This document shows positions 1 to 64,000 of a stretch of DNA of 64,000 nucleotides, one piece after another. Source of the stretch: Candidatus Latescibacterota bacterium. Its GTDB lineage: Bacteria; Latescibacterota; UBA2968; GCA-2709665. The stretch's first letter is position 1, and each line of letters begins with the position of its first letter. Made by a program: the position numbers and the translations under genes. The notes beneath the pieces are model-generated. The model saw only the letters and a list, made by a program, of their open reading frames with translations, was not told the DNA's origin and made no database searches. The stretch spans positions 1,120,001 to 1,184,000 of the forward strand of contig OZ252100.1 of the NCBI GenBank assembly GCA_965248435.1, given 5' to 3'.

Positions 1-75
1 TTTCAAGATCAAACGCTTAACTCCGTCAAGACGCAAGCCGGCACATCCAAATCACTCGACCAGAGACCTTTACGC

Positions 76-791
76 TCACGGAGCAAAGACCTGAACCCGG
101 TTGTTAAACACGTCGGCTACGTAGATTCGACCCTGCGAGTCCAGTGCGATTCCTGCCAGCGACTCGAGACCTGCGTCCACTGGAAAGAAGGGGGAAAGGC
201 CGGAAAACTGAAACACCCCCTCCTCTGTACCGAAATCACCCCACTCGGTGAGTAACTCGCCGTCCGAAAACACTTTCACTTCAGACTGGATCGCGTCGAT
301 CACGAAGATGCGACCATCTTCACTGACGCGGAATCGACGATAAATCCTCGCATCTTCAAGGGCTTCAGACACCCATATGAGATCCTCTGCGACGGCCAAG
401 TTGAAGGCAGCCGAGGGATCCTCGGCCTGAAATCCATATTCTCCAACCCGGATTCGCTCGTGCCCCACCTGGGAGCAGGTCGCCTCTGCAAGCCGGACGA
501 AGAACTCCCGATCATCGGAAACGCCTGCCATAGCCTGCATGTCGACGAAGATGGGAAGAAACCGACACCGAGCCGACCGTTCAGGATCTGGAATAGGATG
601 GATGTCTTCCCGCTCCGCCGTTCGCCGACGAAGAGGAGGACGCACCCCTCAGTTTCCGCGACCAATCGCTAACGGGCATAGGCGAAATCCTCCTCACGCC
701 CGAAGAACAGGTTCGGGTCGCGGACTGGATTGCCCGTGATGAACGGATTCGGGGAAATGGGAGTAAATTCGGTCGTGTCTTCAGATCCCAT
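76..791 (-). pseudogene. Decayed STAND/AAA-type P-loop ATPase N-terminus fused to an NHL-repeat C-terminus
   Basis: ATG at 791 reads MGSEDTTEFTPISPNPFITGNPVRDPNLFFGREEDF, hits an in-frame TAG at 669-671, then Walker A GERRSGKTS. A frameshift near 560 leads into LPIFVDMQ, and the ORF ends in an NHL repeat (GIALDSQGRIYVADVFNNRVQVF). Confidence 0.7.
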
Positions 792-829
792 GGCCAGGCC
801 TTTGCAAAAGCCCCTTTCTGAAAACCAGA

Positions 830-899
830 AGAGCCCAACTGGAATCGATCCCGCCGGGCTCTGTCACATTGCTTATGTATGGTGGCCCCGAGGAGAGTC
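830..899. repeat. att-like site A: hairpin (830-862) plus 18/20 copy of tRNA-Glu 3' end (880-899)
   Basis: tggtggccccgaggagagtc versus tRNA 12953-12972 tggtgaccccgaggggagtc; stem agagccc/gggctct. Confidence 0.75.
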
Positions 900-1001
900 C
901 AAGGGAAAGCAACGCTTAAAGGACTCGTGTATCAGCTAGAAATCCAGCCAACCCGTCTCGACGCCGCACTCCCTCAAGTCATCTCCGCTTCTATTAATCA
1001 A

Positions 1002-1868
1002 TCATACCTCCACAACCATTCCATCATAAGCCAGAACGACGCCCCTCCGGGCCATATCCTCGACAATATCCTCGTGGGGTCCGACCTGCCTCAGGCTGAT
1101 GTGCGAGCCTACGATAGCCGTATCGCTACTGATAATCCCCGCTTGGCTAAGCTCAGAAATGGTGTGTTTAACCATGGAAAAATTCTGGTGCCCGGAGCGG
1201 GCCGGGTCGATCTCTAGATCCCCGAAGGTCGCATCGAATACGGCCAGATCCACCTGAAATCGGCGCAGGTAGTCCAGAGTCAGCGGTAGAATATAAGAGG
1301 AATCCAGGCCGTAAAAAACCGTTTTCCCGCCGCGCTCGAAGACATAATTCAGGGCCCGCTGCTCCCTGATCGTGTACTGCTTGTTGATGCAGTGATTGGC
1401 GTCCACTGCCGTGACCGTGGTGTCCCCAACCTCAAAACGCTCCTCCGGCCGAACCAGGTGGAAGTCGACATTTGGCTCGCTCCTCCGAGCGCAGAACCTC
1501 TTGATGCTCTCCTTCCACTCATAGCTCGCCGCAAACTCCAGAGCATCCCCCACCATCCCGTTGCCGTAGATCTGGAGCGTATGGCGCAGACGAGCGGCAA
1601 ATTCCAGAATGGCGACCGGCTGGAAATGATCCTGGTGTCCGTGAGTGATCAACAGGTGCCGGATCGTATCCCCGTTGACGCCGAATTTTCTTAACTGACG
1701 GTCGTCGTAGAAGTCTATCGAAATGTCTGGGGAAATCATGACAGAGGACGCTCGGCGCAGGTTCTTACCCCCGAGTTGCCGAGCCCGGACCAAGTGCTTG
1801 CTTTGGTCCTCCAGATCGTCCAGGAGGTGGAAATCGCCAGCCCCGGTGCCTAGAAACAGGAGCTTCAC
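1002..1868 (-). CDS. Metallo-beta-lactamase-fold hydrolase (PhnP/RNase Z-like)
   Basis: N-terminal LFLGTGA, THGHQDH motif, later H, D and SH motifs. Confidence 0.85.
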   Translation of the reverse strand: MKLLFLGTGAGDFHLLDDLEDQSKHLVRARQLGGKNLRRASSVMISPDISIDFYDDRQLRKFGVNGDTIRHLLITHGHQDHFQPVAILEFAARLRHTLQIYGNGMVGDALEFAASYEWKESIKRFCARRSEPNVDFHLVRPEERFEVGDTTVTAVDANHCINKQYTIREQRALNYVFERGGKTVFYGLDSSYILPLTLDYLRRFQVDLAVFDATFGDLEIDPARSGHQNFSMVKHTISELSQAGIISSDTAIVGSHISLRQVGPHEDIVEDMARRGVVLAYDGMVVEV

Positions 1869-1934
1869 GCTGTCCTCGAACCGGTCATAGCGCCCGGGCT
1901 CTGCAATCCCGAAACGTCGGCGAACGCAAGGTGC

Positions 1935-3887
1935 TCAAACTGAATGGTCGTCCTCCTTCAGATACTGGCGCAGCCAGTTAATTACGCGCTCGGCCATGTC
2001 CCGTACATGAGCTCGCTCGATGACTCCGTGGGGCTCTCGCGGGTAGACGATCAGCTCGACGGGTATGCCCTTGTCCTTCAGGGCGCGATAGAAGAGATAC
2101 GATTGCTCCACCGGTACGTCTTCGTCCACCTCGCCGTGGAGAATCAGGGTCGGCGTCTGCAGATTGTCGTAGTAGGACAGGGGTGAGAATCGTGTGTATC
2201 GCCCCTCGGCCTCGTAGGGACTGGCCTGGTAGTAGAGCTGGTCCCACGCCGGCAGGCAGCTCTTCCCGTGGAAGCTGAGCCAGTGCGAAATGCCGGCGCC
2301 CATCACCACGGTTCGGAAACGGTCGGTCTGCGACACCGCCCAGGCCGCTATGAAGCCTCCGTAGGACCAGCCGGAAAGGGCCAGTCGATCGGCGTCGGCG
2401 ATACCCGTCCCGATCAGCGAGTCAATACCCAGCATCATGTCCTCGAAGTCCTTGCCGCCCATGTCGCCGAGGTTGCTCTCGGAAAACTTCCGCCCCCAGC
2501 CGACGGAGCCGCGGTAGTTGGGCATGAACACGGCGTAGCCCTCGTTGGCCATCAGCTGGGCCCAGCCGCTGGCGGCGTAGTAACGCGAGCCACTCACACC
2601 GCTCGGCCCTCCGTGCACGCTCATCACCAGCGGGTAGCGCTTGCCGACCTCGTACCCCACCGGCTTTATCAGCAGGCCCTGCATCTTCTCTCCGTCGGCG
2701 CCCATCCATTCGTGGACGTCGGTCTCGCCGATGTCGATATCGGCGCTCTGCGGGTGCAGATTCGTGAGCTGAGTCCACTCGAGGGCGCTGTCCGCCGGGC
2801 GCCCGATCCACACGTCCAGCGGATTTTCGGCGTCCTCCAGCACCACGGCGAGGTCGCCGTTCTCGGCGTGGGAAAAGCGTGGCCAGTTCGCAATGGAGAC
2901 GGCGGCCTGCTGCCACCACAGACTGCTCCGCTCGCCGTCGGCGACACGGATCCGGTAGATCCCCGTGCCGCCCCGCTCGTGACCGATCGTCTGCAGCTCG
3001 CAACCGTCGGGCGACCAGGCCAGCCAGCCGATGCCGGCGACCATGCCCTCGGTGAGGTTGCGCGCCTCCCCTCCGGGCTCGAGCAGCCACGCGTCTCCGG
3101 CCACACACCCCCGATCACTCCAGGTCGAGGAGATGAAGGCCAGTTGCTCGCCGCTGGGCGACCACAGCGGTAGCGCCGCCTGGCACTCCGATTGCCACAG
3201 GGTCTCAACATCGCCGCCCAGATCGAAGCGCACCAGGCGGTTGCCGTACCAGGCGGATTCCGTGGGCAGATCGGACGCCACGGCTGCGATCTCCGATCCA
3301 CTCGGATGCCAGGCGAATTCCCAGATCTGCACCCCCGCCGTCGGTGAGGCACAGCACACTTCCCCTGTCGCCACCTCTACCGTCCACAGCCGCACGTATT
3401 TCAGATTCTGCTCGAAGGTGATAGCGTCGTCTTTGTCTTCGCGCCGCTGTCGCTCCTCGTCGGTCTCCGGGTCTTCCATCAGGAAGCCCAGAGCGCTTCC
3501 ATCCGGCGACCACTGCAGCGCGCTGAGACCTCGCGGCGAGGAGATCTCGCCCTTTATCTCGGTCAGGGCGATGGCTTCGCCGCCGCCGGCCGGGAGCAGA
3601 AACACCTGCCGCTGGCCCTCCTGCAGACGATCGGACAGAAAGGCCACTTGACGGCCGTCCGGCGACCAGCGGGGCAATGAATCGGTCCGCGGTCCGGCAG
3701 TGAGCTGGATCGCTGGCCCTCCCGCTGTACTCACCGTCCAGATGGTGGACCTGGGCCACTTGCTGTCCAACTTGAAGGAATCCCCGACTGTGAAGGCGAC
3801 CCGCGTTCCGTCGGGAGAGATCTGCGCGTCTTCGACACTCTTGAACGACAGTACATCTTCGGTTGTGAGAGGACGCCTTGAAAGCAT
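1935..3887 (-). CDS. S9 family peptidase (acylaminoacyl/dipeptidyl peptidase)
   Basis: PD40/beta-propeller repeats (WSPDG), VHGGP, GWSYGG nucleophile, HGEVDEDV, EPHG triad. Start chosen at MLSRR. Confidence 0.92.
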   Translation of the reverse strand: MLSRRPLTTEDVLSFKSVEDAQISPDGTRVAFTVGDSFKLDSKWPRSTIWTVSTAGGPAIQLTAGPRTDSLPRWSPDGRQVAFLSDRLQEGQRQVFLLPAGGGEAIALTEIKGEISSPRGLSALQWSPDGSALGFLMEDPETDEERQRREDKDDAITFEQNLKYVRLWTVEVATGEVCCASPTAGVQIWEFAWHPSGSEIAAVASDLPTESAWYGNRLVRFDLGGDVETLWQSECQAALPLWSPSGEQLAFISSTWSDRGCVAGDAWLLEPGGEARNLTEGMVAGIGWLAWSPDGCELQTIGHERGGTGIYRIRVADGERSSLWWQQAAVSIANWPRFSHAENGDLAVVLEDAENPLDVWIGRPADSALEWTQLTNLHPQSADIDIGETDVHEWMGADGEKMQGLLIKPVGYEVGKRYPLVMSVHGGPSGVSGSRYYAASGWAQLMANEGYAVFMPNYRGSVGWGRKFSESNLGDMGGKDFEDMMLGIDSLIGTGIADADRLALSGWSYGGFIAAWAVSQTDRFRTVVMGAGISHWLSFHGKSCLPAWDQLYYQASPYEAEGRYTRFSPLSYYDNLQTPTLILHGEVDEDVPVEQSYLFYRALKDKGIPVELIVYPREPHGVIERAHVRDMAERVINWLRQYLKEDDHSV

Positions 3888-4187
3888 GGAAGGTCCCTGT
3901 GTGAAGTTTGAGGAGCAGAGGCTTACGGGCACCCGCTATCTCGGGTCCGTGGGTCAGTTGACGAGGTGGGCGGACTTCATCGACACCCCCAAATATGTAC
4001 AGGGGTACACACGGTAAAACACTGCAGGACGACTGTGTCCCCACCAGTCCCAAAGTGAAGCCCGATCGCACGAGCAAAGCCTGCGACCGGTCACAAAACC
4101 TTCCCCTTTGCTGCGGTCTCTAGGTATCCAACGCAAAGCTCCTTGCAAACCCACTGCCGAACTCTCCGACACGCTCCAACCCGCGCC

Positions 4188-6032
4188 TTACCAGTAGATC
4201 CGCTCTCTCGAGACGAACCGTTCGATCTTCTGCCAGCGGGTGCTGTCGCGTCGATAATGGTCCCGTTGGTACAATGGACAGAGCCGCCCCGGCGGATCGA
4301 TGGCGACCACATCATTGCCCTTCCGCACCAGCGTGAACTTTTCCTTCTCGATCCACACCTCATCGGTCCGCTCCGCAATGGGGAAGGTCATCGTCGCCAC
4401 ATCCCCTGGTTTCACCTCGCCCACCTCCGCATAGCGACCATCCCGACCCACTGGACGATCATTGCCGTTCAACTGCAGTCTCACTTCATCGTGCTTCACC
4501 CACTCCGGGATGCGAATCGACAGCTCTACTGACTCCTTAATTCTCACATCCACCTGCCCTACGTAGGGGACGTGGCTATCAACATCCGCCCAGGGAGAGG
4601 CGCGATTCAGAAGCAGGTTCAGCCGCAACTTGCCAGAATCATGGGTCAAGATATTCTCCCACACGTAATAGAGGGCTCGACTGCCGGTTCCCGTGCAGCA
4701 GTGCATTATACCGTTGCCAACGCCTTCGTACCAGTCGTTGGCCTTGGGCCATCCTCCAAAGGCGCCGATGTTTCGCTCTATCACCCGCTCCGTGGTTTGA
4801 CCCATCGGATCCACTTCCGAGCGGGGCTGTCCCGCCGAATAGCGCCTGAGCCAATCGCCCTTCGCGGGCGTCAACTGCATTTCCACGAGCATGTTCCGCA
4901 CCCAACGATCCACGTCGTCGAGATAGTCTCCCACACCGGCCTCGGTCAGCTTCAGGCCCAGGGCGATCATGGTGGCCACCTCACAGATCTCGGAATGCTG
5001 CAGGTGCGGTGATCCTATAGTCTCCGGGAAATACCCGGTGAGCATTTCGCCGTTGGCCATGCCGTACTGAAAACCCCGGTGGGCGAAATCGATCATCTCC
5101 TGGTCTCCGCTGAGCATGCCATACTCCAGCATGGCCTGCAGACCGATGGCATGGTGATAGAAATGAGCTGTCGGTCTTTCCAAGGGACGGTCGGGCAAGA
5201 AGGTGCCGTCTGGAGCGAAGTGGTTGTTATGGTCCTTCAAATGGCGGCACAACTTGCCTGCCAGTTCCAGGGCCGGCTCGTAGTTCAGGGCCCGATACGC
5301 CTGCGCCAGCCCCACGGCGACCCAGCCGCCAAAGCTGCCCAGAAACGGACCGGGTATTTCTGCGTTCGGGTCTGTCTCCTCTCCCGGCAGAAAAATCGCC
5401 TGTGGGCAGTAAGCGTAATCTTCTCGCTCGATGGCACGCGCAGCCAGGGCATCGACCAGACGCTCGACAACCGACCGCCATACGTCACTACTGTCCCGAA
5501 GCGCGTAGAGGCTCAACGCACCCAGGGCACATCCGCAGTCAGCGGGAAGGGTAAGATGGTCCGCAGCCAAAGTGCGCTCGAGGTCATCATACTTGTCCAG
5601 ACGAACACGTGCCCACGGCCGGCCCCTTGTGGGCATGTAGAGCAGGCCGTCCGGCCCCTGCATGCGCAGGATCACCTCCATCCAGCGCCGCTCCACGTGC
5701 TCGTTCACGTCCGAGCCGCTCACGAGACGCACGAGTTGAAGCGACTCCATGAACTTCCACTGATTTTCGTGATCCCAGCATTGGTGCCGCATCATCGGCG
5801 GATTATGATTCAAGGTGGCGAGGAAATACAGTTCATAATCCGCGTCTGGATCGGTGGGGCCGGTGAGCCCACTTACCGCGAGTGCGGCCCGCTCCTGAAG
5901 ATCCAGGGTATCCGGCACCTGCGCCTCGTAACGCTCCCCGTTGCGGGCGGGAAGCTGAAACTCGGGGATGTCCGGACGGATATAAGCTATGGGGTCCCCT
6001 TGCCTCAGTTGCGTATTAGGCCTATCGCTCAT
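4188..6032 (-). CDS. GH127/GH146-like (beta-L-arabinofuranosidase-like) glycoside hydrolase
   Basis: SEICEVA and HCCTG metal/catalytic-type motifs, LSIRIPEW C-terminal beta domain; RBS gaggagggg before ATG 6032. Confidence 0.7.
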   Translation of the reverse strand: MSDRPNTQLRQGDPIAYIRPDIPEFQLPARNGERYEAQVPDTLDLQERAALAVSGLTGPTDPDADYELYFLATLNHNPPMMRHQCWDHENQWKFMESLQLVRLVSGSDVNEHVERRWMEVILRMQGPDGLLYMPTRGRPWARVRLDKYDDLERTLAADHLTLPADCGCALGALSLYALRDSSDVWRSVVERLVDALAARAIEREDYAYCPQAIFLPGEETDPNAEIPGPFLGSFGGWVAVGLAQAYRALNYEPALELAGKLCRHLKDHNNHFAPDGTFLPDRPLERPTAHFYHHAIGLQAMLEYGMLSGDQEMIDFAHRGFQYGMANGEMLTGYFPETIGSPHLQHSEICEVATMIALGLKLTEAGVGDYLDDVDRWVRNMLVEMQLTPAKGDWLRRYSAGQPRSEVDPMGQTTERVIERNIGAFGGWPKANDWYEGVGNGIMHCCTGTGSRALYYVWENILTHDSGKLRLNLLLNRASPWADVDSHVPYVGQVDVRIKESVELSIRIPEWVKHDEVRLQLNGNDRPVGRDGRYAEVGEVKPGDVATMTFPIAERTDEVWIEKEKFTLVRKGNDVVAIDPPGRLCPLYQRDHYRRDSTRWQKIERFVSRERIYW

Positions 6033-6304
6033 GGCATTGTCCCCTCCTCTTTTTCGTCTCCCGTAAATTAAAAGTATCTTTAAATCTAACGACTCATCGG
6101 GCAAACAACGGTGGAACCGACTGTATCCTTGAGTATGGAAAATGGCTGCCGCAACGACGGAGATCGAGGGTCTGATAGTGGGCTTCGCCACGTGTTTCGA
6201 GCCCGACTGTGTCACGCCGGTCGATCTGCGCCTGTATGGAATGCTTATACAATGTACTCCAAATGAATATCACCGAAATCCGCATCCTCAGGGAGAAAAA
6301 AGGG

Positions 6305-6368
6305 AAAGTCCTGCTGGAATCGAATCCCGCAGGACTTTTAGAGCCTTGTTTTTGGTGACCCCGAGGGG
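6305..6368. repeat. att-like site B: hairpin (6305-6338) plus 16-bp exact copy of tRNA-Glu 3' end (6353-6368)
   Basis: tggtgaccccgagggg; stem aaagtcctgc/gcaggacttt. Confidence 0.8.
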
Positions 6369-6791
6369 TCACGCACAAGTCGCAAACACTTTTGGGGACC
6401 TCTACGCGCTGGAGAAAACGGGCTTCCTGTACGTCGGACCTGCGTGTCGGCAGGCAGCATGAGGCTAGGACTGGATTTTCCGCTCAAAGGAGGGTAGGTA
6501 GCCCCGGTTTCGCAAGCGCACAAAGATAGCCTCCACACGTGCAAATTCCCAGAACAAAAAGGCATCCTCGCGAATTACTACCTCTGAACCGCATTCGCCT
6601 GCACGAGCGACTCACTCCTGATTCGCGTTCCAAGACACACCTTGCAACCCTCATCCTACCTGCATATCTTACCGTAAATTAGTGACTTCATGCTCCGAGG
6701 CTGAAGACGGGACGAACAAATCGGACACCTGTTGAGGGGCACGCTTCGGAGAGAGGTGTGCCCGATTCTCGTGGAGATCTGGCTCTCTTCT

Positions 6792-9700
6792 ATGGTTACT
6801 TCTGTTCGCATATTGCTTGTAGGCTTCTGGATCTCCGGATTTGTCCTCTCAGTCGGAGCTGCGCCGGGGGACATCACCACCGTGGCCGGTGGAGGCGTCG
6901 GCGACGGGCGTCCAGCGACTAATGCGGGCTTGAATGTCCCTAGTAGGCCATTCTTGGATGCGGCGGGCAATCTCTATATCGCGGATACGTTTAATCATCG
7001 GATCCGGAAGGTGGATAGGTCAGGCACCATCACCACCGTGGCGGGAAACGGGTCCGCTGGTTTTTCCGGCGATGGGGGTCCTGCGACCCGTGCAAGCTTG
7101 AATAGACCCTTCGGAGTCTTCGTTGATGAGTCAGGCAATCTCTACATTGCGGATACGGACAATCACCGGATTCGCAAAGTAGATGCGTCGGGCATCATTA
7201 CCACCGTGGCAGGAACTCTCTTCTTTGGTTTTTCCGGCGATGGGGGTCCAGCGACCCGCGCAAGCTTGAATAGTCCTAACGGAGTCTCCGCGGATATGGC
7301 GGGTAATCTCTATATTGCCGAATTTGAAAATCACCGCATCCGCAAAGTGGATACGTCGGGCACCATCACCACCGTGGCGGGAGATGGGACCGCTGCTTAT
7401 TTCGGTGATGGGGGCCCCGCAACGGATGCGAGTTTGGGTTTTCCTTTTGACGTTTTCGTGGATATGTCAGGAAATCTTTACATTGCAGATACGGGCAATA
7501 ACCGAGTTCGCAAAGTGGATACGTCGGGGACCATCACTACCGTGGCAGGAAATGGGACCCATACTTATTTCGGTGATGGGGGCTCTGCAACGGATGCGAG
7601 TTTGGCTTTTCCTTATGGTGTATTCGTGGATCGTTCAGGCAATCTCTATATTGCGGATACGTTTAATAATCGGATTCGGAAAGTAGATCCGTCGGGCACT
7701 ATCACCACCGTAGCTGGAAGTGGGGACTCCTTTAGTCCTTTAGCCGATATAGGTCGTGCAATTACCTTTAACCTATGGGCGCCCAGAGGGATTTTCGGGG
7801 ACGGATCAGGCAATCTCTATATTGCGGATACGTTTAATCATCGGATTCGAAAGGTAGGCCCAGGAGGTGATATCAGCACTGTAGCTGGAGGTGGTTTTGT
7901 CGGCGATGGAAGTCCGGCGACCCACGCAGGCTTGTTCGGCCCTCAAGGCATATTCGTCGACGGGTCGGGAAATCTCTATATCGCCGATCGGGGAAACAAT
8001 CGGATTCGGAAGATAGATGGGACTGGCACGATCACCACCGTGGCGGGAAATGGAAGGATTCGTTTTCGCGGGGATGGAGGTCCGGCAACCAGTGGGAGGG
8101 TGTGGGAGCCTGGAGGCGTTTTCGGAGATCGATCAGGCAATCTCTATATTGCGGATACGTTTAATGATCGGATTCGGAAAGTAGATCCGTCGGGCACTAT
8201 CACCACCGTGGCGGGAAATGGGAACCCTACATTTTCTAGCGAGGGGGGGCCGGCGATCGGTGCAAGCTTGTTTGGTCCTTCTAGCGTTTTTGTAGATAGG
8301 TCAGGCAATCTCTATATTGCGGATACGTTTAATCATCGGATTCGCAAGGTACATCCCTCGGGCGCCATCACCATCATCACCACCGTGGCGGGAAATGGGA
8401 CCCGTGGTTTTTCCGGGGATGGGGGTCCCGCGATCCGTGCAAGTTTGACTTTTCCTTTCGACGTTTTCGTAGATGGGTTAGGCATCCTCTATATTGCGGA
8501 TAAAGACAATCACCGGGTTCGGAAGGTGGATGCGTCGGGGACGATCACCACCGTTGCGGGAAATGGGATCCCTAGTTTTTCCGGCGATGGAGGCCCGGCG
8601 ACGCGCGCGAGCTTGGTTGCACCCAATAGCCTCTTCGTAGATGGGTCGGGCAATCTCTTTATTGCGGATAGAGGCAACAACCGGATTCGGCGAGTGGAAG
8701 GCATTGCGGCACCTCCCAACTTGGTGGTGGGTGTTTTCGAGCCGCCAGCTCTCGTATCTTCCCTGCCGGGGCTTGGACCTGCTTCTCCGGGTGTAGGGCC
8801 AACGCTTTCCGGTCCGCTTCCCATCCTCGGCCCGGGGCTGAACGATCCGCAGGAGGCGGGCACCATTCGAACTATCGCGGGAGGCGATGTTGGTGATGGC
8901 CGGGGCGCCCTGGAGGCAAACCTCCTTTTTCCAAACGATGTTGTTACCGACCAGGAGGGCAACCTCTACATCTCTAGCGGGAGCAACAACCGGGTGCGCC
9001 GCGTCGATGCCCTCACCGGTCTGATCAGCACCGTCGCAGGAACCGGCATCCGCGGCTTCTCCGGCGACGGAGGCAGCGCCGTAGACGCCAAACTTGCTTT
9101 CAATGTTGGTCTTGCCATCGACAGTGCCAGCAACCTCTTCCTTGCGGATGCCGCCAACCACCGCATCCGCCGGGTAGATGCTCAAACAAGCATTATTACA
9201 ACGGTCGCCGGAACAGGTGAGCCCGGCTTCTCCGGGGATGAGGGACCGGCAGTCAATGCGCAACTTTTGTTCCCGGAGGACATAGCTGTAGATCGCGCAG
9301 GAAATCTTTTCATCGCTGACAGGAGCAACCATCGTGTCCGGATGGTCGATTCATCTACCGGACAGATCGTCACTGTAGCAGGCAACGGGGCCCCAGGGTT
9401 TGCGGGAGACGGAGGGCATGCGCTCGCTGCACAGATAGAAGTCCCCGAGAGAATCGCCGTCGATAATTCGGGAAATCTCTATGTCTCAACGGGCAGCCGC
9501 ATCCGCCGCATCGATGCAAAGACGGGCACCGTGACCACAGTCGCGGGCACTACCACCGGCTTTTCCGGAGACGGTGGCCCGGCAACGGAAGCGCAATTCA
9601 GCGACTCTCAGAGAATTGCTATAGACGCACAGGGCAACATCTTCGTGGCGGATCAGGGCAATCACCGCATCCGGAAAGTCGATGCCCAGAGCGGGATTGT

Positions 9701-11087
9701 CACCACCCTGGTCGGCACAGGTAAGTTGGGCTTTTCCGGAGACGGTGGTCCGGCTGCCCAGGCCCAGCTCTTTTTTCCAGAAGCTGTCGCCTTAGACAAC
9801 AAGGGAAGCCTGTTGATTGCAGACCAAGGGAACAGTCGCATTCGAAAGGTGGTCCTTCGAACAAACACCATCACTACTGGAGCGGGCGGGGGTGTAGGCG
9901 ATGGACGGCCCGCATTACAGGCACAGCTTGGCTTTCCGAGGCACATCGTTCTGGATGACTTGGGCAATCTCTACATTGCAGACCGCAGCCATAACCGCAT
10001 TCGAAGAGTCGATGCGAAGACCGGACTCATCAGCACGATCGCAGGTACAGGTATTCGCGGATCTACGGGAGACGGTGGACCGGCCACAAGCGCCCTGATT
10101 GCATTTCCATTCGGCCTGGCCGTAGATCGTGCAGGAAACCTGTTTATTTCTGATTTCGAAAACGACCGCATCCGGAAGACCGATCTCAAGACAGGCATCA
10201 TCGCAACGGTTGCAGGAGCCGATACAGCAGGGTTTTCCGGGGACGGCGGGCAAGCTGTGCAAGCTCAACTCGACGATCCATTAGGCCTCGCTCTCGACAG
10301 TGCCGGCAACCTCTTCTTTGCAGATGCCGAGAACCACCGTGTCCGGCGTGTGGATACGAAAACCGGTGTGATTACCACCATTGCAGGCACGGACACGGAA
10401 GGACTCTCAGGAGATGGCGGTCCAGCGACAGCGGCGGCCTTGTTGCATCCCCGGGATGTGGCCGTGGACGCCGCAGATAACCTGTTTATCGCGGATACTT
10501 TCAACGACCGCATCCGGAAGGTCGATCTCAAGACAGGCATCATTACAACGGTTGCAGGAGCCGATACAGCAGGGTTTTCCGGAGACGGCGGGCCCGCTGT
10601 GGAGGCTACACTTAGTTTTCCATCATCCATTGCTCTGGATGCCAAAAGTAACCTGTTTATAGGCGACCTTGGCAACGACCGTATCCGGAAGGTCGATGCC
10701 AGCACGGGCATCATAAGCACGGTTGCCGGCAGCGGGACACGCGGATTTTCCGGGGACGGCGGGCCTGCTACCAAGGCGGCCTTTTTGGGGCTCTGGGGGG
10801 TAGCGATCACGCCTTCGGGAGACCTCCTGATCTCCGATGCCACCAATCATCGAATCCGTCGTGTAGCGGGCATCGCTGCGCCTACGACGCATGGGGATGC
10901 CGTGGTTAAGACTTCCGATTTCAACGGAGATGGAACGGTAAACTTTGAGGATTTCCTTGAATTTGCGCAGAATTTCAGCAAGAACCAGAGCGATCCGGAT
11001 TTCGACGCGACGTATGATCTAAACGACGACGGGGAGGTGAATTTCATGGACTTTTTCCAGTTTGCCCAGGCCTTCGGTCAGGCCTGA
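6792..11087 (+). CDS. Secreted NHL-repeat (beta-propeller) protein with C-terminal dockerin/EF-hand-like domain
   Basis: Signal-peptide-like N-terminus from ATG 6792; >20 repeats of ~56 aa (GNLYIADTFNHRIRKVD...ITTVAG...GFSGDGGPA); Pro-rich linker; DFNGDGTVNFEDF...DLNDDGEVNFMDF. Confidence 0.92.
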   Translation: MVTSVRILLVGFWISGFVLSVGAAPGDITTVAGGGVGDGRPATNAGLNVPSRPFLDAAGNLYIADTFNHRIRKVDRSGTITTVAGNGSAGFSGDGGPATRASLNRPFGVFVDESGNLYIADTDNHRIRKVDASGIITTVAGTLFFGFSGDGGPATRASLNSPNGVSADMAGNLYIAEFENHRIRKVDTSGTITTVAGDGTAAYFGDGGPATDASLGFPFDVFVDMSGNLYIADTGNNRVRKVDTSGTITTVAGNGTHTYFGDGGSATDASLAFPYGVFVDRSGNLYIADTFNNRIRKVDPSGTITTVAGSGDSFSPLADIGRAITFNLWAPRGIFGDGSGNLYIADTFNHRIRKVGPGGDISTVAGGGFVGDGSPATHAGLFGPQGIFVDGSGNLYIADRGNNRIRKIDGTGTITTVAGNGRIRFRGDGGPATSGRVWEPGGVFGDRSGNLYIADTFNDRIRKVDPSGTITTVAGNGNPTFSSEGGPAIGASLFGPSSVFVDRSGNLYIADTFNHRIRKVHPSGAITIITTVAGNGTRGFSGDGGPAIRASLTFPFDVFVDGLGILYIADKDNHRVRKVDASGTITTVAGNGIPSFSGDGGPATRASLVAPNSLFVDGSGNLFIADRGNNRIRRVEGIAAPPNLVVGVFEPPALVSSLPGLGPASPGVGPTLSGPLPILGPGLNDPQEAGTIRTIAGGDVGDGRGALEANLLFPNDVVTDQEGNLYISSGSNNRVRRVDALTGLISTVAGTGIRGFSGDGGSAVDAKLAFNVGLAIDSASNLFLADAANHRIRRVDAQTSIITTVAGTGEPGFSGDEGPAVNAQLLFPEDIAVDRAGNLFIADRSNHRVRMVDSSTGQIVTVAGNGAPGFAGDGGHALAAQIEVPERIAVDNSGNLYVSTGSRIRRIDAKTGTVTTVAGTTTGFSGDGGPATEAQFSDSQRIAIDAQGNIFVADQGNHRIRKVDAQSGIVTTLVGTGKLGFSGDGGPAAQAQLFFPEAVALDNKGSLLIADQGNSRIRKVVLRTNTITTGAGGGVGDGRPALQAQLGFPRHIVLDDLGNLYIADRSHNRIRRVDAKTGLISTIAGTGIRGSTGDGGPATSALIAFPFGLAVDRAGNLFISDFENDRIRKTDLKTGIIATVAGADTAGFSGDGGQAVQAQLDDPLGLALDSAGNLFFADAENHRVRRVDTKTGVITTIAGTDTEGLSGDGGPATAAALLHPRDVAVDAADNLFIADTFNDRIRKVDLKTGIITTVAGADTAGFSGDGGPAVEATLSFPSSIALDAKSNLFIGDLGNDRIRKVDASTGIISTVAGSGTRGFSGDGGPATKAAFLGLWGVAITPSGDLLISDATNHRIRRVAGIAAPTTHGDAVVKTSDFNGDGTVNFEDFLEFAQNFSKNQSDPDFDATYDLNDDGEVNFMDFFQFAQAFGQA

Positions 11088-11096
11088 GCAAGGACC

Positions 11097-11175
11097 AGCC
11101 CTGCTGGAATGGATCCAACAGGGCTTCTATCGTCATCAGGTGTTTGCGAGTTCTTTGGTGACCCCGAGGGGAGTC
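11097..11175. repeat. att-like site C: hairpin (11097-11125) plus 20-bp exact copy of tRNA-Glu 3' end (11156-11175)
   Basis: tggtgaccccgaggggagtc is identical to 12953-12972; stem agccctg/cagggct. Confidence 0.85.
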
Positions 11176-11422
11176 CACCGGTATGCAACGCTTGTGATAG
11201 CTCGAAATCCAGCTCTATTGCTGATGGAGCTGCGTGACGCAGCTTAGTCTGGCACCGCCTGATCCGACGTCACTTCAATTCCAGCAATCCCCTCCATAAG
11301 CATCTCTTGGCCGCCGTTCCTCGCCGTCGTATCTTGGGTTGCGATGTGCACCTATGTCACCATCCATAAGACACATTTGCTATCCACTGCTCTTCGCGGA
11401 AAACCAAAGGACGAGCCCAGCC

Positions 11423-12508
11423 ATGGACGAAAACCCTACGGTCAGCACCGTATTCGAGATCGAGCCGCCGGATCCACCCAACGACGGCATCATGTTCGTA
11501 GACCACGCCCGATCGGGCCGTAGTGGCCACCTGGGCCACGCGCTCGTTGAATATGCACCGGGGAAAATCCTGGCGTTCTACTCCAACTGCTCGGATAGGA
11601 ACGACGGACACACGGGGGACGGGTGGATGGAATACCGGCGTTCCGAAGACGGGGGACGAACCTGGAGCGCCGGCGAAGTGCTTGCCTACTCCAAGGCGGT
11701 CTACGACAGGAACGCTGGAAAGTCCGTCATGTGTGAGAATGCCGTGCGAGCCGACGACGGGGCGGTCGTCCTGTTCAACCTGGAGTGCGGGAACACGGCC
11801 GAAGAGAAGTGGGCGTGGGCGCCGCTGGACGTTCCCACGTGTCTTCGCAGTACGGATGACGGCCGTACGTGGGGACCTGCGGAACCGATGGGCGATCAAC
11901 CCGGCCGCATCTGGGATGCGATGGTTCACGACGGCAGCATCCTGGTTCTCGAGCTGTGCAACGACAGCTCGATCCAATGGTACGGCAACCTTCCCGAGCA
12001 CTTCTACGGGCTCTATGCAAGCACCGATCACGGGCGCAGCTTCGCCCTGCGGAGCAAGCTGCCGCTCGAGATCCAGTGTCGGGGCTACGGCGCCCTGTCG
12101 ATTCTCCAAGACGGCGGACTGATCGCCTACGTCTACAACATGGCCGACGAAAAACACCTGGACTACGTCATCAGTCACGACGGCGGCTACACCTGGAGCG
12201 ACGTGCAAACCGCGTTTTTTGAGAAGCAGATTCGAAATCCGCAGATGGCCCGCTTCAAAGGCGGATACGTCCTTCACGGACGGAGCGGAGCCCAGGGAGA
12301 AGGGAGCGGACATTTCGTACTGTATACGTCGGACGACGGCATCCACTGGGACTCGGGACGCTACCTGCGGATGCAGGAGGCGCGCGCCGGCGCATACTCG
12401 AACAATTTACGCGTGCACAGCCCCGATGCACCGGAACGCCTGCTGATCCAGGCTTCCCACGCGTACGAAGGATATATGACGAACATCCTGCACTGGTGGC
12501 TGACTTAG
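11423..12508 (+). CDS. BNR/Asp-box (sialidase-like) protein
   Basis: Five Asp boxes: SEDGGRTW, STDDGRTW, STDHGRSF, SHDGGYTW, SDDGIHW. Confidence 0.85.
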   Translation: MDENPTVSTVFEIEPPDPPNDGIMFVDHARSGRSGHLGHALVEYAPGKILAFYSNCSDRNDGHTGDGWMEYRRSEDGGRTWSAGEVLAYSKAVYDRNAGKSVMCENAVRADDGAVVLFNLECGNTAEEKWAWAPLDVPTCLRSTDDGRTWGPAEPMGDQPGRIWDAMVHDGSILVLELCNDSSIQWYGNLPEHFYGLYASTDHGRSFALRSKLPLEIQCRGYGALSILQDGGLIAYVYNMADEKHLDYVISHDGGYTWSDVQTAFFEKQIRNPQMARFKGGYVLHGRSGAQGEGSGHFVLYTSDDGIHWDSGRYLRMQEARAGAYSNNLRVHSPDAPERLLIQASHAYEGYMTNILHWWLT

Positions 12509-12570
12509 TGGAAGGTCCCACGGGCCTCAGATTTCGCCAGGTCACATGACTCTCGGAGGTCCGATGACTC

Positions 12571-12871
12571 ATCAAATTCACCGACAGCGGCAGCGTGACG
12601 GTGAATGCGGCCACCGAGGACTGGCAACGTCATCGCCGTGTCCGATACCGGCAAGGGCATCCCCTCAGACGAACCACCCACCATCTTCGACGAATACCGT
12701 CAGGCCGAAGGGTCCGAGAGCAGCGTGCAGAAGGGCACCGGGCTGGGGCTGTCGATTACGAAGAAATTCGCGGAGCTGCTGGGCGGGACGATCGGCGTGG
12801 TGAGCGAAGTGGGCAAGGGCAGCACGTTTACGGTGCGGGTGCCGGTTGAGTATGGCGACGGACAATCCTGA
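12571..12871 (+). pseudogene. Histidine kinase HATPase_c fragment, 5'-truncated and frameshifted
   Basis: IKFTDSGSVTVNA in one frame, then VSDTGKGI...GTGLGLSITKKFAELLGGTIGVVSEVGKGSTFTV in another; no H-box or start. Confidence 0.85.
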
Positions 12872-12903
12872 CCGCTGACCTCTGTCTTCTGCTCTCTAAT
12901 CAC

Positions 12904-12940
12904 AAAGGCGCCCCTTCGGTCTGGCCGAAAGGGCGCCTTT
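12904..12940. terminator. Intrinsic terminator-like hairpin downstream of tRNA-Glu (possibly bidirectional)
   Basis: aaaggcgccc...gggcgccttt inverted repeat with A/T-rich ends. Confidence 0.7.
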
Positions 12941-12952
12941 CATTGTCAAAAA

Positions 12953-13027
12953 TGGTGACCCCGAGGGGAGTCGAACCCCCGTTGCCGGATTGAAAGCCCG
13001 GTGTCCTAACCGCTGAACGACGGGGTC
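12953..13027 (-). tRNA. tRNA-Glu(UUC)
   Basis: Reverse complement GACCCCG...CCGGG CT TTC AA TCCGG...GGTTCGACTCC...CGGGGTC A CCA; 75 nt cloverleaf. Confidence 0.95.
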
Positions 13028-13276
13028 ACCTTCCTCTTTTGACAACACTGGCGAATATATTCAAATCCCTCAGTTGAAGCAAGTTCTATTGGCTTGAATG
13101 GGAGCCATTTACGGTTCGAGGGGCGCCGATCGGGTATGAACAAGGTGCTTGACTTTCCCTGGCTCTTTATGTTTATTTAATGCCCCAAATTGACCAGGAA
13201 CCGCATTGTATCAGACCTTAAAAAGCCAATGGCCGGAGGAAACTTATTGAAGTTGCCTCTCAGATTGCCTCCATTT

Positions 13277-13350
13277 GGGCGATTAGCTCAGTTGGTTAGA
13301 GCGCTGGTCTCACATACCAGAGGTCACTGGTTCGAATCCGGTATCGCCCA
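13277..13350 (+). tRNA. tRNA-Val(CAC), CCA not encoded
   Basis: GGGCGAT TAGCTCAG...CTGGT CT CAC AT ACCAG...GGTTCGAATCC...ATCGCCC A. Confidence 0.95.
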
Positions 13351-13509
13351 TTCTTCAAAGCCTACCGACCCGCACCAGTCACGCAGGGTGGACTCGGGCG
13401 GTGAGAAAACGGAAGAGATGATCGAGTTTAGAAGGGTGCATCGAGAATCGATGCGCCCTTCTTTTTTGCCTTCCTGACAGAGGTTGTTCTTCCAAGGAGC
13501 GGAGCAGGA

Positions 13510-14229
13510 ATGAAAGAAAACTTGACGCTGTTGTTGAACCTACAGGAGATCGACACTGAGATCGACGTGCTGAGAAGATCCCAGGATGACTACCCGACAG
13601 AGATCGCAGAGCTCCAGGGTGAACTGGATCGGGCAAAACACCGGTTGGACGCAAAAGTCCAGAAGGAAGGTGGGCTCGAGAAGAATCAGCGCCTCATGGA
13701 ACAGGAACTTGAGGCCCTTAACCTTGACTTGAAGAAACACCAGGACCGCCTGTATGAAGTCAAGTCCAACAAGGAATACGATGCCCTTCAGCATGAAATA
13801 GAGGCACTGAGAGGCCGCGTAGAAGAGACCGAGACGGCCATCCTCGAATCCATCGAAGCAGCGGATGCGCTGAAAGAAAAATTGAAGGATGAGCGGCAGC
13901 TCTTCAAGGATTTGGAGAACGAAAAGCAGGAAAGGATTACGTCCCTTCAATCCCAGCTGGATTCCCTGGACGAGGACGTGAGGGGACGGGAGGAAAAAAG
14001 GGATGGCTTGGCGTCTCAGATCGATAAGAAACCGCTCTCCATCTATACACGCATCCGGAGAGTCGTGAAGGGCGGCGTTGCGGCCGTTCCGCTCGAGAAG
14101 GGTTCTTGCGGAGGGTGCTTCCGACGGATGCCGCCCCAGCGAATGGTCGAAATCCGAAGGCGGGATCAAGTCATTCGCTGCGAAAACTGTGGGCGATTGC
14201 TCGTGTGGAGAGAAGAGGTGAGTGCGTGA
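13510..14229 (+). CDS. Coiled-coil protein with C4 zinc ribbon (DUF164-type)
   Basis: Long coiled coil, NKEYDAL motif, CGGC...CENCGRLL. Confidence 0.9.
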   Translation: MKENLTLLLNLQEIDTEIDVLRRSQDDYPTEIAELQGELDRAKHRLDAKVQKEGGLEKNQRLMEQELEALNLDLKKHQDRLYEVKSNKEYDALQHEIEALRGRVEETETAILESIEAADALKEKLKDERQLFKDLENEKQERITSLQSQLDSLDEDVRGREEKRDGLASQIDKKPLSIYTRIRRVVKGGVAAVPLEKGSCGGCFRRMPPQRMVEIRRRDQVIRCENCGRLLVWREEVSA

Positions 14230-14660
14230 GCAGTCAGGTCACGCTCTATGTGGATGGGGCCTCCAAAGGAAACCCTGGCCGGTCCGGAATTGGTGTGCGA
14301 ATCGAATCAAACGGCGAGCTGATCCTGGAATCTTCAGACTACATCGGCGAGACCACGAACAACTCCGCAGAATACCAGGCACTGATTCGCGGTCTTGAGA
14401 TGGCAAAGGAAGTCGGTGCAAGTCTCGTCGACGTCGTGTCCGACAGCGAGCTTATGGTAAAACAGTTGAATGGCCTCTATAGAGTTAAGACCCAGTCGCT
14501 TAAGCCACTATATGATAAGGCGATAAAACTGTCTGGCGGGTTTGATGGGTTCCGGATTCGGCACGTTGATCGATCGAAGAACCAGGAGGCCGACAGGCTG
14601 GCGAACGAGGGAATTCTAAAGGCAGCATTGGCGAGTGGGCCGGATGGTCGCGCCCGATAG
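14226..14660 (+). CDS. rnhA: Ribonuclease HI (RnhA/YpdQ-type)
   Basis: YVDGASKGNPG, TNNSAEY, SDSELMVKQ, NQEADRLAN; GTG start overlaps the upstream stop. Confidence 0.9.
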   Translation: MSSQVTLYVDGASKGNPGRSGIGVRIESNGELILESSDYIGETTNNSAEYQALIRGLEMAKEVGASLVDVVSDSELMVKQLNGLYRVKTQSLKPLYDKAIKLSGGFDGFRIRHVDRSKNQEADRLANEGILKAALASGPDGRAR

Positions 14661-15009
14661 GGTGAGGAAAGTCCGAGCTCCGAAGGGCAGGATGCTGGGT
14701 AACGCCCAGGCGGGGTAACCCGACGGAAAGTGCCACAGAGAATAGACCGCCAGCGAGCGGGACCGCAAGTCTCGCAGCGGGCAAGGGTGAAACGGCGGGG
14801 TAAGAGCCCACCGCGCCTCCCGGTGACGGGGGCGGCACGGCAAACCCCATCTGAAGCAAGGCCAAATAGGAGCGGAGAGGTGGCCCGCCTCGCTACAACG
14901 CTCGGGTTGGCCGCGTGAGGCATCGGGTAACCGATGCCCCAGATAAATGACCATCCATTCGGTCCTCATCCGGACCGAGGGACAGAACTCGGCTTACAGG
15001 CCCACTCGC
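14631..15009 (+). ncRNA. rnpB: RNase P RNA (type A)
   Basis: P1 helix gcgagtgggc/gcccactcgc; GAGGAAAGUCC, GGAAAGUGCCACAGA, GGGUGAAACGG, GGCAAACCCC and ACAGAACUCGGCUUA landmarks. Confidence 0.96.
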
Positions 15010-15074
15010 TTTTCAAACCGGCGGACTCCCCCATTCGGAATCCGCCGTTTTAACAACCGTGCGCAAGGAACACG

Positions 15075-15905
15075 ATGGGATTTCACGAAAAATACAGTCG
15101 ATCTGCTGACAAAAACAGGAGCCTGGTCTGTGTCGGACTGGATCCCGATCCCAAGAGGCTTCCAGAACACCTTGAAGGGAAATCCGACGCCGTCCTGACC
15201 TTTCTGCGGGATATCGTTCTCGCTACGCAGGATCTGGTCTGCGCCTACAAGCCGAACTTCGCCTTCTACGGTGCCATGGGCGTGAGCGGATGGGAAACCC
15301 TCATTGGTGTAGTGGAAACGATCCCAGACGACATCCCAGTCATCCTTGATTACAAGGCGGGAGACATATCCAACACGGCATCCCGGTACGCGGCCATGGC
15401 CTATGAGCAGCTGAAAGTAGATGCTGTGACCGTGAACCCCCTTCTCGGCCGCGATTCGGTGATGCCCTTCCTGGATTACAAAGATCGGTGTGCCTTCCTG
15501 CTCTGTCTGACTTCGAACCCCGGCTCTGCCGACCTTCAACGCCTATCCGCCGATGGAAAGCCCCTCTACGAGACCCTGGCCTGCAAGGCCGTCTCGTGGT
15601 CGGCCGACGGCCCCTGCGGCCTCGTGGTCGGTGCGACCCACCCGGATGAAATGAGAAAGGTCCGGGACATCGCGCCCAACCTTCCCATCCTCGTACCCGG
15701 TATCGGTGCCCAGGGGGGGGAGACAGAGAACGTGATCATCAACGGGCAGGACGCATCTGGCAGAGGACTCCTCATAAACGCCTCCCGCAGTATCTTATAT
15801 GCCTCAGGGGGTCTGGACTTCGCCGACACGGCGAGAGAGGTCACAGAATCCCTGAGACAGCGGATAGAAGCGACCCGTGTTGCAGACTGCACCGAAGCCA
15901 CCTAG
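15075..15905 (+). CDS. pyrF: Orotidine-5'-phosphate decarboxylase
   Basis: LVCVGLDPD, YKPNFAFY, DYKAGDISNT, LVVGAT, PGIGAQGG, NASRSILYA. Confidence 0.95.
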   Translation: MGFHEKYSRSADKNRSLVCVGLDPDPKRLPEHLEGKSDAVLTFLRDIVLATQDLVCAYKPNFAFYGAMGVSGWETLIGVVETIPDDIPVILDYKAGDISNTASRYAAMAYEQLKVDAVTVNPLLGRDSVMPFLDYKDRCAFLLCLTSNPGSADLQRLSADGKPLYETLACKAVSWSADGPCGLVVGATHPDEMRKVRDIAPNLPILVPGIGAQGGETENVIINGQDASGRGLLINASRSILYASGGLDFADTAREVTESLRQRIEATRVADCTEAT

Positions 15906-15907
15906 AG

Positions 15908-16282
15908 CTACACCTCCCTCACCGGCGTCGGCCTTCCCTCATCGTTCAGGGCAACGTAGACGGCCCGGGCCTGAGTCACCCGGACCCGCCCACTTCCGTC
16001 AGTCCGATCCGCCTCCACATCTATCGAGACCGTAACCGACGTTCGTCCAACGCTCTGCAGCTGCGTGTAGAAAGAGACCACGTCACCCACGAACACGGGC
16101 GCGACGAATTCGATCTTGTCGATCGCCACGGTCACGACGCGATGGGCCGTATGCTTGCGCGCTTCGATCGCACCGGCGATGTCCAGGTGACTCATGATCA
16201 CGCCCCCGAACACGACGCCGTAAGCGTTCGTATCTTTCGGCAGCAGGACCACCCGGATTGTCGGACTGAGTTCTTCGGTCAT
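15908..16282 (-). CDS. Acyl-CoA thioesterase (hot-dog fold, YciA-like)
   Basis: [33 protein letters not shown]. Confidence 0.9.
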
Positions 16283-16399
16283 TTTCTTTCCTCATAAAGT
16301 TTCTGGTTTCTAGTTTCTAGTTCATATTAACACGGCTGTGAGTTCGCATACCGCTTTGTCTTTCAACTCGAAATCCGAAACCCGCGACTCGAAACTGTC

Positions 16400-18544
16400 T
16401 CATTTAAAATAGCGCTTCAGCAGCCGACCTGCCTCCCCCGCTTCGACGCCCTGCGCCTTCAAGGATTGCAGCCTCTCAAACGCTTCCGCATCCCGACCGA
16501 ATCTTCTGACGGCCGCGATGTAAGCGGAATCCGACTGAGCGTAGTCTTTGTTCACCAGGTAAAACAGTGCAAGGTCGAAATGCGCGCTGCTCAGGTCTGG
16601 GTTCAGCGCGACGGCTTCCTTTGCCTCCAAAATGGCCTCTACAAAATACCCGGCCTGGAAATATTCGCGTCCCAGACTTTGTCTGATCTCTGCCAGGTCC
16701 ATCGTGGGCCGCGAGTGCATCGAAGTGAGTAGCCTCTCGATAATCACCTGTGCCTCCTCCACGCTTCCCGATCTCAAGTATGCACGGCCCAGCTTATACA
16801 CAACAGGGAGATAGTCCGGCGCCAATTCAGCTGCCAATCCATACTCCCTGATCGCTTGATCGTTCAGACCGAGCTGGAAGTGAATGTCGCCCATGGTCTC
16901 CCGGGCCAGCGGCTGCCCGTATAGCTGGTCTGAAAACAGGTGCGTGACCCGCTCATTCCAGGATGGCACTGAACGTTGCTCTCCTTTTGGCGCTGCTTGA
17001 GTGCGTTCGTAGACCGATACCGTTCCGAAATCTCTGGCCAAACGATAGACTGGGATATGCCCCGCTCTCAGGTATCTATAAAAATAGTGTGAATCAAGGA
17101 ATAGATCCTTGCCCAGCTGGGTCCGGCTAGTATCACCCAGATCACTATAATGGCTCGCCGTGGCCTCCCGAACCACAAGCAGATCTGGTTTCAGATGGTT
17201 CACCATTGGATAACTCTGCCCGATCGCAGTCGGTACCGCCTTGAGAAATTTGGGTGGAACGTAGGCATAGGCGTCGTAAAGGACCGACCTCTCCGGTGGA
17301 AAGGTCGCCTCGATCCACTTGCCAGCCGAAATTTCATGGCTGAGTTTCTCCCGCTTCCACCTCCCACGGAAAAAGCTTGCATCTCCGGCAAGGGGCTCCC
17401 ACAGAAGCAGCGCGAGAAACAGGGGGAGCAGAACCTGGAGGACCGGAATCCTTTCTGACAGCCGAGCCCGGGTCCACATCATGCTTCGGTGGACCAAATC
17501 GGATACAAAGAGCAGCGCGACTGGCAGGATTGGAAGCAAGTACCTTGTTCGCCTCACGTTGATTTCAAGAACGAGATACGAAAGCACGACACCGATCCAG
17601 ACTAGCAAGATCCCACGATCCATCGGAAGTTTGCGACGACTCAACGAATAGCTCGCAGCGCCCAGGGCACAGACAAAAATCAGCAGGCCGACCCTTCCCA
17701 ATATCCCGGCAAGTGCCCCGACCCACATTATCCCTCTGTCGTCTTCGCGGACAACGTGACCGGTTTCCATGATCTCTTTGAAGGCTGACAGACTGCCCGT
17801 GAATTCCCCAAACCGGACGACAGCGTAAGGAGTCGTAAAGGCAAAGACAAGCGCAAAAACGCATGGGACGATCAGCAGAGCCCTCAAGAAGCCCCAATCG
17901 TTTATCTGTTGGGCCACGCCTCCCGGTCGCGAGGCAGATGCCGCCAACGCGATAACCGGGAGCAGGAAGATCCCGATGTATTTGGTCCCGAATGCGAGTC
18001 CCGCGAACAGTGAGGCGAGCAGGATCCATCTCAACCTGAATTCGTTCGCCAGTCGACAGCACGCGAGAAGCGCGCACAGTACCCAGAACAACTGGGGAAG
18101 ATCGGGATGGGACTCTACCGACCAGCGTATGAAAACGGGCATTACAGCCAGCAGGACGCAGGCGATGGATGCCGCCACCGGATTGAACACCCGGAGACCG
18201 ATCCGATAGGTCATCCAAAGACACCCCAATCCGGCCAGCGTACAGAACCCACGAAGCGTGACGACGATCATTCGTTCGGAAACGTCTCCCAACGCACCAA
18301 GAAATTTCAGGGCGACCATCGGCAGGTAGTAGAAGAGCCCACCATATTTGTACGTGCCAGGATCGAGCGTTTCCCCCCGGTAGAGGTGACGCACAACCGT
18401 TGCGGCCCCAAACTCATCCAGGGAGTAAACACCGGCCATTCGGAGATCGTCTGCCGCTACGGAGAGCAAGGGAAGCGTGAAGGCAATGTAGAAGAGCCCG
18501 CAGAGTACCGCGCAGAGGGACGGCCATTCTCTAACGGCTCGCAT
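16400..18544 (-). CDS. GT-C (ArnT/PMT_2-like) glycosyltransferase with C-terminal TPRs, paralogue 3
   Basis: About a dozen TM segments, YSLDE, HPDLPQL, FGTKY, YAYVP motifs; TPR-like tail. Start taken at MRAVRE. Confidence 0.8.
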   Translation of the reverse strand: MRAVREWPSLCAVLCGLFYIAFTLPLLSVAADDLRMAGVYSLDEFGAATVVRHLYRGETLDPGTYKYGGLFYYLPMVALKFLGALGDVSERMIVVTLRGFCTLAGLGCLWMTYRIGLRVFNPVAASIACVLLAVMPVFIRWSVESHPDLPQLFWVLCALLACCRLANEFRLRWILLASLFAGLAFGTKYIGIFLLPVIALAASASRPGGVAQQINDWGFLRALLIVPCVFALVFAFTTPYAVVRFGEFTGSLSAFKEIMETGHVVREDDRGIMWVGALAGILGRVGLLIFVCALGAASYSLSRRKLPMDRGILLVWIGVVLSYLVLEINVRRTRYLLPILPVALLFVSDLVHRSMMWTRARLSERIPVLQVLLPLFLALLLWEPLAGDASFFRGRWKREKLSHEISAGKWIEATFPPERSVLYDAYAYVPPKFLKAVPTAIGQSYPMVNHLKPDLLVVREATASHYSDLGDTSRTQLGKDLFLDSHYFYRYLRAGHIPVYRLARDFGTVSVYERTQAAPKGEQRSVPSWNERVTHLFSDQLYGQPLARETMGDIHFQLGLNDQAIREYGLAAELAPDYLPVVYKLGRAYLRSGSVEEAQVIIERLLTSMHSRPTMDLAEIRQSLGREYFQAGYFVEAILEAKEAVALNPDLSSAHFDLALFYLVNKDYAQSDSAYIAAVRRFGRDAEAFERLQSLKAQGVEAGEAGRLLKRYFK

Positions 18545-20711
18545 CGTGAGTGATCCCTTCGAAATGGGTATCAAGCAATTTCATCCCCGCCTCCACTGCG
18601 ATGCCCCTCTGAATCAGACGCTGCAGCATATCAGCCCCGTTCCGGTCCGGACCAAAACGGCCAACAGCTCTCGTAAGGGACGAATCGGCCCGGTCGGGCT
18701 GGCCGTCCGCCAGACGGGCGACGGCCACCTGAAAGAAGGGTCCGGGAAGGGCTGGATCCAGTTCAGTGGCGGCCTCCGCGTAGGCTGAGGCCTCCGAGAA
18801 ATATCCTGCCTTGAAATACTCCGTCACCACCTTTTCGAGGACAGCCGCCCGATATCGCGGGGGCTTCGAAGACACGGCTTCCAATGCGGCATCAAACGCC
18901 TCTCTGGCCCGCGGAAGCCTACCCGCTGACAACTCCACTTTGCCGTGCTGATAGATCTGAATGGCGAAAGTTTCCGACGCCTTGGCAATGCTGTATTCCC
19001 GTTCGGCGTGCTCTGCCAATCCGAGCGACATATGGATACTCCCCATAGTCCATCGCGCCGAAACCATCCCGTAGAGTTTGCCTTCAAATTTCATCTTTGC
19101 GAGTTTCAACCACCGTTCGGACGGGTCCTGCCATTCCCGGACCCTCGGAGCGACCCGTCCGTAGACCTGCATTCGCCCAAAATCCTTGACCAGACGATAG
19201 GTCGCAATGCGACCCTCGGCTAGATGGCGGTAAAAGAAGTGCCTGTCCAGGAACGCCGGTTTTCCCATGCGCGAATCATCAGCATCTTCAATGTTTTCAT
19301 AGTCTTTTCGAATCGCCTCTCTGATCACAAGCAGATCCGGCTCAAAGTGACTAACGAGCGGATAATGATGGCCAAACGTCCTGAAAACATTCTGAAATTT
19401 GGAAGGGACGTAGGCATAGGCATCGTGCAGGACACTCGTTTCAGCCTGATAGCTCCCAGCCAGCCAGCGCCCGACCCTCAACTCGAGACTATCCCGCACA
19501 CGATTCCATTTCCCCTCATAGAGGCCAGCGGCTTGCTCCATCTGGCCCAGCGAAAAGCCAATCACAATCGCGGCAAGACCGATTCCAGCCCCCCGAAGAG
19601 GCCTCACAACCTTCAGTCGGTCGCCGATCCACCGATACCCGTCTGCCGCGAACAAGAGCACGACAGGGATGATGGGCAGAAGGTGGCGAGCCTGCCTGAA
19701 GTTCACTTCCAGAGCCAGATAGGCGAGATAGACTCCGATCCAGATCAAGAGCACGCCTTGCTTCGAATGAAGTTTTCCTCCCTTCACGAAGTGGAATGCG
19801 CCGGCAAGGAGAGTGATCAAGAATGTCACGGCGTGCGGTCTCCCCAGGCCGCCAGCCAGGCTTGAGAACCACAAGAATCCCCGAGTGTCGGCCCGCAGCG
19901 TGTGACCAAATTCCATGATCTTCTTTTCGGCCATCAGACTATCCGTGAATTCCTCAAAGAAAATAACGGAGAACGGATTCGTCACGGCAAAGACAAGGAC
20001 GAACACGACAGGGACGAGACCCAGATATACAAGGACCTGCCTCTGCCTCAGCCTTAGGGTTGCAGTTTTCAGACTCAGTGCGCCATCCTTTGATGGAAGC
20101 AACACCGCGGCGTAGACAGCCGGGAGCAGAAAGATCCCGGCATACTTCGTCCCGAACGCGAGTCCCGAAAACAGCGAGGCCAGGACAATCCACTTTGGCC
20201 GGATCCCTTCACAGATCCGACAACCCGCATACAGGGCACACAGGATCCAGAAAAGTTGTGGTAGATCCGGATGGGCCTCCACAGACCACCGGAGGAAGAC
20301 CGGGGTGACGAGCAGGATAAAGGTCCCGATGAGCCCTGCGACCTGACCAAAAGTGACAGATCCGATTCGATAGACCATCCAGAGACATCCGACCCCCGAA
20401 ATGGCACCAAACCCCCGCAGCACCATGATGACAACCCGATCGGTTACCTCTCCCAGAATTCCATACAGTTTCAGAAAGGCCACAGGCAAATAGTAGTAAA
20501 GCCCTCCATACTTGAATGAGGGCTTCTCCAGAAATCCCTTCTTGTGGAGTATACCAACAGCAGCCTGGATGTCGGCTTCATCGATCGAAAAGACGCTTAC
20601 GACTCGAATATCATCGCTTCCCAGTGGCACGAGCGGCAACACAAACCCGACGTAGATTACAAAGCATACCGCCAGAAGGATTTGGGCCTTTTCAAAACGA
20701 ATCACGCTCAC
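18531..20711 (-). CDS. GT-C glycosyltransferase with C-terminal TPRs, paralogue 2
   Basis: FSIDE, YGGLYYYLP, HPDLPQL, FGTKYAG, HFEPDLLV motifs shared with neighbours. Confidence 0.8.
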   Translation of the reverse strand: MSVIRFEKAQILLAVCFVIYVGFVLPLVPLGSDDIRVVSVFSIDEADIQAAVGILHKKGFLEKPSFKYGGLYYYLPVAFLKLYGILGEVTDRVVIMVLRGFGAISGVGCLWMVYRIGSVTFGQVAGLIGTFILLVTPVFLRWSVEAHPDLPQLFWILCALYAGCRICEGIRPKWIVLASLFSGLAFGTKYAGIFLLPAVYAAVLLPSKDGALSLKTATLRLRQRQVLVYLGLVPVVFVLVFAVTNPFSVIFFEEFTDSLMAEKKIMEFGHTLRADTRGFLWFSSLAGGLGRPHAVTFLITLLAGAFHFVKGGKLHSKQGVLLIWIGVYLAYLALEVNFRQARHLLPIIPVVLLFAADGYRWIGDRLKVVRPLRGAGIGLAAIVIGFSLGQMEQAAGLYEGKWNRVRDSLELRVGRWLAGSYQAETSVLHDAYAYVPSKFQNVFRTFGHHYPLVSHFEPDLLVIREAIRKDYENIEDADDSRMGKPAFLDRHFFYRHLAEGRIATYRLVKDFGRMQVYGRVAPRVREWQDPSERWLKLAKMKFEGKLYGMVSARWTMGSIHMSLGLAEHAEREYSIAKASETFAIQIYQHGKVELSAGRLPRAREAFDAALEAVSSKPPRYRAAVLEKVVTEYFKAGYFSEASAYAEAATELDPALPGPFFQVAVARLADGQPDRADSSLTRAVGRFGPDRNGADMLQRLIQRGIAVEAGMKLLDTHFEGITHDASR

Positions 20712-22876
20712 TCATCTCCTCCGAAATACCGGTTTAGAATCCGTCTCGGACCCCCTGCGCCCAGGCCCCTCCGGATCAACATCCTGAGCAGGTCCTTCGC
20801 ATAGGGGTCTGCACCATAGTGTTGGACAGCTCCAACAAAAAGGGAATCTCCTCGAAGGAAATCTCCCTGAGCCAGTGTGAAAGCCCCCAGGTCAAAGTGG
20901 GCCTCTTTCAAGTCTGAATTCAGCTCGATCGCCTCTCGGGTCCAGGCGATCGCTTCGGAATAGAGGCCCGCTTCGAAGTACTGACGGGCGATGTGGTGTT
21001 GGACCGAGGCGCGCTGCGCCGCCGACTGTGAGGATATGGCGGACATCAATTCGTCAAAAAGGCTTCTGGCAGCCTCTGTTCTGCCTTCGCTCAAATGCAC
21101 TGTCGCCAGGTTGTATTGCTCTACCGGATGACTTTCAGCTTCCTCCGCGAGGCGAAGCTCCCTTTCGGACTCCGCATTCAGGCCAACCGCCTCGTGGATC
21201 GCCGCCATGGACTTGCGTGCCTTCTCCACCCCATACACGGTTCCCGCCGCGTACTGCTTCAGGCGTTCCGGCCAGGCACTTGCGGGCTCCGTCCCCTTGC
21301 GAACCTTGGGGGCGTTCCGTTCATAGATTCCAATGCGCTCAAACTCCTTGATGCGGTCATAGGTAGATAATCGTCTCTCACTCAGATACTTATAAAAGTA
21401 GTGACGATCCAAGAAGGCCGCCCCGCCCACCCGAGCGCGGTCCGCGTCCTCCAGGTTGGCGTAGCGCCCCGCCATCGCGTCCCTTACGACGAGCAGGTCG
21501 GGTTCGAAATGGTTGACCATCGGATACGTCATCCCGAACGTCCGGTGTACGTTCCGGAATTTTTCAGGCACGTAGGAATAGGCGTCGAATAGGATTGTGG
21601 TCTGTTCCGGAAAGTTCTCTGAAAGCCACCTCCCCGCTGACAATTCGACACGGCCTTCTTCCCGATTTCCGATCTCCTTGAACATCCCGAATGCGCGTCC
21701 GATGTGACCCTGTGCGAAGGCGAGAGCAACAACGACGCCGACAAGGGCGGGGGCAAGATTGCCGCCCAATCTACGCCCCAGCTGCAGTCCGAACCGTCTG
21801 TAGGATTCCCCTACAAAAAGCAGAACACAGGGAAGAATGGGAAGCAGATGGCGCTCGCGCTGGACGTTGATCTCAATGGCCAGAAACGAAAAGAACAGAA
21901 GCACCCAGCAACCGAGCAGTGCCCGGCCGCTACGGACCCGCCTGTCGCGGGTGACGGCGAAAATTCCAGTCAGGGCATAGATTGCGAAAAGCGTCGCGTT
22001 GACCCAGCCAATCGTTTGGATCAGCCCATTTGTCCAGGTACGCCATCCGGCCATTTCGGCCACCCTGAATCCGAAGGTCAAAATCTCCTTTTCCGATTGC
22101 AGCCGAGCCTCGAAGAGATCGAAGTGGATGAGGGCATAGGGATTCGTGACCACGAAGGCCACGGCGAAAACCGCAGGAATGGCAATGAGGGAGTAAAGGA
22201 CCCGTCGGTCCTTTAGTCTTTCCGCCCAGGAATCCAACCCGAAATATCCAGCATCTGAAGGCATCGCCGCGGACAGTGCGATGATGGGCAGGAGAAAGAG
22301 ACCCGCGTATTTGGTCCCGAATGCCAGCGCCGCGAAAAGAGAGGAGAGGGCCATCCACTTCAAGGAAAACTGATCTGAAAGTCGACAACAGCATAAAAGC
22401 GCAAGGAGGATCCACAGGAGTTGGGGTAAGTCAGGGTGAGTAAACACGGACCAGCGCAGGAAAGGCGGTGAAATGATGAGCAGCGTGGCCGCCAACAGGC
22501 CCGTGGTTCTGTGGAAGACCGTCGCACCAAGGCGGAGCGTGATCCAGACGCAACCCAGGCCGGCTGCCGAGCACATCCCTCTCATCACCAGTATGATAAC
22601 GTGATCGTTGACCTCCATTCCCAGGAAATCGATCAGGTTCAGGAACAGAAGCGGGACGTAGTAAAAGACGCCCCCATAGGTGAAGGATTGGAGCTCGTAG
22701 CCCCCTAGCCGATGAAGATGGCGAACGACCGCCGCTGCCCCCGATTCATCTACAGAAAAAACGTCGGCCATTCTGACATCATCTGAGGCAACGGAAACGA
22801 GCGGCAGAACAAAGGCCAGGTAGAGCGTTGAACAAACGCCAAATGAGATGAAAGTGTGTTTCGAGAAGGATCGCAT
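20708..22876 (-). CDS. GT-C glycosyltransferase with C-terminal TPRs, paralogue 1
   Basis: FSVDE, YGGVFYYVP, HPDLPQL, FGTKYAG, HFEPDLLV; TPR tail (EAHFDLG). Confidence 0.8.
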   Translation of the reverse strand: MRSFSKHTFISFGVCSTLYLAFVLPLVSVASDDVRMADVFSVDESGAAAVVRHLHRLGGYELQSFTYGGVFYYVPLLFLNLIDFLGMEVNDHVIILVMRGMCSAAGLGCVWITLRLGATVFHRTTGLLAATLLIISPPFLRWSVFTHPDLPQLLWILLALLCCCRLSDQFSLKWMALSSLFAALAFGTKYAGLFLLPIIALSAAMPSDAGYFGLDSWAERLKDRRVLYSLIAIPAVFAVAFVVTNPYALIHFDLFEARLQSEKEILTFGFRVAEMAGWRTWTNGLIQTIGWVNATLFAIYALTGIFAVTRDRRVRSGRALLGCWVLLFFSFLAIEINVQRERHLLPILPCVLLFVGESYRRFGLQLGRRLGGNLAPALVGVVVALAFAQGHIGRAFGMFKEIGNREEGRVELSAGRWLSENFPEQTTILFDAYSYVPEKFRNVHRTFGMTYPMVNHFEPDLLVVRDAMAGRYANLEDADRARVGGAAFLDRHYFYKYLSERRLSTYDRIKEFERIGIYERNAPKVRKGTEPASAWPERLKQYAAGTVYGVEKARKSMAAIHEAVGLNAESERELRLAEEAESHPVEQYNLATVHLSEGRTEAARSLFDELMSAISSQSAAQRASVQHHIARQYFEAGLYSEAIAWTREAIELNSDLKEAHFDLGAFTLAQGDFLRGDSLFVGAVQHYGADPYAKDLLRMLIRRGLGAGGPRRILNRYFGGDE

Positions 22877-22958
22877 GGGAGGTCAAAACGGAATATAGGC
22901 CCCCTCCGATTGCCCGGTCAAGATGACTTTGATAAAGCACTGTTCGCCGAAAAAGCCC

Positions 22959-23023
22959 TTGACCCGTTTGGGCACATTTACTATGATTTGGTAGTCTCAA
23001 TTATACCCTCACAATATGTTGTG
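22959..23023 (+). promoter_or_regulatory. sigma70-type promoter with NrdR-box-like palindrome
   Basis: TTGACC (22959)-17 bp-TATGAT (22982); cacaatatgttgtg at 23010-23023 with a weak second box 31 bp upstream. Confidence 0.55.
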
Positions 23024-23130
23024 CTGTAGCCGAGTGTTCATCTCCGCTGCAGCCGCCTCTCGGAGCCGCTCGGTCGCCCGGTCAAGCGGCTCTGGTTATT
23101 TTTGGAAGAGGAATCGAGGAACAAAAACAC

Positions 23131-23244
23131 GAGTGCTGGAGTAATGCTGGAATGGAGTGTTGGAGTCATGTAAAGGCAGGTCCTGCAATACTCCCGTACT
23201 CCAGTACTCCAGTACTCCAGTACTCCAGTACTCCAGTACTCCAG
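23131..23244. repeat. Octamer tandem repeat (TACTCCAG)x6 plus one variant, with degenerate inverted arm upstream
   Basis: 23189-23244 read directly; ctggagta-like units at 23131-23167. Confidence 0.9.
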
Positions 23245-23284
23245 GATCGGGTGGCCGAAAAGTCAAAGTAAAGGCGAGTTTGTT

Positions 23285-24025
23285 TTGCGAACGACGAACG
23301 ACGAACGACGAACGACGGGTTCCAGGATTCTAGTCGTTGACGACCTGCCCTACAACATCGAGTTTCTGGAAGAAGCGCTTACCAAGCTTGGGTTTGAGGT
23401 CATCAGCGCCTCCAATGGCGAGGAGGGGCTTCGCCAAGTGGCCGATACCGATCCAGACCTTGTGCTTCTTGACCTCTCCATGCCTGTGATGGGCGGGTTG
23501 GACGTGCTCAGATCTCTGAGGGCCGACCCAAACCATGGCACACTCCCGGTCATCTTACTTACCGCAAAGACTGAACTGAACGATCTCGTGACCGGGCTTG
23601 ACAGCGGCGCAGATGACTACATCCGAAAACCCTTCCGCATTGAAGAAGTCGCTGCAAGGATCAAGGCCCATCTGCGAATTCAGGCCCTTCAGAGGCAGAT
23701 TCTCGAAAACGAAAAACTCTTGGGAAAGGTGGAAGGCATTGGGCAGACACTGGTCACACTCGCTCACCACATCAACAACGCCACGCAGGCCATCTCTGGA
23801 ATGGCTCAGGTGTGCAATGCCAGAAAAGACAACTTGCAGCAGCATCATCAGCTCGCCGAAATCGCGATAAGCCAATCCGCACGAATCAGCGCTGTCTTGA
23901 AGAGTATCCAGCAGATGGTAGATCACGTTCAGGTGAAGACGACTGATTATGCTGGAGATCCAGATCGGATGCTGGATATCGAAGCGGACTTGCAACAGCG
24001 TCTGGAGCGCCTGGACCGGGAATAG
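23285..24025 (+). CDS. Response regulator: REC domain plus H-box helix, no HATPase domain
   Basis: ILVVDD, LVLLDLSMP, LTAK, DDYIRKPF; TLAHHINNA. TTG start is tentative. Confidence 0.85.
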   Translation: MRTTNDERRTTGSRILVVDDLPYNIEFLEEALTKLGFEVISASNGEEGLRQVADTDPDLVLLDLSMPVMGGLDVLRSLRADPNHGTLPVILLTAKTELNDLVTGLDSGADDYIRKPFRIEEVAARIKAHLRIQALQRQILENEKLLGKVEGIGQTLVTLAHHINNATQAISGMAQVCNARKDNLQQHHQLAEIAISQSARISAVLKSIQQMVDHVQVKTTDYAGDPDRMLDIEADLQQRLERLDRE

Positions 24026-24194
24026 CTGGCTCTCGGTGTCCGACCCGTCCCAACAGACACAAAAAAGGCCGCAGTCCAAGACTACGGCAGTGAGTATTAT
24101 AAAGTTACCTTGACCGCAGACCGCGTACCACAGACCGCCGAATTCTAAAAGGTCGTCATCTCGCGGTCTGCCGTCTGTTGTCTGCTGTCCGCCC

Positions 24195-24617
24195 TTAGGC
24201 GATCGTCGCCATCATTTCCGCCTCCGCCGCAAGCGTCTCGCCCACGAAGGCCTTACCCGAGACCCGACACACGTTCTTCCTCCTCTGCAGCAGCTCCACC
24301 TCGAGCCGAAGCTGGTCCCCCGGGACAACCTGGCGCCTGAACCGCGCCTTGTCTATTCCCATAAATAGGGGAACCCTCCCGCTTTCAGCCCCATCACCCA
24401 TCAACACACCAGCCGTTTGGGCCATCGCCTCGATGATCAGAACCCCGGGCATAACGGGCCGACCGGGAAAATGGCCCTCAAAGAAAGGTTCATTCGCACT
24501 TACATTCTTTATGCCGACGGCTCCCTCGCCCGGCCTCAGTTCCACGATTCGGTCGATGAGCAGGAATGGATAACGGTGAGGCAACACGCGTCGAATAGCT
24601 TCTAAGTCCAGTTCCAC
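24195..24617 (-). CDS. fabZ: 3-hydroxyacyl-ACP dehydratase
   Basis: LPHRYPFLLIDR, FFEGHFP, MPGVLIIEAMAQ. Confidence 0.96.
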   Translation of the reverse strand: MELDLEAIRRVLPHRYPFLLIDRIVELRPGEGAVGIKNVSANEPFFEGHFPGRPVMPGVLIIEAMAQTAGVLMGDGAESGRVPLFMGIDKARFRRQVVPGDQLRLEVELLQRRKNVCRVSGKAFVGETLAAEAEMMATIA

Positions 24618-24641
24618 TTGCTTCCTCCGGCGGCCGAATCC

Positions 24642-25199
24642 TTAGCGCCCGGAACGATCCGACTGCTTTGTCTCCGCCTCCATCTCCTTCTGAAGCTCTT
24701 CCAAAACCTGCACGGTCAAATCATGAGTTTCGTTGGCGTAAGCCAGCGTTGACGAGTTGAAAACAAAGTCAAATCCACTTTCTTTCGCCAGCCTCTGGAC
24801 GACCGTGTTCACTCGATTGATGATTGGAGCCAGAATCTCCTGGCTCTTTTTGGCAAGCTTCCCATCTTGGGGCGCTGAAATCTCGGAAAGGTACCGCTGC
24901 AGATTTTCCTGCTTCTGAATAATGGCCCGTTGCTCCTCCTGCTTCCGTTTTTCGCTCAGGAGTAGGGCCTGCCTCTCATAGGTCTCTGTCATCTTCTCCA
25001 ATTCGTTCTGGCGTTTCGTGAATTCCTTCTCGAGCTCCATTCGGTATCGTTGCACTTCCTTTTCGCCCTCTTGAAAAGGCTTGTGCTTGGCCAGAATCTC
25101 ATCAGAATCGATGTACCCGATCTTGAGCTCTGCGCTGGCCACCGAGGGAAGAACGATCCAGCAAACTGCCAGAACCGGAATTACTCGTTTGAATCTCAT
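24642..25199 (-). CDS. skp: OmpH/Skp periplasmic chaperone
   Basis: Signal peptide, KIGYID, coiled coil, HDLT; follows bamA. Confidence 0.9.
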   Translation of the reverse strand: MRFKRVIPVLAVCWIVLPSVASAELKIGYIDSDEILAKHKPFQEGEKEVQRYRMELEKEFTKRQNELEKMTETYERQALLLSEKRKQEEQRAIIQKQENLQRYLSEISAPQDGKLAKKSQEILAPIINRVNTVVQRLAKESGFDFVFNSSTLAYANETHDLTVQVLEELQKEMEAETKQSDRSGR

Positions 25200-25217
25200 G
25201 CCTCAGCTCTCCTTCTA

Positions 25218-27560
25218 TTAGAAAAATTGTGGTCCAAACTGGAAGTGCGTAACCATATGAGGGGCCAATCCATCCACTTGACGCCTATCGATTCCCCAGG
25301 CAAAATCGAATCCCATAATTCCGAGGAGCGGTGCCTGGATGCGAAGACCGAACCCCACCGACCGGCGGAGATCGAAAACGCTCACTTCAGACAACGTGTC
25401 CCAGGCATTCCCTGCATCAGCGAAGGCCAGGCCATAGAGCTGATTTTCCATGATAGGAATCGTGATCTCCGCGTTGAAGATCAACTGAGAATGGCCGCCG
25501 ACGGGAACCAAACGCTGGGTGCTGCCGGATGTGACAGGCTCTCGTGGGCCGACCGACTGCTCGTCGTATCCGCGTAGCGTTGTCCTTTCGAAAAGGTCGA
25601 CGCCTCCGGGCCTGTACAACTCGTTGAAGGGAGCGGTCAACTTGCCAAATCCGGCGACGAGCCCCAGCTGTGTTTTGAGGCCCAACGCAAATTTCCAGAG
25701 AAGGGGAACGTAGAAACTCGTGGCAAAGTCGTGCTTATGAAAGTTCGTATTCCCACCGAGAACACCACCTGCGACAGAGGGTGTATAAGAGAAAGTCGAT
25801 CCGCTCGTTGAAAATACCGGAAAGTCACGACTGTCTCGCGTATAGTTGAGATTCACGAGGCTCGTAACATTGTCTATGAGTCTCGATTGAAATGTGGCAT
25901 CCAGGTCTTCGCGGATATTGATGTAATCTGTCCGTTCAATCCGGTATCCGATACCCACCCTCGAATAATCGGGCCAGGCCAGCCTTCGACCCACCCGAAC
26001 GATGCCCCCCAGGCGCCTCAGGTCGTAATCGGTGAAAAAGCGCTGCGTGTCCTGAAAAATCTGCCCCGATAGACTTGTTGGCGTATTGAGAAACCAGGGC
26101 TCGGTAAACCCGGCCCTGAGGGTCGAGCGTCGAGGCCCCACCTCTGCCTGGAAATCCAGAATCTGTCCGTTCCCCAGGAAGTTCGGGATCTGCAATCCGA
26201 TCGTGCCTACAATTCCGTCTCTACCGCTGTAGCCCATGCCGATAGAAGCCGTTCCCGTCGCCTTTTCTTCAACCTTGAAGGTCAAGTCGATTTCCGAGTC
26301 CTTCTCGATCGGCTTCATGGGCACATCGACATTGTTAAAGAAATTCAGCTGCTGGAGGTTCCGAACAGATCGCTCGACCAGATTCCTGCTGAACTTATCC
26401 CCAGGGTTGATCCACAACTCCCGCCGAATCACCCGGTCCTTCGTCTTCGAATTGCCCGTAACTGTAATCTCCCTGACTTTCCAGGGCTTATTCTCCTCTA
26501 TCTTATAGTGGAGGCCCACACGATGGCCCTCTGCGGGAGTTTCTCTGCGGGTCACGATCGCTCCGATATAACCGATGTCCGCATAAAAACTTCGCATTTG
26601 CTCCAGGGTCTTTTCTACGCGTTCAGAATTGTAGACATCGTCTTCCTTTGCGACAACATGGGCCACAATCACGCCATCTGAAACCTTCTCATTGCCGTCC
26701 CAGGTCACCTCGCCGAAGGTATAGAGGGGACCTTCCCTAACATCTATATCAATGTAAAGATCTTTCCTGTCTTCGTCATAATAGAGACTGTCACTAACGA
26801 TTTCTGCGTCACGATACCCGTTCTGGCGATAATAAGCCAGAACTTTCTGCTTGTCCTCGGGGTATTTCTCCTGACTGAATTTCCCGTGTCCGAACCACCA
26901 CCCATCCTGTTTCGTCTCTTCCATCTGCTTTCGAAGCTTACGATCGGAAAACTTCGTATTTCCCTCAAAAGAGATCCGTTTCAAATTCACCTTGCGTCCT
27001 TCTAGCACGTCAAAGATCAACGGAATGCGCCCTTCTGAATCCGGATCTCCTCTAGCCGATCTGACTTCTGCCAGGAGATACCCCTCCTCGCGATACTTGC
27101 CCACAAGTTTCGCCTGTGCCTGCTTCTGCTCCTGAGGTGAAATAAACTGCCCTCGGATAAACCCCAATTCTTTCTTCAGTTTCTTGGATTTGATCTTTCT
27201 GTTTCCCTCAAACCGCACCTCCCCCAGTTTCGGATTCTCCTCAACGACGATCTCTACAGCCACACCCTCCTCGACGCTCGGATCGACATATAACTGAATA
27301 TCGGAGAAGTAATCCAGTTTGTAGAGGTTCTGGATTGCCCGAGCTGCATCATTCGGCAACACCAAGAGCTGTCCTACGCTCAGGCCGCAAGAAAATCGAA
27401 TAAGGGTTTCTTCGATGATCTTATTGCCACGAACGCGGATTTCAGAAATCACGTGTGATTGCTGCTGCGCTTCCGCTCGAGTTGCAGGCAAGAGCATCAG
27501 GATGAGCAGCGCAACAATTGACCGCTTAAAATTGCTCAATGTGCACGCTTCCAATGTCAT
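25218..27560 (-). CDS. bamA: Outer membrane protein assembly factor BamA
   Basis: POTRA repeats (GN..., TKDRVIRRE), LRGY motif, C-terminal Phe. Confidence 0.95.
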   Translation of the reverse strand: MTLEACTLSNFKRSIVALLILMLLPATRAEAQQQSHVISEIRVRGNKIIEETLIRFSCGLSVGQLLVLPNDAARAIQNLYKLDYFSDIQLYVDPSVEEGVAVEIVVEENPKLGEVRFEGNRKIKSKKLKKELGFIRGQFISPQEQKQAQAKLVGKYREEGYLLAEVRSARGDPDSEGRIPLIFDVLEGRKVNLKRISFEGNTKFSDRKLRKQMEETKQDGWWFGHGKFSQEKYPEDKQKVLAYYRQNGYRDAEIVSDSLYYDEDRKDLYIDIDVREGPLYTFGEVTWDGNEKVSDGVIVAHVVAKEDDVYNSERVEKTLEQMRSFYADIGYIGAIVTRRETPAEGHRVGLHYKIEENKPWKVREITVTGNSKTKDRVIRRELWINPGDKFSRNLVERSVRNLQQLNFFNNVDVPMKPIEKDSEIDLTFKVEEKATGTASIGMGYSGRDGIVGTIGLQIPNFLGNGQILDFQAEVGPRRSTLRAGFTEPWFLNTPTSLSGQIFQDTQRFFTDYDLRRLGGIVRVGRRLAWPDYSRVGIGYRIERTDYINIREDLDATFQSRLIDNVTSLVNLNYTRDSRDFPVFSTSGSTFSYTPSVAGGVLGGNTNFHKHDFATSFYVPLLWKFALGLKTQLGLVAGFGKLTAPFNELYRPGGVDLFERTTLRGYDEQSVGPREPVTSGSTQRLVPVGGHSQLIFNAEITIPIMENQLYGLAFADAGNAWDTLSEVSVFDLRRSVGFGLRIQAPLLGIMGFDFAWGIDRRQVDGLAPHMVTHFQFGPQFF

Positions 27561-27720
27561 GGGACACTGCAGTAATCTATAGGATCAATACTATATTGAG
27601 ACGCGTCACCCGGCGGAAGGTTCCGTACGACAAATCGGCCCGGGCAAAGAATACCCGGGCCGAATGCCAGGGCAACCGCCCTGACAGGGGCCCACAGAGA
27701 CCGAACGACTTATGGAGGAA

Positions 27721-30189
27721 TCAGGCCTTGTCCTGATCCAACAGTTCCTGATCCATCGAGCCGGTATCCGCTCCGGATTCGTCGTGAAAATTTAGCCCGT
27801 CTCCCTTCTTGGAAACCCGGACCTTGCTGCCTGTCCTGAACCTGCCCTGCAGGATTTCCTCGGCAAGTGGATCTTCGACCAGCTTTTGTATCGTCCGCTT
27901 CAGATGCCGGGCGCCAAAGGTCGGATCGTAACCCTTCTCCGCGATCAATGATTTCGCTCCAGGCGTCAGGCTCACGTGGATCCCTCGTTCTTCCACGCGA
28001 GATAGGATAGCCGCCAGCTCGATATCCACGATCTGTACGATCTCCTTCTTTTCAAGGGGATTGAATATCACCGTTTCATCGAGCCTATTCAGAAACTCCG
28101 GACTGAATGTCTTTTTGAGCTCATCCTGAATCTTTTCTTCCATCTGCTGACGTAGCGACTTCTTGTCTGACTTTTGAAACCCGAGGCCTCCAGCCTTGGA
28201 CAGGTCCTTCGTGCCCAGATTCGATGTCATGATCAGGATCGTGTTCTTGAAATTGACCTTGCGGCCAAAGCTGTCTGTCAACCGGCCTTCGTCAAACACC
28301 TGGAGCAAGATATTGAACACATCGGGGTGTGCCTTTTCAACTTCATCCAGCAGGACCACGGAATAGGGTCGTCTCCTCACCTTTTCGGTCAGCTGACCCC
28401 CCTCGTCATAACCGATGTATCCCGGGGGCGCTCCAACGAGCCTTGAAACCGCGAACTTCTCCATGTATTCCGACATGTCGACCGTTACGAGGGCATCGTC
28501 GTCATCGAAAAGATATTTGGCCAGCGCCTGTGCAAGGTAGGTCTTTCCAACACCGGTCGGCCCAAGGAAGAGGAAGTTACCGATCGGTCTGTTCGGATCC
28601 TTCAGGCCCGCCCGGGTCCGGCGAATCGAGCGGGTCACAGTCTTGACGGCCTCGTCCTGCCCAACGACCCACTTATTGATCTCATCCTCCATGCGCATCA
28701 ATTTTTCAGACTCGGCTTGTGTCAGCCTGAAGATCGGAATCCCCGTCATGGCGGAAATCACTTCGGCGATGTCATCTTCGGTCACCTCCACCACCTCGTC
28801 CCTCACCTTCTGTTCCCAGTCCTGCCTCATCTCCTCGAGGCGTTCTTTGATTTTGCGTTCCTCATCGCGTAGCTTTGCGGCCTCCTCGAACTGCTGGCTG
28901 TTGGCAGCATCATTCTTCTGTCTGGTGATCTTCTCCACTTCGAGCTCCAACGATTTGATCTCCTCAGGAGGATTTAACCGCCCGAGCCGTACGCGCGATC
29001 CACTTTCGTCGATCACATCGATCGCCTTGTCAGGCAAATGTCGATCGCTTATGTACCGATCAGCCATCTGAACCGCCCCGCTGATCGCATCGTCCGTGTA
29101 TTTGACCATATGGTGCGTCTCGTAACTCGACTTGAGACCCTTTAGGATCTCCACCGTATCCTCTACAGAAGGCGCTTCCACCAATATCGTCTGAAACCGT
29201 CGCTCTAAAGCCCCGTCTTTTTCAATGTACTTGCGATACTCATCCAAAGTGGTGGCACCGATGCACTGGAGCTCGCCCCGAGAAAGGGCCGGTTTGAACA
29301 TATTTGACGCATCAAGCGTCCCCTCTGCACTCCCGGCGCCCACAATCGTATGCAGCTCATCGATGAAAATAATCACTTCCTGACTCTGCTGCAGTTCATT
29401 CATAACGGCCTTGATGCGTTCCTCAAACTGCCCACGATATTTGGTTCCTGCAACGATTCCGCCCATGTCAAGTGTCACTACTCGTCGTTCCGTCAAGACG
29501 TGAGGCACACGCCGTTCCACAATTCGCTGAGCCAGTCCCTCTACAATCGCCGTCTTGCCGACGCCAGGCTCGCCGATCAAAACCGGGTTGTTTTTCTTCC
29601 GCCGACTCAGCACCTGAGAGACGCGCTCGATCTCCTTATCTCTGCCGATAATGGGATCCAGTTTCCCTTCTCGAGCCAGCTCGGTAAGATCCCGCCCAAA
29701 GTGATCCAGGAACGGGGTCTTGCTCTTCTTCTTTTCTCGTTTACCGGAGGACTTACCCTGCAAAACGGCGATCACCTCCTCTTTTGCGGTCTTATGATCA
29801 ACACCAAAGGCAGCCAGGATCTGAGCGGCAATCGTTTCCTTGTCCTTGAGGAGCGCAAGAAATAGATGACACGTCCTCACAAACTGGCTCTTCATCTCTT
29901 TGGCTTCGTTTGCCGCGATTTCCAGAATCTGCTTGGCTCGCGGAGTGAATGGCACTTCTCCCATTGTCATGGATCCGCCGGAAGAGGCAACATAGTCATC
30001 GATCGATTGCTTAATGCTATCCAGGTTCAGGCCCAGGTTTATCAAGACCGTTACCGCCGAGCCCTTCCCTTCGCGAATGATTCCAAGTAAGAGGTGCTCC
30101 GTCCCGATGTAGTTGTGTCCAAGACGCGCCGCCTCTTCTCTTGCCAGTTGCATCACTCGCTTTACACGATCCGAAAACATGTTATTCAT
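27721..30189 (-). CDS. clpC: ATP-dependent Clp protease ATPase ClpC
   Basis: Clp-N repeats, GEPGVGKT and GPTGVGKT Walker A motifs, UVR middle domain, LGF loop. Confidence 0.96.
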
Positions 30190-30240
30190 TGCGACTCCCC
30201 TTCCCTGTCGGTTCTCAGGATATCGACCTCAAACCAACTG

Positions 30241-31302
30241 CTAGACCTTTCCAAGACCTGCCATTCGATTTCGAACCATCTCCGCACGGATCTGGTCTCG
30301 ATCCGCGGGATCGATCCTTCGACCCAATCGACACTGGAGGTGAGCGGGCCTCGTTTGCACCATCAACTCGTTGAGCACACCTACATCTTTAAGCGGCAAT
30401 ACACCGAGTCCGATCCCAAATCGAACCGCCGACGAAAAGTTCATGAACTCCTGAGACGTAAGCACCCTCGCGTGGGAGAGAATGCTGTAGGCTCGCCAAA
30501 TCTTGTCCTCTATTTGTGCACGAGCATCCCGGACCAATGCTTCTCGCGCGTTCTGCTCGCATTCAAGGAATTGCTTTGCCACCTTTTCGAGTGATTCTAT
30601 GGTTTTAAGCTCCGAGCACCCAAGGGTGAGTTGATTAGAGACCTGAAACAGGTTGCCAGACACCTCGGTCCCCTCGCCGTAAAGGCCTCGAACCGTAAAT
30701 CCCATCTGCGTCACGCCGCGGACGACGCTCTCCATCTGCTGCGCCAGAACGAGCCCGGGAAGATGGACGAGAATAGATGCCCTGAGTCCCGTGCCCGTAT
30801 TCGTGGGACACGCCGTGAGGTAGCCCCACCTGTCGGAAAAGGCGTAGTCGAGTCGCTCCGAGAGACTTCGCTCCAAACATTCTACGCCTTCCCACACCTC
30901 GCCGGACTGAAAACCTGACAGGACCATTTGCATGCGCAGGTGGTCCTCCTCGTTGGTCATCACACTCAGCGATTCATCGGACGCCATCAAGACCCCGCGG
31001 GGGCCTCGCCCCTCGGCCAGCGCAGGACTAATCAAATGCCGCTCTACGAGCAGCTCCCGCTGCAGCTCGGAAAGGCTCGATGCGTCGAAAAACGTCATCT
31101 CGCTCGTTGACGAACCATCCTTGCAGGAACCAACAACAGCATCCATGATCTGGCGTAGTTGTTCTTCTTTTGCCCGATGGGCAAACGGAAATCCGGTCAG
31201 ATTTCGCGCCACCCTCACCCGGGTGCTGACAACGCTGGTGGATTCCGGGCCTGACCCGTCCAACCACTTTGCCGTTCGGCAGGTCAGATCTTCAAAAGTC
31301 AT
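30241..31302 (-). CDS. mcsB: Protein-arginine kinase
   Basis: STRVRVARN, NEEDHLR, LTACPTNTGTGLRAS; lies between mcsA and clpC. Confidence 0.93.
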   Translation of the reverse strand: MTFEDLTCRTAKWLDGSGPESTSVVSTRVRVARNLTGFPFAHRAKEEQLRQIMDAVVGSCKDGSSTSEMTFFDASSLSELQRELLVERHLISPALAEGRGPRGVLMASDESLSVMTNEEDHLRMQMVLSGFQSGEVWEGVECLERSLSERLDYAFSDRWGYLTACPTNTGTGLRASILVHLPGLVLAQQMESVVRGVTQMGFTVRGLYGEGTEVSGNLFQVSNQLTLGCSELKTIESLEKVAKQFLECEQNAREALVRDARAQIEDKIWRAYSILSHARVLTSQEFMNFSSAVRFGIGLGVLPLKDVGVLNELMVQTRPAHLQCRLGRRIDPADRDQIRAEMVRNRMAGLGKV

Positions 31303-31306
31303 CAGA

Positions 31307-31756
31307 CTACCCCTTCTCATTCAGAGTCAACAAACGGTCTCGAAGTCTTGCAGCTTCCTCGTAGTCCTCCACGTCCACGGCCTCCTTCAAACGATTCCTC
31401 AAACGTTCGGCGCTCTCATCATCAGCCTCTTCGGCCACGTCGTATTGCGCAGCGCCGTGGATACGTTTGAAAATGCCGTCCAGCCTGGGCTCAAAGGCCT
31501 CATAACACGCCGGGCAACCGAAGAGACCGCCCTTTTGGAACTGGGCGAAGGTCAAACCGCAGTCAGGACAGGACAGGTTCTGCGCTCGAGCCACCTCGGG
31601 CATTGGCTGGGCTGTCACAGATAGGGTAACACCGACTGAGGTTTCGGATTTCAGCTCAGCGCACCTCCTGCAGAGGTGATGGACGTGCTTTTCCTGGCCG
31701 ACAATCTGTGTAAAAAGGACGTTTGCTTCCTTCTGACCACATAGTTCACAAAGCAT
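31307..31756 (-). CDS. mcsA: McsA activator (CxxC plus UVR)
   Basis: Four CxxC motifs, EDYEEAARLRD. Confidence 0.92.
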   Translation of the reverse strand: MLCELCGQKEANVLFTQIVGQEKHVHHLCRRCAELKSETSVGVTLSVTAQPMPEVARAQNLSCPDCGLTFAQFQKGGLFGCPACYEAFEPRLDGIFKRIHGAAQYDVAEEADDESAERLRNRLKEAVDVEDYEEAARLRDRLLTLNEKG

Positions 31757-31770
31757 TAAAAGGTCCGGAG

Positions 31771-32466
31771 CTAGGCTTCATTCAGGGCGGAAGATCCAAT
31801 CCTCCCATCTTCCATCCGTATGATACGATCCGATCGCTCCGCAAGCGCGCCATCGTGTGTGACCAGAACGACCGTCTGCTCGAAGCGTCGTGCGAGGTCC
31901 CAGATCAAATCGTGGAGTTCTGCACTCCTCTCCACATCGAGATTGCCGGAAGGTTCATCTGCGAGAAGCAATTTAGGCCGCGATATCAGGGCCCTGGCCA
32001 CCGCGACACGCTGACACTCTCCCCCAGAAAGCTCTGAAGGGAGGTGATCCATGCGTGCTTCAAGGCCCACCCGCTCCAGCAACTCAGCCCCGGGCCTGCG
32101 GGCCTCGGACACACCCTGTCCCCGAATCAGCAGGGGCATCATCACGTTTTCCAGGGCGGTGAAATCGCTCAACAAATGGTGGAACTGAAAAACAAACCCG
32201 ACATCCCGATTTCGAAACTGCGCCCTTTCACTCTCCGAGAGGGCGAATACGTCTGTCGAATCGATCCAAACCGAGCCCTCATTCGGGTGATCTAATCCGC
32301 CCAGAATATGGAGAAGCGTACTCTTGCCTACCCCTGAGGGACCCACGACCGCCGCGATCTCCCCTCGAGACACCTGGAAATCGATTCCCCTCAGCACATC
32401 AAGCTCGGTCTCTCCCGCGCGATAGGTCTTTACGATTCCCTCTGCCTTTAGGAGGCTATCCATCAA
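31771..32466 (-). CDS. lolD: Lipoprotein-releasing ABC ATPase
   Basis: GPSGVGKST, GFVFQFHHLL LolD motif, LSGGE, ADEP. Confidence 0.85.
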   Translation of the reverse strand: MMDSLLKAEGIVKTYRAGETELDVLRGIDFQVSRGEIAAVVGPSGVGKSTLLHILGGLDHPNEGSVWIDSTDVFALSESERAQFRNRDVGFVFQFHHLLSDFTALENVMMPLLIRGQGVSEARRPGAELLERVGLEARMDHLPSELSGGECQRVAVARALISRPKLLLADEPSGNLDVERSAELHDLIWDLARRFEQTVVLVTHDGALAERSDRIIRMEDGRIGSSALNEA

Positions 32467-33956
32467 GCCCCTTCCCGTGCCTCCTCGGGACGCATATGAG
32501 GGAAAAGAATGACATCCCGAATCGACGGGGCGTCCGTCAACAACATCGTCAGTCGATCGATCCCTACCCCGAGTCCCCCCGTTGGAGGCATGCCATATTC
32601 CAGGGCCCGAATGTAATCCTCGTCCAGAACCTGGGCCTCCTCATCCCCACCCTCCCTCAAAGCCATTTGATCCTCAAACCGGGTTCGTTGATCGAGGGGA
32701 TCGTTCAGTTCAGAAAATGCGTTTCCTACTTCCCAACCACAAATAAACGGCTCGAATCGTTCGGCCAGTTCCGGATCTTTGCGGTGGCGTTTTGCGAGCG
32801 GGGATAGCGCGACGGGATAATCCACGATAAACGTGGGCTGAATCAGATTGGGTTTGACACGCCCGTCAAAAATCTCATCGATCATCTGGCCTGCGTTCGC
32901 ACCGGCCTCCACTTCGATTCCCAACTTCTCGCAGACTTTCTTGAGATCACTGGCCGAGGCGCCTTCGATGCCTACACCTCCGAAGGTCTCGATGGCTTCT
33001 TGCATCGTCATCCGCTTCCACGGCGGCGTGAGGTCGACTTCTTCACCCTGGTAGGAGATTTGGGTTGACCCGACCACATTTTCAGCCACGTGAGCGAACA
33101 ACGCCTCGGTGAGGCGCATCATGTCATTATAATCGGCATACGCCTGATAAAGCTCCAGCAGCGTAAACTCTGGATTATGAGACCGGTCGATCCCTTCGTT
33201 CCGAAAGACCTTGCTGAACTCGTAAACGCGTTCGAACCCGCCCACAATCAGGCGTTTCAGGTAAAGTTCGTTTGAAATCCTGAGATAAAGCCGCATGTCG
33301 AGGGCGTTGTGGTGCGTCACGAACGGCCGCGCGGAAGCCCCCCCGTAGAGCGGCTGCAAAACCGGCGTATCCAGTTCCAGGAATCCTTTTGCATCCAGGA
33401 AACTACGAATCGCCGAGATGATCGCACTCCGTCTTCGAAAGACCTCTCGGGTCTCCGGATTCAGTGCGAGATCCAGATAGCGACGTCGATACCTCAGCTC
33501 TTTGTCGCTGAAGGCATCGTGAACCACGCGCTCCTCGCCTCTCACCTCTTCTTTGGGGACGGGTAGCGGCCGGATCGCCTTGGCCAGAAGCTCCACTTGT
33601 CGGGCCTCCACGGTCATTTCGCCTGTCCGCGTGCGAAACAACCGCCCGGTGACGCCTATAAAATCGCCAATGTCAAAGAGCTTCCAGAGTTGAAACCCTT
33701 CCTCGCCGATCAACTCTGATTTGGCGTAGAGCTGAATTCGCCCTTCGTCATCCCGGAGGTCTGCAAAACCGGCTTTTCCGTGACCGCGAAGGGCGATTAA
33801 ACGACCCGCTAAGACAACCTCAGACTCAGATGCCTGGATCGTTTCGAAGTCGTCCCTGATTTCTCTGCAACTGTGCGTTTTCTGAAAACGATATGGATAG
33901 GGCGCAATGCCCATCCCCTGGATCTCCTCCAGCTTCTTCAGTCGCTGTGAGATCAA
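32463..33956 (-). CDS. lysS: Lysyl-tRNA synthetase (class II)
   Basis: OB domain, YLRISNELYLKRL, FRNEG, GMPPTGGLGVGIDRL. Start codon uncertain. Confidence 0.96.
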   Translation of the reverse strand: MISQRLKKLEEIQGMGIAPYPYRFQKTHSCREIRDDFETIQASESEVVLAGRLIALRGHGKAGFADLRDDEGRIQLYAKSELIGEEGFQLWKLFDIGDFIGVTGRLFRTRTGEMTVEARQVELLAKAIRPLPVPKEEVRGEERVVHDAFSDKELRYRRRYLDLALNPETREVFRRRSAIISAIRSFLDAKGFLELDTPVLQPLYGGASARPFVTHHNALDMRLYLRISNELYLKRLIVGGFERVYEFSKVFRNEGIDRSHNPEFTLLELYQAYADYNDMMRLTEALFAHVAENVVGSTQISYQGEEVDLTPPWKRMTMQEAIETFGGVGIEGASASDLKKVCEKLGIEVEAGANAGQMIDEIFDGRVKPNLIQPTFIVDYPVALSPLAKRHRKDPELAERFEPFICGWEVGNAFSELNDPLDQRTRFEDQMALREGGDEEAQVLDEDYIRALEYGMPPTGGLGVGIDRLTMLLTDAPSIRDVILFPHMRPEEAREGA

Positions 33957-34098
33957 CTGATGCTCAGGAGTGGACCGCCCCTCCTCACCCGGGTGCGCAT
34001 CCTTTGTTCTGTTTTGGGGACCCTCTTTTGCTCGTAACTTGCTGATTTTTATCGGCTCCAGATAACTAAATGTAGTATAACCAATATGATTTTACATG

Positions 34099-35236
34099 TC
34101 AAGCGCTTTGCCCGGAACGGGTCTTTCCGCCACCCTCACTCAAAAAAGCGGTGATGAAGTCGTCGATGTTGCCGTCCAAAACGGCCTGCACATTAGAAGT
34201 CTCAACGCCGGTTCGAAGGTCCTTGACCATCTGATAGGGCTGGAACACGTAGCTTCGAATCTGACTTCCCCATTCGATCTTCTTCTTTCCACTTTCGAGG
34301 ACCGCGCGCTTCTCTTCCTCTTTTTCCTTGAGATGCTGGTAGAGGCGGGCCTTCAGGATTTTCATCGCGGAGCTTTTGTTCTTGTGCTGTGACCGTTCGT
34401 TCTGGCACTGGACAACGATTCCAGTAGGTTCGTGGGTGATTCGCACGGCCGAATCGGTCTTGTTCACGTGCTGCCCCCCTGCGCCGCCGGAGCGGTACGT
34501 ATCGACCCGTATTTCCTCTGGCTTGATCTCCACCTCGATGTCACCTACGGCCTCAGGGTAGACAAAAACAGACGCGAATGAGGTATGCCGTCGGCTGTTG
34601 GAGTCGAACGGGGAGATGCGGACCAACCGATGCACGCCAACCTCCGCTTTCAGATATCCAAACGCGTACTCACCCTTTACTTCTATCGTCGCGCTCTTGA
34701 TCCCCGCCGTCTCACCTGGCTGCATGTCCAACACCTCCGTCTGGAATCCGCGCCGCTCGGTCCAACGAAGGTACATGCGCACCAGAATCTGCGCCCAATC
34801 TGCCGATTCGGTCCCTCCCGCACCAGGATGGATCGTCAAGATGGCGTCGAGACGGTCCTCCTTCCGTCCCAGCATGTGACGGAGTTCGAGGTCCTCCAGG
34901 GAACCGTCAAGTTGTCCGAGTTCAGTCGCAACTTCACGGAGGGTCCCCTCGTCCTCTTCTTCTTCGGCCAGCAATTGAAGCTCGTGGAGGTCACTCAGTC
35001 GTTCGTCCAGGCCATTCCACCCGTCGACCCAATCCTTCTCGAGTTTCACTTCCTCCATAATCTTCCTGGCCTGCTCCTGATCGTTCCAGAAGTCCGGATG
35101 TTCCATCTTCTTCTCAAGTTCTGAAATCCGGACCGCTCTTGCTTTCAGGTCAAAGATGCCTCCCGAGCGTATCGAGCCGCTCCCTGCTTTCTTCCAGTCC
35201 GGATCTGACCTCAGCGCTTTGGAATTCCTGTGGCAT
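34099..35236 (-). CDS. prfB: Peptide chain release factor 2 with programmed +1 frameshift
   Basis: ATG 35236, 28 codons, then GGGAGG-CAT-CTT-TGA-C at 35149-35164; SPF and GGQ motifs downstream. Confidence 0.96.
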
Positions 35237-35330
35237 GCTGGCTACTCCTTTCGGCTCTCACACAAAACCCGCTATGCACGACCACGGACGGCGGACCACG
35301 GACCGCTCAAACCTGGTGGGTCCAGCGCGT

Positions 35331-36053
35331 TCAATCAGGCGGTCTGCCGTCCGTCCCCTCGGCTTCGCTCGGGGCAGGCATCCGCGGTCTGCTTCTTAGA
35401 TCAACGACCTCCACACCTTTGGGCACCTCGAATGTGAACAGATCCACATCCAGATCCTCGTTCGTCTTCAGATCAGTCAGCGTGTGGCTGGTAATATCGT
35501 CATTTATGTTCCGATATTCAACCTTCCGTACCAGCCAGAGACTTCGATCCACCCAGATGCGAATGTGGGAGATGTAGGCCTCTTCCTCTTTGGCAACGAG
35601 CTCCACGAGGTGACACCGTTTTCTACTGATTCGCTCCTCTTTGATGTAATGAGGGTTGAATCTCTCGGTATATCCCCCCAATAAGATCAAGTCGAAGAGC
35701 AGCTTTTCGTAACTTCGATCCGACTGGGCGGCCTCGTAGCTGGTGATGATCACCTGACCATTGTCGGGGGCATAGTTCCAGGCCGTCTTACCGTCCGTAA
35801 CCACCGTCTGGATCGGCGTTTCTAAACGGAAACGGTGCTGCTTCTCTACGTAGAGACGCCCCTTGATTTCCTGCGTCTGCCCGACCAGCTTCCAGTAATG
35901 CCGCTTTTCGAAACGCGCGGTAATGCTTTCCAAATCGCCGAACCGATCCTGAAGTCGGCGGATGACGTCCCGGCCCTCGATACCCCACGCCATCCCTTGC
36001 GGAAAGAGTGTTGCGACGAGAATAGGAAGGAGGGCAGCGACTGTCTTCTTCAT
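35331..36053 (-). CDS. lolA: Outer-membrane lipoprotein carrier LolA family
   Basis: Signal peptide, VVTDGKTAWNY, FTFEVPKGVEVVDLR; downstream of ftsK. Confidence 0.85.
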   Translation of the reverse strand: MKKTVAALLPILVATLFPQGMAWGIEGRDVIRRLQDRFGDLESITARFEKRHYWKLVGQTQEIKGRLYVEKQHRFRLETPIQTVVTDGKTAWNYAPDNGQVIITSYEAAQSDRSYEKLLFDLILLGGYTERFNPHYIKEERISRKRCHLVELVAKEEEAYISHIRIWVDRSLWLVRKVEYRNINDDITSHTLTDLKTNEDLDVDLFTFEVPKGVEVVDLRSRPRMPAPSEAEGTDGRPPD

Positions 36054-36082
36054 AAGTCAGCCTACAAATCAATAATCAACAT

Positions 36083-37137
36083 CCCGAGTTCAATAAGGAA
36101 GTGCAACACTTAGGGTAGCAACTGTCCTATCCTAAGTGTATGGGAAACAATTACAAGCATCTTACGATAGACGAACGCGAGCTGATTGCGCTTTGTCGAG
36201 CCGCTGGTGCAAGCCTTAGAGATATTGCCAAGGCCCTTGACCGGAGCGCCAGCACGATTCCAAGAGAGTTGAAACGTAATCCGTCCCCGATAGCTGAGAG
36301 TTACTCGGGCCTCCAGGCTCACAGAAGGGCTGAGAAACGTAAGCGGGAGGCCGGCAAGCGGAAACGGCTGAAGAATCCGGTTATCCGGCGATATGTCGAG
36401 ACCAAACTCAAGCAAGGATGGTCTCCCGAGTTGATCGCTGGGAGGCTTCCCGAGGAGCGTCCGAGCGCGGGTATCAGCCACGAAGCCATCTATCAGTATA
36501 TCTACGATCCAAAGGTGCGCAAGCAGCGGGATCTGGTTGCTTGCTTATCCCGAGCTCACAAAAAACGAAAGCCGCGGTGGCATACCCGAAAACACCGGGA
36601 AAGCCACATTCCAGGCCGTATTTCGATCGATCGACGTCCCCGTTACATCGAAAAACGGAAACAACCTGGCCACTGGGAATCCGACACCATCATCTCTCGA
36701 GAGAGCAAACAGGCCGTTGGCGCTTGTCTTGAGCGATCGTCGAGATACCTACACCTGGCTAAGCTGGCAAAGAACGGACCCTCGGAGGTCGCCGAAGCGA
36801 TTAATCGACGCCTTGGGCGACATCCTCCCCACATGAGGAAGAGCATCACATATGACAACGGATCCGAAAACGGCCAACATCAACGGGTCAACGAGGCCCT
36901 TGGCACCAAATCCTATTTCTGCAAACCGTTTCACAGCTGGGAGCGAGGCGCTGTGGAAAACGCTATCGGTCTGGTCCGCAGATACCTCCTCAAGAAGACA
37001 GACTTCTCAAAGGTCAGCAAACACGAGTTAAAGAAAATTCAGAACCGGATCAACAACCGACCAAGAAAATGTCTTAACTTCAAAACACCAGCTGAAGTCT
37101 TCAAGTCCAAGTGTTGCACTTAGTCATTGAATCCAGC
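36083..37137 (+). mobile_element. IS30-family insertion sequence
   Basis: Imperfect IRs (ttcaataaggaagtgcaacactt / aagtgttgcacttagtcattgaa); apparent 3-bp CAT duplication at 36080-36082 and 37138-37140. Confidence 0.88.
36140..37123 (+). CDS. IS30-family DDE transposase
   Basis: N-terminal HTH, WSPELIAG, GHWESDT, TYDNGSE, WERGAVEN, NNRPRKCL. Confidence 0.95.
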   Translation: MGNNYKHLTIDERELIALCRAAGASLRDIAKALDRSASTIPRELKRNPSPIAESYSGLQAHRRAEKRKREAGKRKRLKNPVIRRYVETKLKQGWSPELIAGRLPEERPSAGISHEAIYQYIYDPKVRKQRDLVACLSRAHKKRKPRWHTRKHRESHIPGRISIDRRPRYIEKRKQPGHWESDTIISRESKQAVGACLERSSRYLHLAKLAKNGPSEVAEAINRRLGRHPPHMRKSITYDNGSENGQHQRVNEALGTKSYFCKPFHSWERGAVENAIGLVRRYLLKKTDFSKVSKHELKKIQNRINNRPRKCLNFKTPAEVFKSKCCT

Positions 37138-37411
37138 CATCCAATACACAATATCCAATAATCAAGGGCGAGGATAGTCGTGCCACAGCCGGCCGGAGCT
37201 TTTGCCCTTGGATGTTGGGTGTTGGATATTGGGTATCTTGGTTTCCACTTTTGTCAGGCGTCAAGCAGGTAGTTCTCGCTGTCCCTGACGCTTCGATACA
37301 CGGCGCGCTATTCATTAACCTCAGGACGCCACACTCAGGGATTCCAAAGGATCTGCCTTCGGCTCCGCAATCGTAAGCCCGCAATCCGAAATTGAACGGC
37401 GATCGACGGAT

Positions 37412-39781
37412 CTATTGCGTCTCCAACTTCTCCAGATAGTCTTCACTGACGAGGATGTCTCGTGACCGGCTGCTTCCATCGCCGGTGCTCACGATCCCCG
37501 CGGCTTCGAGTTCGTCTATCAGACGCGCAGCCCTGGCATAACCCACCTTCATCCTGCGCTGCAGCAGGGAGGCGGAGCCCTGCTGGTGTGTGACCACCAA
37601 GCGCAGCGCCTCATCAAACCGTTCATCTCGACTTACGTCCGGCTTGCCCAAGTCAGACATCTGAGTTCCGAAATCGATCGCCTCAACCTCGAAATCCTGA
37701 TCCTTCACACAGGCGACCAGACGCTCCGTTTCCTCCGTGGAAATGTAGGCCCCGTGAACCCTCAGGGGTTCGGGCCTTCCAGAAGGCAAAAAGAGCATAT
37801 CGCCCTGGCCGAGCAGCTTCTCGGCGCCGTTGACATCCAGTATCGTCCGGGAATCCACTTTGGTCGCCACCCGGAAGGCGATGCGGGAAGGAAAATTCGC
37901 TTTGATCGTCCCGGTAATCACATTTACGGATGGCCGCTGGGTCGCAAGAATGAGGTGGATGCCTACAGCCCTGGCCATCTGGGCGAGCCGCGCGAGTGAA
38001 TCCTCGATGTCCGCCGGGGCGGTCATCATCAGGTCAGCCAGCTCATCGATCACGATCACAATATAGGGGAGCAGCTCCGGCACCTCTTCCCGGTCTTCGT
38101 CCGTCTCTGCTTCGCGCCGAATCCTCTCCAGCTTCGCATTGAAGTCATCTATGTTCCGAACCCCGTATCGGGCGAGCATCCGGTAGCGAATCTCCATTTC
38201 GGTCACGGCCCACTTGAGGGCCTCGGCCGCGATCTTCGGCTCGGTCAGGACCGGGGCAAGGAGGTGGGGAATATCATCATAGACCGAGAGCTCCAACATT
38301 TTCGGATCGACCATGAGAAATCGGACCTCTTTCGGTGACCGCCGAAACAGGATGCTCGATACGAGCGCGTTCATGCAGACAGACTTCCCACTGCCCGTCG
38401 CGCCCGCGATCAGCAGGTGTGGCATCGCCGTCAAATCTGCGACAAACGGCTCACCCGTAGCCGTCTTTCCGAGAGCAATCGTCAACCCCTTGGTCGCTTC
38501 CTTGAACGCGCCGGTACTCAGAACCTCCTTCAGGTAGACCGTGGAAGGCCTCCGATTCGGCACCTCGACGCCTACCGCAGCCTTACCCGGAATGGGCGCC
38601 TGGATCCGAATGCGCCGCGCTTTCATCACGAGCGCAAGATCATCCGCCAGGTTGACGATCCGGTTGACCTTGACGCCCGCAGGCGGCTCCACCTCAAAGG
38701 TCGTGATCACCGGCCCCGGGTTGATCTGTAGGACCCTTCCTTCGATTCCGAAGCTGGCTAGACTGCGCTCCAAAATCTTACCCGATTCGATCAGGTGATC
38801 CCGGTCGACACGGTCGTCGGTGATCAGCGGATCGTCCAGCAGGCTTAGGTCGGGAAGCGAGTAGTCCCCGTCTTTCCCGAGCAGGCTCCTTGAAGCCACC
38901 TTCTTAACGGGCTGTTCAACCGCCGGGGTAAAGACCACAGGCTGTTCTCCGTTCTGCTTCACCGGGTCTGGGGGAATGTCGGTCTGCAAACCCGTTTCCA
39001 GGTCCCCATAGGAAGCTGGAGCCGGTGGATCATTCGCGAGTGCGGGCAGTTCAGGCTCCGCGACGACCTCCTTGACTTGCGCCTTTTTCGCGCGGCGTCT
39101 CCGCTTCAGGCTTTCCCAGCTTCTCCACAGATTAGCCGGGATATGCGCTGCCGACCGTCCCAGGGCGGCAAACGATCTTCCGAGACTTGTAGCCCAGGTC
39201 AGGAGCCTTCCCCCCGCCTCGAGCAGCAGATCGGGAATCCGGCTGAACGGGATATGGGTGGCCAGCATCATCACCACGACAGCGGCAGTCCCCAGGCAGA
39301 CGTAGGACCCGATCTTCCCCAAATAGGGCACCAGGACCGTGGAGGAAAGTGTAACCCCGAGCCACCCGCCCAACCGAAACGACTCGTAAGACTTTCCACG
39401 AGACGGAATCCCGGTCGCGCCGCAGTAGATCACCATCATGCTCAGCATGGCAGCGCTCTTTCCCGCGAGGGGCAGGACAGCCGCTTGCCTGAATCGATTC
39501 CATCCCCAGAGGAAGACAAGCAGGGTCAAGACGTAAGCCCCCTGCCCGATCAGGAAGAGGATGTAATACGAAAAATGGGCGCCCACCCACCCTGCCAGGT
39601 TAACGGCCAGTTCTGGCGGACGGCTCGAATTGGGCGGATCTTCCGGTGCTTGAGAAACGAGACTGACAACCATCAGCACCGCCAAACCAATCAGGAGCAC
39701 GCCCATAATCTGGGTGAACAGCTCCGATGTGTAGCGCTTCTCCTTCGGCACGAGTTTCGATCTTTTGTTCATCTCACCCAC
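37412..39781 (-). CDS. ftsK: DNA translocase FtsK
   Basis: N-terminal TMs, AGATGSGKS, IDELADLM, ATQRPS, gamma domain (VGYARAARL). Confidence 0.96.
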   Translation of the reverse strand: MGEMNKRSKLVPKEKRYTSELFTQIMGVLLIGLAVLMVVSLVSQAPEDPPNSSRPPELAVNLAGWVGAHFSYYILFLIGQGAYVLTLLVFLWGWNRFRQAAVLPLAGKSAAMLSMMVIYCGATGIPSRGKSYESFRLGGWLGVTLSSTVLVPYLGKIGSYVCLGTAAVVVMMLATHIPFSRIPDLLLEAGGRLLTWATSLGRSFAALGRSAAHIPANLWRSWESLKRRRRAKKAQVKEVVAEPELPALANDPPAPASYGDLETGLQTDIPPDPVKQNGEQPVVFTPAVEQPVKKVASRSLLGKDGDYSLPDLSLLDDPLITDDRVDRDHLIESGKILERSLASFGIEGRVLQINPGPVITTFEVEPPAGVKVNRIVNLADDLALVMKARRIRIQAPIPGKAAVGVEVPNRRPSTVYLKEVLSTGAFKEATKGLTIALGKTATGEPFVADLTAMPHLLIAGATGSGKSVCMNALVSSILFRRSPKEVRFLMVDPKMLELSVYDDIPHLLAPVLTEPKIAAEALKWAVTEMEIRYRMLARYGVRNIDDFNAKLERIRREAETDEDREEVPELLPYIVIVIDELADLMMTAPADIEDSLARLAQMARAVGIHLILATQRPSVNVITGTIKANFPSRIAFRVATKVDSRTILDVNGAEKLLGQGDMLFLPSGRPEPLRVHGAYISTEETERLVACVKDQDFEVEAIDFGTQMSDLGKPDVSRDERFDEALRLVVTHQQGSASLLQRRMKVGYARAARLIDELEAAGIVSTGDGSSRSRDILVSEDYLEKLETQ

Positions 39782-39981
39782 CTGTACAGATTCTCAAAGG
39801 GGAGAGCAATCAGGAGATCGTGAAGACCGGGTACCGGGAAAACAAAACACGGGGACCGGGTACCGTAAAGTCCGTGGATCGTGGATCGGAAAAACCCTTG
39901 CCAAATGCCTGGCGATGTGCACAGGCCTGGGGAAGCCTGAGCAACGCGCAGCGTCAACCAACGAGATACGAGATACGGGGT

Positions 39982-41685
39982 TTATAGGCCTTTCGCCATC
40001 ACAACAGGTGTTCGCGTCCGATGAATCCGTCCGTCCGGGTCAAGGGCTTCCATGTATAGAATGTATATACCCGGTTTGAGCTTCGATCCACGCTCCCCCA
40101 ACCCGTCCCAGACCACAAGACGCTGCGCGCCGCCCGGCTCTCCATTCAGCAGGGCCCTGACGCGTCGCCCGAGGCGGTCGTAGACCCAGAGATTCACGGA
40201 CGCCCTCGGTGTGGGAACCTGATAGGTAATCTCCACGCGGTCGCGAAAGGGATTGGGTGAGACCGAGAGCATCACCGCTTCGGAAAGCTCGCTCACGGAA
40301 ACGCTGTTGGGACGTCCCGGCGTCGCGCCGACCCCGTCCGTGCTGAAGAGCCAGTTTTCTGGCGCTCTGCTGGGTCCGTCCGGATCGATTCGCTCCAGAG
40401 ATCGGCCCTGCGTCTGGGACGCATCAGCTCCGTCATAAGTGGCACTGTCGACGACAGACCCGACGCCGTCCTTAATTACAACAGCATCTCCGCTGTCGTT
40501 CAACCGGGGCCACTTTTTAGGTTCCAGCAGGGTGGCCTCCAGCCCTGGATACACCTTTGACATCTCGTCGGCGTCTTCAGTGATCACAACATATTCAGCA
40601 GGTGCAAGCCTCAGCGAGGATTCGGCCGGCAGTTCGACGGGATCCGGACGGCGATCCTGAATCTGCCAGCCAAGGATATCCACAGAGGTTTCAGACCGGT
40701 TGAAAATCTCGATCCACTCCGGCTGGTCAGACTGCGGAGAAAACATCACTTCGTTCACGACGACCTGTCGTGGCTGCGCCCCGACGATCACGTACCTTGA
40801 ATACCGGTTGTTGGACCTGTCCTGGTCTGCGGGAAAGATCACCTCAGCCGATACCTCGTGGTGCCCCTGCTCGAGAGCTCCCACCTCAACGAACTTCGGG
40901 ATCGAGCCGCCCGCTTCGAGGAACTCGATCTCCTCTCCAAAAATCAGCCCCGGCCCCGATGCCGACACCTCTACGCTAAACGGCCCCGCGTCACGGACGC
41001 CCTCGTTGACGATCCTGAACTCGAACGTAAGGGTCTCACCTGAGACGACCTTCAAAGGGGTTCCAGAATCTCCTGCAACGGCGAGATCATTCGCTTTCTG
41101 ACTCACGCTGTTCGTTCGCCCCGGCGTGCCACCCACCCACCGTGAATCGGTCCAATTACCCGGGAGGTCGTCTCCCATCGGGTCGATCTTCTCCTCCGAG
41201 AACCCCGGAGCGTTTCCCAGTTCATACCGCATCGCGGCTATCGTGTCACCCGCAGAAGAGACCAGCACGATCTGTTCGGGTTTCGAATTACTCAACCCCC
41301 CTTTGCCCAGCGTCGCATCCGCTACGGTCAGGACCAAAGCGCCCTCCGGCAGCGGGTCGTAGGTGGATGAGTGCTCGAAGTGGCCCGAGTCCAGAATGAG
41401 TCCAAAGCTACCCGGCTCCAACACTGTCCCGCCTTCGTGGGCGAGGATCTCGTCTGCCTCTTCGGCATCCCCGATGCGCCAACCCCGGAGATCCAGGGAC
41501 TGATCGGAGAGATTCTGAATTTCGATAAACTCATCGTAGAATTCGCTTCCGGACGGGTCGAACATCACCTCGCTGATAATGATCTGTGCCGAAGCTTGAG
41601 CCGGCCACGAAACCGCTGCATAGATAAGCCAAGTAGCTATTCCCCTGGCCAGGCCCGCCCCCTCGATACACGGCGGCTGACGCAA
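39982..41685 (-). CDS. Secreted lamin-tail-domain protein with Ig/CARDB-like and FlgD-like C-terminal domains
   Basis: Two LTD repeats (ISEVMFDP/EFIEIQN; VNEVMFSP/EWIEIFN; TPGR.NS), then SPNPF...YDRLGRRVR...WDG...GIY. Confidence 0.8.
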   Translation of the reverse strand: MRQPPCIEGAGLARGIATWLIYAAVSWPAQASAQIIISEVMFDPSGSEFYDEFIEIQNLSDQSLDLRGWRIGDAEEADEILAHEGGTVLEPGSFGLILDSGHFEHSSTYDPLPEGALVLTVADATLGKGGLSNSKPEQIVLVSSAGDTIAAMRYELGNAPGFSEEKIDPMGDDLPGNWTDSRWVGGTPGRTNSVSQKANDLAVAGDSGTPLKVVSGETLTFEFRIVNEGVRDAGPFSVEVSASGPGLIFGEEIEFLEAGGSIPKFVEVGALEQGHHEVSAEVIFPADQDRSNNRYSRYVIVGAQPRQVVVNEVMFSPQSDQPEWIEIFNRSETSVDILGWQIQDRRPDPVELPAESSLRLAPAEYVVITEDADEMSKVYPGLEATLLEPKKWPRLNDSGDAVVIKDGVGSVVDSATYDGADASQTQGRSLERIDPDGPSRAPENWLFSTDGVGATPGRPNSVSVSELSEAVMLSVSPNPFRDRVEITYQVPTPRASVNLWVYDRLGRRVRALLNGEPGGAQRLVVWDGLGERGSKLKPGIYILYMEALDPDGRIHRTRTPVVMAKGL

Positions 41686-41908
41686 AGAGGCACCACGCGC
41701 CGCACTCGGGGATTCGGGGCTTGTAGATTTGGGGTGGTCTACCGGTTCATTCGATTCTGAAATCTAAAACTCCAATCCACAGTCTTCTACAGTAGCCAGG
41801 TTTCTTCGTGCCCTTCGTGCTTCTTCGTTCCGTTTCGTGATCAGCTTTTGCGAACGACGATCCTGTCGTGTCCTAAAGGACACGACGCACGATCGACGAT
41901 CGACGGCC

Positions 41909-44071
41909 TTAAATCATTCCGCGCCGCCGCCTTGTCGACCACTCCAGGGTAAGGAGCCCCAAAAGGACAAACAGGGGCCAGGATTCCCCCCATAGGCGGA
42001 ACTTGAACCGCTGGGTCGTCGGCTGCAGGGCAAGGGGTAATGCGTCAAGCGCTTCGGGCAGTCCTTCTGGAGTGACGAATTGACCCCCCGTCAGTTCCGA
42101 AATCTCCTCGAGCAGTTGGGCGTTCATGCGTGTATCTTCGTATTCAAGGCTGTAATGCCCGACCGCAAAACGGCCCGTCCCCTCGCCAAGGCTCACGCCG
42201 CCCTTCTCCGCGCGAACCCGAAAGGCGTGGTCCCCCTGAGACAGACCGCTGAACTTGCCTCGATACCTTCCCTCACCCAGTCCCTGCAGCAGGACCTCTC
42301 CGGCATCACCCTCTTCGATGACCGAGACCCGAACCGTTGCTCCATCTTCCGGGAGATCCAGCGCATTGAGCACCCTGGCGTAGAACGTGATCGGTTCACC
42401 CCCCCGGTAGATCTGTCTGTCGGTCGTTGCGCGCACACGTTCCATATCTTCCCGGGTCGTCAGCCATCGGATCGCGTTTCCCCAAAACTGCCGCGAGACC
42501 CGATCGCCTTGTCCGACCCCCCACATCATCAGCCCGAATCGCCAAAAACTACGAATGCTGACCATCATCGACTTGCCTGCGCCCGCCCGCGTAACCGCGA
42601 CGAGGGGCATCTTGCTCCCACCCACCCGCGCGACCGGATGCTGAAGAAGCACCGTCGCGTCGGGCCTCGCTCCACCATTCGGATTGAAGGCAAGCAATGG
42701 AGGCAGATCCGACCATTCTGCCTGAATGTCCAAAGGCTGGGCGGAGATCCGCATAATCGGATGACGCTTTCCGGTCTCTGCCACCTCAACGCTGAAATCT
42801 CCGGCCGCGTGGGCATCCGCGCCGTTCGAAAACTTCAGCGGCAGCACCTCGGTCAAAGCCGGCAGGGCATCCGCCCGCTTTGGGAAGAACAGGCCGCCCA
42901 CGAACAGCAGACCTCCTCCGTCGCGCACGAACTCGGCAAGCTTCCGCTCAGCGGCCCCGGCCAGGGCTGCGACCGGAAGGTCGAACAGGACGATCAGATC
43001 CCGATCCTCGACACCTCTCAGGACCTTTCCCAGATCCTGCTTCCGTTCTCCAGACCGGGTCGAGACGATCGCGTCCAGTTCAAGATTGGGGTCGGCCTCG
43101 AGCAAACGGCGAAGGTATGCGAAGTCGGCACTCGGACTTCCCCCGGCCAGGAGGACCTTGATTCGGCTTTCGAGCACCTCGGTCGTGAGGACCAGGACAT
43201 TGTTTGCTTCGGAACGTTCTCCGGGAAGAACATCGACAGAAACCGTGTAGACGTGCCTGCCCGCGTGGTCAGGCTGCAGTTTCAGGTTCAGTAGCTGATC
43301 TCCATCAGTAAGGGCCACCGGCTCGGCCGCAACCCGTCGCCCTTCCTCTTCGACCACAACGAGGCCTCGATCTCCGTCGTATCCGTTTGCGCGGATCCCG
43401 ATCTGAACCGAAACTTCGCTCCCGACATATCCGAGTGGATCGATCACGCCGGAGGTAAGGGCCAGATCCTTGGGCGGCCTGGGGTCACCCACACCCACGG
43501 TGATGATCGGGATACCCAAATTCAGGGCAGCTCGTTCGGGCTGTCCTCCCAGGTTGTGAGCTCCATCCGAAATCAGCACCGCGGCGACCGCACCCTTTTC
43601 ATCCACCTTTTCGCGGACCCGATCCAGCGCCCCCGCGATGTCCGTCGCACGGCCATCCCAGAAAAGGGAATCGATCTTTCCCTCCGAAAACGATACGATC
43701 TCCTCCGAGAACCCCACCCGCTCCAGCCTCGCTGCCGTCCCTAATTCTCGTAATGCATCTCCTCTCAACAATTCGAGCACGACATCCAGGCGCCGCCGCC
43801 CATCTTCCTCCAGCCGCATGCTCTGACTCTTATCCACCATCAGGGCCACGAGCGGCCTCCGATGCCTGTGCATCGTGAAGGCCAGGATCGGTTCCATAAG
43901 CAAGAGCACAAGGAGCAGGCAGACCAGACAGCGTAAGGATACCGCCCACCGAGCAAACCCGTTGCTTTTGAGGGACGGCCAATAGGCCTGCACCGCGAGG
44001 AAGCCGCCCGCCAGGAGCAGAAATCCCAGCAGGATCCCGTTCTTCACGTCCACATCAAAATCAAAGTGCAT
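41909..44071 (-). CDS. Membrane-anchored vWA plus class I glutamine-amidotransferase-like protein
   Basis: DKSQSM and ISDG MIDAS elements, FVRDGGGLL, C-terminal TM plus EWSTRRRRG. Confidence 0.8.
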   Translation of the reverse strand: MHFDFDVDVKNGILLGFLLLAGGFLAVQAYWPSLKSNGFARWAVSLRCLVCLLLVLLLMEPILAFTMHRHRRPLVALMVDKSQSMRLEEDGRRRLDVVLELLRGDALRELGTAARLERVGFSEEIVSFSEGKIDSLFWDGRATDIAGALDRVREKVDEKGAVAAVLISDGAHNLGGQPERAALNLGIPIITVGVGDPRPPKDLALTSGVIDPLGYVGSEVSVQIGIRANGYDGDRGLVVVEEEGRRVAAEPVALTDGDQLLNLKLQPDHAGRHVYTVSVDVLPGERSEANNVLVLTTEVLESRIKVLLAGGSPSADFAYLRRLLEADPNLELDAIVSTRSGERKQDLGKVLRGVEDRDLIVLFDLPVAALAGAAERKLAEFVRDGGGLLFVGGLFFPKRADALPALTEVLPLKFSNGADAHAAGDFSVEVAETGKRHPIMRISAQPLDIQAEWSDLPPLLAFNPNGGARPDATVLLQHPVARVGGSKMPLVAVTRAGAGKSMMVSIRSFWRFGLMMWGVGQGDRVSRQFWGNAIRWLTTREDMERVRATTDRQIYRGGEPITFYARVLNALDLPEDGATVRVSVIEEGDAGEVLLQGLGEGRYRGKFSGLSQGDHAFRVRAEKGGVSLGEGTGRFAVGHYSLEYEDTRMNAQLLEEISELTGGQFVTPEGLPEALDALPLALQPTTQRFKFRLWGESWPLFVLLGLLTLEWSTRRRRGMI

Positions 44072-45158
44072 TCTGCGCCTGCTCGATCTCGTCCGATCCA
44101 CCCCCGGGCAGCGACAGCCTGGGCATGACATCCAGCCCCAATCCGGAACGCTCTCCACGGGCCAGACGAAACGCCCCCGCCGCAGCGATCATGGCGGCGT
44201 TGTCCGTGCACAGATGAGGAGAAGGCGCATAGACTCGAAAATCCCGATCGGGCGCGCCGCTCTTCATCTTCGCTCGCAGCGAGGTATTCGCCGCGACACC
44301 TCCGGTCATAAGCACGCGCGCCACACCGAGATGCCTCGCGGCCTTCAGCGTTTTGTGGACGAGCACATCGATCACTGCAGCCTGAAAACTTGCCGCTACG
44401 TCCGCGCGCTCTTTACTGTTCTGTGTATCCGAGCGATCTCGCAGATGATACAAGACGGCCGTCTTCAGTCCGCTGAAGCTGAAGTCGAACCCATCCGCAT
44501 CGCGAAGCCCTCTCGGGAAATCGAACGCCTCGGGGTCTCCAGACTCGGCCATAGCCGAGATCGGAGGTCCCCCCATCGTTACCTTCCCTTCTTCCAACAG
44601 CCCGAGCAGCTTCGCAACCTTGTCGAACGCCTCGCCTGCGGCGTCGTCTCGCGTCCTCCCCAGAACGCCGTATGTCCCCCACGCCGTCACGTGGATGAGT
44701 TCGGTGTGACCTCCGGAGGCCACGAGTGCAAGGAACGGGGGGTCCAGGTCGGGGTGCTCGAGGACGCCGGCGATCAAATGGCCCTCGATGTGATGGACCC
44801 CGATCAGGGGAAGCCCCGATCCCAGCGCGATCCCTTTTGCGACAGAAATGCCTACAAGGAGGCAGCCCGCCAGACCGGGCCCCTGGGTGACAGCAACCCC
44901 GCCAAGCTTCTCCAGCGAGAGGTCCGCAGCTTCAACCGCACTCAAGATCGTCGGAATGACTTTGCGGATGTGATTGCGCGAGGCGAGTTCCGGCACCACC
45001 CCACCAAACCGGCTGTGATCTGTCTGAGAGAAGACCACGTTCGAGACAATCCGCCCACCGGCCACCACAGAAGCAGCCGTTTCATCACACGACGTCTCGA
45101 TCCCGAGCACGGGCTTTTCCCACGCCCAACCGTTCGTAATTTTCCCTTGCTGTTTCAT
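44061..45158 (-). CDS. tsaD: tRNA threonylcarbamoyltransferase TsaD
   Basis: LGIETSCDET, GGVVPELASRNH, HIEGH, SGGHT, DDAAGEAFDK, TDNAAMI. Confidence 0.96.
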   Translation of the reverse strand: MKQQGKITNGWAWEKPVLGIETSCDETAASVVAGGRIVSNVVFSQTDHSRFGGVVPELASRNHIRKVIPTILSAVEAADLSLEKLGGVAVTQGPGLAGCLLVGISVAKGIALGSGLPLIGVHHIEGHLIAGVLEHPDLDPPFLALVASGGHTELIHVTAWGTYGVLGRTRDDAAGEAFDKVAKLLGLLEEGKVTMGGPPISAMAESGDPEAFDFPRGLRDADGFDFSFSGLKTAVLYHLRDRSDTQNSKERADVAASFQAAVIDVLVHKTLKAARHLGVARVLMTGGVAANTSLRAKMKSGAPDRDFRVYAPSPHLCTDNAAMIAAAGAFRLARGERSGLGLDVMPRLSLPGGGSDEIEQAQNAL

Positions 45159-45496
45159 ACCTGGACCTGCTCCACCCGGCCAAAGGACGCTCCCCTCCAC
45201 AGGTCCCGGCGGCATATCCCTTCGATAATGTTCAAATTATAGGAAGGAAGGCGAAAATAGGCGAGAGGAGAATCTGATCCTTCGACCAAGCAGGAGCGTC
45301 AGGAGGGCGCGCGGGCTTTCATCAAATTATCAGGCGGTGAAATGACCGGTTCCTGCCCGAAAAAGCGCCGGAAGGAAAGCCAAAAGCTGCATCTCGGTCG
45401 AAACCGAACCGAGCTGCAGCTTCTGTGCCGGGATTTCTCAGATGGCGCCCGACCAAATCGTGCAATGGCATCCATCCGCAGCGCTCGCTGGGAGCG

Positions 45497-45688
45497 CTAT
45501 TTGTAGGATTCGGCGATGTTTCTCCCCATACTGATTTCGCCGTTGTCGATTCGGAGGTTGAATCCACACTCCGGATTACTGCAGACCCAGGCCTTGTACC
45601 GGATCGAAGACCCCTCCCGACCGTAGTCGGAAAGCGGGAGCAGGGTCCCTGTCGAGCACCTGAGGCACGAGACAAATTGAGATTCCAT
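45497..45688 (-). CDS. Small zinc-ribbon protein (63 aa)
   Basis: Strong RBS gggagg; CLRC...WVCSNPECGF. Confidence 0.75.
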   Translation of the reverse strand: MESQFVSCLRCSTGTLLPLSDYGREGSSIRYKAWVCSNPECGFNLRIDNGEISMGRNIAESYK

Positions 45689-45896
45689 TCTGTCCTCCCA
45701 TCCGCTATACAGCACCACCGACATGCCGGAACAAGGCGCTTGCGCCGTCCGGCCTTGCAGAGCAGCCCATCCGCAGCGGGTTGCCCCCTAAAAAACGGCA
45801 AAATATGCCGTAACCTTATCAGGTGCATTAATTTAGACTAATTCACTGACAAAGTCAATTCCTTATTCCTTCGGGGCCGCATTCGGGTGAACCCAC

Positions 45897-45925
45897 TTGA
45901 CAAATCTCTTTTATTCACTTATACT
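45897..45925 (+). promoter_or_regulatory. sigma70 promoter of symporter gene
   Basis: TTGACA-17 bp-TATACT. Confidence 0.7.
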
Positions 45926-45989
45926 TCAGCTCGACATCGCCCAGGAATCGAGTCCATCTCGATAGCTATTAGCCCGCCTAAGGCAATAA

Positions 45990-47483
45990 ATGCGGACTCC
46001 TTCACAAAACAACCTTCTTTTCCTCATCCTGCTCGCCATCCTCCTCGGGGGGCTGTTCGGCGGCCTGTTCCCCCAGCAGGCGCTCCACACCAAGTTCCTC
46101 GGTGAAATCTTCCTCAACGCATTGAAAATGGTCGTCGTCCCGCTGGTCGTGGCCTCCATGATCGTCGGGGTGACCAATCTAGGTGACATCCGTCGGATCG
46201 GCGGCATCGGCCGGCGGACCGTCATCTACTACATGGCCACGACGGGAATGTCGGTCCTTTTGGGTCTTCTGTTGGTCAACATCATCCGCCCCGGGGTCGG
46301 TCTCCATCACGGTGAAAATCTCACATCGGAGCCGTATGCGGTTCACGATCAGACCGTCTCCCTGCGGGGTGAAGGGCTCGGAGATGCAGGTTATGACGGC
46401 AGATACCGGGTGGTCCTGAAGGACCAGGGCGTTTCGGGGATCATCGATCCGGGAGCGACGCGAACTCGAACCCAGCTTACCGTCTCGGAATGGCTCGACA
46501 TCGACACGGGACAGCGTGTGCGTCCCGACGCATCGGGAACGGGACTGAGCATCGATCTGGCGGTTGCCCAGCGCGTGAAAGGGAAGGACCGATCCATCAT
46601 CGATGTGCTCACCGATGTCCTCGTCGGCATGGTGCCCACGAACGTCTTCAAGGCCATGGTCGAGACCGACGTGCTCCCGCTAATCGTCTTTTCCCTGCTC
46701 TTCGGGGGGGTCCTCACCACGCTCGGCGAACGCGCCGACCCGTTGATCCAGGTGATCACATCGATCAACGAGGCGATTATGAAAGTGGTCCACATCGTCA
46801 TTACCTTTGCCCCGGTCGGCATTTTCGGTCTCATCGCAGCCCGGATGGGTGCGAGCGGCGGGTGGGCGGGGTTCTATCCTGAACTCGTGAAGCTGGGCTG
46901 GTATGCCACCACCGTGATCCTGGGACTGCTCGGCCACGGACTCGTGATCCTCCCGCTCGTCCTCCTGATCGTTGCCCGCAGGAATGTCCTGGAATACGGC
47001 CGCAATCTTCTCACCGCCCTGTCCACGGCCTTCTCTACCGCCTCCAGCTCCGCCACGCTCCCCCTCACGATCGAGTGCGTCCAGGAAAGGAACGGGATCT
47101 CGAACCGTACGGCCAGCTTCGTACTGCCGCTCGGTGCAACGATCAACATGGACGGGACGGCGCTCTACGAAGCCGTGGCCGCAATCTTCATCGCTCAGGT
47201 CTACGGCATCACGCTCGGACCGGTCGAACAGCTGATCATATTTCTCACCGCCACCCTCGCCGCCATCGGGGCGGCCGGGATTCCAGAAGCGGGCCTGGTC
47301 ACGATGGTCATCGTCTTGCGCGCGGTCGACCTCCCCATCGAGGGCATCTCGCTCCTCCTCATGATCGACTGGTTCCTGGACCGGTGCCGCACGACCGTGA
47401 ACGTCTGGGGAGACGCCGTCGGCGCGGCTGTGATCGCCCGTTATGAGGGAGAGTCCGAGGTGCACGACCTTCGTGCTGCCTGA
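45990..47483 (+). CDS. Dicarboxylate/amino acid:cation symporter (GltP/GltPh family)
   Basis: AFSTASSSATLP, TINMDGTALYE, DWFLDRCRTTVNVWGD. Confidence 0.93.
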   Translation: MRTPSQNNLLFLILLAILLGGLFGGLFPQQALHTKFLGEIFLNALKMVVVPLVVASMIVGVTNLGDIRRIGGIGRRTVIYYMATTGMSVLLGLLLVNIIRPGVGLHHGENLTSEPYAVHDQTVSLRGEGLGDAGYDGRYRVVLKDQGVSGIIDPGATRTRTQLTVSEWLDIDTGQRVRPDASGTGLSIDLAVAQRVKGKDRSIIDVLTDVLVGMVPTNVFKAMVETDVLPLIVFSLLFGGVLTTLGERADPLIQVITSINEAIMKVVHIVITFAPVGIFGLIAARMGASGGWAGFYPELVKLGWYATTVILGLLGHGLVILPLVLLIVARRNVLEYGRNLLTALSTAFSTASSSATLPLTIECVQERNGISNRTASFVLPLGATINMDGTALYEAVAAIFIAQVYGITLGPVEQLIIFLTATLAAIGAAGIPEAGLVTMVIVLRAVDLPIEGISLLLMIDWFLDRCRTTVNVWGDAVGAAVIARYEGESEVHDLRAA

Positions 47484-47643
47484 GTAGTCTCGCGGGGCGT
47501 TTCATCCATAAATCCAACCCGTTGAATTGCACGACCACGGACGACGGACCGCGGACCGCTTAGATCAGCCTATTCATCTCGTCATCTGTCGCCTGCCTTC
47601 TTTTTCCAATCCACGATCCACGGACTCACCTACCTGACGACGA

Positions 47644-49341
47644 ATGGTAACCACCCAAGATAACCCCCTCATCGTCCAAAGCGACCTGACCGTCCTGGTC
47701 GAGGTCGCGAGCCCCCGTTACGAAGAGGCGAGAGATCGCCTCGTCCGGTTCGCGGAACTGGAAAAAAGCCCCGAACACGTACACACTTACCGGATCAACC
47801 CGCTCTCGCTCTGGAACGCGGCGTCTGCAGGCCTTTCTTCCGATGACGTCCTGGACGTCCTGAACGAATACGGCAAATACGAACTCCCGCAGAACGTCGT
47901 CGTTGAAATCCCTGAACTCATCAGCCGCTACGGCCGGATTCAGATCGATCGATCCGGCGAGGCCCTGGTCCTCTCCGTGGACGACCCCCTCTTGATGACG
48001 GAGATCCGGGCGCACAAGAGGGTCGAACCCTATCTCGGAGACCGGGTCGACGACACGCGGGTGAAGATCGATCCCCTCTACCGCGGTCATCTCAAGCAGG
48101 TCCTCACGCGCATCGGGTTTCCGGTAAAGGACCTTGCGGGATACCTGCCCGGAGCGAAACTGAAGCTCCAGTGCGCGACCACCTTGCAAACAGGAGATGC
48201 CTTTCAACTGAGGGAGTACCAGAGGGAGGCCGCGGACATCTTCTATGCTGGAGGCGGACCCGAAGGCGGGAGCGGAATCGTCGTCCTCCCGTGCGGAGCC
48301 GGCAAGACGGTCGTCGGGATCGCGGCGATCGAGCGTCTGCAGTGTCAGACCTTGATCTTGACGACCAACATCACCGCGTCACGTCAGTGGAAGGACGAAC
48401 TTCTCGACAAGACAGATCTCACCGAGGACCAGATAGGAGAATATTCCGGAGCGAAGAAAGAGATTCGTCCCATTACGACGGCCACCTATCATATCCTGAC
48501 CTACCGCAAGAAGAAGACTGAGGGCTTCCCGCATTTCGGGATTTTCAACCAGGGGAACTGGGGACTCATCGTGTATGACGAGGTGCATCTCCTGCCCGCA
48601 CCGGTCTTCCGGTTCACGGCCGAACTGCAAGCCCGCAGGCGGTTGGGCCTCACCGCAACCCTGGTGAGGGAAGACGGCCTTGAAACGGATGTCTTCAGCC
48701 TCATCGGCCCGAAGTGCTACGATGTACCCTGGCGTGTGCTCGAGAAGCAGGGCTGGATCGCCGTGGCCCAATGCTGCGAGATCCGGATCCCCCTCTCTCA
48801 GGACCTCCGGCTCGAATATGCCGTTGCAGGCGGCCGGGCAAAGTTCAGGATCGCGTCGGAAAATCCGGAAAAGGACGCACTCGTCAAAAAGCTGTTGGAG
48901 AAGCACAAAGGGGACCAGGTTCTCGTGATCGGACAGTATCTGGACCAGCTGGAGAGCCTGGTGGAGCAGATCAAGGCCCCGATCATCCAGGGGAAGACGC
49001 CGGCGTCAGAACGCGGCGAGCTCTATAAGAAGTTTCGGCAAGGGGAAATCGGCGTCCTCGTCGTCTCCAAGGTCGCCAATTTCGCAGTCGATCTCCCGGA
49101 TGCGAACGTGGCCATCCAGCTCTCGGGCACCTTCGGCTCCCGCCAGGAGGAGGCACAGCGGCTGGGCAGGATCCTGCGTCCGAAACGCGACGGCGGCCCG
49201 GCGCATTTTTATACCCTCGTCACCCGTGACAGCCGAGAGCAGGAATTCGCGCGAAAGCGGCAGACCTTCCTCACCGAGCAGGGATATCACTACACGATTC
49301 GGGATGCCGGTGATGTCTTCTCTGAATCCAATGACGCATGA
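47644..49341 (+). CDS. XPB/Rad25-like SF2 DNA helicase
   Basis: NPLIVQSD/EKSPEHVHTY N-domain, LPCGAGKT, DEVH, TATLVRED, QRLGRILR. Confidence 0.93.
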   Translation: MVTTQDNPLIVQSDLTVLVEVASPRYEEARDRLVRFAELEKSPEHVHTYRINPLSLWNAASAGLSSDDVLDVLNEYGKYELPQNVVVEIPELISRYGRIQIDRSGEALVLSVDDPLLMTEIRAHKRVEPYLGDRVDDTRVKIDPLYRGHLKQVLTRIGFPVKDLAGYLPGAKLKLQCATTLQTGDAFQLREYQREAADIFYAGGGPEGGSGIVVLPCGAGKTVVGIAAIERLQCQTLILTTNITASRQWKDELLDKTDLTEDQIGEYSGAKKEIRPITTATYHILTYRKKKTEGFPHFGIFNQGNWGLIVYDEVHLLPAPVFRFTAELQARRRLGLTATLVREDGLETDVFSLIGPKCYDVPWRVLEKQGWIAVAQCCEIRIPLSQDLRLEYAVAGGRAKFRIASENPEKDALVKKLLEKHKGDQVLVIGQYLDQLESLVEQIKAPIIQGKTPASERGELYKKFRQGEIGVLVVSKVANFAVDLPDANVAIQLSGTFGSRQEEAQRLGRILRPKRDGGPAHFYTLVTRDSREQEFARKRQTFLTEQGYHYTIRDAGDVFSESNDA

Positions 49342-50203
49342 TGCCGGCAAGGCATCGACCCCGCGCAGACTCACCGACGTCTTGTTTGCCGCGCTTGAAA
49401 TCACGCGCCCGCACAACTGCACCCTGGTCTTCGGGTCCGTGCTGCTCGGAGGCTGGCTCGGCGTCCATTCCCTCCCTCCACCGCTCCTTCTTGCCGCGCT
49501 TTCGGCCGGTCTGGTCGCTGCAGGTGGCTACGCCTTCAACGACCTGTGGGACATCGCGACAGACCGTCTGAATAAGCCGGGACGTCCCCTCCCATCCGTA
49601 CGGCTGCCCATCTGGCTCGCGAGGACCATCGCTTTCGGTCTGACCGGGCTGGGGATCGGCCTGGCACTCATACTCCCGGCGACCTGCCGGGGCATCGTTC
49701 TGGCCGCTGTGCTCGGGCTCCTCCTCTACAACCGATGGCTCAAGGGCGTTCCTCTTGCCGGAAACCTGCTCATCGGCGGACTCGGGGGACTGACCTTCCT
49801 CTACGGCGGGGCAGCTGTCGAATCCCTGATTGCATCCGCCGTGCCTGCCGCCTTTGCCGGCCTGTATCACACGGGCCGGGAGATCCTCAAGGATTTGGAA
49901 GACGTGAAGGGGGACCATCTCCGCGCCGGCGGAACCCTTCCCCTCAAATGGGGCGTCAGGCGAAGCCAGATCCTTATTACTTCCACCTACTTACTCGTTC
50001 TCCTCGCCACGCCACTCCCATTCCTATTCGGTCTCTACGGCCTCCGCTATCTGGCCGGTGTCCTGCTCCTCGACGCCCTTTTGGCCTACATCGTCGTCGC
50101 CCTCTGGAGGGACCCCGACCCGGGCGCCCTCTCCAGGCTGAATCGGCTCTTGAAGGTCGGAATGGTCATCGGGTTGAGTGCCATATTTCTAGGTAGTGTG
50201 TAG
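49331..50203 (+). CDS. UbiA-family prenyltransferase, DGGGP-synthase-like
   Basis: TRPHN, GGYAFNDLWDIATDRLNKPGRPLPS, REILKDLEDVKGD; multiple TMs. Confidence 0.85.
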   Translation: MTHDAGKASTPRRLTDVLFAALEITRPHNCTLVFGSVLLGGWLGVHSLPPPLLLAALSAGLVAAGGYAFNDLWDIATDRLNKPGRPLPSVRLPIWLARTIAFGLTGLGIGLALILPATCRGIVLAAVLGLLLYNRWLKGVPLAGNLLIGGLGGLTFLYGGAAVESLIASAVPAAFAGLYHTGREILKDLEDVKGDHLRAGGTLPLKWGVRRSQILITSTYLLVLLATPLPFLFGLYGLRYLAGVLLLDALLAYIVVALWRDPDPGALSRLNRLLKVGMVIGLSAIFLGSV

Positions 50204-50536
50204 TTCTGCACCCTTAGCTGTGGGACTCCGGTCGGGGAAGGACTTGAGCCCATGATTGATGGTGTCGACCTGCCTTTTCAGAATACACCGGCCTTACATT
50301 CCGGCTCTATTCAGGGATGCGAGAGCCGTACCCGGTCTGGACCCTTCAACACATTCCACTCCCTGCGATCGCTCAGTGCAGGCAGACTCAGGGCGGGGAC
50401 CGGTCCCACAGCGATGCCCTGATATCTTCAGAATTTCACTTAACACAACCCCCAGATTTTCGCTTGACACAACCCATTGATTATGTTAATTTAAGCGCAT
50501 CGTTCCCGGCTCCGTTCCTGTGTAAGGGGGTATGTT

Positions 50537-50911
50537 TTGGCGACGACGACCAAGAAAGACTTGGCCCTGAAGATCAGTCAAGAGACCGGATGCAAGAAGA
50601 ATCTGGCCTCTAAAATGGTCGATGTCGTGTTCGAGGCGATGCGCGAGAGCCTGATCGACGGCCGCCGAATCGAAATTCGCGGGTTCGGTGTCTTTCAGGT
50701 CAAGGAGACGCGTCCCAAGCTGGCCGCCAGAAACCCTCGAACCGGGCAGATCATCTACGTTCCTGCTCGCCGAAAGACCCATTTCAGACCCGGCAAGCTC
50801 CTCAAAGAGGAACTCCACAAGCCGATCGATGACCAACCTGCTCCTCCTCAGAACGTGGGTTACCAGCCTCCCCCACCCAGTCCGAATCCCTCAACTCCTC
50901 CTCAGACCTGA
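50537..50911 (+). CDS. HU/IHF-family DNA-binding protein with Pro-rich tail
   Basis: TKKDL, IEIRGFGVF, ARNPRTG, FRPGKLLKE; TTGACA at 50464. Confidence 0.92.
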   Translation: MATTTKKDLALKISQETGCKKNLASKMVDVVFEAMRESLIDGRRIEIRGFGVFQVKETRPKLAARNPRTGQIIYVPARRKTHFRPGKLLKEELHKPIDDQPAPPQNVGYQPPPPSPNPSTPPQT

Positions 50912-51047
50912 AGTTCAGTCCGTTTTTCGGGTTCTATAGCTCCTCCGCCAACGCAAATCCGCAAGGCGCTTGACAATCCTGCTGCACGTTTAAATTGGTT
51001 TTCGCCGACTCACGGGGACGATTTCTTCATTTGAGTCGAATCTTGCT

Positions 51048-51070
51048 GTAGTCGCAGGCTTCAGCCTGCG
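51048..51070 (+). repeat. GTAG-type REP-like palindrome
   Basis: GTAG-t-cgcaggct-tc-agcctgcg. Confidence 0.6.
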
Positions 51071-51133
51071 GCACCCCAAAGCAACGTGCCGCGCTAGCTT
51101 CCCCACCACGAGATACGAAATACGAGATACGCC

Positions 51134-51526
51134 GTGAAACGCGCGCTTGTTATCGAAGATCAAAAACCGGTCAGAGACTCCCTGGGCGAGCTCCTCGAAT
51201 TGGCCGGTCTGGAAGTCCGTCTGATCGGCGACGGACAGGCTGCGCTCGATGAGCTGCTGGCCACGCCCTACGATGTGATCACGCTCGACCTCAACATGCC
51301 CTCACTGGACGGCGTCAGCCTGATGGAATCGCTCTCCGTGCAGGAGGGCCCGAACAAGGACACGCCCGTGATCGTCGTCTCCGCCTATCTCTCGTCCGCA
51401 GTGGAGGAAAACCTCAGAGGATTCAACATCGAACATTTCCTCTCGAAGCCCGTGATTGCAGAAGATCTGCTCTGCCCGGTCAAACAGATGCTGGGAATTT
51501 CCTCCACTCAGGCGGATTCCGAGTAA
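51134..51526 (+). CDS. Single-domain response regulator
   Basis: LVIED, ITLDLNMP, VSA, SKP. Confidence 0.9.
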   Translation: MKRALVIEDQKPVRDSLGELLELAGLEVRLIGDGQAALDELLATPYDVITLDLNMPSLDGVSLMESLSVQEGPNKDTPVIVVSAYLSSAVEENLRGFNIEHFLSKPVIAEDLLCPVKQMLGISSTQADSE

Positions 51527-52090
51527 AAGACACTCGTGTTTCTTGGATCCTTAAAGCTATTCCCCCACCTCACAACCCCCTGCCTTCGACGAGCGCACCG
51601 ACCGACCCCTCCTGGGTCGAGGTGGGTCACAATAGGGTTTCTGCCCAATCAGACCCACCCCTAGATCGCCGAAGGAGGGCACTTTAGTATTCGCACCAGA
51701 TGCTTTCCGGCGTGCCCCGGAGGGGCGGGGTGGGTCATATTGCGAGCACAAAAAACCATGCCTCCGGCAGCCAACTTTTCTTGTTCGCCCAAGAAAAGTT
51801 GGACAAAAGAAAGGCGCCGCTCAAACGCCGCGGAGGCTCGGGCCGCGGCACCTTACCCTCAGCGGAACAAACGATCACGGCAGGAGGGCCAAATCCTCAC
51901 CACGCGCTCACGATCACTGAGGAACCAAACCGCTGGGAGGAGAAAATTCACTCCTTGCAAGGTAAGTCGCACACCGCGGCCCTGATGGCATTGATCGATG
52001 CGTCACGTGAGATCCAAGACGGCTGCCAAGATGGCGAGTTTCAAAATTAGAGCCTGGAACCTTAACATTCGGCGAGGAAGCGAAAAGTAA

Positions 52091-54094
<2,004 letters not shown>

Positions 54095-54283
54095 CGGGCT
54101 CACCACGAAGGTCGATCGTTTTACTAGCAGTAAAAGGGCACACAATTGTCATTGTTCGCGGCGCTGGGATGCGCCGCGAACGATCCAATGCACTAAGGCA
54201 CAAATGCGTACAAACTTGGAAACAGGACGTCCGCTGGGGGTGCCGTACGGGCCAGGCATGACAATTGTGTGCCGAGTTTTGCC

Positions 54284-54312
54284 TTGACACAAACATGTGT
54301 TCTGGTTACTCT
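54284..54312 (+). promoter_or_regulatory. sigma70 promoter of tRNA-Ala
   Basis: TTGACA-17 bp-TACTCT, 14 bp before the tRNA. Confidence 0.65.
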
Positions 54313-54326
54313 TGTGGCCGATCGGT

Positions 54327-54402
54327 GGGGCTGTAGCTCAGATGGGAGAGCGCATGAATGGCATTCATGAGGTCAGGGGTTCGATCCCCCTCAGCTCCAC
54401 CA
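54327..54402 (+). tRNA. tRNA-Ala(GGC)
   Basis: GGGGCTG TAGCTCAG...CATGA AT GGC AT TCATG...GGTTCGATCC...CAGCTCC A CCA; G3:U70 pair. Confidence 0.96.
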
Positions 54403-54410
54403 TTAAAAAC

Positions 54411-54450
54411 AAAGGCTTATCTTTCTAGTGAGATAGGCCTCTCTTCTTTT
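54411..54450 (+). terminator. Terminator-like hairpin after tRNA-Ala
   Basis: aggcttatct...agataggcct followed by a T-rich tract. Confidence 0.6.
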
Positions 54451-54585
54451 TATCAGAAAAAGTGACGATCTCGTGACAAAATCCCCGAAATCAAGAAATC
54501 TTATGTGAGGATATGTCAGCTTTGATGCCCATATATAATGTATGGCGAGCGGAGAGGTCTGAAATTCAGAAGTTTGGAGAAGTTA

Positions 54586-55284
54586 ATGGCTTCCTTTAGC
54601 ACATACACAATTTATGCGCGTTTCTTTCCTGCCATCATTTCAGCTCTGCCGCTTGCTGTCTTATGGTTCTTTCTATCAGACCTCAAGGAGTTATCTAATC
54701 TGGTATCGTTCGTGCTGCAGTTTAAATTCCTCGGGGAATTATCCTTCTCCCTTGTCTTCCTTTACTTATATGCACAGATAATTAGAACAACATCAAAGTT
54801 CTTAGAAGAACGATACTTCACAAAAGCGAAAGGATTTCCAACAACATATCTGATGAGCTATGAGAATAGGGTCTTTTCTGAATCCTACAAAGACAAATAC
54901 AGAGAACGAATTGCTTCTTGTTTCAATCTTGAACTACTTGACGCAGATAAAGAAAAAGAGGAACCTGAAGAAGCGAAAAAACGATTAGATGAAGTAGTGA
55001 AGCATGTAATTCTCAAGGTTGGGGATGGGAAGCTTGTAGGAAAGCACAATATCTGGTACGGTTTCTTTAGAAATCTCATAGGTGGTTCTTTTTATTCCAC
55101 GACATTTTGTCTGCTGAACATCGGAGTAGGATATTTCCTGATAAATAATCCAATTCTTGTCATTCCATCAGGCGTAATCCTGATTCTCAATGCAACTATT
55201 CTCTTCTTCCGCAAAAAGATCCTCATTCAAAATGGGGAGGCCTATGCGAAGCAGCTAATTGCAGAGTTTATGTCCCAAGGTTAA
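54586..55284 (+). CDS. Uncharacterised 4-TM membrane protein
   Basis: Two hydrophobic hairpins flanking a soluble loop; ARFFPA and NIWYGFFRNL motifs; RBS ggaga. Confidence 0.75.
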   Translation: MASFSTYTIYARFFPAIISALPLAVLWFFLSDLKELSNLVSFVLQFKFLGELSFSLVFLYLYAQIIRTTSKFLEERYFTKAKGFPTTYLMSYENRVFSESYKDKYRERIASCFNLELLDADKEKEEPEEAKKRLDEVVKHVILKVGDGKLVGKHNIWYGFFRNLIGGSFYSTTFCLLNIGVGYFLINNPILVIPSGVILILNATILFFRKKILIQNGEAYAKQLIAEFMSQG

Positions 55285-56246
55285 ATGCTTATTAACTGCT
55301 TCGCTCTTCTTTGAGCAATCTTCTTTCGAGTAGCCCTTTGAAACGAAAGTATATTTGGCGGAATTGAAATCCTCTGCACGATCGCTTCATCTTCGACCTC
55401 TACGAAGATTGAAGTGTTCTTATCCTTTGTGGATACACTATGTGATTTCTCGTTGTCACCTTCAATCAGAAATCCGTTTGAGAATTCTGATTTGCTGTAG
55501 CTGCTGTCAACATCGTCATCTCCACTTCGTGCAGGAATAACAAAGAGATCCGGTTTGCCCAAGACATCTATAATTTTCTTAGTGAATCCGTTTTTATGGC
55601 CGTGATGTGATGTGATAAAGAAGTTGGTTCCTGAGGCGGCTTCCACAAACCTCTCATCCTCAAGAAGCTTTTCCCATCCACTGACTTGAAGATCCCCAGG
55701 AAAGAGAAACTTGACATCGTTGTGCTCGATGACAGTGACAATGCTGGTATTGTTAACATACTCGTTGTCTTCGGAAGATACTTCTTCAACTTGGCTTTTG
55801 GTTAAGCTTTTATGAAAGAGCTTAAACCCCCAATTTGGCTCCTCTGCATCTTGGCTATATCTTTCTTGCCATTTGAGGTATTTATTTAGATTCTCCAGAC
55901 TTTTCCTTTCCCTTGGGTTCTGAGTGCTTGTAGATGGCTGCGGTTGTATCTTGGTCAGAACGTGTTTGCATCTCTGCACTATTCCTGGTTCTTGCTCCCT
56001 CTTTCTGACCAGCTCTCCGATATCGTTAAGGTGGTCAGCGTGAGGATGGGTCAATACAAATTTCGCAATCTTCCTGGGCCATCGACCATTTTTACGCACG
56101 TAAGGCGTAATGATTCCTATTTGCCGAGTATATTTTACAGGAGAGAAGTCTTCTCTTGCTCCGCAGTCAATCATCAAACCATACCCATTAGGGCTTATGA
56201 TGAATGAGCAGAAACCATGTTGAACATTAAAAACAAGAACCTTCAC
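55281..56246 (-). CDS. ComEC/Rec2-type MBL-fold hydrolase (putative nuclease/phosphodiesterase)
   Basis: FNVQHG, MIDCG, LTHPHADH, NNTSIV, FPGD, SHHG; RBS aggagg. Confidence 0.85.
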   Translation of the reverse strand: MKVLVFNVQHGFCSFIISPNGYGLMIDCGAREDFSPVKYTRQIGIITPYVRKNGRWPRKIAKFVLTHPHADHLNDIGELVRKREQEPGIVQRCKHVLTKIQPQPSTSTQNPRERKSLENLNKYLKWQERYSQDAEEPNWGFKLFHKSLTKSQVEEVSSEDNEYVNNTSIVTVIEHNDVKFLFPGDLQVSGWEKLLEDERFVEAASGTNFFITSHHGHKNGFTKKIIDVLGKPDLFVIPARSGDDDVDSSYSKSEFSNGFLIEGDNEKSHSVSTKDKNTSIFVEVEDEAIVQRISIPPNILSFQRATRKKIAQRRAKQLISI

Positions 56247-56284
56247 GATACCTCCTATGACTCAAATGCCAAGCACCGTTAACG

Positions 56285-56313
56285 AAAAAACCCCTCTCCT
56301 TGAGGGAGAGGGG
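56285..56313 (-). terminator. Intrinsic terminator downstream of integrase
   Basis: Minus strand cccctctcc...ggagagggg followed by T6. Confidence 0.65.
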
Positions 56314-56507
56314 AGCGAGTTATCTCGTTGATTTTACTGATTATGTATGACGATGTCAAGTAAAATACTGAACATTTGGTCATTACTTTATTTGTAACGT
56401 ATTGATTTAATGTATATTAAGTCTAAAAATTGCCAGAATTCTTCCCTATATTCCCCTCTATTAGGGCTCATTTCAGCCCTCCCGTCGAGTGATGGGCATC
56501 CAATGCT

Positions 56508-57632
56508 CTATTCTATATCCTCTATCCCAATGTCCATCAGCTCAGCGAACTTCCGCATATCTAACGCATTGGAATGATCATAGACGTCCATTACCATCCT
56601 GGGACTAGTGTGGCTTAGCAGGGCTGCTATGGCCTGAGCAGGAGCTCCTTTGGAACTTAGATATGATGAGTAAGTGTGACGAAGAGAATGGAGGGTATAC
56701 TTCTCAGGCAACTCAGCTTTGTTGCGATATCTTCTAAAGGCCTGTGTGACAGAATTCGGTCTTAAAGGCCTGGAAGAATCAGTTTCTGACTTGAACACAT
56801 ACTCCCCAGGCTTTATATCCATCCTTTGGAATACCTTGGCAAGCGGCGGAATAATAGGAATGTCAACAATAACAGGATGATCTTTTCTCTTGGTGATTTT
56901 GACCTTCATCGCCATCTGCTCAAGGTCTATGTCTTCGGATTTTAGCCCGAGTATTTCATTCCTCCTTCCGCCAGTATACAAAACGCCTAGAACGTAATTC
57001 TCAAATGTCCTATTTCCTGCCTTTCTAACTTCTTCCAGCAATTTACTTACTTCATCAGCGCTCATATCATTGTCTTGCCTCTTGATCTGGTTTGGCGTAG
57101 GAACTGAAACTAGCAAGAATGGATTATGTAGTAGGTATCCTGACTTCACAGCCCTGTTCAAAGCTGCATTGACTGAATTATGGTAAATCGCCTGAGTTGC
57201 CCTACTCCTTCCTTCCCTATCCAAAGACTCTCGCCATCGCCTTACATCATCTTCCACAAGATCTTCTAAATAAGCGTCCCCAATCTTGCTGATTACGCTC
57301 TTGAAGGCATTCCTAGTCCCAATCTTTGTATTTTCAGAGTGATTGAATTCATAATCCTGTCTGCGCTGATACTCATCCAAGAATTCTGATAGCCTTTTCC
57401 TCCTCCTTGTTGCTTCTGCCCTCTTATGCAGCATATCAATTGAAAGCCTGCCAACTCTTTCAATCTCACCTCTTTTCGCCTGGGAGAATCTCTTTCGGAA
57501 TAATCGCATCCACTCATCTGCCTCGTCCTTGTCGTCAGTCCCAGTGTCAATTCTGTAGCGCCTGTTGTCCACATCAGTGTAATCCAAAGTATATTTCCCA
57601 TCCAGATCCTTTCGTTTTCTAAGGCTTGCCAT
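56508..57632 (-). CDS. Tyrosine recombinase/integrase
   Basis: N-terminal arm-binding-like segment, YTGGRRNE (R), HSLRH, LLSH, DVY catalytic set intact. Confidence 0.93.
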   Translation of the reverse strand: MASLRKRKDLDGKYTLDYTDVDNRRYRIDTGTDDKDEADEWMRLFRKRFSQAKRGEIERVGRLSIDMLHKRAEATRRRKRLSEFLDEYQRRQDYEFNHSENTKIGTRNAFKSVISKIGDAYLEDLVEDDVRRWRESLDREGRSRATQAIYHNSVNAALNRAVKSGYLLHNPFLLVSVPTPNQIKRQDNDMSADEVSKLLEEVRKAGNRTFENYVLGVLYTGGRRNEILGLKSEDIDLEQMAMKVKITKRKDHPVIVDIPIIPPLAKVFQRMDIKPGEYVFKSETDSSRPLRPNSVTQAFRRYRNKAELPEKYTLHSLRHTYSSYLSSKGAPAQAIAALLSHTSPRMVMDVYDHSNALDMRKFAELMDIGIEDIE

Positions 57633-57642
57633 TTTTGTTGTG

Positions 57643-57840
57643 CTAATCCTTCTTTGGGTTTTGATGCCCACTTGCCATCCATTCATCTATCAATACGCGT
57701 GAAAATCTTGTAAGGTTTGAGCCAGGCAGTTTTATGTAAGGAATTCTCTTTTTAGAGACATATTGGCGTACAGTGTTCGGAGAGATCTTTATGTATCTCG
57801 CGACACCATCTACATCCATATAGGTCTGGTCCTCATCCAT
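57643..57840 (-). CDS. Excisionase-like HTH protein
   Basis: MDVDGVARYIKISPNTVRQYVSKKRIPYIK...RF...IDEW; immediately upstream of the integrase. Confidence 0.88.
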   Translation of the reverse strand: MDEDQTYMDVDGVARYIKISPNTVRQYVSKKRIPYIKLPGSNLTRFSRVLIDEWMASGHQNPKKD

Positions 57841-58003
57841 TCCTCCAGAACCTTTCATAGCCTGTTCCTGATTAAGGTTTGTGCGGGTATTAGTGTAGGA
57901 CCATCTGCAAACTGAAAAGAGAAAACCACACTACTCTAGAAGTGAAGCTGAGCGGTGTGGTTTTTCCTACGACCGTCTAACTTAGTTAGCTAAGGCTTAG
58001 AGA

Positions 58004-58168
58004 TTAGGGCTTTCTCTCATTCCTATCTATAGGTTCCAGCTTTCTGGTCCTATGCTCTTCAATAATCTTTGGAATTCCGCTCTGGAATTTTATGGAAATG
58101 GAGCCCCAAAAGTCTTTGCCAACGTTTTCCTGGAGATACTGAATCACTGGATTGAAGCGGCTAGTCAT
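58004..58168 (-). CDS. Small protein, DUF2292/YezD-like
   Basis: RBS ggaggga; FWGSISIKFQSGIPKIIEEHRTRK pattern. Confidence 0.6.
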   Translation of the reverse strand: MTSRFNPVIQYLQENVGKDFWGSISIKFQSGIPKIIEEHRTRKLEPIDRNERKP

Positions 58169-58217
58169 ATTCCCTCCTAGTTTGAGTTCATTGAGTAGCT
58201 TATTCATACGCCACCAT

Positions 58218-60188
58218 TTAAGGATCAAATTTCTTCTTGAAGAATTCTGCTATGGCAAAGAACTTAACTTTAGCTAGACGATCTCCGAGTTGTTTTGCTG
58301 CCTTCTTCTCAACCTTGGTTTTCTCTGCTGGGTCTGGAAAGACAAACCAGGTGAAATCGTGATAAGCTGAAACTTGCTCAAAGCTGAGGTGTGAGATTAC
58401 ATACTCCAGGCAATAAGTTTTCCCATCCAGAACCGCGGTTAAATCCCGCTCAGCTCCTGTAAGGGTATCGTGCCTTTTTGTTTTTGCTCCGCGCTGCTTT
58501 AGCCATCTTTCCATTACTCTAATACCTGCTTCGTGCTCTACTTTCCCTCTACCCATATCTAAATCATAGCCAGCTCCGAAAGCCTCTGCTCGCTTCACGC
58601 CTCTTGGGGTTAGAGCGAGTAGCTTGGGCGAGCCAGGCGCTTTATAGCCGATTTCCGTGATTAGGCCCTTGGCTTTGAGGCCATCCTTGGCTCGGGTGAA
58701 GGTAGGAGCAGAGGAGATTCGTGGTTTACATCTCTCTCGATAAATTCCAACTTGTCGAAAACCTTCCTCAGCAATCTTCGTATGCACATAGGCTTCATTC
58801 TCGGTCAGTTCACCTTCTCTCGATTTTGGTGCTTCTGAAGGAGCTGAGAGTGAGACTTTTTCCTGCATATAGATTACATCTTCATACAGCTCCTCGACGT
58901 TCTCGTTCCTAGCTTCAGCCTCGATGTTGTGGGCAGGTATCTGGATGGGAAACGCCGGTATTGGACCTGTTATCTTGACAATCGCCTGCCCTGTTTCCAA
59001 GGACATCAAGGAGGTGGTATCTGGAGATGAAATTTGCTTTTCGTTGAGAGTCATAACACCCCCAAGAAAATGTCCTTCTGTTCCATCCCCAGGATTAAGC
59101 GCAAACTTCACTCTAGCGTCTGAGCAAACTTCGCTAACTACTTCGCTCGCTCTCTGAGACACTACAACTAAACCTATCTCCGCTTCTCTGATTTGAGATA
59201 CAAGTGTGCTTATGACAGGAGCGGATTCGAGTTTCTTTTCTTTATTCTTGCTGAAAACAGCCGCTTGAGCTTCCTCAACTATGACGAGATTCTGTAGGCT
59301 GTCCAATTTTTTGTTAAAAAGTCGGTATGCAAAAAGCCAGATAAGCAGAATTTCTGTCAGGAAGCTCGCGAACTCCGCAATCATTCCTCGTGTATCTATG
59401 ATAATGTTCTTGTTGAGGAGCTGGGCTTCACAGCCTCGTCTTACTGAGGCATTGGGGAAACCGTGATTCAGGTGTAGAATTCTATTTCGAAGAGTGCTCC
59501 AGTAGCCAAAATCCTTGCTGTATGTTTTAGGGCGGGAGGATTCTATCTGCTGAACCAGCTCCGGCAGCGTGGGGCAAGTCTCAGGCTTTCCATTCCATTT
59601 CTTGTAAAGAGTGCGGAGGTTGTCGAGAAATCCCGTTTTGAAAACCACAAGTCCACCCATACGGTCCGTGAAGCTTTCTGCTATGTAGTTGGCGTAATCT
59701 TCCCAGCTAACTCTAGGCGGAGGGTTAAGTGGGTTGAAGAGAAATTTTCGCCAGTGAATGTGTATGAATTGCCTTCCCCACTTTCCGCCTTTGGGGTCGA
59801 ATCCTGTGACTTTGACATCATCCTGGACTGCTCCTTGGGCTATGATCTTGGCTAAGTGAGTTTTACCCAGTCCGGTGGCTCCGAATATTCCGATGTGCTG
59901 GTTGGCATAGCTTTTCTTGAGATTGAATATCAAGTCCGGTCTGTGAATCAGCGGCGCAATTTCCCAATCTCCTGCAAGCTGCTCCTTTGTAGGGTAGGTG
60001 AAGGGAGAATCCAGAAGGAATTCAAACGGTAAAGATGACTGAAGACTGGTTCTGAGATGAGATGCCAGACCTTCGTCCCAGGAATAGCTCAATGAACGCA
60101 GCACGGCCTGGGTATCGGACCGGTTTACTCTGCCCGCCAGCTTCGCCAAGTTGTAAAGTTCAATCAGAGGGTGGTCTAAGGGGCTCAT
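58218..60188 (-). CDS. HerA/VirB4/FtsK-superfamily ATPase with C-terminal wHTH and nuclease-like domain
   Basis: HIGIFGATGLGKT, FDPKG, LVIVEEAQ, IREAEIGLVVVSQ; LKAKGLI...LALTPRG; EH...RD...CLEY. Confidence 0.8.
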   Translation of the reverse strand: MSPLDHPLIELYNLAKLAGRVNRSDTQAVLRSLSYSWDEGLASHLRTSLQSSLPFEFLLDSPFTYPTKEQLAGDWEIAPLIHRPDLIFNLKKSYANQHIGIFGATGLGKTHLAKIIAQGAVQDDVKVTGFDPKGGKWGRQFIHIHWRKFLFNPLNPPPRVSWEDYANYIAESFTDRMGGLVVFKTGFLDNLRTLYKKWNGKPETCPTLPELVQQIESSRPKTYSKDFGYWSTLRNRILHLNHGFPNASVRRGCEAQLLNKNIIIDTRGMIAEFASFLTEILLIWLFAYRLFNKKLDSLQNLVIVEEAQAAVFSKNKEKKLESAPVISTLVSQIREAEIGLVVVSQRASEVVSEVCSDARVKFALNPGDGTEGHFLGGVMTLNEKQISSPDTTSLMSLETGQAIVKITGPIPAFPIQIPAHNIEAEARNENVEELYEDVIYMQEKVSLSAPSEAPKSREGELTENEAYVHTKIAEEGFRQVGIYRERCKPRISSAPTFTRAKDGLKAKGLITEIGYKAPGSPKLLALTPRGVKRAEAFGAGYDLDMGRGKVEHEAGIRVMERWLKQRGAKTKRHDTLTGAERDLTAVLDGKTYCLEYVISHLSFEQVSAYHDFTWFVFPDPAEKTKVEKKAAKQLGDRLAKVKFFAIAEFFKKKFDP

Positions 60189-60636
60189 TCTTTGGCAATC
60201 CCACGAGGGCCTTTAGAAGATTCAGAACCGCTGAAACAAGACAAGTAACCACTAACAAAACCCTGGCTCTGCGGCCATGAGATTTGCAGTAGAATTCTTC
60301 ACCTATCTGAATGGAGTTATGCGAGGCAACAGGGGATCTACACTTCAGACAGAATTTGAGATGAGTCTCGCATACGCTTGCACCATACTTATCCACCGCC
60401 ACGAAACTTTCAAGGTCTGTCTTGACGCACCCGCACCCAAGCCAAAAGTGGCCTCTGCTATTCACAGTGACGGGAACATCATCGACAATGGCTGTCTCCT
60501 CAGACTCCGTGAATAATTCAGCGGTAGAGCTGCCCACGCGAACTGGTCGTGAGATGGTTTTTTTCGCACCTATGGGTCGGTCCGTGTCTTGCTGAAGAAT
60601 CCCATTCTTAAGTTCAGCCAAAAGTTCATCATCCAT
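60160..60636 (-). CDS. Cys/His-rich (Zn-binding) protein with C-terminal hydrophobic anchor
   Basis: CGC, CETH, CLKC, CKSH; hydrophobic tail; coupled junctions on both sides. Confidence 0.7.
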   Translation of the reverse strand: MDDELLAELKNGILQQDTDRPIGAKKTISRPVRVGSSTAELFTESEETAIVDDVPVTVNSRGHFWLGCGCVKTDLESFVAVDKYGASVCETHLKFCLKCRSPVASHNSIQIGEEFYCKSHGRRARVLLVVTCLVSAVLNLLKALVGLPKNEPLRPPSD

Positions 60637-61001
60637 TAAAGTGCTCCTCTGAAAAATCTTTCTGCATAGTACCCTATAGCGACGCCAAGAAGGACTCCAA
60701 GAACTCGGTTAATTTGGTCTGGTATATTCTCGGTGGCTCTGACCACGAGTTTTCCCAGGAAGAACAGCGCAACACCAAGGATCGAGATTGTGAGCGCTAT
60801 GACAGTGAGATTGGCCTGCTTAACTGTAAGCGAGCTGAACAGGAACGGAGCCAAGACAGGATAAATTTGCATTGGAAATTGTAGAAAGGCGACGAGGCTT
60901 ATGGCGCCAAAGGCCAGAAAAATCCACCCTCCCAAATGGATGGCCACTCCAATCAGAGCCCCTACACCCATAGACAATGCGGTCCATACTTCAAATCCCA
61001 T
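60636..61001 (-). CDS. Small membrane protein (CvpA-like pattern)
   Basis: Mostly hydrophobic; INRVLGVLLG resembles the CvpA motif. Confidence 0.65.
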   Translation of the reverse strand: MGFEVWTALSMGVGALIGVAIHLGGWIFLAFGAISLVAFLQFPMQIYPVLAPFLFSSLTVKQANLTVIALTISILGVALFFLGKLVVRATENIPDQINRVLGVLLGVAIGYYAERFFRGAL

Positions 61002-61002
61002 T

Positions 61003-61755
61003 TTAGTCCTTACTTGGTTTGAAGGGAGGCAGTGTTCTCGGAATGCCGGATTGAGTTGTCAGATCGGTCGCCAGTTTTGAACTAATGGGGTCGAGCATTG
61101 AGAACGAAGCAACACTTGACCAGAAGTGGCTCCAAGAGCTCTTCATCTTAGTCCAATTGGTAGCTGCCCAAGGAATGAACAAGAATTTCACTTCAAGATT
61201 CTGGCTAAATGTGATTAGCTCACGAGGTGCCAAAAACGTTGTCCTGCCATCTCCTGTCGTCTGCAAATCCGAATACAGGAATAGAGATTGGTGCTCGTAG
61301 CTTGAGTTCGCCATCAGAACCGATATGAAGGCGAGAAGGGTATGAAGTTGGGTGGTGCCTCCGGCTCTCTGCACTTGGTTCTGTTCAAGCCAGGCAATAC
61401 ACTCGGCTTTAATTTTCTCTGTCTGCTCCCAGATCTGTAGCAGCAGGTGTTGGCTACGCTTCCACTCGGAAAATGATTCATAGTCTTTTTGCCATAGTTC
61501 TGGGTTAGGACTGGGGCAAATCTTATCGACCTTCACCAGGTCCAGACTGAATGAACCCAGATTCAAAATCGTAATCCTGTCACCCGGTGAGAGCTGGGGC
61601 AGCAGCTCCCGCATCATCAGCTCATCACCAAGCTTGAGATAAACAAGTGAGTAGGACTCTGTGAGATCCCGCACAATGACATAGTGCGTTTGAGCTAGTG
61701 CTATGCGAGGCGTCAGCACGGTTAAGACCGCAAGGGTAAAGATTCGGCATTTCAT
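61003..61755 (-). CDS. Exported protein, degenerate vWA-like
   Basis: Signal peptide (ALA-Q); VIVRDLTES, GGTT, LFLYSDL resemble MIDAS elements. Confidence 0.6.
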   Translation of the reverse strand: MKCRIFTLAVLTVLTPRIALAQTHYVIVRDLTESYSLVYLKLGDELMMRELLPQLSPGDRITILNLGSFSLDLVKVDKICPSPNPELWQKDYESFSEWKRSQHLLLQIWEQTEKIKAECIAWLEQNQVQRAGGTTQLHTLLAFISVLMANSSYEHQSLFLYSDLQTTGDGRTTFLAPRELITFSQNLEVKFLFIPWAATNWTKMKSSWSHFWSSVASFSMLDPISSKLATDLTTQSGIPRTLPPFKPSKD

Positions 61756-62910
61756 CTAATCATCCTTGTGAGAAGGTCTGTTTGAGAACAAGTCCACTAA
61801 GCCTTGGTAACTGCCGTTTGAGAAAGGGTTGGAATTGTCTTTGAATTTCTGTTTTGTCTTCTTTCTCACGAGCTGAATGAGGTCAATGGCGATGCGCTTA
61901 ATCTCCCTGCGTGTGTCGCTCATCCATCTAAGCTGACGCACCACTTTCCGCTGGATTACGCCCAGTCCTTTATTTACGGTTTTGTATTGGTGGGAACGTT
62001 TGATCTTGAGGAGTTTGGCCTCAGCTTGATGGTGTAGTGTCTGGAGGTATTCTCGCTGTTGGCGCTGCGTTTCCACGATTATCCTAGTGTGTTTTAGCTG
62101 GTCCATCTTTTGTTTAATATCCAACTGCACTAAGATTCGCTTCCAGTTCTCGTAGCGGTAAGTTTTAAATCGTCGCGGCAGCTCAGGCAACTTGGCGCAT
62201 ATTGTGATGAACTGGTCTGCTATGTTTTTGAAGAGAAGCGCGATTCTCGCTGATTTGAGAAGCCATACAAGTGCGTAGACCAGATAGAGAGGTGAGAAGA
62301 GAACCAACCAGAGGCGGGCAAGACCGCCACGTCCCAAAAGATGCAGACTCACGTAGCTACAGAAAAACTCTGTTCCAGAAATCATAGCTACCCACATTGC
62401 AGCCGCTATCGCCTGCGTCGAGGCCGTGTCTGATGTGCTGAACGAAAGCTGCTCGTTTGTGGCGTGATAAGTGAGCATAATAATGGTAGAAGTTAGAACG
62501 ATATAGAGGCTACAAGCGATCACTCTGATGTATTGTTTTTCAACAGAATGAAGCGAGAGCGCGAGGAAAAAGCCCAACATCGCGGTTGAGAGGATTATCT
62601 CAGGGCCGAATATTTCAGTAGAGAACAAGTAGGGGATTTGATCTTTAATTAGATTGAAGATGGCTCTGACCGCGCTGATGCTGATGTAAAAGCCGAGCAA
62701 ACCCAGAAGTGCGTTGGCTGGGGATGGTAAGGAGTCCTGCCGAGTCCAGTTGAGGAAAGGCTCTGAGATGTGCTTGAGGCCTCGGAGCAGTGTCTCCAGG
62801 AGGAGTTCCCAGTTCGTGTAGGTGATCTCCACGCAGTTCTTCACATTCCTGGGATAGAAGATGCTGATGAAGACAGCGGCTGTGAAAGTGATGAGTAAGG
62901 CGAAGACCAT
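61756..62910 (-). CDS. Multi-TM protein with basic coiled-coil C-terminus
   Basis: About 6 hydrophobic segments then a Q/K/R-rich helix; RBS aaaggag. Confidence 0.7.
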   Translation of the reverse strand: MVFALLITFTAAVFISIFYPRNVKNCVEITYTNWELLLETLLRGLKHISEPFLNWTRQDSLPSPANALLGLLGFYISISAVRAIFNLIKDQIPYLFSTEIFGPEIILSTAMLGFFLALSLHSVEKQYIRVIACSLYIVLTSTIIMLTYHATNEQLSFSTSDTASTQAIAAAMWVAMISGTEFFCSYVSLHLLGRGGLARLWLVLFSPLYLVYALVWLLKSARIALLFKNIADQFITICAKLPELPRRFKTYRYENWKRILVQLDIKQKMDQLKHTRIIVETQRQQREYLQTLHHQAEAKLLKIKRSHQYKTVNKGLGVIQRKVVRQLRWMSDTRREIKRIAIDLIQLVRKKTKQKFKDNSNPFSNGSYQGLVDLFSNRPSHKDD

Positions 62911-62928
62911 TTGGTTACTCCTTTCTGT

Positions 62929-63330
62929 CTATTCGGGCAAAAGAGTTAGCTGGATTCCCTGTGACCAACACCAAGCCCCAAAGCCAGCGAAGATTGCTAT
63001 TGAAACAACACAGAGCACAAAGATGTAGTCTTCGGCATTTGGAATATTCAGCACTTCCTGTCTGATTTTGTATCGGATGCTTTCCGAAAGACAGGCGAGA
63101 CCTAACAAAATGGTGATAGTGAGATGGAGTGATGCGGTGATGAGCATAATGAGTGGCGGTCCGATTTGATGAAGGCTCCAGGTGATGTTTCTCCACTCCT
63201 CCAGTATTTCCTCAGCCTCTTTCCCAGGAGCAGAATCTACGGCCTTGAAGAAGAGCATCGCGAAGATGAACAAGGCGCTGCTAATTCCGAAGTTTCTTCC
63301 CAGCCATTTAAGCCAGATCATTTTCCACAT
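62929..63330 (-). CDS. Small membrane protein (~3 TM)
   Basis: RBS aaggaaggag before ATG 63330; hydrophobic segments. Confidence 0.65.
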   Translation of the reverse strand: MWKMIWLKWLGRNFGISSALFIFAMLFFKAVDSAPGKEAEEILEEWRNITWSLHQIGPPLIMLITASLHLTITILLGLACLSESIRYKIRQEVLNIPNAEDYIFVLCVVSIAIFAGFGAWCWSQGIQLTLLPE

Positions 63331-63340
63331 CTCCTTCCTT

Positions 63341-63751
63341 TTAATAATTCCGATACTCTCTATACTCCCAGCCGTCGCTGTCGCACGTGCGGCACTCGTA
63401 ACCTTTGTAGTTCCCAGAGCCGCCACACCGCCTACAGCTTATTCTCATCCGCTTGGGGAAACTGGACCTGATCTCGAACGACTCTCTGCTGTTTGGTCCA
63501 GTGTTTACAAGCATGTTCATTCGATCGATCGTGTCCTGTATGTCTTCGTCCTGCCACCCATTTTTCTTCCCGTCGATTTTCCACTGATCGAGGCGAGTAG
63601 CACCCCTGCCTGGATTGGTTTTCTCGTAACACTCTTCGCACAATTCAGCTTTGCAGTAGGGCTCTGGTTCGCCGTGAACTTCCCAAAACTTCCTGTTATC
63701 AACCCAATCCACGATTGCTCCGCACTGGAGACAATTGTATTGGCGCGACAT
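63341..63751 (-). CDS. Zinc-finger protein with DnaJ-like CxxCxGxG motif
   Basis: CLQC, C...CEEC, CRRCGGSG, CRTCDSDG; RBS ggaaggaga. Confidence 0.7.
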   Translation of the reverse strand: MSRQYNCLQCGAIVDWVDNRKFWEVHGEPEPYCKAELCEECYEKTNPGRGATRLDQWKIDGKKNGWQDEDIQDTIDRMNMLVNTGPNSRESFEIRSSFPKRMRISCRRCGGSGNYKGYECRTCDSDGWEYREYRNY

Positions 63752-63808
63752 TTTGATTTCTCCTTCCTGAGCCAACCACCGCGTGGTATATTTTGGGGCC
63801 GGAATGTG

Positions 63809-64000
63809 TCACGCCCTTTCTTGGTTGATGTAGAATCTTCTGTAGTATTCGAGAACCAGCTTATGGCATTTCTCCCCATCGGAGAATCTGGCATCGAAAA
63901 AGTCTCGAAGTCTGCATCGAAGGGAATCTATCTCCTCCGCTTCCGGCTCGGACTCTGCATCGAGGTATAAGCTGGTGAAGTGAATCAGAACAGCGGTGCG
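63809..64000 (-). CDS. 3' part of a hypothetical gene truncated by the window edge
   Basis: Open frame from 64000 to TGA at 63809 (...HKLVLEYYRRFYINQERA*), co-oriented with the operon. Confidence 0.5.
   Translation of the reverse strand, partial: RTAVLIHFTSLYLDAESEPEAEEIDSLRCRLRDFFDARFSDGEKCHKLVLEYYRRFYINQERA

Follow-up and report, generated by a model that had tools for sequence, protein, structure and literature searches.

An array of cassettes without a recombinase at a tRNA-Glu gene of a Latescibacterota genome, with relics of a serine recombinase gene that appears to span its attachment site and a putative Ala-Ala signal at its alternative C-terminus

The question raised by this locus is why the 3' end of a tRNA gene should be repeatedly read into short open frames ending in two alanines. 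In the window, a 64,000-nucleotide stretch of a Candidatus Latescibacterota genome (contig OZ252100.1), the last 16-20 nt of tRNA-Glu(UUC) occur in 4 copies, at 880, 6353, 11156 and 12953 (repeat family D12; Table 1). An earlier sequence-only reading had translated the plus-strand frame through each core, noted Ala-Ala-terminated tails at sites B and C and a DAA at site A, and proposed that a recombinase or regulator of the ancestral element spanned attP, being tagged for degradation when excised and untagged when integrated. The core repeats and the translations at B, C, A and the tRNA were all reproduced, the intact tRNA reading MVTPRGVEPPLPD before a stop in the same frame (MVTPRG-VEPPLPD in the earlier reading). 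In this genome, Ala-Ala precedes the stop in 1706 of 283051 stop-to-stop frames (0.60%), in 718/108976 of those with 30 codons or more (0.66%) and in 33/3325 of those with 300 or more (0.99%); given this low background, two of two tails with such an ending would be improbable a priori; the pattern, however, was singled out once it had been seen. The explanation that we regard as probable, taken as a whole, is that a recombinase-made cassette array preserves the remains of an attP-spanning LSR2 gene, whose C-terminus would be swapped on integration and whose Ala-Ala end would be a putative degron.

Table 1. Features of the array (window positions).
Feature	Position	Strand	Description
Hairpin A	830..862	-	-22.4 kcal/mol, z -5.0; reads ..SPTGIDPAGL..
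Core A	880..899	+	degenerate, 18/20 vs tRNA-Glu 3' end
A-type arm	900..947	+	contains GCAACGCTT; frame of the earlier reading MVAPRRVQGKATLKGLVYQLEIQPTRLDAA, open to 1217 (112 aa)
Cassette 3 cargo	1002..6215	-	MBL-fold hydrolase 1002-1868, S9 peptidase 1935-3932, GH127-like protein 4188-6215 (Pfam)
LSR2 relic	6303..6351	+	last ~16 codons (GKVLLESNPAGLLEPCFW, then stop); one base out of frame with the site-B tail
Hairpin B	6305-6338	+	inside the LSR2 relic; -20.6 kcal/mol, z -5.1
B-type tail	6352..6462	+	LVTPRG + 30 codons to RQAA-stop; LVTPRGHAQVANTFGDLYALEKTGFLYVGPACRQAA, stop 6462
Core B	6353..6368 (repeat 6353-6372)	+	first 16 nt identical to tRNA-Glu 3' end
Cassette 2 cargo	6732..11087	+	1451-aa NHL-repeat protein + dockerin (Pfam; repeats)
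Hairpin C	11097..11126	-	-23.3 kcal/mol, z -5.4; GPALLE / DPTGLL
C-type tail	11155..11247	+	LVTPRG + 24 codons to RDAA-stop; LVTPRGVHRYATLVIARNPALLLMELRDAA, stop 11247
Core C	11156..11175	+	20/20 identical to tRNA-Glu 3' end
Cassette 1 cargo	11339..12871	+	sensor kinase with internal deletion (Pfam)
Cassette 1 right-end hairpin	12904..12940	-	terminator-type; -30.8 kcal/mol, z -6.2
Intact tRNA-Glu(UUC)	12953..13027	-	last 20 nt = core, 12953-12972

Between 830 and 12972, three cassettes without a recombinase, each bounded by attachment sites, stand in tandem at the 3' end of tRNA-Glu(UUC). Each of the inner junctions A, B and C consists of a recombinase 3'-end remnant, now a hairpin, followed by the core and the left arm of the next cassette, an attP-like build that is expected inside such an array. 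No recombinase was found in 1-13000, where only 3'-end relics are present, and no phage genes or repressor were seen there by Pfam. The cargo of cassette 1 retains a BNR/propeller part (11339-12508) and a HATPase_c end (12605-12871, both by Pfam), and a longer homolog is present in a relative, G038. In G001, a genome of the same genus, synteny is kept on both flanks and the segment corresponding to window positions -4767..12952 is missing, so that all three cassettes are absent; a single core was found within 20 kb downstream of tRNA-Glu(UUC) in 20/20 relatives checked. Cassette 1 (11154-12975) recurs core to core with 99.8% identity at a second locus (G000:C1:5530875-5532696), which suggests recent movement; among the contigs, no excision product was observed. 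The ~97 kb from that locus to tRNA-Glu(CUC) form a mosaic that includes housekeeping-like genes. Cis-mobilizable elements and accretion have reportedly been treated in streptococcal work. The array illustrates that ordinary-looking metabolic and sensor genes can stack at a tRNA as cassettes, leaving almost no trace of a recombinase.

Folding analysis indicated that every upstream gene is separated from its core by a strong hairpin. Hairpin A aligns with those at B, at C, at the second locus and in G001, and on the tRNA strand it is a probable terminator. The translations identify hairpin C as a frameshifted relic of the LSR2 3' end, and at site B, tblastn matches with P0189 and P0190 extend to 6301; by these similarities, hairpins A-C are read as relics of the 3' end of an LSR2 gene. 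The right-end hairpin of cassette 1 is of a different type, which was also found left of two orphan cores in G038. Since the recombinase bodies are gone, the site-B remnant is frameshifted and hairpins intervene, no gene in the window now feeds the tails.

Intact recombinase genes reading through the core were found at tRNA-Glu(CUC). In the window's genome, this site carries P0004, a large serine recombinase (Resolvase catalytic, Recombinase and zinc ribbon domains in this order; Pfam) with ThiF as the sole Pfam match among the genes upstream of it, and in G038 it carries a full-length LSR2 (Resolvase, Recombinase, Zn_ribbon_recom; Pfam), the two families being ~23% identical to each other; no LSR2 was found in G000. 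The G038 protein ends in ...MVTPRGVEPPFPE and a stop, i.e., ...MVTPRG-VEPPFPE in the frame under study, so an intact relative does read into the tRNA-Glu 3' end, and its tRNA-coded terminus corresponds to the integrated form envisaged earlier. Each of the 10 full-length relatives that were examined ends inside an antisense tRNA; the targets comprise tRNA-Glu and, in relatives, those for Gln, Asn, Met and Leu, the genes of both families running across the site. The alternative ending is represented in four metagenomic lineages, where homologs of the final 35-60 LSR2 codons stay in one reading frame through LVTPRG and the site-B tail: residues 14-74 of P0184 match LSR2 451-513 (51%, E 5e-17), and C-terminal LSR2 matches upstream of the core were detected in P0182 (49%, 1e-16), P0178 (49%, 4e-10) and P0189 (62%, 3e-12). 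As LSR2 homology starts only 35-60 codons before the core, these tail-bearing open reading frames are themselves likely to be truncated relics; neither the eight small proteins from a profile search of 1.84 billion representatives nor a word search for longer proteins yielded a full-length recombinase bearing the tail. Among the matches listed, none of 173 recombinase homologs ends in Ala-Ala, and one LSR2 with a non-tRNA end finishes in IGRR. These data support the view that the recombinase gene would span attP and have its C-terminus swapped by integration; of the two kinds of attP-spanning gene proposed earlier, the recombinase, a serine enzyme, is borne out and the regulator is not.

Conservation of the site-B tail was assessed by hmmsearch against 1.84 billion representatives, using a profile of this tail and its counterpart in G037. 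Twelve matches were obtained, 4 of them long multi-stretch proteins and 8 of them small metagenomic proteins (39-126 aa) having the tail as C-terminus, with the endings ERAA (two), VGAA, AQAA (two), SLAA, SQAA and ISRV (one). With cluster members included, B-type tails end in Ala-Ala in 11/14 sequences and in 7/8 clusters at 50% identity, the dipeptide being retained through synonymous codon changes in those seven and remaining constant next to variable preceding residues (RQ, ER, VG, AQ, SL, SQ). The columns V, A, N, G, Y, L and F are also kept over the 8 clusters (module V.VAN.F.GE.Y.L..G.F...AA), and P0189 shares 34/36 residues with the tail of the window. The terminal Ala-Ala expected by the sequence-only reading is thus conserved in B-type tails and in the single C-type homolog, but not in the tails of the sister family, which finish in PSESNA (G000, reconstructed), ILYR (G030) and ...VQIPA (G141, in place).

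Could these tails be non-coding attachment-site arms instead, conserved at the DNA level, for instance for recombinase binding, with the Ala-Ala-stop a coincidence that GC-rich GCNGCN strings make easier? In the case of tail B, this explanation is largely refuted by the codon changes just described, by the frame continuous with recombinase-like sequence in the four lineages, and by the comparison with G037, in which 55% identity is accompanied by no indel over 93 nt and by the same stop position, indels beginning right past the stop. Protein similarity between both tails (13/30 identical residues) is confined to one frame, the BLOSUM62 score being 52 vs 16 and 7 in the other two (permutation p = 0.007 under a uniform null and 0.019 under a null preserving the mutation spectrum), with a weak codon-position bias of the differences (11/12/19). 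The cargo behind the B-type arm differs, encoding an NHL protein in the window and a DAO oxidoreductase in G037. On this evidence, the site-B tail is interpreted as what remains of the 3' end of an attachment-site-spanning recombinase gene, and not as a chance open reading frame.

The arms at A and C offer more to the non-coding explanation. The ATL shared by A and C, taken earlier as a peptide feature, is the DNA motif GCAACGCT, whose spacing from the core is constant in each of the five A/C-type arms and which has a mirror counterpart, AGCG, at a comparable core distance in the recombinase-side arm (the symmetry being our own reading); on that side, the motif TTCAGCGA plus 11 nt is kept regardless of the reading frame. 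Both open frames of site C end in Ala-Ala owing to the inverted repeat AGCTGCG-TGA-CGCAGCT, which the C-type tail contains in addition to GCAACGCTT. The frame is conserved between tail B and its G037 counterpart, but it is lost at A, in G038 and in the arm (L2R, 5532674) that follows the second locus's right-hand core, and 7/10 orphan arms of the core lack an Ala-Ala end in this frame. Conversely, serine-recombinase sites usually measure ~50 bp according to the available text of PMC1470463, less than the conserved stretch. Overall, we consider the tails improbable as non-coding arms.

The site-C tail has one homolog, in G038, where LRDAA-stop survives three synonymous changes and the replacement of TAG by TGA, being out of frame with the core through a 2-nt indel. 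Over the last 15 codons, the comparison gave p = 0.012 for the LVTPRG frame against 0.26 for the second open frame, and the tail is probably a fossil LSR2-type recombinase end in the former. Site A, on the other hand, has to be withdrawn from the switch model: its frame runs antisense to the MBL-fold gene without coding-type conservation, its DAA is not terminal, and its closest relative (G000:C1:5532674, 92% identical over 62 nt) stops earlier, at ...QLEV. Site A is a decayed arm, and nothing points to an Ala-Ala tail there.

It might also be argued that the tails are stand-alone micro-ORFs, 31-37 codons long, started at the core, expressed in the integrated state and having no link to a recombinase, since at A, B and C, and also at several orphan cores, an ATG or TTG stands before GTGACC, and P0183 was called as a 39-aa protein. 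This appears highly improbable to us, in view of the strong hairpin directly upstream, with no ribosome-binding-like sequence visible, and of the upstream continuation of the frame into recombinase-like sequence in four lineages.

In the mechanism that we propose, large serine recombinases would have made the cassettes, with the crossover core supplied by the tRNA's final 16-20 nt and the recombinase's own gene running across the attachment site. In a circular element, or in one preceding another cassette, the protein would end in a tail of 24-30 residues stopping at Ala-Ala, while in the element adjoining the tRNA the same gene would end after 7 tRNA-antisense codons, VEPPLPD or VEPPFPE; because the end differs between these states, integration would swap the C-terminus. 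The host genome encodes clpP-clpX and a tmRNA tag, ANDNSYAMAA, that ends in ...YAMAA, and the Ala-Ala may be an ssrA-like ClpXP signal, a possibility to which we give somewhat less than an even chance. The hairpin-forming coding stretch LL.ANP.GLL, in turn, may double as the terminator of the restored tRNA. A little more tentatively still, LSR2-type enzymes may sense their own integration state, the candidate tag making the circle or array-internal form short-lived through ClpXP and a neutral tRNA-antisense end leaving the integrated form stable, with the gene-end hairpin acting as tRNA terminator. If the putative tag works, it would be a built-in timer for an enzyme class widely used as genome-engineering tools, and a second, independent invention of the logic of phage BPs; such a switch would be a serine-recombinase, non-phage counterpart of integration-dependent immunity.

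A further possibility, which we judge rather unlikely, is that the tail is a working 30-residue module of the recombinase, so that the circle or array-internal enzyme would be fully active and the tRNA-ended form crippled or altered in directionality. The columns conserved beyond Ala-Ala agree with it, as does phage Mx8, whose integration alters the Int C-terminus (as cited in the available text of PMC4383910). Nevertheless, sister-family tails of only 4-6 residues imply that such an enzyme does not need a long tail, and a dipeptide that stays invariant at the C-terminus while its neighbours vary looks more like a terminal recognition signal than like part of a fold. The working-module and degradation-tag readings are compatible with each other.

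The only precedent that open-access literature text yielded for serine recombinases of this kind is the Dehalococcoides case, that of ssrA islands at tmRNA with the serine recombinase DsiB (McMurdie et al., 2011; PMC3146451). Going by the available part of that article, the two systems share tandem islands that follow a tRNA-like gene and enter its T-loop region, bordered by ~20-bp direct repeats of the target 3' end (here, four cores) with a TTCAG... motif beside the repeat; a serine recombinase of ~540 aa, a size found here too, always overlaps attL by its 3' end, a trait seen here only outside the window; and islands without an integration module are read as cis-mobilizable elements. Our system differs in that the targets are tRNA genes, DsiB being compared by its description only; in that no six-gene DsiA/RecF/ParB/Mom module was observed beside P0004; and in that DsiB tails are described as divergent, whereas one tail family here is conserved and ends in Ala-Ala. 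The same text did not settle why a gene of this sort should extend over its own site, a question that the conserved Ala-Ala alternative C-terminus makes directly testable. As in mycobacteriophage BPs (PMC4557955, in the part available), attP would lie inside an open reading frame whose C-terminus is changed by integration, and the BPs integrase likewise carries a C-terminal proteolysis signal; however, in BPs, a phage with experimentally demonstrated degradation, the split gene is the repressor and the integrase is of the tyrosine type, whereas here a serine recombinase gene is split, no phage genes were seen and degradation is inferred. Mx8 IntP (PMC4383910) and SSV-type integrases (PMC7253208) resemble LSR2 in that the gene spans its own attachment site and the protein is changed or split on integration, but they are tyrosine recombinases, with no conserved Ala-Ala end described in the excerpts available. 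Finally, the array is similar to cis-mobilizable elements and accretion, as presented in the available part of PMC3146451, in its att-flanked segments without recombination genes stacked at one site, and it is distinguished from those precedents by a serine enzyme and by sites that combine a tRNA 3' end with the end of a recombinase gene.

The last 20 nt of tRNA-Glu(ttc), which read TGGTGACCCCGAGGGGAGTC on the plus strand, recur in three further copies in the window: at 11156 (site C) with 20/20 identity, at 6353 (site B) with the first 16 nt identical, and at 880 (site A) with 18/20. These cores delimit cassette 3 (A to B), cassette 2 (B to C) and cassette 1 (C to the tRNA). The translations through the cores proposed by the sequence-only reading, in which LVTPRG at B and C is followed by a tail ending in Ala-Ala-stop, were reproduced exactly, with the site-A frame open to 1217. 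The possibility that the cores are decayed whole tRNA pseudogenes was rejected, as Rfam (E up to 5) and ARAGORN detect intact tRNAs only. The sister genome G001, of the same genus, displays synteny on both sides but lacks window positions -4767 to 12952, and in 20/20 relatives checked the 20 kb downstream of the tRNA contain a single core. The ~5.6 kb left of core A, likewise absent from G001, may be a fourth, older cassette with a decayed outer core. Orphan copies of the 19-nt core, without tRNA body, occur in four relatives, among them G038 (L078 and L079), G041 (L080) and G008 (L082). In front of two of the G038 copies stands the terminator-type hairpin that is also found at the right end of cassette 1. 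In public reads, within the parts covered by Logan contigs, no excision product was seen; the sole core-to-core joint, from 12967 to 895 (run X1), is the paralogous second locus.

Coordinates and content of the features analyzed (window positions unless otherwise indicated; G000 is the genome of the window)
Feature	Position	Strand	Content or homology
tRNA-Glu(ttc)	12953-13027	minus	
Hairpin left of core A	830-862		DNA homology to LL.ANP.GLL coding stretch
Hairpin left of core B	6305-6338		DNA homology to LL.ANP.GLL coding stretch
Hairpin left of core C	11097-11126		DNA homology to LL.ANP.GLL coding stretch
Hairpin L047 (G001)	beside tRNA-Glu		DNA homology to LL.ANP.GLL coding stretch
Segment left of core A	-4767 to 830 (G000:C1:1115233-1120830)		
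Cassette 3 cargo			MBL-fold hydrolase, S9 peptidase, GH127-like protein
Cassette 2 cargo	6732-11087		1451-aa NHL-repeat protein, C-terminal dockerin
Short NHL fragment	76-645	opposite to the NHL protein	
Cassette 1 cargo			sensor kinase with internal deletion; longer homolog in G038
Cassette 1	11154-12975		1.8 kb
Cassette 1, second copy	G000:C1:5530875-5532696 (L015 9875-11696)		
P0004	G000:C1:5627856-5629499 (L016 7856-9499)		547-aa large serine recombinase
Paralogous tRNA-Glu(ctc)	G000:C1:5629406-5629481		
L162	G141:C1:2477523-2482019		P0004-family recombinase
Tyrosine recombinase, 392 aa	56568-57065	minus	PF00589
tRNA-Ala(ggc)	54327-54402		
Tyrosine recombinases, 314 aa	G000:C1: 1448697, 2072009, 3850323, 4651755, 4843473, 5171870		
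P0184	residues 14-74		LSR2 451-513, 51% identity, E 5e-17
P0182	residues 41-96		LSR2 454-512, 49% identity, E 1e-16
P0178	residues 1-40		LSR2 473-513, 49% identity, E 4e-10
P0189	residues 16-49		LSR2 479-512, 62% identity, E 3e-12

No recombinase of any kind was found in window 1-13000, and a tyrosine integrase was rejected as the maker of the array, given that 0/16 PF00589 matches in the genome fall within this interval. The nearest of these, ~2 kb from tRNA-Ala(ggc), probably marks another island in the window; elsewhere in the chromosome, tyrosine recombinase genes of 314 aa occur in six near-identical copies, which fall into two groups of three by score and hint at a mobile element in multiple copies. 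The NHL protein of cassette 2 is made up of ~168-nt DNA repeats. Cassette 1 is repeated core to core with 99.8% identity, one copy lying at tRNA-Glu(UUC) and the other in the tRNA-Glu(CUC) block, at its far end. Such an exact duplication of a cassette devoid of recombinase suggests recent movement in trans. At this second locus the right-hand core is followed by an arm, named L2R, 92% identical to that of site A, and the ~97 kb separating the locus from tRNA-Glu(ctc) are a mosaic.

Two families of large serine recombinases, P0004 and LSR2, sharing only about 23% identity, were found to read into tRNA genes. A full-length LSR2, with Resolvase, Recombinase and zinc-ribbon domains, is located at tRNA-Glu(ctc) of G038, and its C-terminus, ...IPRTGAALLEANPEGLLDSLGCVSMVTPRG-VEPPFPE-stop, agrees with both the frame and the short "integrated" ending anticipated by the sequence-only reading. 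LSR2 relatives are present in 7/168 genomes of the phylum; tRNA-Leu is also read into, and one member has a non-tRNA end (IGRR-stop). P0004 itself lies at the paralogous tRNA-Glu(ctc), where its frame crosses the same core and the entire tRNA-Glu(CUC) in antisense, with the C-terminus ...RNGDPEGSRTPV...RNW-stop. Matches to this family occur in 13/132 genomes of the class, tRNA-antisense peptide endings were seen in nearly all of the 120 homologs listed, and in all 10 full-length relatives examined the stop codon falls within an antisense tRNA (Glu, Gln, Asn or Met). In these relatives, TTCAGCGA and the 11 nt between it and the tRNA end are kept in any reading frame, and this marks the motif as a DNA-level site. 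The tails of the family end in PSESNA-stop (G000, read at the distal core), ILYR-stop (G030, an element 21.8 kb long with a 23-nt repeat) and ...VQIPA-stop (G141, in place). At L162 in the latter genome, the recombinase frame crosses a 16-nt partial tRNA end to which no tRNA body is attached and continues into a tail of 38 residues with IPA at its end; this resembles a copy from inside an array, or an attP-like one, that has become fixed in the chromosome. For four other recombinase elements (the second element of G030, and those of G046, G027 and G066), BLAST gave no match for the far-end attachment site, and scans of 100 kb upstream (50 kb in G066) for exact matches from 10 nt upward, or for 24-nt stretches with no more than 4 mismatches, yielded nothing credible. 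Plasmid and phage homologs of the recombinase reach at most 35% identity. For P0042, the recombinase in the frame under study, the searches returned no relative closer than 53% identity and none in viral contigs, and the five orphan-core entries yielded a fragment only.

A strong hairpin lies 12-30 nt left of each core. Its interpretation as a native tRNA terminator was rejected, since these stretches are DNA homologs of the 3' coding end of LSR2, which identifies the "terminator hairpins" as leftovers of recombinase genes. The left flank of core B translates as GKVLLESNPAGLLEPCFW-stop, a homolog of the LSR2 end G.ALLEANP.GLL that is shifted by one base from the LVTPRG frame. At C, A and the second locus, and also on the tRNA-proximal side in G001, the flank holds this stretch with frameshifts. 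We infer that these stretches double as tRNA terminators. The hairpin kept beside tRNA-Glu in the island-free G001 hints that an element was lost there. Each inner junction is built like attP, with a recombinase end, the core and the next arm in succession, as expected within a tandem array.

An orphan core of G037 carries an arm homologous to that of B, with 55% identity and 0 indels over 93 nt, the first indel lying directly after the shared stop. Their tails are identical at 13/30 residues; the BLOSUM62 score is 52 in the proposed frame, whereas the remaining frames score 16 and 7. When the 41 differences were randomly re-placed, this score was reached in 44/6474 stop-free trials, and in 164/8623 trials with the mutation spectrum kept; the codon-position bias by itself is weak (11/12/19). 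The cargo behind the arm is unlike in the two genomes, so the conservation of the arm is not that of a leader in front of a common gene. A profile built from these two tails, searched against 1.84 billion representatives (E up to 0.001), gave 12 matches. Four long ones (P0180, P0185, P0187 and P0188, with 5-12 matched stretches each) were set aside as repeat-protein noise, and eight are metagenomic proteins of 39-126 aa with the tail as C-terminus, whose final four residues are ERAA, ERAA, VGAA, AQAA, AQAA, SLAA and SQAA, one cluster ending ISRV instead. This cluster, P0186, shares its upstream junk sequence with the window and represents the same junction in decayed form, from close relatives. 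P0189 carries the window's B tail at 34/36 residues, and with cluster members added, 11/14 sequences end in Ala-Ala.

In four lineages (P0184, P0182, P0178 and P0189), the sequence upstream of LVTPRG is collinear with the LSR2 C-terminus, and P0184 also aligns with P0042 residues 456-520; thus, the recombinase frame continues through the core into the B tail. The LSR2 homology starts just 35-60 codons before the core, so that these tail-bearing ORFs look truncated too. The word-index search and the profile search returned no protein longer than 126 aa with a credible tail; a full-length copy would, however, fall into one cluster with its integrated twin and might not be its representative. Exact pattern scans found one B-type arm in genome contigs (G037), 0 in metagenome contigs and 0 in viral contigs, and BLAST of the B arm against 132 class genomes returned only itself at meaningful E-values, G037 being below its reach at 55% identity.

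Arms of the A/C type match in 2/132 class genomes (G000 and G038) and in one metagenome contig, which ends 6 nt after the motif. The site-C tail has one homolog, in G038, adjoining the longer homolog of the cassette 1 kinase gene, with a decayed core and a 2-nt indel between the core and the distal part. In the last 15 codons (ARNPALLLMELRDAA vs LRNPSSLLIKLRDAA), Ala-Ala-stop is retained despite three synonymous changes, with p = 0.012 in the proposed frame vs p = 0.26 in the other open frame; both frames end in Ala-Ala owing to the inverted repeat AGCTGCG-TGA-CGCAGCT. The ATL common to A and C is a DNA motif, GCAACGCT, kept in all five A/C-type arms. Site A gives no support for a tail: DAA is not terminal there, and L2R, the arm most closely related to it, ends in ...QLEV-stop.

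Ala-Ala-stop is the ending of only 0.60% of all stop-to-stop frames in the genome, and of 0.99% when those with 300 codons or more are counted. Among orphan arms of this core, 3/10 end in Ala-Ala in the proposed frame (B, its G037 homolog and C), and none of the 173 recombinase homologs listed does. These counts, the endings of the P0004-family tails and of the LSR2 with IGRR, the truncated look of the tail-bearing ORFs, the want of a longer protein with the tail and the mosaic of ~97 kb speak against Ala-Ala ends as a general rule. The structural part of the proposal, a recombinase gene spanning attP, is supported at site B and likely at site C, with no support at site A. Within these bounds, integration beside the tRNA swaps the recombinase C-terminus, replacing a conserved 24-30 residues ending in Ala-Ala by 7 tRNA-antisense residues. 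The terminal Ala-Ala may act as an ssrA-like signal, and the host has clpP-clpX and a tmRNA tag, ANDNSYAMAA; the tail is a plausible candidate degron. Alternatively, the tail might be required for recombinase activity; this is compatible with the degron reading, and both may be true.

The architecture described here is the same as that of the ssrA islands of Dehalococcoides, where the target is the tmRNA gene, the recombinase always overlaps the repeat and some islands have no recombinase; its authors leave the overlap without an interpretation (PMC3146451). According to the Islander paper, tRNA genes were not among the known targets of serine integrases, and the Mx8 and SSV integrases reach across attP (PMC4383910). 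For the putative switch, the closest logic is the tag removal described for phage BPs, which was demonstrated experimentally, and for a repressor (PMC4557955), whereas here the gene concerned is a serine recombinase.

Follow-up and report, generated by a model that had tools for sequence, protein, structure and literature searches.

A probable composite, decayed genomic island downstream of tRNA-Glu(UUC) in a Latescibacterota bacterium

Stacked islands at small-RNA genes

Islands linked to tRNA genes contain an integrase gene, usually adjoining the tRNA, and direct repeats of the tRNA 3' end are the usual scar of islands that insert repeatedly at one tRNA gene and have since lost their insertion enzyme; tRNA-directed tyrosine integrases usually target the stretch that extends from the CCA end to within the T loop. 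Integron arrays likewise string short cargo units together, every unit having a hairpin-forming sequence close to its end. They carry the integrase IntI, the attI site and a promoter at one end of the array, and their cassettes are co-oriented, with attC at the crossover.

Several described systems come close to the locus analysed here. The tandem ssrA-specific islands of Dehalococcoides, as described by McMurdie et al. 2011 in a comparison of many strains, share a conserved integration module that includes a serine recombinase (PMC3146451). Our locus resembles that description in having several tandem islands downstream of a single small-RNA gene, each flanked by a direct repeat of the gene's 3' end (20 bp in Dehalococcoides), an insertion point in the T loop, further conserved sequence around the repeats, and units without an integration module, which in Dehalococcoides are some of the islands and were suggested to be cis-mobilizable. 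It differs in its phylum, in its target, which is a tRNA instead of a tmRNA, and in that no recombinase has been identified in place of the serine recombinase. In Streptococcus, the cognate ICE and integrase of CIMEs of the ICESt1/ICESt3 family are known, and cis-mobilisation was established by experiment, according to an account that cites Pavlovic 2004 and Bellanger 2011 for Streptococcus CIMEs and tandem accretion (PMC5704250). CIMEs as portrayed there have lost their integration and transfer genes and are stacked as further elements integrate into an att site at the target gene's end, and the same appears to apply here; CIMEs keep attL and attR, and the present junctions are att-like, two of them (sites A and C, below) with arms that are alike. 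Unlike Streptococcus CIMEs, the present array, at another target and in other taxa, comes with neither a cognate ICE or integrase nor a mobilisation experiment. Helper-dependent, integrase-only islands at tmRNA or tRNA genes, in the description given by PMC12595487, also sit at a small-RNA 3' end between short direct repeats, carry varied cargo and are without autonomous transfer genes; they measure 23-55 kb and have a tyrosine integrase and AlpA, in contrast to units of 1.8-5.5 kb with no integrase in our case.

Set beside these systems, the array appears to match known tandem accretion, as a further case next to CIMEs and the Dehalococcoides ssrA islands. A search of the open literature, judged by titles and abstracts, yielded no paper on a tRNA-linked island in Latescibacterota, and the locus would thus serve this phylum as a worked example of how islands stack at a tRNA gene.

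Copies of the tRNA-Glu end and the DNA between them

The window, that is, the whole 64-kb stretch of DNA analysed, contains an intact tRNA-Glu(UUC) gene with encoded CCA at 12953-13027 on the minus strand (ARAGORN; Rfam tRNA, 61.8 bits), which we take as the integration target. As the gene lies on the minus strand, its left end on the plus strand is the tRNA 3' end. The 20-mer of this end, TGGTGACCCCGAGGGGAGTC, has four plus-strand matches, where 0.01 would be expected and none of 100 shuffles reached four; they start at 12953 and 11156 (no mismatch each), 880 (two mismatches) and 6353 (three), with spacings, from left to right, of 5473, 4803 and 1797 nt between successive copies. All three extra copies are in direct orientation and lie at most 12.1 kb downstream of tRNA-Glu in the orientation of the tRNA, and the other 51 kb of the window hold none, which bears out the recurrence at 11156, 6353 and 880 reported in an initial annotation of this DNA. 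Site A (11156-11175, plus strand) is identical to the tRNA end in 20 of 20 positions and spans the CCA, the discriminator base, the 3' strands of the acceptor and T stems and four nucleotides of the T loop. Site B (6353-6372, plus strand) agrees in 17 of 20 positions, the first 16 being identical, and site C (880-899, plus strand), which probably was the array's original outer junction, in 18 of 20. For sites A and C, identity to tRNA-Glu ends inside the T loop; for site B, it stops past the T stem. By the Rfam test the junction copies are not pseudo-tRNAs: in a scan of 1-14000 (E up to 1) only two tRNAs reach gathering scores, and four further matches, none of them at a junction, are far below theirs. 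The site B copy is a perfect 8-2-8 palindrome, on account of which Xer/dif-type capture was considered as a conceivable route.

A tRNA-Glu/tRNA-Val pair adjoining the same Zn-ribbon gene is present in 27 of 80 related loci, and in none of these 27 (up to 10 kb each) is the tRNA-Glu end repeated. In the closest relative, L001, the tRNA-Glu is identical to that of the window, and homology between the two loci starts exactly at the tRNA 3' end (position 9467 in L001, 12952 in the window). To the left of the L001 tRNA-Glu lie genes for a TPR-PPIase, a DUF1648 protein, a glycerate kinase, a TPR/GWxTD protein and a LysR regulator, and a small ORF; these genes recur at the same place in seven further loci (L004, L005, L010, L015, L022, L041 and L044), and none of the conserved left-flank genes of the eight relatives is found in the window. 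Because the window has none of the housekeeping genes of the relatives' unoccupied site, what lies between site C and tRNA-Glu (880-12952) is best read as inserted DNA. In keeping with tRNA-linked islands, tRNA 3'-end repeats bound the insert and synteny breaks exactly at the tRNA end; the repeat-bounded segments delimited in the initial annotation are indeed missing at the same locus in relatives. The ancestral left flank of the tRNA-Glu site includes, besides LysR and the small ORF, a TTTGTCAACAGGG motif.

The sites divide the inserted DNA into three segments, E1 (900-6352), E2 (6373-11155) and E3 (11176-12952), which are unrelated to one another in sequence. E1 has three minus-strand genes, encoding a metallo-beta-lactamase-fold hydrolase (1002-1868), an S9 peptidase (1935-3887; GC 65%, compared with 55.6% for the window, and GC3 81%) and a protein with a GH127 middle domain (4188-6032). 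The single gene of E2, on the plus strand from 6732 or 6792 to 11087, encodes a protein of about 1430-1450 aa with NHL/teneurin-type beta-propeller repeats and a dockerin-like end. E3 carries a BNR/sialidase-fold gene (11423-12508, plus strand) and the relic of a histidine kinase gene (around 12570-12871, plus strand); the relic breaks off in the N box and has a frameshift. Short kinase-like database proteins begin at points other than that of the relic, and identical copies of the relic occur only on small contigs. Left of site C, and so outside the array if that site is the outer boundary, stands the relic of a P-loop ATPase/NHL-repeat gene (76-838, minus strand), which has an in-frame stop and has also suffered an internal deletion. 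The two relics show decay in and beside the array. The segments hold only cargo, as the annotation had stated: no recombinase, transposase or transfer family was found among the 8 main ORFs of 1-13000, nor did 16 small ORFs there yield one at E values up to 1. Integration and transfer genes are thus absent from 1-13000, as from CIMEs, and with them the integrase that tRNA-linked islands hold inside. Plasmid and phage collections contain no match to 830-13027. If 880-12952 was acquired, its secreted-type hydrolase and repeat-protein genes should be treated as accessory in annotation of the genome.

The overall composition of the segments is near that of the host and mildly atypical. The tetranucleotide distance of E1 is 0.216, where core chunks of similar size reach at most 0.208, that of E3 (0.294) is inside the range of core chunks, and the value for E2 is inflated by the internal repeats of this segment. 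The 90% cluster that includes the BNR protein has 24 members, and the protein is 99% identical to one of them, P0246, which is encoded on a contig other than the window's and probably in the genome of L044, a relative of which five backbone proteins are 47-63% identical to those of the window. Taken together, these identities point to a recent transfer of the BNR cargo gene.

Hairpins and right arms at the junctions

A hairpin lies to the left of each copy, as had been noted, at distances of 19 nt (site C), 16 nt (site B) and 30 nt (site A). All three are assigned to the minus strand. The hairpin of site C (832-860), with two G-U pairs, is nearest to the native hairpin of L001; those of site B (6307-6336), which has a T-rich tail after it on that strand, and of site A (11097-11125), 10 nt past the stop codon of the NHL gene, share a TG/CA stem variant. 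Across the whole 64-kb window a covariance model of the hairpin matches these three places only, with 44-45 bits on the minus strand versus 20-34 bits on the plus strand, and minus-strand pairing holds in 44 of 44 cells, including two compensatory pairs and three G-U cells. The same hairpin directly follows the intact tRNA-Glu at the unoccupied L001 site, where it is the sole match in 1.4 Mb of loci. Its presence at an empty site, together with full pairing on the strand of the tRNA transcript only, indicates that the junction hairpin belongs to the tRNA-Glu transcript as an RNA hairpin of terminator-like type. The proposal that it is an element-specific att arm is contradicted by the same two observations. 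Nor is there a uniform module, since the tRNA-proximal junction bears a different, 16-bp hairpin outside the shared family (12904-12940, minus strand); it lies directly downstream of the intact tRNA-Glu and is the present terminator-like structure of that gene.

The spacers between hairpin and copy differ among the sites in both length and sequence. Among the flanks, that of site C comes closest to the native L001 flank (score 65 versus a null maximum of 44), and the resemblance is weak beyond the hairpin, with p of about 0.03 for the 60 nt to the left and about 0.07 for the spacer. Subject to that weakness, site C seems to be the native outer boundary of the array, and further copies or a recombinase to its left are then not especially expected. 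The genes left of site C differ from those of L001. A pattern of hairpin core, gap and tRNA end has no match in a genome collection that lacks the window's own genome.

On the other side of the copies, two of the three right arms are homologous, those of site C (900-950, plus strand) and site A (11176-11213, plus strand), which confirms the sequence sharing described for these sites. In both, the non-tRNA arm starts at the same base, the 18 bases next to the 20-mer agree in 14 positions, AGCT.GAAATCCAGC follows past an 11-nt indel, and a box GCAACGCTT begins 29 nt from the start of the copy. At this distance site B has a sequence that weakly resembles the box, GCAAACACTT (6382-6391, plus strand), which alone is not significant; the right arm of site B is only weakly similar, with 6 of 9 positions in the shared box, and is not significant in the arm comparison. 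The box score for all three sites together was reached by 1 of 5000 shuffles. A right-arm pattern with variable gaps has no match in the related loci; a pattern with fixed spacing missed even sites A and C, the spacing of which differs. Considered as a decayed tRNA body or a tRNA promoter, the right arm shows no significant similarity to either.

Since this arm is common to sites A and C, at least E1 and E3 derive from one element family. The initial annotation had invoked repeated insertion by a single family of elements; a stack of remnants at tRNA-Glu stands, and the single family is firm only for A and C, because the tRNA-proximal junction is without the family hairpin and the right arm of site B is barely similar.

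Origin of the array

We favour, at a probability of roughly three in four, a composite and decayed genomic island downstream of tRNA-Glu(UUC) that arose by three site-specific integrations followed by loss of the mobility genes. E1, E2 and E3 would have come in through site-specific recombination of an element site with the tRNA-Glu 3' end, each integration remaking the tRNA from element DNA and shifting the old 3' end outwards along with the hairpin that follows it; the former 3' ends so displaced would have left the direct repeats of 16-20 nt. Site C would carry the host's own copy of the hairpin, E1 and E2 would have contributed the hairpins of sites B and A from their tRNA-proximal ends, and E3 would have brought a different one. 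The integrase and any transfer genes would now be lost or located elsewhere, with cargo remaining between att-like junctions; the type of recombinase and the number and order of events are what we infer. For element-borne hairpins to be so host-like, the elements must, on this reconstruction, once have copied the tRNA flank of the host. Host-type tRNA-terminator hairpins inside the stack suggest that elements can bear the terminator of their target besides its 3' end; this recurrence is a small observation and falls short of a new mechanism.

The segments might instead still be mobile, as recombinase-less cassettes moved by an integrase from elsewhere in the genome or from an incoming element, the locus serving as a cassette platform. 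Such mobility would fit the well-conserved tRNA end at the junctions, the box kept at a fixed distance in A and C, the compensatory changes through which hairpins A and B retain their pairing, and the 99% identical twin of the BNR cargo, probably in a distant genome; tandems with integrase-less members, suggested to be cis-mobilizable, also figure in the accounts of PMC3146451 and PMC5704250. We nonetheless regard it as unlikely. There is no candidate integrase for tRNA-Glu: neither the 129 ORFs of at least 170 aa from 26 relatives' loci (E up to 1e-8) nor the 12 ORFs of L001 include a cognate integrase or an intact element, and the only tyrosine recombinase of the window (56508-57632) is in a separate island of 46% GC by tRNA-Ala. 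The latter was rejected as the missing enzyme, having its own low-GC island, another tRNA and a different 3' end. Moreover, the copy at site C has its two mismatches and that at site B a shorter block of identity, the tRNA-proximal junction lacks the family hairpin, relics in E3 and left of site C bespeak decay, and with no second tRNA-Glu end in any of the 27 relatives no cassette was seen at their locus.

For the integron-like version of this platform, put forward in the initial annotation, every integron feature that could be tested fails. The array does resemble integron arrays in its short cargo units in a row with a hairpin near the end, but the hairpin is 16-30 nt off the repeated block and not at the crossover, the block itself is a tRNA end, and there is no IntI and no attI-like site. 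Gene orientation is mixed, E1 having minus-strand genes and both E2 and E3 plus-strand ones, in contrast to co-oriented cassettes. No tyrosine recombinase occurs within 43 kb of the array, and the one at 56508-57632 scores 35.6 bits against an integron-integrase cut-off of 265 bits. Nothing here supports an integron-like mechanism.

A broader proposal is that the elements carry in their attachment site the tRNA-Glu end together with the terminator hairpin and restore both on insertion, and that recombinase-less units of one to three genes are exchanged among distant Latescibacterota by an integrase acting in trans. If true, this would make tRNA-Glu a cassette platform in an uncultivated phylum; we consider it a long shot.

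Returning to the decayed island, two further explanations would dispense with integration at the tRNA. In one, the module of about 130 nt comprising hairpin, spacer, tRNA-like 20-mer and right arm would be a MITE- or REP-like repeat that is dispersed over the genome and lies near tRNA-Glu in three copies by chance. Conservation of both arms at sites A and C is what such a repeat would show, yet all three copies, oriented like the tRNA, fall in the 12.1 kb downstream of it, the remaining 51 kb having none, the hairpin of L001 is single and stands immediately after the tRNA, and the 20-mer is an exact tRNA end that halts at the T loop, which together make this reading very improbable. In the other, slippage or unequal crossing-over would have duplicated the tRNA-Glu 3' region locally, with no mobile element and with native genes in between, and this is scarcely credible even though the hairpin beside each copy is of the host's own type, because the segments between copies are unrelated to one another and missing at the relatives' locus, the spacers between hairpin and copy vary in length and sequence, and the non-tRNA right arm starts at an identical base in A and C.

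Copies of the tRNA-Glu end and the segments between them

In the window, whose GC content is 55.6%, ARAGORN places tRNA-Glu(UUC) on the minus strand (12953-13027) and tRNA-Val divergently beside it (13276-13351). The left end of tRNA-Glu on the plus strand is its 3' end, and a 20-mer there, spanning CCA, the discriminator, the 3' strands of the acceptor stem and T stem and four T-loop bases, recurs three times in the same plus-strand orientation: at 11156 (site A, 20/20), 6353 (site B, 17/20, identical over the first 16) and 880 (site C, 18/20). The copies are spaced at 5473, 4803 and 1797 nt. The scan of all 64 kb gave four matches, the tRNA included, against 0.01 expected, and none elsewhere. 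The coordinates and counts in the initial annotation are correct. At site B, 6353-6370 form a perfect 8-2-8 palindrome (GTGACCCC GA GGGGTCAC) that is not present in the tRNA itself; it may be due to chance or mark a different element end.

The copies delimit three segments, denoted E1 to E3 from left to right. E1 (900-6352) encodes, on the minus strand, a metallo-beta-lactamase-fold hydrolase, an S9 peptidase and a protein with a GH127 middle domain. The one gene of E2 (6373-11155) encodes a protein of ~1430-1450 aa that is built of NHL/teneurin-type repeats and closes with a dockerin-like end; at 6850-10810 this gene comprises ~18-20 tandem units of 168-171 nt with a DNA likeness of 60-88%. 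E3 (11176-12952) carries a BNR/sialidase-fold gene and what remains of a gene for a histidine kinase, its final ~100 codons, a relic that starts within the N box (…LIKFT…) and could be read through only with a frameshift. A second relic lies left of site C, where the start of a P-loop ATPase with an in-frame stop is fused to one NHL repeat. Among the 8 main open reading frames (ORFs) of 1-13000 there was no recombinase, transposase or transfer family, nor was there one among 16 small ORFs at E values up to 1; the proposal that the segments contain only cargo thus holds, with the addition of the gene relic in E3. In Rfam searches, the two tRNAs alone exceeded gathering scores, and none of four weaker matches fell at a junction.

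The corresponding site in relatives

We compared the region with 80 loci that surround relatives of its Zn-ribbon gene (13510-14229); in 27 of them the tRNA-Glu/tRNA-Val pair sits beside that gene. In none of these 27 does the tRNA-Glu end recur, allowing up to 3 mismatches in 20 over up to 10 kb each. The closest locus, L001 (OZ240239.1), has an identical tRNA-Glu and backbone proteins 69-91% identical to those of the window, and homology between the two begins precisely at the tRNA-Glu 3' end (L001 9467, window 12952). To the left, L001 has a small ORF and genes for LysR, a TPR/GWxTD protein, glycerate kinase, a DUF1648 protein and a TPR-PPIase; these genes occupy the equivalent position in L004, L005, L010, L015, L022, L041 and L044, and none of them is present in the window. 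The lack of a second tRNA end and the conserved left-flank genes in relatives together indicate that the tRNA-Glu site is normally empty in representatives of the phylum, and that the DNA from site C to the tRNA (880-12952) was inserted. To the left of site C, the window's first 879 bases are likewise non-syntenic with the relatives, and may be host flank outside the array. Across the genome collection, which does not include the window's own genome, a module pattern of hairpin core, gap and tRNA end had no match.

Recombinase families were absent from 12 L001 ORFs and, at E values up to 1e-8, from 129 ORFs of at least 170 aa that lie to the left of tRNA-Glu in 26 of the relatives; one of the 129, in L006, is a DDE transposase. 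Five loci of different lineages (L001 9221-9233, L002 214-226, L003 1349-1361, L005 9176-9188 and L015 8266-8278) have in common a 13-nt motif, TTTGTCAACAGGG, which is conserved downstream of tRNA-Glu at a distance of 50-250 nt, on its left side, and is missing from the window.

Junction hairpins, right arms and proposed assembly of the stack

Each tRNA-end copy has a hairpin to its left: at 832-860 for site C (19 nt from the copy), 6307-6336 for site B (16 nt) and 11097-11125 for site A (30 nt). All have a lower stem of 8 bp and a short upper stem (GGA/UCC) below a conserved top, and the left arms are alike over this ~29-nt hairpin only (z 5.3-6.5). After the intact tRNA-Glu comes another kind of hairpin, of 16 bp (12904-12940), without similarity to the three at the copies. 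The initial annotation had regarded the hairpin as part of an att module belonging to the element. At the empty site of L001, the same hairpin (9418-9446) follows the intact tRNA-Glu at a distance of 21 nt. When these four copies were made into a covariance model, it found, with filters off, the three junctions and nothing else in the window, and the L001 site and nothing else in 1.4 Mb of related loci, all of these hits being the model's own source sequences. On the transcript strand of tRNA-Glu, the minus strand, 44 of 44 cells pair, with compensatory changes in two pairs; three G-U cells there become A-C mismatches on the other strand, and hence model scores are 44-45 bits on the minus strand versus 20-34 bits on the plus strand. 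With four sequences the strand evidence is thin, since three of three transitions in the right direction would occur by chance 1 time in 8. At site B, a T-rich tail follows the minus-strand hairpin. The empty-site copy and the minus-strand pairing point to a hairpin that forms in the tRNA transcript as RNA, in the simplest case the terminator, and away from a DNA site peculiar to the element; we reassign it accordingly.

The site C hairpin is the nearest to that of L001, with an identical right stem half. The 250 nt left of the site C copy score 65 against L001 (null maximum 44), the 60 nt left of its hairpin give p ~0.03 and the spacer p ~0.07. A TG/CA stem variant is common to the hairpins of B and A, whose flanks bear no similarity to L001. 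On the right, sites A and C are identical at 14 of 18 positions directly after the 20-mer and share AGCT.GAAATCCAGC beyond an 11-nt indel (z 4.2 for the arm), and both contain the box GCAACGCTT beginning exactly 29 nt from the copy start. Site B has GCAAACACTT at equal distance, a 6/9 match to the box; the B arm alone is not significant, and the joint box score of the three sites was reached by 1 of 5000 shuffles. The common right arm places E1 and E3 in a single family, to which E2 can be assigned only weakly. No recombinase was found in these searches, and the type that acted is inferred solely from where the identity block lies.

At a classical island, the outer junction joins host flank and the displaced tRNA end to one element arm; at the inner junction, the second arm of the element adjoins the rebuilt tRNA. 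In the proposed assembly, site C would be the outer junction formed from the host's own site, and at each of sites B and A the tRNA-proximal end of one element would meet the following element's distal end. If B and A are such element-element joints, E1 and E2 would each have supplied a host-type hairpin, carried in beside their own tRNA-end copy, and E3 a different one. The interpretation given in the initial annotation is partly supported, in that the region is best read as a stack of island remnants at tRNA-Glu. Of the earlier proposal that one element family inserted repeatedly, the stack and the right arm common to A and C stand, with the membership of E2 weak. The suggestion of an integron-like system finds no support: unlike an integron, the array has neither IntI nor attI, its genes are in mixed orientation and the hairpin lies away from the crossover.

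The array belongs to an already known kind, that of Dehalococcoides tandem islands, CIMEs and integrase-only islands. PMC3146451 describes tandem islands at Dehalococcoides ssrA between 20-bp repeats of the small-RNA gene's 3' end, with extra conserved sequence around the repeats and a T-loop insertion point; some lack an integration module and were proposed to be cis-mobilizable. For streptococcal elements, PMC5704250 (citing Pavlovic 2004 and Bellanger 2011) gives a route of three steps, in which an element integrates, decays to a CIME and is joined by another through accretion, and PMC12595487 describes integrase-only islands as widespread at tmRNA and tRNA genes. Judged by title and abstract, none of the few papers that a literature search retrieved described a tRNA-linked island in Latescibacterota.

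Cargo and other features of the window

Array composition is near that of the host except for the S9 peptidase gene (GC 65%, GC3 81%) and the repeat-rich E2; by comparison, an island at tRNA-Ala has 45.6% GC. Clustering at 90% identity gave 24 members for BNR (E3), 7 for the backbone Zn-ribbon gene, 6 for the S9 peptidase and 3 for the GH127-like protein (both E1), and 1 each for backbone PyrF and the E1 hydrolase. One database protein of the BNR cluster, P0246, matches that of the window at 99% identity and comes from an 8,426,055-bp contig, equal in length to the contig of locus L044, of which five backbone proteins are 47-63% identical to the window's; if P0246 and L044 share a contig, the BNR gene would have moved recently between distant lineages. 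P0397, from a small contig from elsewhere, is a kinase relic with the same out-of-frame start, and the relic is therefore fixed in more than one sampled population. The final ~75 residues of the window's relic (12605-12871) are 75-95% identical to many histidine kinase C-termini, in proteins of very varied length (P0273-P0392, 156-1791 aa). Among the 120 kinase matches listed, 12 lie on a 7,406,310-bp contig, and contigs of 8,426,055 bp and 2,381,705 bp have 8 each; the picture is that of an apparently very large family, recently expanded or homogenised, in big Latescibacterota genomes.

The tRNA-Ala island (54403-64000) lies directly downstream of tRNA-Ala(GGC) (54327-54402). It encodes a metallo-beta-lactamase-fold protein matching the candidate defence family PDC-M48B and LmuA (55281-56246), a tyrosine recombinase (56508-57632), a HerA/DUF87-type ATPase (58218-60188) and several ORFs without family. 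The tRNA-Ala end is not repeated in the window, so the far end of the island lies beyond 64000. The ~8.3 kb at 15900-24200, between the PyrF/thioesterase genes and fabZ, are missing from the syntenic stretch of L001; they encode a response regulator and, at 16400-22876, three paralogous glycosyltransferases of PMT_2 type (~720 aa). Between lolA and ftsK, a gene at 36140-37123 combines an HTH_38 with an rve domain, like transposases of the IS30 type.

Follow-up and report, generated by a model that had tools for sequence, protein, structure and literature searches.

An operon linking a HerA-type ATPase to xis and int in a tRNA-Ala island of Candidatus Latescibacterota, a possible core of an integrative element lacking a relaxase and a T4SS

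Results

Organization of the operon

The window analyzed is a stretch of 64,000 nucleotides from Candidatus Latescibacterota bacterium (contig OZ252100.1, positions 1,120,001 to 1,184,000). At least ten co-oriented, abutting open reading frames occupy its minus strand from position 56508 to 64000 and further, and the 3′ end of the run consists of xis and int followed by a strong terminator. The order of transcription is zn144, tm165, tm384, exp250, tm121, zn158, the ATPase gene, a gene for a small protein, xis and int. Gaps or overlaps between neighbors are 0–29 nt (29 nt where zn158 overlaps the ATPase start), with the exception of 145 nt ahead of xis, and the operon runs on across the window end through open reading frames of 116 and 78 aa. 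The tightly packed gene order from Zn-finger to int described in the initial annotation was thus borne out. The features are listed below; TM and Cys counts were obtained with our own Kyte-Doolittle and regex scan.

54327..54402, plus strand: tRNA-Ala(ggc), identified with ARAGORN and Rfam
56291..56313, minus strand: terminator-like hairpin (9 pairs, 7 of them G-C) and T-run, just 3′ of int
56508..57686, minus strand: int, tyrosine integrase, 392 aa, Xer-like catalytic domain and SAM-like N-domain
57643..57858, minus strand: xis, excisionase-family HTH protein, 71 aa
58004..58168, minus strand: small soluble protein, 54 aa from M21 (open frame begins at 58228)
58218..60188, minus strand: ATPase-wHTH-nuclease-like protein, 656 aa, central gene of the module
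58239..58550, minus strand: its C-terminal PD-(D/E)xK-like domain, aa 547-650
58569..58817, minus strand: its MarR-like winged-helix domain, aa 458-540
58911..60023, minus strand: its P-loop translocase core, aa 56-426
60160..60636, minus strand: zn158, Cys-rich, 158 aa, 7 Cys and a C-terminal TM helix
60636..61001, minus strand: tm121, small polytopic membrane protein, 121 aa, 3-4 TM
61003..61755, minus strand: exp250, exported protein, 250 aa, signal-peptide-like N-terminus
61756..62910, minus strand: tm384, membrane protein, 384 aa, 5 TM, C-terminal half charged
62929..63330, minus strand: tm165, membrane protein, ~133-165 aa, 3 hydrophobic segments (open frame to 63426)
63341..63775, minus strand: zn144, 144 aa, soluble Zn-ribbon protein with 4 CxxC, of which two follow the DnaJ CxxCxGxG pattern
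63809..64000, minus strand: 3′ part of the 116-aa open reading frame, which extends to window-equivalent 64159

The hairpin and T-run (positions 2313-2291 of L002, where the window coordinate is the L002 coordinate + 54000) likely mark the end of the transcription unit. The start of tm165 is probably at about 63330, and that of the small protein is probably M21.

The labels initially given to int and xis held. Int matched Pfam Phage_integrase with 82.7 bits (cut-off 27.1; 3.5e-23) and PHROG_1 integrase (3.9e-60), while its scores with the NCBIfam XerA/XerC/XerD-like models were all under the cut-offs. Xis matched HTH_17 (2.7e-10) and the TIGR01764 excisionase model (33.2 bits, over the 28.8 cut-off); its 34.9 bits with a mad1-like model fell under the cut-off of 80.

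Other names did not survive the comparison. Neither tm121, called CvpA-like, nor the small protein, called DUF2292-like, had a Pfam, NCBIfam or PHROGs match at E≤0.1-0.001. The vWA-like label of exp250 had no Pfam counterpart, and no family or PDB match was found for this protein, which recovered only itself from a 5.8-billion-protein word index and gave a single-sequence fold with a pLDDT of 34.8. ESM Atlas VWFA clusters (score 0.91, from language-model features) and a DxTxS motif read in the sequence suggest that exp250 is possibly vWA-like. The sole match of tm384 was a sub-threshold one to DotZ (0.012, Pfam), with no usable match in the ESM Atlas, and that of zn144 to DnaJ_CXXCXGXG (0.0053) was also under the cut-off. 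The ATPase is the sole informative gene of the operon.

The tRNA-Ala island

The GC content drops from 0.62 to 0.43 right past tRNA-Ala(ggc), and the operon sits in the low-GC DNA that starts there, which is part of a composite island of ~104 kb rich in defence genes. The operon thus lies on foreign DNA. The initial annotation had placed the operon on a tRNA-Ala element: the low-GC DNA does start at the tRNA, but int lies 2.1 kb away, and a TM and MBL-fold pair (PADLOC PDC-M48B match, 7.7e-32) stands in between. Distant homologues of this pair are found near the tRNA-Ala of a same-genus genome (G001). The tRNA-Ala repeat that the initial annotation sought was not found, no part of the tRNA being repeated in the 115 kb downstream, and neither an att repeat nor a clt-like array of repeats nor an excision junction was found. 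The tRNA-Ala(ggc) is a hotspot, and for this element a candidate att site only.

Nothing assignable to a T4SS, relaxase, capsid or terminase family was recognized across the ~104-kb island, and no tail or VirB family in the window part or the remaining island (Pfam throughout; PHROGs on the open reading frames of the operon's own element, element 1). The lack of such genes, first remarked for the visible part, therefore extends to the rest of the island, and the objection that the remainder might encode a standard T4SS or a phage falls away.

Domains of the ATPase

The designation HerA/VirB4-like proved sound. The protein matched Pfam DUF87 (2.8e-7), and its structure model has a pLDDT of 87.4. 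The P-loop core, delimited by column counts, VIA-align and profile comparison with the PDB, gave VIA-align Z scores of 31.7 with DndH-C, 30.4 with VirB4, 27.2 with HerA and 25.9 with TrwB, followed by TcpA (16.3) and FtsK (15.7). The family profile ranked HerA-type proteins (1e-27) before VirB4-like proteins (1.7e-12), coupling proteins (8e-8) and FtsK (1.8e-7). According to column counts, Walker A is G103-T110 and R334 and Q345 are conserved; Walker B is E305-E306, a position occupied by D-E in 33 of 39 relatives and by E-E in the other 6. The protein has no TM segment, its lone hydrophobic stretch (aa 269-287) being a core helix in the model.

The winged helix, located by VIA-align and profile, superimposed on MarR chains with Z 11-12 and an rmsd of 1.3-2.1 Å over 72-76 residues, and matched MarR regulators by profile (5.6e-5). 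These results support a place for the ATPase in the FtsK-HerA superfamily and a DNA-binding role for its winged helix. A winged helix follows the motor in FtsK-gamma and TraB too. The C-terminal domain, delimited by model secondary structure and column counts, shows the order alpha-beta-beta-beta-(beta)-alpha-beta, with H552 in 38/39 relatives and D582 and E595 in 39/39. It matched Cas4 weakly by profile (1.7e-3), and PDDEXK_9 was matched in one of the 39 family members; we consider it a candidate PD-(D/E)xK-like nuclease. The Walker motifs, R334, H552, D582 and E595 are kept among the 39 relatives at 18-25% identity.

Distribution and gene contexts

The ATPase belongs to an uncharacterized family with 677 representatives in bacteria and archaea, in fused or split forms. 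True members occur in 6 of 168 genomes of the phylum, with several paralogues in one genome. Among ten flanked contexts, picked via the ATPase (three contigs of ≤3 kb were left out, and L046 and L047 are duplicates in one genome), nine have a recombinase <3 kb from the ATPase gene, which is co-oriented and near-contiguous with it in 8/9. The linked recombinases comprise two distant tyrosine-integrase lineages and one serine recombinase. Multi-TM genes share the gene run of the ATPase in 3/9 contexts. Co-occurrence of the genes elsewhere, on which the initial annotation had made its proposal depend, is thus widespread for the ATPase with a recombinase, and not for the ATPase with membrane proteins, whose genes are largely confined to this genome. 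In L045, the position of zn158 upstream of the split ATPase is taken by a protein of 161 aa that has 2 CxxC motifs; its BLAST similarity to zn158 was not significant.

The same genome (G000) carries a second element collinear with the first. The collinear order is a recombinase, the small protein (63% identity), a split ATPase, small Zn/TM proteins, a tm121 homologue (32%), further genes, RadC, proteins of 143 and 164 aa, int-B (40%) and ATPase-B (55/49%). Both elements have two recombinase-ATPase pairs, one family ATPase at each recombinase. The recurring accessory genes are tm121 (32% identity over the full length of a 121-aa paralogue, E 9e-13), the small protein and, weakly, tm165 (a 156-aa TM protein, pairwise E 6e-4), and they recur only in this second element. 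The small protein, 59-63% identical to its paralogue in the same position, is the best conserved accessory gene of the module, and the 5.8-billion-protein index yielded no relative of it apart from that paralogue. Within the searches made, in which exp250 and the small protein were the accessory queries run against the large protein collections, the operon's membrane and Zn proteins count as orphans whose relatives are limited to the partial paralogous module of the second element.

Discussion

The operon is best read as the recombinase-proximal core of an integrative element without a relaxase or T4SS. Tentatively, and at less than even confidence, we favor an element-encoded translocase/nuclease that is co-expressed with excision and anchored by lineage-specific membrane partners, serving DNA export without a relaxase. 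The central protein would be a hexamer-type DNA translocase of the HerA, VirB4, DptH and TrwB kind, which its P-loop core resembles, joined in one chain to a winged helix that reads the sequence and to a PD-(D/E)xK-like nuclease. It would be made upon excision of the element because it would be transcribed together with xis and int; it may recognize and cut DNA of the element or its neighborhood and pump double-stranded DNA from the donor cell to the outside. The Cys-rich TM anchor zn158, the polytopic membrane proteins and exp250 could anchor it at the envelope and establish contact between cells, while DNA uptake would be left to the recipient, as in Thermus "transjugation". Of the minimal transfer module proposed initially, the FtsK-HerA ATPase with xis and int on foreign DNA stands, but the recurrence of its membrane genes elsewhere does not. 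Several findings speak against export: the membrane proteins do not accompany the ATPase family consistently, neither att or clt-like repeats nor an excision junction turned up, an int-B-like integrase occurs on a contig lacking a family ATPase, the Walker B is E-E rather than D-E, the ATPase has no TM of its own, the island is defence-rich, and the core is also most like defence-system ATPases (DptH, Sir2-HerA HerA, DUF4297-HerA).

For the conserved part, a defence module built on an ATPase-nuclease, or a helicase for replication, is an equally good explanation. A defence or exclusion module in an integrase-adjacent cargo hotspot, where the ATPase-nuclease, fused or split, senses and degrades invading DNA and the fast-evolving membrane proteins are sensors or effectors, is possible, although we lean against it. 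Its models are the HerA-nuclease and MAD7-MAD8 modules; MAD7-MAD8 is described as an ATPase-nuclease module of the MADS defence system (PMC13662399). PADLOC mad8 matched the window ATPase (2.4e-10) and its paralogue (1.1e-21), DndH/DptH-C, Sir2-HerA and HerA-DUF4297 were among the best structural matches, and the family is patchy. The neighbors here are the PDC-M48B-like MBL pair, NACHT/HEAT (HEAT-ARM_XIII, 1.1e-11), MTase and SIR2 genes, and KwaB, TIR, OLD and MmeI-type genes occur in contexts of ATPase relatives. Variable defence loci typically contain orphan membrane genes (PMC4158269). However, mad genes 3-7 were unmatched, the mad2-like and mad1-like matches are spread across 15 kb, and the ATPase keeps its place beside recombinases, here in one transcription unit with xis and int. 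A hotspot should also hold varied cargo, and the same ATPase family stands at both recombinases of both elements; this argument is weak because the contexts were chosen via the ATPase.

A replication initiator-helicase of the excised element, in which the wHTH binds the origin, the nuclease nicks or cuts, the HerA-type ring unwinds and the membrane genes are unrelated cargo, seems unlikely. Its logic is that of satellite helicase-plus-origin-binding proteins and of nuclease-helicase initiators. The domain architecture is compatible, no other replication gene was recognized in element 1 (Pfam, NCBIfam, PHROGs), and the ATPase gene adjoins int/xis, as do the replication modules of many integrative satellites. 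Nonetheless, the surroundings of the gene revealed no repeat array of iteron-like or origin-like type, two such ATPases per element, one at each recombinase, would be odd, and to our knowledge no FtsK-HerA ATPase is a replicative helicase. We give still less credence to a recombination helper, a translocase whose wHTH activates or directs the adjoining recombinase, or which resolves and processes junctions. Here the model is FtsK-gamma, reported to activate XerD (PMC3130261), and the recombinase is the family's one conserved partner, Xer-like integrases included. Partners that range from a serine recombinase to tyrosine integrases of two distant lineages fit this poorly, the FtsK-Xer model gives the nuclease domain no role, and an int-B-like gene in G067 lies on a 13.6-kb contig without a family ATPase. 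Most improbable is a membrane-containing tailless provirus with an FtsK-HerA-type packaging enzyme and small TM proteins in the virion membrane. The small membrane proteins are numerous, and the STIV B204 packaging NTPase (1.6e-6 by profile, Z 17.5 by structure) and a PHROG annotated "terminase large subunit" (3.2e-9, limited to the Walker A region) were matched. Yet the ATPase is three times the size of such enzymes and carries the additional wHTH and nuclease-like domains, capsid and other virion families were not found (Pfam; PHROGs), and IMG/VR gave no relative with the window ATPase as query.

Relaxase-free export, as proposed here, is what the operon would share with TraB of the AICEs and with TdtA of ICETh1. 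A precedent is ICETh1 of Thermus, described in PMC5365140 as a low-GC island integrated at a tRNA, with a XerC-type integrase beside an operon encoding a nuclease and TdtA, a HerA-like, membrane-associated hexamer required for DNA donation. The elements described here also carry RadC, DUF2958, DUF6876 and ArdC-N, genes typical of DNA entering new cells, which in one context (L044) directly follow the ATPase.

Results

Organization of the operon

The window covers positions 1120001–1184000 of contig C1 of the source genome (G000). The minus-strand ORF run was unbroken from window position 64000 down to 56508. Neighboring ORFs were separated by gaps or overlaps of 0–29 nt, with the exception of 145 nt before xis, and a strong terminator-like hairpin downstream of int (window 56313–56291) marked the end of the run. 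Upstream of the window the operon goes on with ORFs of 116 and 78 aa.

Genes of the operon, in order of transcription (numbers of transmembrane segments, TM, and of cysteines are from a hydropathy and regular-expression scan)
zn144; 63341–63775, minus strand; 144 aa, Zn-ribbon protein
tm165; minus strand; 165 aa, 3 TM
tm384; minus strand; 384 aa, 5 TM, C-terminal half charged
exp250; minus strand; 250 aa, signal-peptide-like start
tm121; minus strand; 121 aa, 3–4 TM
zn158; minus strand; 158 aa, Cys-rich, C-terminal TM
ATPase; minus strand; 656 aa, P-loop core, winged helix, C-terminal nuclease-like domain
small protein; minus strand; 54–74 aa, soluble
xis; minus strand; 71 aa, excisionase-family protein, HTH_17
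int; minus strand, 3′ end of the run at 56508; 392 aa, tyrosine integrase

The int product matched Phage_integrase with 82.7 bits (Pfam cut-off 27.1), and that of xis matched HTH_17 with 40.8 bits (cut-off 27) and TIGR01764 with 33.2 bits (cut-off 28.8). The mapped ORF run and these two assignments, both above curated cut-offs, confirmed the tight, co-oriented operon with xis and int described in the initial annotation. Two of its other labels were abandoned, as neither tm121 ("CvpA-like") nor the small protein ("DUF2292-like") had a Pfam match at E ≤ 0.1 or any match in NCBIfam or PHROGs. The ESM Atlas placed exp250 near VWFA clusters (0.91), and this language model was the sole lead to a vWA protein; Pfam gave no match, phmmer against the PDB returned nothing below E 0.17, and the single-sequence fold reached a pLDDT of only 34.8. 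No usable match to tm384 was returned by the ESM Atlas. The predicted complex of the ATPase with zn158 scored 0.10 against a mark of 0.32.

Further upstream in the operon, a 218-aa protein (11047–11703 of L002, a stretch of the island past the window) ends in a region with a J-domain-like HPD motif, to which its PHROG matches are confined (residues 178–216), and zn144 contains two DnaJ-type CxxCxGxG motifs. By their motifs, the two proteins may be a split DnaJ-like co-chaperone pair carried by the element. A 262-aa ORF on the plus strand (63182–63970), antisense to zn144 and the next upstream gene, had no family match and is probably not a gene. The exact 13–14-nt word TTTCCCATCCAGA occurs three times within 1.35 kb, at 57594 and 58419 (direct) and at 58940 (inverted); these positions fall where int and xis overlap and within the ATPase gene. 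The word could mark a site bound by a protein, but its significance is doubtful, since chance alone would give about two pairs of 13-mers in that 11-kb stretch.

The ATPase family

A word-index search of 5.8 billion proteins with the ATPase returned only the query itself. An exhaustive HMMER search of 1.84 billion representatives identified 677 proteins at E ≤ 1e-3, 221 at ≤ 1e-10 and 12 at ≤ 1e-30. These 677 representatives, the product of clustering at 50%, come from bacteria and archaea, and many of them (640–700 aa) aligned end to end at 24–30% identity. Archaeal MAG proteins named "helicase HerA-like", which accounted for two of ten relatives looked up, are full-length members of the family. 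Locus searches with single queries found nothing in genome, metagenome or viral contigs, and the one with protein P0008 as the query found only its own 2.8-kb contig.

In an alignment of 39 full-length members, the Walker A residues G108 and K109 were present in all 39, and the Walker B residue E306 and R334 in 36 each; Q345 and the C-terminal H552, D582 and E595 were also invariant or nearly so. DUF87 was matched by 37 of the 39 (Pfam), and FtsK_SpoIIIE by seven, the window ATPase not being one of them. The AlphaFold2 model built on this alignment was confident (pLDDT 87.4). It consists of a helical bundle (aa 1–58), a P-loop core (56–426), a disordered linker, a winged helix (458–540) and a C-terminal domain of alpha-beta-beta-beta-(beta)-alpha-beta topology (550–645). 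The VIA-align matches listed were to the ATPase and winged-helix (wHTH) domains: DndH/DptH-C (Z 31.7), the VirB4 C-terminal domain (30.4), HerA (27.2) and TrwB (25.9) for the core, and MarR regulators (Z 11–12, rmsd 1.3–2.1 Å) for the winged helix. Compared with proteins of known structure, the family profile scored 1e-27 with HerA-type ATPases, 1.7e-12 with VirB4-like proteins, 8e-8 with coupling proteins and 1.8e-7 with FtsK. The Walker motifs, R334 as the arginine finger and a RecA-like core of the HerA/VirB4/TrwB type place the protein in the FtsK-HerA superfamily.

No Pfam model described the C-terminal half, PDDEXK_9 and HTH_24 each matching one of the 39 members, and the profile had a weak match to Cas4 over residues 534–610 (1.7e-3). 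As seen within the full-length model, the topology of the C-terminal domain and the invariant D582 and E595 fit a PD-(D/E)xK core. Two positions after E595, where the ExK motif calls for a lysine, the window ATPase has V, and most relatives have E, A or S. The family also occurs in split form, as an ATPase gene and a wHTH-nuclease gene that overlap by 4 nt or are 3 nt apart, in L045 (the context of one relative), in a second region of the source genome and in G037, another genome of the phylum. Occurrence in both fused and split form commonly marks a pair of functional parts acting jointly.

When curated models were used, all named NCBIfam models scored far below their cut-offs. HerA has a HAS domain barrel at its N-terminus. 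The window ATPase was rejected as HerA proper, since helicase_HerA gave 17.1 bits against a cut-off of 970 and residues 1–58 are helical with no HAS-like barrel. Identity with the VirB4 of a type IV secretion system (T4SS) was rejected as well: VirB4_CagE did not match at E ≤ 0.01, and no T4SS or relaxase Pfam family was present in the approximately 104-kb island. The resemblance to VirB4 is therefore at the level of the fold only.

Linkage to recombinase genes

Clear members of the family were found in six of 168 genomes of the phylum (G000, which is the source genome, G037, G067, G070, G073 and G157). Ten contexts with at least 5 kb of flanking DNA, all picked via the ATPase, were compared; three contigs of 3 kb or less were dropped, and two of the contexts (L046 and L047) are copies of each other in a single genome. 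In nine of the ten, the ATPase gene had a recombinase gene within 3 kb (50 nt to 2.6 kb), the tenth being a C-terminal fragment, and in eight of these nine both genes had the same orientation. The partners are from two tyrosine-integrase lineages, plus one large serine recombinase. In the one case of the reverse test, a G067 integrase gene like that of the island's second integrase-ATPase pair (type B) had no family ATPase on its 13.6-kb contig. Multi-TM genes were part of the same gene run in only three of nine contexts: the window, the second region of the source genome and L045. In L045, the place of zn158 is taken by a 161-aa protein that has two CxxC motifs but no significant similarity to zn158. 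The cargo nearby is mostly of defense type (KwaB, TIR, OLD, MmeI-like, NACHT/HEAT) or anti-restriction type (ArdC-N, DUF2958, RadC).

The island at tRNA-Ala

The tRNA-Ala(ggc) gene is located at window 54327–54402, and the GC content drops from 0.62 to 0.43 right after it and remains low. The 2.1 kb that separate it from int contain a 4-TM protein of 248 aa (plus strand) and an MBL-fold protein of 321 aa (minus strand), both within 54538–56246. The latter matched the candidate defense family PDC-M48B (7.7e-32), with weak matches to Avs1a and 6A-MBL as well. In the same-genus genome G001, distant homologues of the two (24–25% identity) lie 7–10 kb from the tRNA-Ala. There, the tRNA-Ala is followed by 16.4 kb of unrelated DNA, and synteny with the source genome restarts only at position 1278772 of the latter; the variable region of the source genome is therefore a composite of about 104 kb.

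The tRNA-Ala repeat expected at the other end of the element could not be recovered. No exact repeat of at least 15 nt of the tRNA 3′ end was found within 200 kb, the best blastn-short repeats were 13–14 nt long, and a fuzzy search over 115 kb detected no repeat derived from the tRNA. Nor is the int side joined to anything downstream by another repeat of more than 14 nt. The initial annotation had also reported no capsid, terminase, canonical relaxase or VirB core gene in the visible part; no capsid, terminase, relaxase or T4SS family was detected over the whole approximately 104-kb island with Pfam or over the ORFs of the window's element with PHROGs. The stretch is present in contigs from four sequencing runs of one sample, with no RNA run among them, and no joints were observed. 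The contigs break inside the tRNA, a sequence common to many organisms. Contig depths are not copy numbers.

The remaining island genes code for a NACHT/HEAT protein, a methylase-like protein, DUF2958, RadC, two-component regulators, SIR2, an NRPS and transposases. The first of them (L002:13348–16728; source contig 1187348–1190728) is a 1126-aa protein with a P-loop (AAA_16/NACHT-like) and HEAT repeats that matched PADLOC HEAT-ARM_XIII (1.1e-11); G157 has a homologue immediately upstream of an integrase gene and a gene for a family ATPase (L043:6008–12358). The island also holds the type-B pair (6930–10450 of L003, a further island stretch; source contig 1200930–1204450), in which 60 nt separate the gene for another tyrosine integrase (421 aa) from the following gene, for another family ATPase (731 aa). 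This ATPase shares 26% identity with the window ATPase, and it is the type-B pair that has the closer relatives in other genomes (29–35% identity). Just upstream of zn144 (L002:9855–10715, from window 63855 onward), the assembly graph splits into several short unitigs in two of the four runs, and in the other two one 19-kb contig spans the site, a pattern suggestive of minor variants in the population at this position.

A second element in the same genome

A second low-GC stretch, at 5.607–5.630 Mb of the same contig, contains parts in the same order as the window's element.

Parts of the second element, in order
Part 1; serine recombinase
Part 2; homologue of the small protein, 63% identity (BLAST)
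Part 3; split family ATPase, E 7.5e-57 to the profile
Part 4; three small ORFs, one with a C-terminal TM
Part 5; homologue of tm121, 32% over the full length, E 9e-13
Part 6; ThiF-family gene and others
Part 7; weakly tm165-like protein, E 6e-4
Part 8; M48, DUF6876 and RadC genes
Part 9; homologues of the 144-aa and 151-aa proteins
Part 10; integrase, 40% identical to the island's second integrase
Part 11; ATPase, 55% and 49% identical to the island's second ATPase, with a 1.2-kb insert

From this collinearity, the unit seems to be a 22–28 kb element both of whose ends carry a recombinase-ATPase pair. BLAST found no similarity between the window ATPase and the one in the equivalent position, though their neighbors are similar. 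The type-B ATPase gene of the second element (L012:11189–14658; contig 5607189–5610658) is broken exactly at residue ~451 by the insert, which has a higher GC content (0.53) and a 417-aa ORF with no Pfam or NCBIfam match. A PRTRC reading of the ThiF gene found no support in NCBIfam and was rejected.

The word index of 5.8 billion proteins returned for exp250 only itself, and for the small protein itself and its paralogue; the small-protein profile was found in one of 168 phylum genomes, the window's own. Of the accessory proteins of the proposed machine, the small protein, tm121 and, weakly, tm165 recurred in the collinear element of the same genome; multi-TM partners did not accompany the ATPase in most family contexts. 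The membrane "machine" is confined to one genome.

Discussion

Comparison with known systems

Actinomycete AICEs carry int and xis beside a single hexameric FtsK-like protein, TraB, and small hydrophobic Spd membrane proteins. The C-terminal wHTH of TraB reads clt repeats, and double-stranded DNA is transferred with no relaxase. The window element shares int-xis, one predicted translocase with a wHTH, small membrane proteins and the absence of a relaxase. However, TraB is FtsK-like, whereas the window ATPase scores on the HerA/VirB4 side and has an extra nuclease-like domain. Unlike in AICEs, neither clt-like nor iteron-like arrays were found, and Pfam recognized no Rep family, RepSA/RepAM types included. 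AICE hosts are actinomycetes, and the window host, as far as the genome context shows, is not.

By analogy, the closest experimentally studied counterpart found would be ICETh1 of Thermus thermophilus, described as a low-GC island in a tRNA gene where a XerC-type integrase adjoins an operon that encodes TdtA, a HerA-like hexamer, together with a restriction enzyme and a nuclease resembling NurA (PMC5365140). TdtA, a soluble-type protein located at the membrane, is required for DNA donation ("transjugation"), and nuclease mutants reduce transfer by 3–5 orders of magnitude (PMC5365140). Both elements are low-GC islands at a tRNA with no relaxase or T4SS, and in the window a Xer-type tyrosine integrase, at 392 aa as long as that of ICETh1, likewise lies beside a HerA-like ATPase with a nuclease-like domain; the likeness to TdtA is one of architecture. 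In ICETh1 the NurA-like nuclease is a protein of its own, encoded along with a methylase and a type IIG restriction enzyme, whereas the nuclease-like domain of the window is fused. The window has a wHTH fusion and a set of small membrane and Zn proteins, both of which ICETh1 lacks. Donation by ICETh1 has been studied experimentally, whereas the function of the window element is wholly inferred.

The archaeal Ced system combines the membrane proteins CedA, CedA1 and CedA2 with the HerA/VirB4-like ATPases CedB and CedD; it imports DNA and is chromosomal, with no integrase linkage (PMC11868833). A HerA/VirB4-clade ATPase with small polytopic membrane proteins and no relaxase is common to both. 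CedD was the best NCBIfam name for the window ATPase, but its 45.4 bits, where the cut-off is 600, point to likeness of domains only. CedB and CedD have their own TM and a VirB4-like N-domain, whereas the window ATPase lacks a TM and begins with a helical bundle; with this and the score below cut-off, its identification as a Ced ATPase was rejected. A further likeness, by name and context, is to arCOG00280, a "HerA-like helicase" enriched beside integrases that PMC4158269 lists as one of the most frequent genes in integrated "dark matter" islands of archaea, its function left open; the sections on it give no wHTH-nuclease architecture.

Possible functions

What is conserved is a translocase-type ATPase joined to DNA-reading and nuclease-like domains and linked to excision/integration genes, with which it shares a transcription unit in the window, in elements with anti-restriction-type genes and without a known transfer, replication or virion module. 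TraB follows the same logic, a single ring ATPase with small membrane proteins. So do the Ced ATPases (PMC11868833). These conserved facts and the analogies with ICETh1, TraB and Ced together favor DNA export or transfer, a tentative reading that we consider possible: the ATPase-wHTH-nuclease would move DNA, and the window's membrane proteins would serve as lineage-specific docking partners. In a wider form, which is unlikely, there would be a new class of bacterial and archaeal integrative elements that move themselves without relaxase, T4SS or capsid. A recombinase and an ATPase-wHTH-nuclease, fused or split, at each end would recognize, cut and pump double-stranded DNA, docking here on small inner-membrane, Zn and exported proteins as the export route.

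The main rival is a defense module, to which we give limited credence. The core resembles DptH, the HerA ATPases of Sir2-HerA and DUF4297-HerA, and MAD8, the surroundings are defense islands, and integrase-adjacent hotspots for defense cargo are known. MAD8 and MAD7 make up an ATPase-nuclease module (PMC13662399). HerA-NurA, Sir2-HerA, DUF4297-HerA, DptH and MAD7-MAD8 pair a nuclease with an ATPase of this clade, as the window family would with its nuclease-like domain, and the structural and profile matches to them are strong; a wHTH preceding the PD-(D/E)xK-like domain and systematic recombinase adjacency set the family apart from such modules. No NurA family was found among the neighbors. 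Matches of MADS type were mad8-like (2.4e-10), mad1-like (3.2e-5) and, 15 kb away, mad2-like (6e-7); the MADS system itself, an eight-gene mad1-mad8 operon, was rejected, with no mad3-7 match among 35 proteins scanned. A replication initiator-helicase is improbable, a role as recombination helper in the manner of FtsK and XerD somewhat more so, and a membrane-virus provirus would be most surprising.

Integrative elements with a single FtsK-HerA-type ATPase and no relaxase are already known. The fused ATPase-wHTH-nuclease family, the pairing with recombinases at both element ends and the orphan membrane operon appear to be undescribed. To our knowledge, most genomic islands have no known means of transfer. 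If the recombinase-linked ATPase family is indeed the DNA-handling engine of a class of integrative elements, relaxase-free transfer would have a third route in addition to TraB of actinomycetes and TdtA of Thermus, and many "cryptic" islands could be tested for mobility. If it is a defense module instead, its fusion of a HerA-type ATPase with a nuclease would be a new architecture. Sequences in the membrane half of the operon are orphans, two accessory proteins searched for among 5.8 billion having relatives only within the genome. The ATPase family is a concrete, testable lead, and the role of the membrane "machine" is proposed from the genes alone. In the literature searched, no description of the ATPase-wHTH-nuclease architecture was found, the nearest being the arCOG00280 listing (PMC4158269).

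Two other features of the window were observed. A bacterial RNase P RNA of class A (14632–15012, 303 bits) lies beside tRNA-Glu and tRNA-Val and is ordinary. At about 51750–51870, upstream of a gene for a 665-aa protein, a stretch of ~95 nt has dozens of copies at 80–90% identity in G001 and in the genomes G002, G003 and G007; it resembles a MITE or REP-like element, a short repeat dispersed in genomes of this bacterial family.
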